A stretch of 44,433 nt of DNA from Paraspadella gotoi (taxonomy: Eukaryota; Animalia; Chaetognatha), in contig JBJCIZ010000447.1 of NCBI GenBank assembly GCA_051294375.1, positions 1 through 44,433 of the forward strand. The letters are read 5' to 3'. Positions 1 through 44,433 of the stretch are shown one piece after another (the stretch's first letter is position 1; every line of letters begins with the position of its first letter). Below the pieces are notes generated by a model. That model was not told the DNA's origin. It searched no databases and was given only the letters and a program-made list of their open reading frames with translations. The translations under genes were made by a program, and so were the position numbers.

Positions 1-645
1 ATTTTGATTTTTGGAGCGAAAGAAATGTCTTTACTTCAGTTTAAGTGTCCCTTCGAGTGTGAGAAATTTTTTTTTCTAAGTTTTTCTCCTTGTGTAACGG
101 TAATGTGATTGATTAATCATTGCGGGTTGTAAAAACCACTAGTAAATAAACGTAAAAGAATGTTTTTTGTTTAATGAGATTAAATGTATTGTAACTAGAA
201 TAAATACTATTTTTTTATTAACCTGACGGGTTCAAGATAGTCTTCCTGATGAAGAGATTGAGTGGCCTCATTTCTTGCTGGTACTGCCGTCTATGGTCGT
301 TTCGTGTGCTGATGCGGTCACCGGGACTGATCTCGTAGAAAACACTGCGTGATAATAAATTGTTAGTATGGCAATTTTTTATATTATTAATAATTTGTGT
401 TTTAAGCTCATTGGTTCTGCCAAACCATCCCATTCAAACTGTCCCCAATTCCTCGTAATCATTCTCTGAACGTTATCGATGCTGGAGTGTCAGAGTATTG
501 ACGTGTTGTCGGATTCCGGTAGTGTTAGTGGTATTGACTGGAAATATCGTTATAGTTAGTAGTAGTATCAATAAAAATATGAGAGAGAGAGAGAGAGAGA
601 GGAGAGAAGAGTTAATTAAAGAGTACCTTGGGAGGTTGAGGAAAA

Positions 646-1754
646 TTAAAATGAAGTCATCGTTATGATATTGGATTCCGGAGAAGGCAAAGTAAACAAT
701 CGGTTCTCCAAAGTAAATGGAGCATTTCGCAATGCTTCCACCTGACGTTTTCTGATGGCGTTATAAAAACGCCGATTCCTCCACAGCATAATCTTTTCTT
801 CGATCTAAAAAAAAGTTAATTTTATTTATATAAAATTTATTATAGTACAAGCTAAATAAAAATAAAGATGAATGTTCAGTTATTAATTAATAAACGTACG
901 TAGCCGCGAAGGAATTTCTTGAAAAGAAATGTTAAGATGATTGTCAATACGAAGAGAATGACGATTGCCGCTAGCGAAGAAGCGACAATCGTCCCATTTC
1001 CGACGACAGAGGCCGAGGTAAGATTCGTATTATTTTGGGTCGTGTTCGTCGACACCGTGACAGGGATACGTGACGGTGAGGAGGTGAGAGTGTATGAGAG
1101 AGGTGGTTTAATGGAAGATGAAAAATTAGAAGTTGCGGTCGTCGAGGACGAGGAGGGTGAGAGGGTGAGAGGAGGTTCAACCGAAGATGGAAAATCAGAA
1201 ATGCCTTGTGACGACGAGGAGGGTGAGGGGGTGAGAGTGGGGGTGAGAGTGTGTGAGAGAGGTGGTTTAACGGAAGATGAAAAATCAGAGTTTTTTGTCG
1301 GTGAATTCCATCTTGAGGACGAGGAGGGTGAGAGGGTGAGAGGAGGTTCAACTGAAGACGAAAAATCCGAAATGTGCTGCGACGACGAGGAGGGTGAGGG
1401 GGTGAGAGAGTGTGAGAGAGGAGAGTCAACCGAAGACGAAAAATCGATAGTCACTGAATCTTGTTTCGATGACGGGGAGTGGGAGAATGTGGGAGAGTGT
1501 GAAAGAGGAGGGTTAACGAAAGACGTATCATTAGCATAAAGTGACGGTGTGAGAGAAGGGGGGGAGTTGGTATTCATTAAAGAGGTGGTTGGAGACTGGG
1601 GCGAAGGTGAGGTCGGTAAAGTGGAAGTGTTCAAAAAATGTAAAACGCAATTATTTTCGATTTTTCTTTTATTACATATTTGAAAACTTTTAAAGATAGT
1701 AAAATTACATTTCTCTTGCGCGAATTTGATACAGTCTTTTTTTAACGATGCCAT
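646..1754 (-). CDS. Mucin-like single-pass membrane protein (4-Cys N-domain, Ser/Thr/Pro repeat stalk, TM helix, spliced tail)
   Basis: Exon 1754-900 and exon 804-646 in frame. Repeated SDFSSSV(E/K)PPL..TLSPSSSS units and TM segment IVASSLAAIVILFVLTIILTFLF followed by KK. A further frameshifted exon at ~538-434 is possible. Confidence 0.75.
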
Positions 1755-2265
1755 TTTAAATTGTATTATTTTACGTATTTATTATGAGGGTCCGTTCAGT
1801 TCCTATGATTTAATCGATATTTTGTGACTAACAAAAAGCTAAGTTAAAAAAAAAAAAAACCCTTATCTTTTCAATAAATAATTAAGTGATGTTCCACTTC
1901 GGTTTTGAACCTATTCGATTGGAGCTTTCCACAAGAAAAAAGGACCAAAATTTTAATTTTATTTTAGAGTAGTGAGTCGAGTTATGTTTCTGTTTTCACT
2001 TAAGTGTCCTTTTTCCCTCACTTTTTTCGTCACATAAAATTCATGAGGAACGATCTTTGTAAGTGTATTTGGACTTCACTTCAGTTTAACAGTTTTTCTA
2101 TTTTTAATTAAAGCATATGTGTCTAACTTGAAATTTCCTAAAATATCTAAGTTATTAAATCAAATTATCAAATTACCAAATTATCAAAGTCGCATTATAT
2201 ATATATTTGTCTTCGTTAAATCTAACAATGAAGTCGATTTACCGATTCAGTTCTTTTTTTCTTCT

Positions 2266-2302
<37 letters not shown>

Positions 2303-2519
2303 AACAATGGCTAAGGTTAAAAAAAAAACCCTTATCCTTTCCATAAATGATTAAGTGTTTTTTTCCCACTCCAGTTTTTACTATTTTTTTTTTAACAAAT
2401 TACCCAGAAAAAAAATATATCAGATAAAAGAATATGGGTAAATTTGTCACTTCTCACTTAATTTCCTATTTTTTTTCTTCTTACGATTAATGATTTTTCT
2501 TAAGTGTAATTGTGATTTC

Positions 2520-3153
2520 ACTATAGTTTTCTTCTCTTTCTCTTTTCTCTTTTTTTTTGTGCTTTTTTCACCGAGTAATCAAAAGCAGATGTGCTAAAGC
2601 AAAATTCTTTGAAAATAATTAAGTCATTAAGCTAAATAGCCTATACGTTCTTGAGGTTTATCTCTTCCTCATCAATCATTGTCAAATTAGGTAGTAGATT
2701 TATAAAAGAATAGTAAGTATATTTATCGGATTATAAATTTTGAACTTGAGTGTATTTACAAGAAATATTCCAAGGCATCAATCATAATAAAACAAATATT
2801 AGTATTTTCAGAGAAAAAAACAAAGTGACGTGCTTGATTTGCGATTTTTTCATTTTGATGATTAAGTTTTTTATATTTTCTTTTTATTATTCTTATTTTT
2901 TAACGCCTTTTTCTTCTCCTTCTAGTTTTCCGCTGAGTGACTGACGAGGTCGCTCTCTTTCTTATCGACGACCCCCCCTTTAAAGAAAGCAAATAAAAGT
3001 GTTATTTTTTTTACGCTTTTTTTTAGTCATTATTGTCTTACTTTTCTTTTCTTTCGCCCCCTTCTCCCTCGGCGACGTGTGCCCTTTCTGCTTCCGTTTT
3101 GCTGCAAGTTCACGTTGCAACGTAGCCAGATCTATATTCTTTGAAGTGAACAT
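2520..3153 (-). pseudogene. Frameshifted remnant of a basic protein gene
   Basis: Begins MFTSKNIDLATLQRELAAKRKQKG... Protein-like fragments continue in shifting frames to ...KKAQKKREKRKRRKL stop. Confidence 0.35.
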
Positions 3154-3157
3154 GTTT

Positions 3158-3367
3158 TCAGTCTAAAACAAAAAATTTTGGATTCCACTTATCTTTTTTT
3201 AAGTCAGTGACGTTGAAATCCGTTATGTTTTTGTGAAAAATCGGAAATTCGAGCGATAACCAATTCGAAATCACCAGACTGACAAGGGCTATGGAGATAA
3301 GTGTTTTCCAGAAAAAATTTTTAATTCTGTTTATGAACGGTGATAGGTTTTGGTTTAAGTTTTGCAT
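3158..3367 (-). CDS. Possible small membrane protein downstream of the protease
   Basis: MQNLNQNL...FFWKTLISIALVSLVISNWLSL. Same strand and tight packing as the structural genes. Confidence 0.35.
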   Translation of the reverse strand: MQNLNQNLSPFINRIKNFFWKTLISIALVSLVISNWLSLEFPIFHKNITDFNVTDLKKDKWNPKFFVLD

Positions 3368-3430
3368 TCTGCAGCAAATCATAAATGAAACATTTTAATT
3401 ACAGATCTTTTACAAAATTTTCGATTGTTG

Positions 3431-3923
3431 TTAATGAATATTAAGTAGTAATGTTTTCAGTTTAAAAAGATAATTTGTATCATTATTATGAGAAAACATT
3501 CTTAAAAAATATAAAATTTGCAAACCACATGCTTTTGAGTTGTCATGTTGTGATTTCAAGTGCAATCTTTTTAATGATAAAGAATGTTTTGTACAAAAAT
3601 CAATTATGACTTTATTAACGTGTGGAAAATCTTCCTCTAACTTTTCTAAAGGATCGATAATCACTGCAAAATTATTTACAAAATAAATGCATAATATTAA
3701 CCAATGACCGATTTTATCATATTCAGATTCTTTTGAAGATAAGGTATTTATTATTATTGCTAGTTTATGTCTTTTTTGTTTAATAAGGTTAATGTTACAC
3801 ATTTCATCATAAGAAAGAATAAGTTTCCCTTTTAAAATAGTATTATAACTTAATTTATCTTTTTTTTAAAAATCGTTTTAAGTCGTTATCAGAAGTGATT
3901 AGGTTATTTTCAGTCAAGTCCAT
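3431..3923 (-). CDS. Adenain-like (C5) cysteine maturation protease, apparent frameshift in an A8 run near 3860
   Basis: IIINT...GHW (His), IIDPL (Asp), Q...S.ACG (oxyanion Gln, catalytic Cys). The upstream ATG at 3923 is 121 nt from the ORF start at 3802, i.e. out of frame by one base. Confidence 0.85.
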
Positions 3924-3952
3924 ATTTGAATGGTATAAATTACTGTTAGTCG

Positions 3953-6431
3953 TTATTGTTCTACGTCAACTGATTGGTAGACCAATCGATTAGATTTTAT
4001 TATTAATGATCGAGCCTGTGTGAAAAACACTGTAACATTTAAAACTGTGGTTAAAGGCTCTTCAAATTCTAAATATAAACGATATTGGTTTCCAGGATTT
4101 ATTGTTGACTGTAGCGATTGTGCATTATCTAAATCGACGTTATTTACAGAGGGTGAAAGCTTAAAAGGCAATATGAATTTTGTATTTAGAAAGGCTTGTA
4201 ATGTAAAGTCCTCTGTTCCTTTTCTGTTAAAAAATTAAATGTATCGCACACGTGTTGATAGGACGCTTTTTTTTGCCCATTCATTGACGAAGGAGTAACC
4301 ATCCACGTCGCCTGAGTAAATAAATTCATATTTTATATTCGTTTTATTGTACTTATTATTAGAGCAAAAACTTTACCTGAGTTTCCGAGAGGGAGATGGA
4401 ATTTTTCGAACTTATTCCCACTTCAAGAAACGCGCGAGCTAATTTTTCCCTACCGAAGACTTGGATCGACGATGCGAATGTGCCGTTGTGAACGGTGTTT
4501 TTATGGAGTAAGACGAACGGCGAAGGAAAAACTATTTTTTAGTGTCAGAGAAAGGAATTTGTTTGTAATTCCTGAAGGTAAAAATAAATTAAAGATTGTA
4601 CAAATGAATATTAATGAATAAATAATTAATAATAATAATAATAATAATTAATTAATAAATAAAAATAAATAACCACCTGTTTCTAGTGAGTAAACCTTTG
4701 CAAATGTAGCCTGAAAGAGAAAACAAAATTACTAAATTAAGTAATAGAAATAACAGTAATAATTAATAACTTACATTGTAATTTACTTGTATGGGCCTCG
4801 CGATTAAGGAATTTTCGATCCTTTCCAAGAGATTTTGGCGTAACAGAATTACGTTGGCGTATAAACAGCAGGCTTGTAAGATATATATTATATAAATAAT
4901 TATTTTGTGAGTTATTAAGAAAAAAAGAAAAAAAGAAATTACATTTGACTGTGAATTTCGGTTTTAATCCAGCCGTTTGCGTGATGAAGTATCTTTCGGC
5001 TGAGATGAAGAGAGAGAGTAAGACATTTAATGACTTTTTTTATGAATTAAATTCAAAAAACACTTACGACTTGTCAAATAAAATTGAAGTGTTATGTCGA
5101 GATTGTTAGGTAAAAGACAGTTCATCGTCGAAAGAGGAGAGAAGAATGACAAACGAAATTTGAGGGGTTTTTGTTTATGCAGTAAAATAGTGCGTTTGCC
5201 GTTTTCTTGGTTTGGGGACTTGCTTTGAGACTCCGCCTATTGGTAGGAGTAGCCTAACTCAGTAAGGTGGTTAAGAAATTTTAATCAAGCACCTACTCAA
5301 ACGAAAATTTAAACTTTATTAAAATTTTGAATAGACAAAAAATTTAATATTATTCCATACCCTATATATTAATTTTTATATTATTTATAAATTTTTTGGT
5401 TTTTTTTTTATAATTTTTAAGATAAGATTTGGGTAGCCTTTGCAAAAGTTGTCTATACAAAGTATAATTTCTTTTTTTTTTAATATTTTTATCATAAGTT
5501 TTTTTTTAAATTCTTTTTTTACCTGAAAGTAGACTTCAAGACTAAAGTTTGAACCCCCCGCCTATTGATTTTAATTTCATAGTAGATTTCTACCTATGTC
5601 TTTGATTCGAAGAAAGTGGAGACATTCTGTGCTGCCAATATCGTTGAGGTCCTCAATATAGTACTCAAATTCACGGAGAAAAGATTGTCGAGCCGCAAGA
5701 CTATATTTAGTAATGTAATTAAGTCGAGCTATGATACCGTAGTTTGTTGTCGTACTAAAATTAAAAAAATATTATATATATATATTGTTAAATATTTTTA
5801 AGAAAAGAAATTATTTTAATTAATACTTTAACTAATTGTGAAGATCCAATGTTTAAAGAGCAACTATCGAAGAGACTTTGGGCCATAAGGGGAAGTGTGG
5901 ACACGTCAAATGTGGTTAAAGCGCTTCCATCTTCTTTAGTGGCCACAATTTCGATGTCCAGGAAAAAACGATGCGGATTTAAAAATGCTGTTTTCTCGTT
6001 GAATCTGAAACTGATGGCGCGTCCTCCTACGGAGAAAGAGTTTGTTATGATCCTTTCCTTTTCGTTACGTTTAGAGATCAACAAATGTATTGTTTACCTT
6101 TTGAAAGTTCAGTTGTGTCCTCTTTCATTGGTAGAAGGAGAGAAACAACAAAAATGTGAGAGTTAAAGAAAGAAAGTTATAAGATAATTCTTTCTTTATA
6201 TTTAATTACCTGGGTTTATGCGTACATAACCTAATGAGAGAAAGAAAAATTACATGTATAGTTATNNNNNNNNNNATAGCTTGAAGTTGTATTATTCATA
6301 TTCATACCGTTAAAAAGACATCCGTCTTCGAGATAAACTTTGTTGTTCAAAAGGGAATCAATCTGTGGAGTTATAACAGGGGTTGGATCTGTGAAGGTAG
6401 GAGCGTCACCGAATCGTATGCTTTCCCCCAT
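3953..6431 (-). CDS. Major capsid protein (double jelly-roll, Polinton type), about 12 exons, with apparent frameshifts
   Basis: Exons 6431-6308, 6230-6210, 6121-6098, 6026-5827, 5754-~5594, 5236-5068, 4999-4943, 4872-4775, 4710-4677, 4571-~4378, ~4311-4250, ~4223-3953. Polinton MCP-like segments: ISFRF...FLNP..FFLDIEI..TKEDG...QSLFDSCSLNIG, NYGIIARLNYITKYS, LLPNNLDITLQF, HNGTF, FILPFKLSP and C-terminal YRLYLEFEEPL...VTVFFTQARSLIIKSNRLV. Frame breaks near 5750-5830, 5240-5600 and 4500-4540. Confidence 0.8.
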
Positions 6432-6471
6432 TTCGTTTATTTTTTTGTTTATTTTTGTTTAGTTTGTTTAG

Positions 6472-6768
6472 TCAAATGAAATTACGAGAATTAATTTTTT
6501 GCTTTTTCTTTTTTGGTAGACTCGATTTCGTTTCAGTTTTGCAATTTATGTCAGTTGTCGTTTTTCTTTTTCTTTTTCCTCTATTGTCTTCACGGGCAGG
6601 TTCTTTTTGATCAGCTGTTTTCTTTTGTTGTGTCTTCGAAGCCGGTTCGCTTTCAGCTACATTGCTATTTTGTTGATTTTTTGATGAAGCGAAGTACGGA
6701 ATTAGAAGCTCTGCGATAGTGGGCTCAAAACCTGAGCTTCGCTGGGAAACAGAACTATACCAACTCAT
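6472..6768 (-). CDS. Small basic (Lys/Arg-rich) protein, possible virion core/DNA-binding protein
   Basis: 98-aa ATG-initiated ORF tightly packed between penton and MCP. KRKRK and KKKKQK clusters. Confidence 0.65.
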   Translation of the reverse strand: MSWYSSVSQRSSGFEPTIAELLIPYFASSKNQQNSNVAESEPASKTQQKKTADQKEPAREDNRGKRKRKTTTDINCKTETKSSLPKKKKQKINSRNFI

Positions 6769-6808
6769 GATGTTTTTTCTTTTTTAAAAAAGAATGTGGG
6801 AAAATAAA

Positions 6809-8371
6809 TCAAATATCATTTAACGACACCGGTCTAAATGAAATACCAAAGTAAATAAAGGTTTTTTTTGGAAAATAAATTTGATTAAAATATTCATCTA
6901 AAATTTTTATTTGAAATCCGCCAAATATTGTTTTCCCTTGTTTTACTCGGTGAAAGGTAAGTTCATTTAGAGAGTTATCGTTTTTACAAATAAAACGTTT
7001 GATAACATCCTCATTTGTGATAGTTTGTGAATGAAATACATTTAAATTAGAAAATGTTGTATTGTTTAATCTAGAATCGTCATATCTGCATTGATTTATA
7101 GTTAAGTCAGACAAGAAGTGAATTGTTCTTGGAAAAGTCGTGACTTCAAACGGTAATAATTCATTAATTCCAATTCTGTGATATTCCTCTTTTCTTTTTT
7201 TATTTGGGGAGGAAGTTGAATTTGTTGAAGAGCTTTTATCTTTATTTGTGATGCTAAATATTAAGTCTTTACCACGTTCAGCTCCTAAGAGTTGTGAGGT
7301 TTTATTGTTGAAATGAATGTTTAATTCAGTTTGATAATCAATTTTCAGGAATTCATCAAATTTAGAAGTAAATTGACATTTATTTTTTGTTTCATTAAGT
7401 TCTAATTTTACAATTTCCGTAACAATATTTTGATTTGGTTTAATATTTGTTAAAACAATATTTGATAGTTTCAGTAATTGCATATTGTCTTTTCTTAATA
7501 TTTTTAATGTATCAATACTTTGTTGGGTGAGTGACTGAGATTCTTCATTAATTTCCAGAGCTTGTAACTCATTGAGCCAACTTTCGATCTCATTAGTTGC
7601 TGTATTTATTAAATCTGGATGCTGCAGTGATAAATCTTTTTCATGCAATTTATTACAATCAATTAATTTTTGTAGTACTGTTTTCCTGTCTTTCATTTGT
7701 GTTAGATATTCACTCCTGTTGACTAAAGTTGTCTCTTCACTTGCAGAAATTCCTGAATTGTATGTCCATTCAATCTCATCGTCAATAACTTCATTGAGGT
7801 AAGTATTAAAAGATTTATGCATTATTTTTCTGAAATAAACACTACAATCGAGGTACCACTTGAGTATTTTAAAATCCTGACTTGAAAGGCTTATCTTTTT
7901 GTCATGTTTACTAAATTGGAAAGAGTTAATGTTAACAAGATTAAAATCTGAAATAATAGAAATAATTTTCAATATTATATACTTATTTAAATGGTTATTC
8001 AGGGTCTGATTAATAAATGTTATAGCTTCTTTTGGTTTTGTTATTGTCAAGTCATCCAGGTTAATGCACATATAAGTGTTGTTACTATGGGAAATTTCCT
8101 CTATTCCATAATTTTGATTAACATTTGCTAAAGATGTCGGAATAATTAAAGAGACAAAAATTTCGTTTTCACTAGTAAACGAAAGAGGAATATTCGTAAT
8201 TTGAAACGTGTTCATGCACAGTTCCGATAAAGGACTCTTAAATGGTAAAATAGTTTGATTAAGATCAATCTGTTGAGTTAAATTAATATAAAAATCGCTT
8301 GTTGTAGATACTTTTCCTTCGTTTTCTTCCTCGATTTGTCTATTAGAAAGATAAAGAGTGAAAAGACTCAT
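6809..8371 (-). CDS. Minor capsid protein (penton, single jelly-roll) with large central insertion, 520 aa, intronless
   Basis: N-terminal FTLYLSN...TTSDFYINLTQQIDL and C-terminal FHRV...FQIKILDEYFNQIYF...FGISFRP match the Polinton penton pattern. Lies between integrase and MCP. Confidence 0.8.
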   Translation of the reverse strand: MSLFTLYLSNRQIEEENEGKVSTTSDFYINLTQQIDLNQTILPFKSPLSELCMNTFQITNIPLSFTSENEIFVSLIIPTSLANVNQNYGIEEISHSNNTYMCINLDDLTITKPKEAITFINQTLNNHLNKYIILKIISIISDFNLVNINSFQFSKHDKKISLSSQDFKILKWYLDCSVYFRKIMHKSFNTYLNEVIDDEIEWTYNSGISASEETTLVNRSEYLTQMKDRKTVLQKLIDCNKLHEKDLSLQHPDLINTATNEIESWLNELQALEINEESQSLTQQSIDTLKILRKDNMQLLKLSNIVLTNIKPNQNIVTEIVKLELNETKNKCQFTSKFDEFLKIDYQTELNIHFNNKTSQLLGAERGKDLIFSITNKDKSSSTNSTSSPNKKRKEEYHRIGINELLPFEVTTFPRTIHFLSDLTINQCRYDDSRLNNTTFSNLNVFHSQTITNEDVIKRFICKNDNSLNELTFHRVKQGKTIFGGFQIKILDEYFNQIYFPKKTFIYFGISFRPVSLNDI

Positions 8372-8397
8372 GTTGTATTAAAAAAAAAGTTACAAGA

Positions 8398-9455
8398 TTA
8401 TATTACATAGTTTTGCTTTTCTTTAGTTTTAAAGGCGTCACTATACCTCAAAACGTTTTTACCTAATAACTTAACATAATTTTTTAACTCTTGAGGTAGA
8501 ACTTTTTCTTGCTTTCCTTCCTTTTCTATGGTATAAACAATCGTTTCGCGACCCGGTAAAACTCGTCCGGATCTAAGTGATCTAGATTGATCAAGCAGAA
8601 TTTCCACGTCCTTAATTAGTATTGATTGATTTGGAGTTTTGATTGATGATTTAATTTCATTTGAGGTAGTTTTATTTTGATCATAAGTGGACTGCCTCGG
8701 ATTGATTTTACTCAATTCAAATTCGTAAAATTTTCTTTTTGTATCATCAAACTCTTTAAGTTTATATCTTCTGGGGAAATAAGTCCTGTCAATTGATTCT
8801 ATTGTAAAAATTTTTTTAGAAAAACGAGGATAAAAAACAGATGATTCCTTTCGAAATTTTTTAACCGGAAGTATTAGGAGCACGTGATCGTTTTCTCTTA
8901 ACTTTTCGGTATTAGATATTTTTGAAAAAATACTTTTTGCTTTTTGTTGATGTTTTTCAAACTGTTCAAGTCTTTTTTGTAAGACAACGCTCTGAGCGTG
9001 GGTATCGAATTGAATTTCAAAGGGAGTGAAGCCAAAGCCGGAAGAGAATTTTCGATGATTGTAGGTATGTTGCACAAGCTTTTATGGAAAAAAGAGAAAA
9101 AAAAAGGTAACTGTTTTGATTATTAATTAATAATTAATTCATTTTTATATTTTACCTTTATAATTTTGCGATAGTCGAAAGTGCTAAACTCGATCATGTA
9201 TCGAAACATTAACGCCTTGACTGGATAATAACCAGAATAAACGTGTATTAGTATTTATAATAGTGAATTGGTAGTTTTTATTTGGTACCTGTCCTGATGC
9301 TCCTCTCTATAATGGAAATTTTTGGGTACACAGAGGTGTGGGTGGTATAGGGTACAATTCCGTACCGTTTAGTAAGGATATTCGTAAAATCCGATTTAAA
9401 TTCATTTCCTCTGAGTGTATAATTAATTAATTAATTAATTAATTTAAAAAAAAAT

Positions 9456-9502
<47 letters not shown>

Positions 9503-9505
9503 ATA

Positions 9506-9536
<31 letters not shown>

Positions 9537-9566
9537 CAATCAATCATAAATCAATCAATTCAATAA

Positions 9567-9621
<55 letters not shown>

Positions 9622-10233
9622 AATGAATAAATCAATGAATAAATCAATGAATCAATCAATCAATCCATCCATCAATTACCTATCACTTAGAAAATATTTG
9701 AATGCTTTTTTGGGGTTTTGAATATTAAAATCAGTTTTTAATGCCTTTTCAAAATTTTTTAAGGTTGCTGTCGATTTTGCTGACTTCTGAGTCGACAAAC
9801 TTATGAAGCGACTATTTATATCTTGTAGAATCAATATTATTTGATGGTTATTGTTGTGATTACGTAATTGAGGCAAAAAAGCTGAAAAAAAAAGAGATTA
9901 TAATTTTTTTTTTTAAACAAAATGTATTCTCTAATTATATTACACACCTAAGTCTCCGGCGATTGTATGAAAAGAACGAAATGTGATATATTTACGGAAA
10001 GAATAAGGTCTTTTCCCTCTTAACCTTCGTTCGTGACGTTCTCGGCTTAGACTCTCTAGGTGAGACTTAAATTCTAATATTTCGCGAGTAGTCACTTTTT
10101 TTAAGTCTCTATATTTCTTAGCGTTTTTATAAATTTGTTGGGTTGATTTCTGTAGGAATAACGGTGAATTAAATGTTCTATAGAGACGGTGAAGGAGTGC
10201 CAATCTCTTTTCTTTCTCTTCCCGAAGGGACAT
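8398..10233 (-). CDS. int: Retroviral-like (rve) DDE integrase of Polinton type, 5 exons, ~451 aa
   Basis: Exons 10233-9948, 9881-9680, 9410-9289, 9220-9156, 9078-8398 join in frame (1356 nt). Spliced product reads IAGDLAFL...ILILQDINSRF...LSDRGNEF...KISIIERSIRTVK...YNHR...GFTP, then the Polinton integrase C-terminal pattern DHVLL..F.K...FS..IF.I...YKL...FYEFEL. Confidence 0.93.
9418..9675. repeat. (TAAT)n/(TCAA)n/(TAAA)n tetranucleotide microsatellites filling integrase intron 2
   Basis: Directly visible. Lies between the exon ends at 9680 and 9410. Confidence 0.95.
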
Positions 10234-10292
10234 GGTGAATAATAAACAAAACTATAATACAAATTTAGGAAAAAANNNNNNNNNNAAAAAAA

Positions 10293-22645: not shown

Positions 22646-22930
22646 TCTTAAATACTTTTTGTTTAAAAAAAAAGCCTTTAGTTAACCTATTAATATTTTC
22701 CCTCCTTATCCCCCCCCTCCCATACATCCACACACTTTAACTACTTACAAAAACCTTTTTTTTTTTTTTTTGTTCGCTTGTTTGTTGTTGGTTTTTTTTT
22801 TCAATTTAAATGTGAAAAAATAGATAAATTAATTATCAAAATTGAGAAACATCAAAATTTTTTGGGGTTAGTCAAAACTTTAGCAGACCCTAAACATATT
22901 ATTACGCAAAAATTAACAAAATTGGATGAG

Positions 22931-25522
22931 ATGGCGTTTCCAGAAGAAAGGTTGGTGGTTAATTCGGGAACTGATTCCTTGACGAGTGAAGAGACAGTGA
23001 AAAAACTTTTTTCTCAGGCCGTTTCTAGAACTAACGAAAATGAGGGTGAAAAGGTTAAGGTAATGAGACAAATTAATTCAATTATTGATAAAATTACAGC
23101 GAGCAAGGAGGAAAGAGATGCTTTAAAAGAAAGGATTCGCCTCGGGGTTTTGAACTGTAATGAAGAAGGAGGGAATAATGAACTCTCTAATTTTATCCTT
23201 GAAAATTTGCATCTTGTGAAAGCACTGGCTTTCCCAAATTATGAGTGCCTAATCGCTTTTGTTAATGAAAGTAAAAAGAAAAATAGTTTACTCCCCAAAA
23301 AAAAAGGAAAGGCAACTATCCTTTATCCCCTACCCTTAACACCTGTATATTACTTAAATCTACTCCAAGCCAATCCGCAGCTTAGTAGATTCGAAAATGT
23401 AAGATTTAAAAATTTACTTAAAGCATTTTTAAAAGCCGAAATTAACATCTCCGATCCAACGGGTCAATTATCCCAGATCAGAGAATTCGCTCGCCGTAAC
23501 GCGAATTTTTTTTTAGGCCAAAAACAAAAAAGTTTATCTTTATCGGAATTGTTTGAAAGTAATCCAACAGAAACTCGCCATGTTTCTGCATCTGTCGTGG
23601 AAACTGTAATAAAAAAGATTGGCACTCAAAAGGGAGTTCATTATAATCTCATTAACAATGAAGATAAAATCGGAATGAACTTTTCATGCTTTCATTGTGT
23701 CTCAGCAGCTCCGCTGAGTGAAGAGGCAAAAAATGGGTGTTCTTTTAGGTTCAATCCAAGCATCCTTGCTTCCTTTAATATCTTTCGAGCTAAGGTTCTT
23801 GAAAACAGTCTTGAGGTAAAGGATCACTTTTTGAATAATCATTCCCCTCTCGGCAAATATGGTGATTTTTCAAAGGCTCAATCCTCCAAGGCAGCAAGTG
23901 AGCATGGTTTGCTTCTCGTTTGCGGTCGGTGTCACATCCAATCTCAAAAATATCTTTCCACCTCTATCGTCTGTTGTGAAAAGTGCTTGGTCCGACATGT
24001 TCTATTGCTTCACAGTAAGGAAGATCGTTTTCTTTCCTTTTATCAACATCTTAAGAGTGAGTATTACTGGGATGCTGTGAAATCGGACATAAGTGAGAAT
24101 TACTTTCTGGTTNNNNNNNNNNTATGTCTTTGCATATTTCCCAACAAGACGGAAAGGGATAAGCACATGGCAAATCTTTGCATTCCAAGGATGGTGAGCG
24201 GTTCATACTTTTATGGTAATCCCTATATTTTCGATAGGTCTTTTGAAACCTATACATCCGTCGCGGCAAGGAAAGATAAAGAGGCAGAAATTTTGACAAA
24301 GCAGGTTAGGTTGTTCTTAAATAAAATGAGTTCGAAATCTGTTTATGTTCCCATTTCGGAGAAGTCAGTGGAAGAGAGTTTAGAAGGTGACGAGAGCGAT
24401 GGTAAGGACGTTGAAGGCGAGGCAGAAAAAGAAAGGGAGAAGAATCGCAAGCTGTCGTTCAAAAGCATGTTGTCCATGTCAGTTAGGAACGTCGTATCGA
24501 AGAAACAAGCACCGGCCTTAATTAGCAACAGCTCGATCGCAACGGTCCAGAGTGAGAACATGGAAACGTTAGAGACTGTGGCGACAGTACCTAGCTGTAC
24601 AGAAGAAGCAGTTGTGGAATCAGTACAAAGCAGCAGTGAGCAGCCGAGTTGTTGTAGTCAGGATATAGCTTCAGTGCCACCGACTTTTGTAGAAGAGACA
24701 GAAAACAAGCAGAAAGAAAGGCAGAAAAAAGGAGAGACAGAAACAGAGACAGAGGCGGAGACAGAGACGGAGACTATTAAACGCAGAAAAGAAAGAGCAA
24801 GTTTTTTTCTTGACAATGAAGCAAAAGAGAGTCGGAAAGAAGGTCAGAAAGAAAGTCGGAGAGGTGAAGGTAAGGAAGGTAAGGAATCTCGTAAGGAGAG
24901 GTCTGTAGTCAAGGGAAAAAAGAGGGAAAAGAATGAGCAAGAGTATATTGACAAAGGCGAAAAAGGAAAGGTTAGAAAAGGAAATGGGAAAGAAGAAAAA
25001 GAAAAAGAAAAAGAAGGCCAAATTACGGAGTCTCAAAAGAAAGATAAAGGAAAGGAAAGGGCGGAGAAGGAGAGAGAGAGAGAGAGANNNNNNNNNNGAG
25101 AGGGAGAGAGAGAGAAAAAGAGAAGGGAGAGAGAGAGAGAGAGAGGTAGGGAAAAGAAGATCGAAACCGAAAGAAAAAAAAGAAAAAGGAGGGAGAGTGA
25201 GGATAGCAAAGAAACAGAGAGACGAGGCGAGAAAGGGCGATTGTCGGAGGCAAAAAAGAAAGTCGAAAAAAAGGACAATAAACATTTGAGAAATTGTTTT
25301 AAAACACAACCGAGTAAAAACGATAAAAAGAAGNNNNNNNNNNACTCAGAAGCTTCTTCTTCCCACTCCTCATCTCGCTCTTCTTCCTCCTCTCTTTCCT
25401 CTTCCTCTTCTTCTTCCTCCTCTTCCTCCTCCTCAGAAAGCAGTGTTAAAAGTTCAAATATTAGTAGAAAAGGAAAAAAAAAAAAATTGAGAGTAATCGA
25501 GTCTGATTCAGATTCGAATTAA
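22931..25522 (+). CDS. Large Cys/His-rich (putative zinc-binding) protein with Glu/Lys/Arg-rich and poly-Ser tail
   Basis: Long ORF from MAFPEERL. CFHC, H...H, CGRCH, CCEKC..H...H and C.IF....RDKH...C clusters. Three N gaps inside. Confidence 0.7.
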   Translation: MAFPEERLVVNSGTDSLTSEETVKKLFSQAVSRTNENEGEKVKVMRQINSIIDKITASKEERDALKERIRLGVLNCNEEGGNNELSNFILENLHLVKALAFPNYECLIAFVNESKKKNSLLPKKKGKATILYPLPLTPVYYLNLLQANPQLSRFENVRFKNLLKAFLKAEINISDPTGQLSQIREFARRNANFFLGQKQKSLSLSELFESNPTETRHVSASVVETVIKKIGTQKGVHYNLINNEDKIGMNFSCFHCVSAAPLSEEAKNGCSFRFNPSILASFNIFRAKVLENSLEVKDHFLNNHSPLGKYGDFSKAQSSKAASEHGLLLVCGRCHIQSQKYLSTSIVCCEKCLVRHVLLLHSKEDRFLSFYQHLKSEYYWDAVKSDISENYFLVXXXXCLCIFPNKTERDKHMANLCIPRMVSGSYFYGNPYIFDRSFETYTSVAARKDKEAEILTKQVRLFLNKMSSKSVYVPISEKSVEESLEGDESDGKDVEGEAEKEREKNRKLSFKSMLSMSVRNVVSKKQAPALISNSSIATVQSENMETLETVATVPSCTEEAVVESVQSSSEQPSCCSQDIASVPPTFVEETENKQKERQKKGETETETEAETETETIKRRKERASFFLDNEAKESRKEGQKESRRGEGKEGKESRKERSVVKGKKREKNEQEYIDKGEKGKVRKGNGKEEKEKEKEGQITESQKKDKGKERAEKERERERXXXXEGEREKKRRERERERGREKKIETERKKRKRRESEDSKETERRGEKGRLSEAKKKVEKKDNKHLRNCFKTQPSKNDKKKXXXXSEASSSHSSSRSSSSSLSSSSSSSSSSSSSESSVKSSNISRKGKKKKLRVIESDSDSN

Positions 25523-25802
25523 ATGATAGGATAGAACGGAATGGATTGAGATAGTAGGAAACGAGAAAGTAGGGAATCATAAATATGAATAAAAAAAGGA
25601 TTATATACATTTAATTCGATTTTGATATTTGATTTTGATATTTGATTTGATTTAATTTGATTTGAGTTTGTTTCATTCTATTATTGTTATTATTATTAAT
25701 TTGTTAAGTGACAAATGAAAAGAGAATGTACTTAATTGTGTAGCGGTTATACTTTCTACTGTTTGATTAGTTTGTTTTTTTCTTTTTTGACCGAAGTTAA
25801 AT

Positions 25803-26582
25803 ATGACCGACATACAAAAAACTCCTACCCCAACCCCCGTAAAGTCGGTGAGCTTGAGAGGGGCGAAGCTCTTTTTAAAAGAGAGCTTCGCCAAAAGGAC
25901 TCGGCTCACAAAGTTCGACCTCGAGCATCGGATCATGAAGGAAGAGAAAGAGGGATTCGAGGAGCTCGGGGGAAACAGACTCCCAATGGCTGAGTGGTAA
26001 ATTCAATAAATAAACAAACAAATATATAGATACATAAATGGCTACATAAATAAATACATAAATAAACAAATCAATGTTTTTTTTTTGTCAGGTGTCTCCA
26101 CCGAGCGGCCTTTTTTCGAACCTACGAGCAAGTTCGTGGGGAGGAGAACTTGCTCGGCAAGTTCAAGAACCAGATAGCAAAGATCGATGACATGTGAGAA
26201 TTGTGTTTCTTTTCTATATGTACACTTTTAAAAAACAAATGCAAATTATTTTTTATAAATGNNNNNNNNNNGTTTTCACATAACCAGCCTCGACGTAGCC
26301 GATCGCTCGGAAAGTGATCGGGGTAAACCTCACTACCTACACCACATCGTGGAGGGACGTGAGAAGAGGAACCCTCCAAGAATCGTCGGGCGGGGCGGCG
26401 TTGTTCTCGAACGCCGTCGCGTGTACGGGCGGTTGAACCTCGGGGATGGGGTCGGCGACTCCGACAGTGGGGAGGAGGACGACTTCGAGCGGGATTGCAG
26501 CTACAGCGTTGTATACGTCGAGGATGGCAAGGATCCGAAGGAGGAATTGATTAAACAACTTAGGAGATTTTATAAAAAGTAG
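25803..26582 (+). CDS. Hypothetical protein, paralogue 1 of 3, 3 exons
   Basis: Exons 25803-25996, 26092-~26193, ~26275-26582. Shares EK.GFEELGG.RLP, WCLHRAAFF, EGRE.R.P and GVV with the next gene. Confidence 0.75.
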
Positions 26583-26679
26583 AAAGGGTAGAGAACTTTT
26601 TGAAAAAAAAACTTTTTTGAGACTTTTGATTTGAATTGTTTGTAAATATGTATATTGTTTAAATTGTGTAATAATTGAT

Positions 26680-26951
26680 TTTCTCTCTCTCTCTCTCTCT
26701 ATAATTCTCTCTCTCTCTCTCTTTCTCGCTCTCTCTCTCTTCTCTTTCTCTTTCTTTCTCTCTCTCTCTCTCTCTTTCTTGTCTCTCTCTCTCTCTCTCT
26801 CTTCTTTCTCTCTCTCTCTCTATAATTCTCTCTCTCTCTCTTTCTCGCTTCTCTCTCTCTCTCTCTCTCTTTCTTTCTCTCTCTCTCTCTTCTTTCTGTC
26901 TCTCTTCTCTCTCTTTCTCTCTCTCTCTCTATAATTCTCTCTCTCTCTCTT

Positions 26952-27044
<93 letters not shown>

Positions 27045-27089
27045 ATAATCTCTCTCTCTCTCTTTTCTCGCTCTCTCTCTCTCTTTCTT

Positions 27090-27127
<38 letters not shown>

Positions 27128-27150
27128 TCTTTTTCTTTTCTCTCTTTCTA
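26680..27150. repeat. Compound (CT)n microsatellite with higher-order ctataattctct / ttctcgct units
   Basis: ~470 bp of CT repeat punctuated by recurring ataatt and ctcgct interruptions. Confidence 0.95.
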
Positions 27151-27206
27151 TTGTATAAAACAATTTTTGTGTATATATTGGATTGAATTTTAATTAAAGA
27201 AAAAAA

Positions 27207-28056
27207 ATGGCGACACAACAAAACATCGATTGGGCTGAATTGGCGGAGGCGGAGAGGAGAAGGGAGGCAGCGATGCCAAAGAGGACTGTGAGCTTGAAGG
27301 GGGTTATCTTCTTTCTCCAATTTCTGAGAAACATTCACCAGGACAATCGCTACTATGCGAAAATATCCAACGGAAAATTGATAGACCGCCTCGTCGAGAA
27401 GGAGAAGGACGGCTTTGAGGAGCTTGGCGGTGCGAGACTGCCTGTGAGTAAATATATATAGTAATAATGTTCTTTGATATTTTATGACCCTTTTCTTAAA
27501 AAAAATATATGTATATTCATATTTTGCGCATTTAACATTTGACTTAAGTTTCATCCCCTCTTTCCTTTTTTTAGTTGCATGCCTGGTGTCTGCATCGCGC
27601 GGCCTTCTTCGCGGTGCTCAAGAAGACGGCCGATCACCTTGACGCCTTCATCAACTACGTGACGCATTTGAAGGACATGTAAGTTTGTTTTTGTTTGTTT
27701 GTTTATTTGTTCTCTTTTTAATATCATATTTATGTAGATTTAATGCTTTTTTTTTCTTTTTTCTTTTTAGTCTCGAGATGACGGACATGCCTTCAAACAG
27801 CGTCACACCCCCTCCTGAACTCCACTACATCAAGGAGGGGAGGGAGGAACGGCATCCCAGCACAATTTTGGCCCCGCACGGGGTTGTGNNNNNNNNNNAG
27901 TCGTTTGCGGTGGAAGACAAGAGAGATGGAGAGCTTAAGTTTGGGGAGGTTTATATAGTAGGGGATCAGGACGTTTTCATGGAGAATATACTCCAAAGGG
28001 ATAGATACAATTTTGCTATCACTAATTTTGATATGGATGCTCCTTATCCTAAATAA
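27207..28056 (+). CDS. Hypothetical protein, paralogue 2 of 3, 3 exons
   Basis: Exons 27207-27443, ~27575-27678, ~27771-28056. Motifs as in paralogue 1. Confidence 0.75.
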
Positions 28057-28263
28057 ATCTCTCTCTCNNNNNNNNNNTCTCTCTCTCTTTTTTTGGGCTC
28101 TGTTTTTTTTTCACTGTATTTTACTTTAGTTGTATAGTTTTCTTTGCCTATATATTAACCTCTCTCTCTTTTTTGGTCTTTTTCGCTAATAAATGTATTG
28201 TTAATTGTTATTAAAAATTATAAATATACATTAATGGTTTTTATTGTTCATTTATCAAGATAA

Positions 28264-28899
28264 ATGGATACAAAAGACTTTAAAAAANNNNNNNNNNAAA
28301 CTGTGTGTCTTCTAGCTGTGCTAAAACTTTTAAGTGACTTTTCCAACGATGTAGTAAAGAAAGACATCATCAATCAAGAACTTGAGAAGGAACTTCTACT
28401 TCGTCAAAGTCGGACGCACAAGACTTCTCCGATCTGAGTTCGCACTTCTTCACTCGACNNNNNNNNNNGGACAAGACCCGAAGGGCTCGCGAGTTGATTC
28501 TCCTTCAGGATTTTATTCAAAATCTTAATAAAATGTTAAGTTTTTATTTATCACTATTTACTAATTGACTTTTTGTTAAAGAGGAAAATTATTTATTAAA
28601 TTAAATAATCTTTTAACTTTTGTTTTTTATTCAGCATTTGTGAGGCTGATGATCGCTCTCGTTCGAAGGAGAAAAACCAGCGGAAGTTCGCCACATTTCG
28701 GGAGGATTTGAGGAACGACACCCCCGAGGTATCCAGAACCGAGGGAGTAATCTTAGAACGTTGCGCAATACTTAAATATATTAATAACTCTAAGGACTCT
28801 GATCGATCTACTTCTTATGGCTTTGTCGAAGTGTATTCCTGTAAAGGGAAAAATGTTTATTTGTCAATGAACAAACAAGATAATTTTCTTGAGAATTGA
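28264..28899 (+). CDS. Hypothetical protein, divergent paralogue 3
   Basis: KTVCLLAVLKLL resembles KSVSLRGAKLFL/RTVSLKGVIFFL. Last exon has GVILER...YGFVEVY resembling GVVLER...YSVVYV. N gaps and a stop at ~28435 make the model uncertain. Confidence 0.45.
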
Positions 28900-28957
28900 T
28901 CAACTTTGTTTTTATATTCGTTATTTCTTTTTTCGCCTTAAAAATAAAATAAAAAGA

Positions 28958-31900
28958 ATGGAAAATTATCAAAATGATGAAGTCGATTCTGACGATGAAA
29001 ATGAACTGATTAATCAACTCTTAAATTCTCCTCCATTAGAGGAAGTAGACGAAAATACCTTGAAAATAATTGGTTATTTAACCGACGATATCTTCTCTGG
29101 GGCTAGCAGTAAATATATTCTTACGCGAGACTGGAATTCTGAGCGCAATAAAAGACTACTGCTTGAAACAGAATTAAGATGTTACTTAATACATGTCCAA
29201 ATTTATTTACGTCGACTCTTATCACCGAGAGACACGCAACAGCACCCGCTCCGTTACTTAGTCTGGATCGCTACAGGTGTGTAATAATTGGTAAATAGTA
29301 GTAGTAATAATAATAATAACATTAATTATTACTGTACAATGCGAAGGGATTAGAATAGATTGGGACAAGAGAAACTAAATTAAATATTATTTTTCCGTCG
29401 TTAATTCACTAATTCACTCTTTTTTCTTTCTTTCTTTCTTTCTTTCTTTTTCTCTTCTTTCTTTCTTTCTTTTTTATTTTACTCACAAAACATTTTTTTT
29501 TTCCACAGAAGTCGAATTCGGAAAAGCCAGCGACTTAAGTGATAGGATTTCACACTGGGTTTCTTATCGGAATCAACATTTTCTCCTCGACGTTCTCGAA
29601 GAAACCGAATCCTTCATCTCAACCATATTGCAGGCTTTTACAAATTTTGTTATAGAACATGTTTATTACATGAGTGACTTAAGAGAAAGTGGGTGGACCT
29701 ACTTGTTTTTAAAATCTGTACATATCAGACATGCAGCTGTTCCTTCTACAAATAATTTGATAAGATATGGAGGTTCTAATGATGAAAGGATATTCAAATC
29801 CGAATTACAATCCGCCTTTTCAAGAAACGTTTTTGATACGGATAACTATATTTTAAACAATGAAAAAATGAAATTGTGTGTTCTGTACGGGATAATGCTA
29901 AGTCTTGAAAACAAATTTGGGGATAAAATCTTAACTCGTGTTCCTAAAAAATTTGCCAAGGAAGTCGTGTCAGCGATTAAAACGGGTGATTTGATAAAAA
30001 TTGACAATGAGGGGTTAAAGATTAATGATTTTTCGAAACTGGAAAGGCTTAATTCTCCGATACCAAATTCTTTAATTAAATTTTACCCAGAATTAATTTT
30101 ATTGAAAGGAATATCTATTAACGTATTTAAAATCCGCAAGGCTCTTGATTTTAAAGCCTATTCAATCTTTCCAATCGCGTTGAGCTCACATCATACTGAT
30201 GATAATTATCACCAGGTTGACTTATTAATAGACACTCCAGAAATCAGAGAAAATCCTGTCGAAAACATAACCGGTTTAGCATATAACGAAAGTGATCATA
30301 TACTATTTATATCTAACCTACCAAGACTTTTACAATCATTTCAATCATCTGTTGAAAAGAAATTTAATTCGAATAGATATAGATTTGTCTGTCGCAAATG
30401 CATTAATTTATTCACAAACGAGCGGGCTTATTCTGATCACGTCGAGCTATGTCGGGCATTTTCAGCCGGACAGGGTCGACGCGAGGCTATAAATAAGACC
30501 GTTCATGTGACAGAAGTGGAAAATCCCTGGACCGGTGTACTTGAAAAAAATGTTCTTCAATTTGAGAGAAGCATGCTCTATAAAAAAATTAAACCACTAT
30601 TTTTCTCTTGCATGGATTTTGAGGCCACCACTAAACCGATTGATCATTCCAAAAACTACCCGCATATTCAGACTAACGAACCACAACCGCCTAATAGCTC
30701 AATCGCAGAACAGAAAGCATTATCTTACAGTTTAACACATAAGAGTCTATATGAAAAGAATTTTCCCTTACCAAAAGAGTTAAGGACTCCTCGGTGTAAA
30801 TTTTTAGATGAAAGAATACAAACAGAAAAAGATTTTTTCATTCAACTTCTTTTAAATCTAAGAGACGATGCTTGGAAATTGCATCAGTTTATTCAAAATG
30901 TTTATAAAATGGATAAGGGAATACCAAAATTACATGAATTAACTCTAGAGGAAAGAATAAAATATAACATGCAAGATTTTTGTGATTTATGTGGACGTAA
31001 ATTTGATTCGAAATCTAAAAATAAGTATACAGGAAGAGTGTATACCTTGAAAAAAACGATAGACCATTCTCACATTTATTCAGGAAATACAGAATTAAGA
31101 TTTTTAACTTGCGCAGGATGTAATTTAAATCTTGTCGACTTTTTGCCACATAAAATTAATCATAATATCTTTTGTCATTTTGGAAGTCACTACGACGGAA
31201 TTTTCCTTCTTCAGGCTCTTGTAGAGGCTGCCACACATTGCACTAACGTATCACATGACGTAGTAGGAAACCCTATTTATAAACCTATTATAAGAGAAGC
31301 CCCTAAAGTGCTTTTCAAGGGCAATGAAAACACCCCGCTGTCAATTCGGTTCAAATTTTCTTGCCCCTTCCCCTCCTCTTGTCCAAAATGTTCTTCTTCA
31401 AAATATGAGCGGCGTGAATTTGCAAGGATTAATGGTTACCCTCTGAAGTGCTTTTCTGACAGATACTTGGTTATAGTTGACAGCTTTTTGCTGATCCCTC
31501 ATTCTCTTTCTTCAATTATATCGGATTCTTACACAGCTGCATATAACAGTGATGAGGACTCTCTCACAGAAGTATTTTCATCCACTTACGAATTTGTTAA
31601 AGATTGTGGTTTTACAGATTCCTTTTTTGAATTTTTAATACGTCAAAAAGTTGTGATGCCTTTTAAGCTGCTTACATCTTTTGAGGCAATGGAAAATGTC
31701 AAAGAAATCCCTCCCATAGAAGATTTTTACTCTGAACTGAGTGGCAAGAAAGAAATATCTCAGGAGGAATATGATGTTTTTAAAAGCGTTTGGCAAGGAT
31801 TAAATGCTACCAATCTCTTTCATGTAATATTTTTTTATAATATTTTGGATTCTCTGAACTTAGCCGACGCTATCTCTTTCTACTTTGAAAAATTACATAA

Positions 31901-34059
31901 CATCGTAAATTTTTATCCATCTCATTTTTTAACAATATCAAGTCTCGCACTTACGTCTGCTTTATTTCACACAAGAGATCCAATCAATCCAGAAAAGAGA
32001 CTTCAACTGGAAATGCTGGATTCTGAAACTTATCAAATTTTTCAAAAGAACTTGGTATGATTATTTTTATTATTTTTTTTAAAAATAACTTATTAAGACT
32101 AATTAATACATCATTTCAGTTAGGGGGTTTTGCAGCAATTTTTTCTTTTCTTGGAGAGTACGATTTTGATACTGAGGACGAATTGGCGACAGCATCTTAC
32201 ATAGACGCTAATGGTAAACAACAGTATTCCTATAAAATAAATTAAATTAAATTAATTTTCTAAAATGTATTTTTTCTCTGTTAGGACTCTATCCCCACGC
32301 AATGACTTCTTTCCTACCCCACAGTGGTTTTGAAATACTTCAAAAAACATCCCACCCAGAAATTTTTAATGTTTTAAGTGAAAGACTGATTAATTGTGAT
32401 GTGGACTTTTTTCATAATGACCTAACCAAAAATCATATAGGATATTTATTTGTGGTAGAAACACAAACAGACATAGACGAAGCGAGTGAAATCAATCTTG
32501 ATTTATCGTTTTTCCCAATCAATAAAAAAGTGAAGTCTTTTGAATTACATCCTGATCAGATCCGCTCAGCTGAGAAACTAGGTCGTCGAATAGACAAGGA
32601 ACTCGGGAAGTTGATTTCTACAGTTCACACCCATCCCACCCAAATATCGGATTTCACAGAAAATCTTTTGTACTCATGTATTTTCCATGGAATGAAAATC
32701 ACAAAAGTGATTAAAATAGTACGTTTTAATTCTTATCGTTACCTAAATAAGTATATTCTATATCTCCAAGACCAAAGATCAAAAACAAAATCTAAAATTT
32801 TAGGTAAACTAGTAAAAAATTTGTCCAACTCGATTTCAGGAAAAATGCATGAACAGAGATCTAAGTATCTTAATGCATCCATTTGTCTTGGGAAAAAGAA
32901 TTTTTTTAAAGAAGTAGCTAAAATCCATTTTTTTGATTTCCGTAAAATATCTCAAAATGCGGTGGTTATACTTAAAGACGGCTTAAGTATGAAAGAACGT
33001 AATGCCCCTTATTTTAGCAGTCGTGTGTATTCCATCTCCAAATTATTCTTATGGCGATCTTACTTTACTTATGTTGCTAATATTGCTAAAAATGGCGATG
33101 TTAATTCTCGTCTCGCTATCACAGGTATATATATATTTGAATTATATTGATTAACAAAACACCCAAACTTTCGGATTCTTGCAATTGATTAATTATTTAT
33201 CTATTTATTTATTTATTTATTATCCAAAAAAGATACTGATAGTCTCCTCTTCTCATTTATCAAGAAGAAGTCTGATATAGAAAGAAACGAATTAATTGAA
33301 TTAACACAATCAAATCAAAAGATCGGATTAACCCAAAGCCTCACTGGAGATAGTTGGGCCAATATTTATCTACAAACTTTCGCCTCTCACCTCGATTTTT
33401 CTTGCTTAAATGAGGTATTTTTTATCTATTATTTATTTCATTTTTTTTTCAAAAATTATTACTAGTGTTAATATTGTCATTTGTTGTTTAGGATTCGTTT
33501 ATATATCAATGCTTGATAAAAAAGGAACCGCAATTGCTTAAAGTTATGTTGGAATTCTTAAGTCAATCAACCAAAAATAGGGCCGGTCTTTTCAAAGATG
33601 AACTTAACACAAACATGGTCAAGGTAGATTTAGTATAACTTNNNNNNNNNNTAATAATAACTATGATAATAGTTGTAATAATATTACTCTATTTAGACGG
33701 TCTTCGCGACTTCTGTTAAACAATATTCAATTCTTACATATCCCAAGCTTCCTGACTTTCCCTTCAACCAACTAAATGAAAATGTTAAATTATCAGTTGC
33801 AAAATCTAAAGGAGTTAAAAAAAATGTATTTTTAAATAATATTACTATTGACGATTATAAGAATGCAATACACACTGACGAACCAACGCGGAAAGTCGCA
33901 CAACACGGGATAAGAAGGAGAAATCAACGGATATATATCGTTAGAGAATATAAAAAACTTCTTACTCGGTTTACATCTAAAAGAATATATCGAAATTCTG
34001 ATAATGATGGGAGATTCTTCTTCACTTATCCTCTACATTTGAAAGATGCCTTGCCTTAA
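28958..34059 (+). CDS. polB: Protein-primed family B DNA polymerase (Polinton pPolB), 7 exons, ~1491 aa
   Basis: Exons 28958-29276, 29509-32054, 32120-32213, 32285-33124, 33233-33414, 33492-33623, 33697-34059. All introns are GT-AG and phase-consistent (4476 nt total). Motifs: ExoI MDFEAT, ExoII HFGSHYD, ExoIII YNILDS, LGG, PolA YIDANGLYP, PolB KNLSNSISGK, PolC TDTDS, GLFKDE, KQY, KSKGVKK. Also N-terminal ESGW/SINVF/CRKC..H..C and an internal CDLC..DHSH..CAGCNL (endonuclease VII-like) segment. Confidence 0.95.
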
Positions 34060-34154
34060 TTCTGACTGTTCGTTTATTTGTTTTATTTTGCAATAGATTT
34101 ACTAAAAATAAGGCCAAAAATAAGGACGTTTTTTTTTAATCTTGTTGGGGAGAG

Positions 34155-35898
34155 ATGCCTGACGTTAATCAGACCTCGGACCTTTCAGCAATGGAAAAGC
34201 GTTATGACGATTTCTTCCGTTTGCCGTTAGGTAAATAATTTGACATTCTAATACTTTTCCTTTCAGGTTTTATTACACCTTTTTCTTTAATTAGATCAAG
34301 ATCTAGTTAGTGCTATAAGACTATCATACGATCGAGTAGCGCTGTTTGACACCGACGAAAAAAACGAACCGATCATTGAGATTCGTCGCGTGGATAACGA
34401 AATCAATCGCAATTGGAAGGAGGCAAGCTTTTTCTATATTTGCTTATTCATTTCACCTTAATACTATTTACGAATTATACTTAATCCTTTTTTTTTTAGT
34501 CGGGATTCACAACTAGTGACTGTCGCCGTTGCTGGGCTCTTCCACTGTGGCACCTCATACTACTAGCCAAAGAGGGTGCCTTTCAGATTTTGCAGGTTAA
34601 ATTGTTTGTTAATTAATTTGCCTACTTGTCTCTTTCTTGCTTTCTTATTTCTTTCCCAATCTCTTTTCTTAAGATCGCGATAAATGAGCTCAATAAAGAG
34701 CTCAACGCTGACAATGAATTCCACAATGACCCCAATCGCCTCCGCGAAATTTGTGAGGTATTTTTTTCTTATGCACCTACAAATTCAGTACAAGTGTCTT
34801 TAAAAATTTGTATTTTCTCAGAAATACCTCGTCAAGAGGTCGAGAGTTTCGCGTAGCTCTTATGCAATTGAGCTTTCTTATGAGGAAGAGAGGAAGTCTA
34901 ACTCAGGCACAGTCCCTCGAGGCTATTTCGCCCAAGTACGACGCATCGTCAACACCGGGAACGAAGACGATGTTCAGTTCGTTTCGCCGTTTCACTCCGG
35001 ATCTCCGGGAATGCGGGCGCAAACCCACATCTGGACCAGGCTTTACCAGGTTATTTTTGTTACACAATACATACACATTTATAAATACATTTCAATTAAT
35101 TTCTTATATCACTTTATAGGCGATGTTTTGTCTGCCTTACCCAGGTAGACATACCTACGACGACTTCAAGGAGAACGAGGCCGAGCATCAACAAGCTCAA
35201 CTTCCACCTTCCGAATCTGGCGACTGGTTTAATTACAGTAATCAGAAACGGTCGTCCTCTGAGTCATGTGTGCCTTCAAAATACCGCAAAAACTTCTTCG
35301 GGGAGATGGCGATTCTCGCCCTCCAAGCTCACTTCGATGAATGTCTCAACCCGGAGAGATGTGACACTTGTGAAAGTGGCGTCACGGTCAAGATGATCGA
35401 GGATTGGGACGAGTAGGTTTCATTGATCTGCTATCTATTTTCTTTGTCTACTCTATTAAACTATCCCGATATGTCACTTTTAATCTCTCCCCTCCCTCAT
35501 TTAGAACTCATCGAGGAGCGACGCTGTACAAGAAGTACAGCGGCGTCACCCCCATGGACATCATCGTCAATGAGAAGAAGTGGATGGTTGCCAAAGGTTT
35601 GTGTTTTTTTTTNNNNNNNNNNTTTTTTACTTTATAGGATTTATTACTTATTTACTTTGTACAAAATTACTTATCCTCCCACTATCTTTTTTTAGATACA
35701 GGACCGCGGGCTCGTACGACTTCATCGACTGGCAGTCTCCCCGATCCTCTCCTCGTGTCTCTGACCCCCACCGAACGGATGCAAATTCGCCTCGCTGAAA
35801 GGAAGAGGAAGTATGATGATGCGCTTCTCTCTGGAGAAATCGCCGGTTCTTCACGTTCAACGATGACGCAGCCTCTTTCCAACGGATTTCTGAATTGA
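34155..35898 (+). CDS. 8-exon, ~399-aa protein, putative tandem PC4-like ssDNA-binding protein with Cys/His cluster
   Basis: Exons 34155-34230, 34295-34422, 34500-34595, 34674-34757, 34822-35049, 35120-35412, 35505-35596, 35696-35898 give an open 1200-nt frame. Intron 2 has a GC donor. The gene model is well supported. The PC4-like call is an inference from two (I/Q)(I/V)RR...W..L segments and the position next to PolB. Confidence 0.7.
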
Positions 35899-36544
35899 AA
35901 ACGCCAACCTCTCGCCGGTTCGCTAGCTGACTGTGACTAATTTAGGACAAACTTCTTAGTACTTTGACATAACAAAATATTTGACTTTAAACCACGTATT
36001 GACTTCAAGGTTGGCTTGACTTAATTTACTGACACAAACGAGTGACTTGACTATCGGTCAGCTAGAGAATAAAAACACTGACAGACTGACTGACTATCTA
36101 AAAAAACTAGCCAACTAGCCTTCGTATTCATATTTTATTTTTTGTAAGGAAGCTATATTTTTTCCTTACACATATATCTTTGGGTATTTCTTAATTTAAG
36201 CAATTTTAAAAAAACGCGATTTTAAATAAATCTTTTCTTAGTATTATCTTTTTTTNNNNNNNNNNNNNNNNATATTTAGCAATTATTATTACTATCAACG
36301 TGAAAGTTTATTTTGTTGTGGTTTTCTGTTATTTTAATAGTATTCCAGTATTGAATTCTCTTAAACAAATAAATTGTATATACTTTATATAAAAAAGTTC
36401 AATGTTACAACTACCTAATTTACACGTAACACAACTACCGATTAATCATGCGAATATCGTCGAATTAGAATATCGTTTTAAAGAAAAACCTACATTTGTT
36501 AATTGTATCCAATTACTTTACCTATCGCACCAAGGGAAAACTTA

Positions 36545-37572
36545 CTTTGTTTTAATGTTTTAACAGTTTATTACAAATTTTGGACATATTATTTTTTACT
36601 TTTTTATCAGTGTCATGCCATGTAGTAATTTTGACCCAAGTCAAAACATGCAATTACAACTGGTTCCAGCAGTATGATTTGACTTAAGTCCCGTATATCG
36701 ATTGTCATTGTTTATTTTTTATTATACAATTATTATAATACTCAATACGATTTAGTTTCATATTCTTTCCCCTCTTTTTTAAAAAATGGATTTTTTTGTC
36801 ATGTTTAAAAGTCATAAACAAGCTGAAGTCACTTTTTTCTTATCTCCAACTCTAAGTACATTTCCAACAGGTTCCAACTGTACGCATTAGAGTTTTTTTT
36901 TTCATATCACAGATCCCCATTTACTTACTTTTGTATTTTGTTTTTCTGGAAAATGTATTTGCTTGTAAATAGCTTTTTTTTATTTTGAATTTCGGGAACA
37001 ATTATTCTATCGATCACGTAACCGGATAATTATTTTAGTGTTGACGATTTTATTTTATTTTTTTGAAGTTCACATGTTCAAATTTACTTTCGTTTTGTTG
37101 ACTGGATTTTTTAGTATTGTATATCAACTATTGTTTTAATGTTTTAACAGTTTATTACGAAATTTTGACACATTATTTTTACTCAGTATCATGCCATGTA
37201 GTACATAAAACCTTTTGACTCGAATCAAGACATACAATTACAACAGGTTCCAGCTGTATAATTTGACTCGAATAAAGCCCTTTTTTTCATATCTCCAACT
37301 CTAAATACAATTCCAGCAGATTCCAACTTCATACATTAGAGTTGAAAAAAAGCAGTTATCATAAGTTTGNNNNNNNNNNTAAATCACAAAGTTTGTATTT
37401 TACTTAATTTGTATTTTGTTTTTCTGGAAAAATATTTTTGCCTGTAAATAGTTTTTATTTTTGGATTTTCGGATGCAATTATTCCATCGATCACGTAACC
37501 AGATATTGATTTTAATGTTGACAAATATCCTAATTTTTTCTAATCACACGTTCACATTTCACTTTTCGTTTA
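36545..37572. repeat. Diverged direct repeat (~36545-37095 and ~37130-37572)
   Basis: Shared blocks tgttttaatgttttaacagtttattac, tcatgccatgtagta, tatctccaactctaa, tgtattttgtttttctggaaaa and tcgatcacgtaa. Confidence 0.85.
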
Positions 37573-37914
37573 GTATTTGTGTGTAAATAGTTTTTTTTTA
37601 ATAATTACCCACTCAATCATGTGAACAAATAACACCGATTTTATTTTAATAACTGTTGTCTACGCATGCGTCATAGTTTTTCTATTTACCTTTTCTTTTA
37701 TAAACACACTGTAACAGTCTGTTACTTGTCTTCTTGTAAATATAAATGGGAAATTATAACAACATTTAACAAACCCAATAAACTTTTTTATTCGAGTATT
37801 ATGAAACAAACAAAACAAATCACCTAGTAAAAAGCTTTCAGCAAAACAACGAGAACAGTAAAAAAAATAGTATAAAACACACTTAAACAAAACAAAATAG
37901 AAACGGACAAAACA

Positions 37915-38983
37915 CTACAAAGGTAGAAAAAAGTTTTCAGAAGCCTTCTTAATACGTTCGGAGCGGCGAGTTGGGAGAACAGGGGTCGGACGGACCGACA
38001 CTTCATCCAGAGTAGAAATTTCGCCACCGACAAAATCTTCTTCTTTCTCCTCAACTTTTACCTAGAGATAGCAAAAAAAATGTTACAATTTTAAAATATT
38101 AATATTTCTATTTACTTAATCATTTAATTTCACCTCTTTCGGTTGGGTCTCTATAAGCGGTAAGACGGACTCTTCGTCCAAAAGAGAAATTTCGCCACCA
38201 GCGAACTCTTCCTCCTCGACTTTCACCGACGGAATGATAGAAGAAATGATCTAGTTTTTTTTTTTNNNNNNNNNNNNNNNNNTTTTTCTAGGATATTACA
38301 GTTTCTATATACTTAATCATTTAATTTACCTCTTTTGGCCGAGTCTCCGAGATTTCGCCAACAGGCGGTGACTCTGGCAACGGTGGCGGAATCAGTGACG
38401 AGAGAGGGGACAAGGGGAGAGGATGTCGAATAGGCGGGCGTGATGGGCGGGACGGTGGCGTACTTCGTGACGGATGCCATGTCGGAAACGATGGAATCCT
38501 TGCCACGTCTTGGTAAAAAAAACGGCTGAACCGACGACCGCACTTGATCTATTTGTTAATAATAAATGTATATTTAAAATAAGCCCATAACCTTGTTTCT
38601 TATCCTTATTCTTCTGACTTACCATACAACTCACACCAACAGCACCGAGTGCGATCATAGCGCACGTGCCAACGATCTCGAGACTCGTCCACCCGACGTA
38701 AGACGGTACAAGAGACGATGTCACCGACGTTGGAGCTGACGATGTTGACAGTGACGGTGACGTCGTGGCGAAGGACGATGGCGGTAGAGAATCAAGACCC
38801 AAAGCAGTCCTCAAGCAGTCTAAAATAATAATATTTAATTTAACTTTCATTTTATATAATTCAATGACAATTAAACTTACTATCACTAAATGTTAGAAAG
38901 ATGCATTGCATCTCTGCCTCGTCCAAATCCAGCCCACACGAGATAGCATATGAGACGCACTGCGAAGTTGATATAAGCACCAT
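37915..38983 (-). CDS. Second mucin-like single-pass membrane protein, 5 exons
   Basis: Exons 38983-38881, 38819-38623, ~38548-38330, ~38250-38134, ~38061-37915 splice in frame: MVLISTSQCVSYAISC...QC...NC, S/T/P stalk, TM IVGTCAMIALGAVGVSCMI, Pro-rich tail, then two duplicated acidic exons (VKVEE.E.F.GGEIS.LDE.SV). Confidence 0.7.
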
Positions 38984-40421
38984 AGTGATTATTTTGATAG
39001 TTATGATAAGAAAGATGCGTTCGATTTCAAGCATGCAAACAGACTACGCAAATATTTCTTCTTACTGTTTCACCTACATCAACACTCCCCAAACACTGCA
39101 GCGCAGATGCTCTAACTTCTCTAACCAAGGCTATCTTTTCTATCTCTCTATCTACTAAATAAAAAACCACAGTCTCTCTCTCTCTCTCTCTCTCTCTCCT
39201 CTCTTCCGCATCGCAAAGGCTACGACAGCTGCAAGAACAAAACCCTTTCATCTTTTCCGATCTTTCAATCTTTCTTAATTTTTATGATTCAATATTTTCT
39301 TTTCTTTCTAAAAGTGTTCAGCCTGTGATCATAGAAAGTTGAGGAATTAAAGTTAGAGAGACGATTTAAAGTTCACTCGAGCTCGAGACGAACTTAACCT
39401 TGTTAAACTTTTAAGAACTCGAATTTCACTCAAACTCTCTTTAAAATATTTTCTCCGAAAAAATCGAAAATTGTCTGTTTTGGCACTTCCTACACTAACT
39501 TCGCTAAATTTTGTAAACAAAAATAGATGAAGGAAAATGGATTGATTAAGATTAAAGATTAATTAGATCAGTCAGTCAGCCATCGATAGTCATCGTTATC
39601 GCTTCCGCGTTTTCTCGGTTCTTCATCTCTCCTTTTTTTTTTCCGCCGGATTTTCCGCTTCGCCCTTCCGGAGTTCGGAGATTCTCCGGCGCGCCGAGCG
39701 AAACTGAATTCGACCTTCCGATTCAACGCGCCGAAAATTATGAGAGGAAAGAATATTCGAGACATGAAAGAAATGATTAACACGAAAGAAACGATGATTT
39801 GTATAATGGTATTTTTAATACAAAATGTGATTGGTCAATTAATAAACTAATGTAGTAATCAATGTGAGATGGTCAAGCTGCCAAATGTTAACAGATACAT
39901 TCCAATAATTAATCAAGAGAGCCAAAATGATTCATAAACTAAGTATACAAGTCGATGAAATGAACTTAAGAAGATTAGTAAACCGATTCTATATTCTTCT
40001 ATTCAACAATGTTTAATTCAGCATGATTCCATCTATCAAAAATGATATTAGATTCGCTAACTAAAAATTATTCATTAAAGCTTCGAAATTATTATCATTA
40101 TTATTATTTGTATTATTGTTTTAAACAAATTTGATTTATTTTATAATTCGAAAAAAAAAAAGGCTCTAACTTAAACAGTGATGATTCATCTGTGAACATC
40201 CCGTTCCAACAATCCGTTTGCAGCATCCGCTACCGCTACGAACCGTTCTCCCGCTTCTGGCACTTCTCCCGCTTCTGGTTTTCTCCAATTCCCTCACCAG
40301 CCACCTCCCTCACCCCCCGTCCCCCCTCAACCGCTTTCCCAAGGGTATTCGCTTCCCTCGTCGGACAGACATCAACTTTTTCCCCCCTTTTATGCTTTAT
40401 ACTCGATGCGAAAACGGGACC

Positions 40422-40508
<87 letters not shown>

Positions 40509-42451
40509 CTTCTCTCTCTGCCGTAAAGGTAGAGCGCGATGTGTAGCGAGGAGACAGAGGTTTTTTAAAGCGGAAAGAACGTGTTCTGCGGTAGGCGTAG
40601 ATTTTTATCGTTGTCTTGTGTTGTCTTCGTTGTCCTTGTCATCGTCTTTGTCATCGTCTTCATTCTCTTATCGTTGTCAAGCAGACGTCGTCTACGTCAT
40701 ATTCTTCGTCGTCGTCAACCCGCGATCCTCCTGTTCAGCATAAAATAGAAAGAAAAAAAAAAAAAAACGAAAAAGAGAAAAAAAAAACACTTTAGACGCT
40801 TACATTTGTGCACACATAGCGGCATCTTGGTGCAATGGCGAAGCACTGCCAGGATCAAAGTCCGGGCGCTTGGGGGGCGGTCTCTCCCATGCCGTACAAG
40901 TTTAGCTCTCGGCTAGAGAGAGCCGAGAGGAGAGAGAGAGAGAGAGAGAGAGAAGAGAGGAGATTTAGAGAGAGGAGAGAAGAGAGAGAGAGAGGGAGAG
41001 AGAGATCGGTCTGAGAGTAGAAGCGAGAGATAAATGTGAGAAGGAGGAGAAGAGAGATCGTGGTCGTTTTCTCTTTGTATTCATCCAACTACTCTTTATC
41101 CCGCATAGTTCCCCATATATTTTCACAGGATTTCTATGAATCTTCACTCTCTCTCTCGCGCTGCTCGCTCTAACTCTCATCGCTCTATCTTCGCTCTCTG
41201 CTGCTCAACCATCGTTCTCTCCTATTTCCGATCCCTTCTTTTTTATGCCAACGAATGTCTCGTGTCTCCAAGAATCGACGGATTCTCTCTTTTCCCTCTT
41301 ATACGTCCATCTTCCTCTCTCCTCCTCCTCTTATCCTCCCCTCCTCCTCTCTCCCTCCATACTTTTTTATGTTTCTCCATCGGCTGACGAAATGTATATG
41401 AATGATATTTGTTTGGAGGCTAAGAACGAGCCAAGGATACGTTACCGGACGACAGGCAACCCGCATAAAAAATCACTGGAAAAGAGGAAAGGTCCAAGAA
41501 AGCCAGAAGAAAACTGAAATACATGCGGGGAAAAAAAAAACCATCTGGAACGCTACGTACAAAGTGTCCCCGAGAAGAATGAATTAAAAGGGACGAATTG
41601 AAAGAATTAATAACAGGTTGTTATGCGAAAAAATCAATGACAAGTCTATTGAATTAATGAAGAATGAGATGATGGAAGGAAAGATTAATTAAATAAATTG
41701 AAGTAATAAATAAATTAACGAATGGCTGGATGACATTAAAGAATACCGAAATAGAATAATATTCCCATGAGTCTATAAAAATCAATGGATACTTATAAAT
41801 GAGTCGAGGAAATACACGGTGTAAGTTATAGGGGCAAAACTGTTGGGGACAGAATGCTCCAGGAAGCCACTTGGAATAAGGATGACCTTTGATATTATGT
41901 TTGTCACGTGACCGATTGCTTCGCTTCGAAATGAAATTCAAAAGTGACATTTAACTTTATTATATATATATAGTTATTGTTGATTATTAGGTGAAGCAAA
42001 CACTAGGAAGTCTCATGGTAACACGTTTATTATCCTATACTTATGAATACGATACTTAAAACGTTGATCAGAGTGATAACGACAACAACAGTTTCGTTCT
42101 CCTATCACTTAAAACTCGTAATTACAAAGAAATAAATGAAAAAAAAACAGAAAAAAGAATATCGTAAAGAAATCGGGAAAACATAAAAAGGAAGGAGAAA
42201 ATGAGAAAAAAAAACATTGCGGGCGATAAAAATAAGGAAAAAAATGGAAAAATAAAAGGAAAAAAAAAAAATAAGGGAAGAGTACCGGACGGTCGATAGA
42301 GGTTGCCGTTGTTGTGTTGTTGTTCGTTGTTGTGATGGAAGACGTCGCGAGGAAGGGCGCACTTCCGCGGAGGAAAAGAGGACAAAGGAAAATATGGAAC
42401 TGGGAATGATCTTGCATGAGACAGAGAGGGAGTCGGCGAAGTTGTAGGAGA

Positions 42452-42487
<36 letters not shown>

Positions 42488-43147
42488 AGAGAGGACCACG
42501 AGAGAGAGAGAGAGAGAGACGAGGAGAGAAGAGACAGGGAGAGAAATTATGCCAGTTCGATGATCATCTTGCGAAGAGGTCCAGGGATTTTAAGAAAAAA
42601 TTCCCGAAATTCCTGAGAAAGGACCAATCTAATCCTGGAGCAAATGCCGGTTCCCCATTCGAGCGCAGGGGAGTGAAAGCGAGAGAGAGAAAGGAGAGAG
42701 AGATGACAGAGAGAGACAGAAAGAGAGGAGGGAGAGGAGAGAATCTGAGCCACCTATTGTGAACGTCCCTTCCTAGAGACTCAAATTTTACTGCTTACTC
42801 CTTGATGTGTTTAAGTAAACTTTCGTATCTCACATGAATACTGTATAATACTATTGACTCGCTCTGTCTCCTAGTCAGTTCCAGATTTATAAAAAATACA
42901 TGAACACTGACGTTAATGGTTTAAATTTTTTAACAAAAAGCTGTAGATAATCGAATGTCAGCTGAAAATAAATTTTACAAAACACAAATAGAGCAGCAAA
43001 TATTACCGAGGAGTTTTATTCCCTATTAACACCTATTTGCTTGATCTCTCACTTATGTGAATGCGATATTGCTTGTAGATGTTTTTCTTCTTTTTTTTAT
43101 TCATTCTTTGACGGTAGCCAATAAACTGTTCGTGTCTGACTCATGAA

Positions 43148-43201
<54 letters not shown>

Positions 43202-44173
43202 CCTCTCTCTCTCTCTCTCTCCTCCTCTCCTTCTCCAGTTCACATTTTTTCGCGTCTGTTCACTTTTTCTTTATTCTATTTGTATATATTTTTACACGCA
43301 CTTTTACTCGCATTCTCTTCTTTCAGTTTTTAAAAATATTTCTCTCCACACTTTGAAAGCATTTTAGTTTTCTGCCCACACTTCTCTCCAACCGCAGCCA
43401 CGCCCACTCCCGCTCCTACGAAGCCGCCTCGTCTTGGCCCTCATAGTGGATCGATTTGAGCATTAGGTGGAACGTTGAGAGGGAATTGACTCCGAAAGCC
43501 TCGCTAGAACGAAAGGGAAATCGTTGGGGTGGTTGATGTCGATTTGAGGAATTGAGTGTTGTAGTGGTCTCGAAGTGTGACTTCGGTTGAGGTGGTTAGG
43601 GTGTTGAGTGTCATCAGAGGTTGTCGAGGTGTTGGTGGATTCGGTTAAAAAGGTCGTTGAAGTGGTTGAACGTCGTAAAGATTGTCAAGGTGGTAGAGTG
43701 GAAATCTAACATTCGATCTTTTCAAAGGAAACGTCTTGTCATCCTAACAAGTTTTCGACTTTCTTCCTTGTTGCTTTCGTTTGTTTGATCGTTAGTTATT
43801 ACGCTTCTTGTTATCAATTGATTCGGTCCTCTTCGTCGTCGTCGTCGTCGTCGTCGTCGACGTCTAAGTGCCTTCTCTTTATCGACGCTTCTCTGTCCTA
43901 TTCGTCATCGTCGTCTTCGTCGATCGTCTGCCGTCGTCGCACGTCGTTGACTTTTTCTTCGTCCTCCCTTAATCGTTTTCGCGTCACCGCCACAACAAAC
44001 GATGGCGTCTTTTTTGATGACCAGAAAAAAAAGGACAAAGAGACGGCAATCCGAAAGAAAAAAAAAGGAAAAAAGTGACAGAATTCGCGGGAGATTCTGT
44101 CGTCATAATTGGGAGACAAAAGGGGGGAGAATGAGAGAGAGAGAGAGAGAGAGAGGAAGGAGAGAGAGAGGAG

Positions 44174-44215
<42 letters not shown>

Positions 44216-44433
44216 GAGAGAATGTCGCGAGAGGCGACGCAGATGAAGACGGATTAGGTAGAGGGAAAGAGAGAAAGAGAGATAGAAGTGGAGAAGAAAC
44301 AGATAAAGAGAAGGAGAAGTAAGAAGAGAAGGAGAGAGAAAGATAATGGGTAGCCAAAATCTGTGAAAGAATTTGAGGATTTTTGAATTGAACATAAAAG
44401 GCTCCCAGTGAGAAGGAGTATCTCTCTCTTTTT

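What the first reader, a model, noticed from the sequence alone, without database searches (positions are those of the whole stretch)
3431..35898. A giant Polinton/adintovirus-like element whose core viral genes are riddled with spliceosomal introns
Seen: PolB has 6 introns, integrase 4, major capsid about 11, ATPase at least 2, the gene next to PolB 7, and most accessory genes are also spliced. Introns are mostly 60-110 nt and AT-rich with canonical donors and acceptors, and splicing restores open frames for PolB and integrase. Established: Polintons are typically compact (~15-25 kb) with largely intronless core genes. Inference: this is a 33-39+ kb, intron-dense lineage of endogenous dsDNA virus that depends on the host spliceosome, and ORF-based searches would largely miss it. 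Intact PolB and integrase frames argue for recent selection rather than decay.
Basis: partly seen in the sequence, partly recalled or inferred. Interest (0 to 1): 0.95.

Follow-up and report, generated by a model that had tools for sequence, protein, structure and literature searches.

The report
Intron-riddled Polinton-like virus lineage
A virus-like Polinton element from an unidentified eukaryote has its DNA polymerase, integrase, packaging motor and likely capsid genes cut by about 30 ordinary host-type introns, two of them at the same spots as in a distant relative, so it likely belongs to a lineage that needs the host's splicing machinery and that gene searches blind to introns overlook.

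Summary
PolB has 6 introns, the integrase 4, the gene beside PolB 7, the ATPase 3 and the likely major capsid gene 10 clear ones. Of these 30, 29 are GT-AG and 1 is GC-AG; median 77 nt. They split polymerase motifs A and C, the integrase core and Walker A; the PolB and integrase frames are otherwise open.

One probable RNA run shows six spliced joints in two accessory genes, none listed inside PolB. A metagenomic relative (35% identical PolB) has 4 introns, 2 at identical position and phase, and the same spliced neighbour gene. None of the 150 listed relatives carries a whole polymerase in one ORF. The introns therefore look inherited within a lineage, not added after insertion.

Caveats: host, ends, terminal repeats and integration are not shown. 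The capsid frame is broken at 3-4 places (error or decay). Penton and protease are intronless. At about 32-39 kb it is not 'giant'.

Papers read describe Polinton core genes as intronless. This scan noted intron-bearing Polintons on other DNA (36 notes, at least 10 genomes). New variant of a known kind; 0.72.

The parts
3431..3811 (-). likely cysteine protease (adenain-type), intronless
   Evidence: H/D/Q/C motif order seen in the sequence (label recalled); Pfam Peptidase_C48 E 0.038, below cut-off; not significant against the L002 protease, z 0.7
3953..6431 (-). likely double jelly-roll major capsid gene, 10 clear introns plus 2 doubtful; frame broken at 3-4 places (junction 5826/5755, 5593-5523, near 4530, near 4225-4250)
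   Evidence: three-frame reading, intron census; last exon resembles PF04451/PF21738 clusters at 0.94-0.95 with a low recognition score; z 1.6 against the L002 capsid
6472..6771 (-). small basic ORF between penton and capsid, intronless, function not found
6809..8371 (-). likely minor capsid (penton) gene, intronless, 520 aa
   Evidence: Atlas hits V18-19 and Adeno_Penton_B at 0.91, weak; fold failed, pLDDT 33; position matches L002 order
8398..10233 (-). rve-type DDE integrase, 4 introns (9882-9947, 9411-9679, 9221-9288, 9079-9155), open, 451 aa
   Evidence: aligns across all four junctions to the intronless L002 integrase, z 11.6
10293..15480 (-). multi-exon accessory gene(s), partly duplicated in tandem (11686-13100 against 13535-14930); full model not resolved
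16460..20059 (-). likely packaging ATPase, 3 introns (16550-16684, 18166-18644, 18655-19859), 10-nt micro-exon in Walker A, long charged insertion before Walker B; start not defined
   Evidence: open exons and phases; identity rests on motifs (recalled); z 0.9 against the partial L002 ATPase
21300..22900 (.). microsatellite-rich spacer with a ~580-bp tandem repeat, from which the two gene arms diverge
22931..25522 (+). intronless Cys/His-rich ORF with charged tail, no family hit
25803..28056 (+). two paralogous accessory genes; the second has 2 introns and an open frame, the first has 1 checked intron and a second whose acceptor falls in an N gap
28958..34059 (+). [quoted passage not shown]
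   Evidence: (HHalign 99.9% to P0001, which carries PF03175)
34155..35898 (+). conserved gene beside PolB, 7 introns (one GC-AG), 399 aa; homologue follows PolB in L001
   Evidence: introns 6 and 7 spliced in run X6
37915..38881 (-). spliced Ser/Pro-rich membrane-protein gene, 4 introns seen in RNA contigs; may or may not belong to the element
628..1754 (-). second Ser/Thr/Pro-rich membrane-protein gene, at least 1 intron; may or may not belong to the element

Best explanation
This is a Polinton-type element whose polymerase, integrase and likely ATPase and capsid genes are cut by canonical introns, likely inherited within a long-lived lineage that would depend on the host's nucleus and major spliceosome to make its core enzymes. 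Shown: the introns, the open PolB and integrase frames, splicing of two accessory genes in one probable RNA run, and shared intron sites with a distant relative. Inferred: host RNA polymerase II transcribes the two divergent arms. Inferred: introns were gained one at a time, mostly at AG|G-like sites, and were gained and lost along the lineage, because relatives share some sites and differ at others. Inferred: the element copies itself by protein-primed replication and inserts by its DDE integrase like other Polintons. Because introns split motifs A and C, the integrase core and Walker A, unspliced RNA could give no working enzyme, so host splicing would act as an on/off gate. Whether this copy still makes particles is open, since its capsid frame is broken as written.
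For: 30 introns, all GT/GC-AG. Intronless L002 proteins align straight across PolB and integrase junctions. Six spliced joints in X6 only. L001 PolB, 35.4% identical over 1304 columns, has 4 introns: 2 at identical position and phase, 1 two bases away. Two or more shared sites arose in 2 of 200,000 uniform draws, 378 of 200,000 when limited to one site in 16, and 1,812 of 200,000 when also limited to the last 600 residues. The spliced gene after PolB is homologous in L001 (z 16). Of 150 listed relatives none reaches motif C in the same ORF; 44 reach the end of exon 2 and 30 of these stop within 100 residues. The window and 14 relatives form one branch, SH-aLRT 100, against 3 canonical polymerases. 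The introns are not copies of each other and have no boundary repeat over 7 nt.
Against: No joint across a PolB intron among the 15 joints shown (9 hidden), and one X6 contig keeps PolB intron 2 unspliced. Integrase, capsid and ATPase splicing was not tested on reads. X6 is only guessed to be RNA. Intron sharing rests on one relative with DNA. ORF ends of the other relatives may partly be contig ends. The capsid frame is broken at 3-4 places, more than even scatter over the left arm would give (p 0.007-0.025). No terminal inverted repeat in the window. No branch-point enrichment: 17 of 30 against 15.1 in shuffles. ATPase, protease, capsid and penton are not significant against L002 (z below 2).
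Confidence: 0.68

Rival explanations
1. A domesticated viral gene cluster: an old Polinton insertion fixed in a host lineage, passed on vertically, gaining introns as host genes do; the relatives are orthologues in related hosts.
For: PolB pieces show no differing letter in runs from three studies (table 8); no terminal repeats; capsid frame broken; accessory genes expressed and a paralogous exon under purifying selection, 15 of 18 listed differences at third codon positions. Shared intron sites fit vertical descent equally well.
Against: The whole kit (PolB, integrase, likely ATPase, penton, capsid, protease) is still together in the Polinton order; 610 clusters at 50% identity match, 96 at E below 1e-30, with deep branches, which is more like a virus family; a second diverged copy of one gene lies in the same organism.
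Confidence: 0.15
2. A free (non-integrated) nuclear DNA virus of the sequenced organism, persistent in its cultures or populations, assembled as its own contig.
For: No host gene, tRNA-type or other Rfam feature recognised in the 44 kb; depth flat along 27150-39100 in X3; two of the three same-study runs of other organisms are not at issue, but both listed ones lack it.
Against: Open integrase; host-like microsatellites in spacers and introns; held by all 9 listed runs of organism A across 2018 and 2025. Depth relative to host genes was not measured.
Confidence: 0.1
3. An ordinary intronless Polinton that collected introns after insertion, for example from intron-making transposons (introners), and is now decaying.
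For: Reported for dinoflagellate maverick-like proviruses, mostly gained after integration (PMC11957031, passages read); capsid frame broken and a degenerate tandem duplicate present.
Against: Introns are unrelated in sequence apart from microsatellites and lack long boundary repeats; 2 sites identical in a 35%-identical relative; no whole-polymerase ORF among 150 relatives.
Confidence: 0.05
4. The gaps are not introns but insertions, assembly errors or decay that happen to look spliceable.
For: The window has single-base differences from all four short-read runs in its right part and 24 N gaps; two tiny capsid 'introns' may be frame errors.
Against: All 30 have GT/GC-AG ends with compatible phase except one capsid junction; DNA contigs run through PolB introns with no difference; RNA-type contigs skip six of them exactly.
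Confidence: 0.02

Closest known systems
Polintons/Mavericks of animals (PMC8097293 and bioRxiv 10.1101/2022.07.12.499685, passages read)
   Same: pPolB, rve integrase, and likely ATPase, protease, major and minor capsid; gene order integrase-penton-capsid-protease as in the intronless IMG/VR element L002
   Different: Those papers state that intact elements have intronless core genes (introns only in nematode cargo genes); here 23 introns lie in four core genes. Genes point outward from a central spacer. No terminal repeats seen.
Adintoviruses (PMC8502044; bioRxiv 10.1101/2024.03.25.586562, passages read); ~30-kb adintoviruses of Amoebidium (PMC11244446, passages read)
   Same: Fold of PolB exon 2 matches adintovirus and bidnaparvovirus polymerases at E 1e-14 to 1e-9; similar size
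   Different: 13-15% identity only; OTU domain, chromodomain and reciprocal hexon match not shown; host unknown; no splicing of core genes in the passages read
Introner-bearing maverick-polinton-like proviruses of dinoflagellates (PMC11957031, passages read)
   Same: spliceosomal introns inside full-length Polinton-like elements
   Different: There the introns are transposon copies, mostly gained after integration; here they are unrelated to each other and partly shared with a distant relative
Endogenous nimaviruses and Ginger2 integrases (PMC10871703, passages read); group I introns in protist PLVs (PMC12220804, passages read)
   Same: introns within integrating DNA viruses
   Different: there in captured eukaryote-like genes, one integrase, or self-splicing introns; not across the replication and capsid core

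Membership tests
Polinton/Maverick | protein-primed family B polymerase | tested here: met
   HHalign 99.9%, E 2.9e-32 to P0001, which has PF03175; z 39.5 to L002 PolB; fold hits
Polinton/Maverick | retroviral-type DDE integrase | tested here: met
   z 11.6 to the L002 integrase across all junctions; the L002 label is my reading of its motifs; no Pfam hit for single exons
Polinton/Maverick | A32/FtsK-like packaging ATPase | tested here: inconclusive
   Walker A and B and a C-terminal motif present (labels recalled); z 0.9 to the partial L002 ATPase; no homologue found
Polinton/Maverick | adenain-type cysteine protease | tested here: inconclusive
   Peptidase_C48 E 0.038, under cut-off; no relevant PDB hit
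Polinton/Maverick | double jelly-roll major and single jelly-roll minor capsid | tested here: inconclusive
   Atlas look-alikes 0.94-0.95 and 0.91 with low recognition scores; z 1.6 and 1.0 to L002; order as in L002
Polinton/Maverick | terminal inverted repeats | tested here: inconclusive
   none in the window, but the ends may lie outside it
Polinton/Maverick | 6-bp target-site duplication, several genomic copies | not testable with these tools
   no host genome held
Polinton/Maverick | intronless core genes (a described trait of intact elements, not a formal criterion) | tested here: not met
   against PMC8097293
Adintovirus | PolB with N-terminal OTU-like domain | tested here: inconclusive
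   one OTU chain at rank 10, E 0.77, in the PDB fold search of exon 2; exon 1 was not in the model
Adintovirus | integrase with C-terminal chromodomain | tested here: inconclusive
   no chromo hit for the last exon at E up to 10
Adintovirus | hexon reciprocally found by BLASTp; animal host | not tested
   no reference hexon on hand; host unidentified
Introner-derived introns | families of similar introns with target-site duplications | tested here: not met
   only microsatellite-level matches among 30 introns; boundary repeats 0-7 nt

The most novel reading that the evidence does not exclude
An undescribed, diverse family of Polinton-like DNA viruses, common in environmental assemblies, has carried host-type introns through its catalytic and capsid genes for a long time (about 3 per kb of coding sequence here), still moves between genomes as particles, and has escaped virus catalogues because no core gene is a whole ORF.
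Probability: 0.4. Interest if true: 0.88.

Novelty: new variant of a known kind. Interest (0 to 1): 0.72.

Why it matters
Polinton core genes are described as intronless, and surveys call 'intact' only elements with uninterrupted ORFs, so an intron-rich lineage would be missed or filed as decayed. Intron gain is rare and hard to watch; a compact viral lineage with shared, shifted and private intron sites in alignable enzymes makes it directly testable. Introns through catalytic motifs would also tie the element's activity to host splicing.

Tried and rejected
No host genome is held, so copy number, flanks and target duplication were not tested. No run is on record as RNA ('no RNA holder listed'; X6 is a guess). 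Splicing of integrase, capsid and ATPase and the cause of the capsid breaks remain untested on reads. In X6, contigs end at PolB exon borders (32214, 32284, 33124, 33695) where DNA contigs run on; one study only, so a weak hint, not counted. Pfam: no hit above cut-off for 36 window ORFs or 15 window pieces; PHROGs none significant for 13; Rfam 0. PDB sequence searches found nothing relevant. Word-indexed protein searches found only P0001 and P0196 and nothing for the ATPase. Five IMG/VR scans for clade members found none; these find close relatives only, so absence is weak. Penton fold failed. No branch-point signal. My L001 neighbour-gene model was wrong in its later exons (17 stops), so only its first 133 residues were compared. 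The ATPase model had a coordinate slip in its first piece (4 stops), corrected but not re-scored. A pattern search for the Cys-rich insert returned nothing; that insert is read. The 61-row tree is a quick tree and does not place the window firmly. 20 relatives looked up gave no informative name. Rejected: introner origin, 'giant' size, adintovirus membership as shown.
Full report
Observation. The 44,433-base window is 26-44% GC, rich in microsatellites, with 24 short N gaps. No host genome is held. I checked each exon on its own for stops and phase. PolB (28958-34059, +) has 7 stop-free exons and 6 GT-AG introns and gives 1491 aa; each intron has stops if read through. Intron 3 splits motif A and intron 4 splits motif C (motif names recalled). 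The integrase (10233-8398, -) has 4 introns and 451 aa. The gene after PolB has 7 introns, one GC-AG, and 399 aa. The likely ATPase has 3 introns, with a 10-nt exon inside Walker A. The likely major capsid gene has 10 clear introns and 2 doubtful tiny ones. Over these 30 introns, 29 start GT and 1 GC, all end AG, 24 are 60-110 nt, mean AT is 0.78 against 0.68 in exons, and 20 follow AG. They total 4,435 nt; a branch-point motif is not enriched, 17 of 30 against 15.1 in shuffles. Penton, protease and the ORF at 22931-25519 are single frames.

Identity of the genes. A profile of PolB exon 2 and 31 relatives matches P0001 at 99.9%, and P0001 carries PF03175 and endonuclease VII. The folded exon (pLDDT 82) matches adintovirus, bidnaparvovirus and adenovirus polymerases, 20 hits at E up to 0.001; the best PDB hit is phi29 polymerase at E 0.087. 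A canonical intronless element, L002, served as control. With X at junctions, PolB scores 334 (z 39.5) against 214 for its best exon, and the integrase 146 (z 11.6) against 68. ATPase, protease, capsid and penton are not significant against L002 (z below 2). Their labels rest on motifs, weak hits and the shared order integrase-penton-capsid-protease.

Reads. Nine of 11 listed runs, all organism A, three studies, hold 85-99% of the words of 29400-35900; four may be the source. On 27150-39100, run X6 (guessed RNA) alone shows joints matching introns 6 and 7 of the gene beside PolB and four introns of the membrane-protein gene; DNA runs X3, X5 and X8 show none of them (15 joints shown, 9 hidden). 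No shown joint crosses a PolB intron, and one X6 contig retains PolB intron 2. Listed PolB pieces have no differing letter in any of the four runs. In the right part, all or most runs differ from the window by single-base indels, so the window has errors. The left arm was not examined on reads.

A lineage, not a one-off. PolB exon 2 matches 610 clusters at E up to 0.001 and 96 at 1e-30; the 150 listed are 26-42% identical. The 20 looked up are unnamed assembly proteins. The longest of the 150 is 1131 aa. Forty-four reach the end of exon 2, 30 of them stop within 100 residues, and the longest continues 339 where 536 are needed. None matches exons 5 or 7. Contig ends may explain some, but P0007 keeps its length on contigs up to 13.7 kb. 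The one relative with DNA, L001, is 35.4% identical over 1304 columns and has 4 PolB introns: two at the same position and phase as the window's, one 2 nt away, one private; the window's introns 2 and 6 are absent there. Two or more shared sites arose in 2, 378 and 1,812 of 200,000 draws under increasingly strict nulls. The gene after PolB in L001 is a spliced homologue (28% over 116 aa, z 16). In a quick tree the window and 14 relatives are split from 3 canonical polymerases at SH-aLRT 100; three outgroups make this a limited test. The introns are not an introner family.

What does not fit. There is no inverted repeat outside microsatellites, so ends and integration are unshown. The capsid frame fails at 3-4 places while the neighbouring integrase, penton and protease are open; even scatter would give this with p 0.007-0.025. 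That is decay of the capsid gene, local assembly error, or a flaw in my model. The core span of 32.5 kb includes introns and a 1.85-kb duplication, and protist elements of 14-40 kb (PMC10120064) and 30-kb adintoviruses (PMC11244446) are in print, so 'giant' is not warranted.

How it likely works. Inferred: host polymerase II reads two divergent arms; the major spliceosome removes the introns; PolB replicates the element by protein priming and the integrase inserts it, as in other Polintons (established for the family, untested here). Since catalytic motifs are split, retained introns would abolish activity, which makes splicing a likely control point. Confidence 0.68. Rivals: domesticated cluster 0.15, free nuclear virus 0.10, post-insertion intron gain 0.05, artefact 0.02.

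Literature. Ten full-text searches paired Polinton, Maverick, adintovirus, polintovirus or nimavirus with intron terms. For 15 papers I saw only passages around search terms, no whole text and no supplements, which may bear on novelty. PMC8097293 reports no introns in intact vertebrate elements and cites Kapitonov and Jurka 2006 as agreeing (that paper not seen). The nematode preprint 10.1101/2022.07.12.499685 calls core genes intronless and cargo genes intron-bearing. PMC8547959 found none in endogenous virophages. Precedents are introners in dinoflagellate proviruses (PMC11957031), group I introns in protist PLVs (PMC12220804) and intron-bearing genes in nimaviruses (PMC10871703). A giant-virus preprint (10.64898/2026.10.09.758095) mentions spliceosomal introns 19 times; search listing only. 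Passages of PMC8502044, 10.1101/2023.08.22.554363, PMC6431247, 10.64898/2026.10.13.758929, PMC11296320, 10.1101/2024.03.25.586562 and 10.64898/2026.07.28.741278 showed no spliced Polinton core genes. Adenoviruses already use host splicing (recalled), so spliceosome dependence alone is not new. Subscription papers and repeat-database entries were not searchable. The scan's own notes list 36 findings on intron-bearing Polintons in at least 10 genomes, none similar in sequence; they are unchecked and not counted as support.

Verdict. It works like a Polinton and meets two defining features by test, with the rest inconclusive or untestable. It departs from the described intronless architecture in a way shared by distant relatives. 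New variant of a known kind; interest 0.72.

Noticed in passing
window 11686-13100 and 13535-14930: Tandem duplication of about 1.85 kb, 95-100% identical in blocks; the copies differ by scattered single-base indels, so one is degenerate or unpolished.
   Followed up: partly
window 35145-35420: A diverged second copy of this exon is in all four runs, at equal depth in X3; 15 of 18 listed differences are at third codon positions. It suggests a sister element or paralogue in the same organism.
   Followed up: partly
window 17180-17900 (-): About 250 residues of charged, low-complexity sequence inserted between Walker A and Walker B of the likely ATPase.
   Followed up: no
window 31350-31460; alignment A6: A Cys-rich insert after exonuclease motif II is shared by clade polymerases and absent from the canonical P0001: a possible marker of the lineage.
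   Followed up: partly
window 628-1754 and 37915-38881: Ser/Thr/Pro-rich single-pass membrane-protein genes lie at both ends, both on the minus strand and spliced; viral cargo or host genes.
   Followed up: partly
window 21300-22900: All left-arm genes are on minus and all core right-arm genes on plus, diverging from a microsatellite spacer.
   Followed up: no
relatives P0044, P0070, P0072, P0103, P0131, P0140, P0143, P0148: Their ORFs run off into non-homologous sequence at several different offsets around the conserved GG motif, suggesting repeated independent intron gain or sliding at one motif; protein evidence only.
   Followed up: partly
L002 (IMG/VR): A canonical intronless Polinton-like element with the same integrase-penton-capsid-protease order, used as control.
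   Followed up: yes

What the first reader, a model, noticed from the sequence alone, without database searches (positions are those of the whole stretch)
32054..33240. Introns split the polymerase active-site motifs
Intron 32214-32284 interrupts motif A inside the Gly codon of YIDAN-G-LYP. Intron 33125-33232 interrupts the first Asp codon of motif C (T-D-TDS). Intron 32055-32119 sits just before LGG. Each unspliced read-through hits a stop, so replication would be strictly gated by host splicing. Five of the six introns lie in the polymerase domain, while the 2.5-kb exon covering the N-terminal and exonuclease regions has none, suggesting non-random intron gain.
Basis: partly seen in the sequence, partly recalled or inferred. 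Interest (0 to 1): 0.75.

Follow-up and report, generated by a model that had tools for sequence, protein, structure and literature searches.

The report
Introns target virus polymerase catalytic motifs
A virus-like jumping element in a eukaryote has its DNA polymerase gene cut by six host-type introns, the one in active-site motif A seen spliced out in sequencing data, and distant relatives are cut again and again inside the same short catalytic motifs, which likely reflects targeted intron gain rather than an on/off switch.

Summary
Observation confirmed. An intact 1,491-codon Polinton/Maverick-type polymerase gene (28958-34059) has six GT-AG introns, each with a stop if retained. An RNA-bearing public run shows exact spliced joints for 3 of 6, including the motif A intron; the motif C intron is supported indirectly. 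A relative (L001, 30-39% identical) shares two sites exactly, has a motif A intron 2 nt away and one at ExoIII. Among homologs, 75 of 103 clade members that reach motif B break inside it, against 0 of 31 canonical Polinton polymerases, at about ten different positions, with at least 32 state changes on a tree. The element's integrase has 3 of 4 introns within 6 codons of its D, D, E residues. So the pattern is catalytic-motif hot spots across a clade, not an intron-free exonuclease half. 'Gating' is true but trivial (any frame-breaking intron does it); regulated retention is not shown. I favour nuclease-driven, homing-like gain (0.4), but no nuclease was found in any intron. Not found in print in 10 searches; this scan has noted the same phenomenon before on other DNA (six earlier findings).

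The parts
28958..29276 (+). pPolB exon 1 (likely start codon at 28958)
   Evidence: open frame; joined to exon 2 in run X6; the start codon is inferred
29277..29508 (+). intron 0, 232 nt, phase 1, codon 107, non-conserved N-terminal region
   Evidence: GT..AG joint in X6/X7, depth 8
29509..32054 (+). pPolB exon 2, 2,546 nt: N-terminal domain, ExoI-III, and a Cys/His EndoVII-like insert near 30940-31130
   Evidence: profile match to PF03175-bearing P0001, probability 99.9%, E 1.3e-31; insert: PHROG HNH only at E 0.22, motif scan
32055..32119 (+). intron 1, 65 nt, phase 0, directly before the conserved x-G-G of the YxGG-type motif
   Evidence: splice signals and frame; 1 residue from a highly conserved column; no spliced joint assembled
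32120..32213 (+). pPolB exon 3, 94 nt, ends in motif A
32214..32284 (+). intron 2, 71 nt, phase 1, inside motif A
   Evidence: exact GT..AG joint in X6/X7, depth 3, beside an intron-holding contig of depth 8
32285..33124 (+). pPolB exon 4, 840 nt, includes an uninterrupted motif B
   Evidence: 274 homologs at E<=0.001
33125..33232 (+). intron 3, 108 nt, phase 1, inside motif C
   Evidence: X6 contigs break at both ends; same position and phase in L001 3644-3740
33233..33414 (+). pPolB exon 5
   Evidence: tblastn to L001, E 2e-5
33415..33491 (+). intron 4, 77 nt, phase 0
   Evidence: same position and phase in L001 3917-4013; ORFs P0006 and P0012 end at this site; no spliced joint assembled
33492..33623 (+). 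pPolB exon 6
33624..33696 (+). intron 5, 73 nt, phase 0, between the KDE and KxY motifs; holds an N gap
   Evidence: GT..AG joint in X6/X7, depth 4.1
33697..34059 (+). pPolB exon 7 with KxY and KG motifs, to the stop codon
8398..10233 (-). integrase-like gene with four GT-AG introns (9947-9882, 9679-9411, 9288-9221, 9155-9079); three lie 2, 1 and 6 codons after D94, D162 and E198
   Evidence: the introns give a 451-codon open frame with D-x35-E spacing; identity by motif only, no library hit on single exons; not covered by the read calls
16600..18165 (-). packaging-ATPase-like exon; a splice acceptor falls inside Walker A (exon starts at S-E-A-G-K-S); Walker B-like FIFDD further on
   Evidence: sequence; upstream exon not fixed; no library hit
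3434..3865 (-). cysteine-protease-like ORF (H, D, Q, C pattern) with no intron seen across the catalytic residues
   Evidence: motif reading only; no library hit
3956..6093 (-). multi-exon gene, possibly the major capsid protein
   Evidence: position and exon pieces; not confirmed

Best explanation
The window holds a Polinton/Maverick-like element whose intact polymerase gene is split by six GT-AG introns, three of them seen spliced out, and in its clade such introns pile up in catalytic motifs, most likely because site-specific nucleases cut the intron-free motif so that any intron landing inside it is favoured. Shown: the introns, their splicing for 3 of 6, two sites shared exactly with a distant relative, and ORF breaks concentrated in motifs A, B and C across homologs. 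Inferred: that those breaks are introns (checked on DNA only for L001; two homologs read through an in-frame pyrimidine-rich insert and resume the motif), that they were gained and lost many times, and the driver. In the favoured model, co-resident element families compete in one nucleus; an endonuclease of one family recognises a 15-40 bp stretch of a conserved motif in another; an intron anywhere in that stretch destroys the target while splicing keeps the protein; break repair copies the intron-bearing allele, as in homing; once the nuclease is gone the short intron is lost precisely and the cycle can start again at a neighbouring base. Splicing is taken to be constitutive. Odds: real introns 0.97, motif clustering not chance 0.85, this driver 0.4.
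For: Exact joints in X6/X7 only. L001 shares introns 3 and 4 by position and phase, has a motif A intron 2 nt from intron 2, has one at ExoIII, and lacks introns 1 and 5. Of 150 listed homologs, 115 end before position 1300 of the reference and 62 of these end in an 18-codon motif B window, against 99 of 829 in a simulation with random cuts and the same detection limit (rows are related, so the p-value overstates). With hand labels, 75 of 103 clade rows at risk break in motif B, 9 of 15 at motif C (2 of these look decayed, not intronic), 8 of 23 at the S-K motif, 11 of 108 over the 166 codons between A and B; canonical polymerases 0 of 31 in motif B. The residues after the breaks fit splice donors at about ten distinct positions within 13 codons (read by hand), a span like a homing-nuclease site (recalled). 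Tree: 90 rows including the window form one clade (SH-aLRT 100); motif B state changes at least 32 times among 84 labelled rows (three shuffles printed: 48, 50, 49), and close sisters differ. Integrase: 3 of 4 introns within 6 codons of D, D, E; p 0.003 over the gene, 0.04 over the core. At least two more PolB families sit in the same organism, with different insert lengths. The clade has fewer indels between motifs A and B than intron-free relatives (1.0 and 0.5 against 1.8 and 1.75 per 100 aa at 30-39% and 40-49% identity), which is against loss by imprecise deletion. Precedent: mirusvirus spliceosomal introns carry homing endonucleases with target-gene preference (PMC12768974, passages and section 8).
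Against: No nuclease was found in any intron: the 6 window PolB introns are 65-232 nt, the 4 in L001 86-147 nt, and 0 of 30 homolog ORFs with long tails or leads hit a nuclease family. A motif scan of the window found no GIY-YIG and only the EndoVII-like insert inside PolB itself; intron-free canonical polymerases carry that insert too (P0001, P0109), and in P0010, P0042 and P0058 its D-H pair reads H-H although P0042 and P0058 break in motif B. The model needs separate nucleases for several motifs and genes. Introns 0 and 4 are not at conserved columns, the protease-like motif has no intron, and other genes have many introns with no known link to motifs. Homolog sites come from protein ends, not DNA; only the first break in each ORF is visible; short fragments are under-detected, which lowers the count between motifs A and B; a few unbroken rows could be cDNA.
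Confidence: 0.4

Rival explanations
1. Retention bias: introns arrive anywhere, are lost by imprecise deletion where the protein tolerates it, and survive only in invariant motifs, as proposed for inteins.
For: Needs no gene-specific nuclease, so it covers polymerase, integrase and ATPase alike. It is the classic model for inteins (PMC4760082, passages).
Against: It predicts indel scars in variable regions, but the clade has fewer indels than intron-free relatives. It also makes neighbouring sites in sister lineages (P0058 and P0041) need a rare precise loss plus a new gain.
Confidence: 0.2
2. Lateral spread and sliding without a nuclease: divergent families in one nucleus can recombine only at conserved motifs, so motif introns spread by gene conversion and shift by a few bases.
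For: Several PolB families share the host; the same site recurs in distant subclades (17 changes for the commonest site); motif A sites differ by 1-2 nt.
Against: Without a drive, conversion removes introns as easily as it adds them; no sequence similarity between introns at shared sites was found.
Confidence: 0.15
3. Regulated gate: tissue- or stage-specific retention limits replication, as with the P element third intron (recalled).
For: All 6 retained introns carry stops; introns 1 and 4 appear only unspliced in X6, and retained contigs outweigh spliced ones at introns 2 and 5.
Against: A gate does not need motif positions or shifting sites; X6 seems to contain DNA, and spliced contigs at depth 3-4 are near the assembly floor, so missing joints say little.
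Confidence: 0.1
4. Chance plus proto-splice preference and search bias: Gly-, Lys- and Asp-rich motifs hold AG|G contexts, and local alignments tend to stop at motifs.
For: 4 of 6 window introns follow an exonic AG; the single-gene p-values are only 0.015-0.04 and post hoc.
Against: AG|G-type sites are as dense in the intron-free exon (2.7 per 100 nt) as in exon 4 (2.4); the simulation with the same pipeline put 12% of ends in motif B against 54% observed.
Confidence: 0.1
5. A decayed copy whose insertions only look like introns.
For: AT-rich, microsatellite-laden sequence and 24 N gaps.
Against: Exact spliced joints, no stops in 7 exons, sites shared with L001, and D-x35-E spacing that appears only with the predicted integrase introns removed.
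Confidence: 0.02

Closest known systems
Polintons/Mavericks (polintoviruses, adintoviruses) with PF03175-type pPolB
   Same: Protein-primed family B polymerase homologous along the exonuclease and polymerase domains, beside integrase-, ATPase-, protease- and possibly capsid-like genes.
   Different: Core genes of intact vertebrate Mavericks are described as intronless (PMC8097293, passages). Here polymerase, integrase and ATPase are spliced, the polymerase lies in a separate divergent clade that mostly escapes Pfam, and no terminal inverted repeats were seen in the window.
Intron-rich mirusviruses and their spliceosomal homing introns (PMC12768974)
   Same: Nuclear DNA virus genes with many short GT-AG introns, positions varying between relatives.
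   Different: There introns are enriched in virion genes and some encode endonucleases; here they are ORF-less and cluster in catalytic motifs of replication and integration enzymes.
Inteins and group I introns in conserved motifs of replication proteins (PMC4760082)
   Same: Several insertion sites a few residues apart inside catalytic motifs and P-loops.
   Different: Those are self-splicing and often carry their own nuclease; these depend on the host spliceosome and carry none.
Introners in dinoflagellate polinton-like elements (PMC12166617)
   Same: Spliceosomal introns inside polinton-like elements.
   Different: Introners are families of similar sequences; the introns here share no similarity beyond low-complexity runs, and the passages read report no motif preference.

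Membership tests
Polinton/Maverick | protein-primed family B DNA polymerase | tested here: met
   HHalign 99.9% to P0001, which carries PF03175 at E 8e-23; Exo, A, B, C and KxY columns conserved. Fold search of exon 4 alone gave only phi29 polymerase at E 0.16.
Polinton/Maverick | retroviral-type DDE integrase | tested here: met
   D94, D162, E198 with D-x35-E spacing in a 451-codon frame; motif reading rests on recalled family knowledge; single exons gave no library hit.
Polinton/Maverick | packaging ATPase | tested here: inconclusive
   Walker A and B-like motifs at 18165-16600; no library hit.
Polinton/Maverick | adenain-like cysteine protease | tested here: inconclusive
   H, D, Q, C pattern at 3865-3434; no hit in Pfam, PHROGs or PDB sequences.
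Polinton/Maverick | double jelly-roll major capsid protein | tested here: inconclusive
   candidate multi-exon gene 6093-3956; Atlas hits under 0.9 only.
Polinton/Maverick | terminal inverted repeats and target-site duplication | tested here: inconclusive
   the 25 longest inverted repeats listed lie in microsatellite tracts; the window may not reach the ends; no genome is held.
Polinton/Maverick (as described in vertebrates) | intronless core ORFs | tested here: not met
   six polymerase and four integrase introns.
Spliceosomal homing introns (mirusvirus type) | GT-AG spliceosomal ends | tested here: met
Spliceosomal homing introns (mirusvirus type) | endonuclease ORF inside the intron | tested here: not met
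   introns 65-232 nt; 0 of 30 homolog tails or leads hit a nuclease family.
Introners | family of sequence-similar introns | tested here: not met
   blastn of 10 introns against the window gave only self and low-complexity hits; the host genome could not be searched.

The most novel reading that the evidence does not exclude
A widespread, overlooked clade of nuclear Polinton-like viruses uses ordinary spliceosomal introns as shields against, or relics of, homing nucleases: catalytic motifs of polymerase, integrase and ATPase are hot spots where host-type introns are born and lost over and over, a visible route of targeted spliceosomal intron gain.
Probability: 0.3. Interest if true: 0.85.

Novelty: new variant of a known kind. 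Interest (0 to 1): 0.62.

Why it matters
How new spliceosomal introns arise, and why some sites are hit in parallel, is a long-standing open question. This clade offers about ten intron positions within 13 codons of one invariant motif and dozens of gains or losses, which makes the competing models testable on public data. It also means that ORF- and Pfam-based screens miss these elements: 0 of 13 window pieces and few homolog fragments gave a family hit, so a whole branch of Polinton-like viruses is probably undercounted.

Tried and rejected
No whole genome is held, so copy number, flanks and host introns could not be compared. No holder was listed as RNA on record; X6 is a guess that its joints support. 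Pfam and PHROGs on single exons gave nothing above cut-off. Word-seeded protein searches found 1, 2 and 0 relatives, so the N-terminal half could not be surveyed as exon 4 was. Three scans of viral contigs found no relative; the metagenome scan gave 1 locus from 487 pattern matches. The exon 4 model (pLDDT 74, pTM 0.51) had no PDB match at E<=0.001; sequence searches of solved structures gave nothing useful. Atlas searches gave no usable hit. Non-canonical joints (32785-32858, 34420-34498, 35436-35503) were set aside as paralogue or homopolymer effects. Tree: 7 labelled rows were left out as too short and 6 ambiguous-phase rows were not counted. Intron retention in X6 was not used as evidence of regulation because the run seems to hold DNA. 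The host was not determined. The Koonin 2024 review (PMC11426020) is not held; no supplements were read, so a mention of spliced Polintons there or in Repbase entries cannot be excluded.

Full report
What is in the window. The 44-kb window is an AT-rich scaffold with 24 N gaps and many microsatellites. It carries a family B polymerase on the + strand and, on the - strand, integrase-, ATPase-, protease- and possibly capsid-like genes, the gene set of a Polinton/Maverick. The big polymerase exon aligns with a canonical PF03175 polymerase at 99.9% probability. The other genes are named from motifs and recalled family knowledge; single exons gave no library hit. No terminal repeats were seen and no genome is held. 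Nine runs of one organism from three studies hold the stretch, four of them possibly its source, with very few differences. The host was not determined.

The observation. The gene runs from 28958 to 34059 in seven exons (1,491 codons, no stop in any exon). Six GT-AG introns of 65-232 nt interrupt it; each has an in-frame stop if retained. Intron 32214-32284 lies in the Gly codon of motif A and 33125-33232 in the first Asp codon of motif C, both at columns in the top 1% of conservation among 19 read-through canonical polymerases; 32055-32119 precedes the conserved G-G; introns 0 and 4 are not at conserved columns.

RNA evidence. Contigs of run X6 (X7 gives identical numbers and is counted once) contain 8 GT..AG joints in 28500-36200, three in the polymerase gene (introns 0, 2, 5) and five in neighbouring genes; the DNA runs X1, X5, X3, X8 and X9 show none. 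At intron 3 the contigs break at the exon edges around a separate intron-holding contig, which fits a spliced path that was not listed. At introns 1 and 4 the contigs run through unspliced. X6 has flat depth into non-coding DNA and records up to 25 kb, and spliced contigs have depth 3-8, so retention cannot be read from it.

Relatives on DNA. One metagenome locus was recovered (L001; 1 of 487 pattern matches), 30-39% identical in protein. It has four polymerase introns: at ExoIII, in motif A between codons (2 nt from the window's site), in motif C at exactly the window's position and phase, and at exactly the position of intron 4; it lacks introns 1 and 5. Reads also show two more polymerase families in organism A with other insert lengths.

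Relatives as proteins. A search with exon 4 gave 274 proteins at E<=0.001, of which the best 150 were examined. Most are fragments that stop abruptly. 62 of the 115 that end before reference position 1300 end in an 18-codon window at motif B, against 99 of 829 simulated random truncations passed through the same detection limit. With hand labels, 75 of 103 clade rows break in motif B, 8 of 23 at the S-K motif, 9 of 15 at motif C (2 look decayed), 11 of 108 between motifs A and B (under-detected), and 0 of 31 canonical polymerases in motif B. The residues after each break fit splice donors in different phases at about ten positions within 13 codons (my reading), and P0029 and P0121 read through an in-frame insert and resume the motif. 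About 15 rows switch from a non-homologous lead to homology at motif A, in three phases. Several ORFs start just after ExoII or within ExoIII. On a tree of the stretch upstream of motif B, the window and 89 others form one clade apart from 15 canonical rows; motif B state changes at least 32 times among 84 labelled rows, fewer than shuffled labels (48-50 in the three printed), so there is inheritance but much turnover. These sites are inferred from protein ends and only the first break is visible.

Other genes of the element. Four GT-AG introns give the integrase a 451-codon open frame with D-x35-E spacing, and three of them fall 2, 1 and 6 codons after the catalytic residues (p 0.003 over the gene, 0.04 over the core, post hoc). 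A splice acceptor falls inside the Walker A motif of the ATPase. The protease-like motif is not interrupted.

Mechanism. Dependence on host splicing is shown for this gene, and implies nuclear transcription. A regulatory gate does not explain the positions, because any frame-breaking intron would do. Proto-splice contexts explain the exact base but are as common in the intron-free exon. Retention through lethal imprecise loss, the classic intein argument (PMC4760082, passages), predicts indel scars, yet the clade has fewer indels than intron-free relatives. That leaves targeted gain or selection for an interrupted motif; I favour site-specific nuclease pressure among co-resident elements (0.4), by analogy with mirusvirus spliceosomal homing introns (PMC12768974, passages and section 8). 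Against it, no nuclease was found in any intron or tail, and the EndoVII-like insert in the polymerase also occurs in intron-free relatives; nuclease inserts in Polinton polymerases are known (10.1101/2023.08.22.554363, passages).

What is known. Intact vertebrate Mavericks are described as intronless (PMC8097293, passages). Introners in dinoflagellate polinton-like elements (PMC12166617, passages) and group I introns in cryptophyte elements (PMC12220804, passages) are different things. Passages of PMC8502044, 10.1101/2024.03.25.586562, PMC11244446, PMC10680173 and 10.64898/2026.10.13.758929 gave nothing on spliced Polinton core genes. Ten searches (listings only unless named above) found no report of motif-centred spliceosomal introns in these elements; subscription papers, the 2024 review, supplements and Repbase were not seen. 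The scan itself has six earlier notes of spliced Polinton polymerases on other DNA, one already remarking on shifted sites in the same motifs; my reading was formed before that look-up. What this window adds is spliced-read support for the motif A junction, a counted and controlled hot spot in motif B, and the same pattern in the integrase.

Verdict. Real feature; new variant of a known kind; interest 0.62.

Noticed in passing
window 11600-14970: Two near-identical copies of a multi-exon gene in tandem (about 11.6-13.1 kb and 13.5-15.0 kb) either side of an N gap, the second with frameshifts; an assembly duplicate or a real duplication.
   Followed up: no
window 32804-32839: The uninterrupted motif B region holds a 36-nt stretch that starts like a splice donor and ends like an acceptor; no read joint uses it.
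   Followed up: partly
window 32107-33545 (runs X3, X6, X8, X9): Two other polymerase families in the same organism, at depths 524 and 43 against 241 in X3, with longer or shorter stretches between shared exon blocks, so probably other intron sets.
   Followed up: partly
window 28535-28634, 34594-35695: Neighbouring genes up- and downstream are also spliced in X6 (five GT..AG joints, one with an alternative acceptor near 35505-35508); their function is unknown.
   Followed up: no
window 22694-25522: 942-codon open frame with Cys/His clusters and a long charged, low-complexity tail; no Pfam hit.
   Followed up: no
proteins P0042, P0196-P0203: Within one 90% cluster the same motif B site is followed by two different tails, so the intron head has diverged or been replaced quickly.
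   Followed up: no
protein P0113: A canonical-type Polinton polymerase fragment that also ends inside motif C with a donor-like tail, so such introns may not be confined to this clade.
   Followed up: no
window 876-1778: 300-codon Ser/Pro/Thr-rich ORF with repeats and a C-terminal hydrophobic stretch, like a membrane-anchored mucin-type protein.
   Followed up: no
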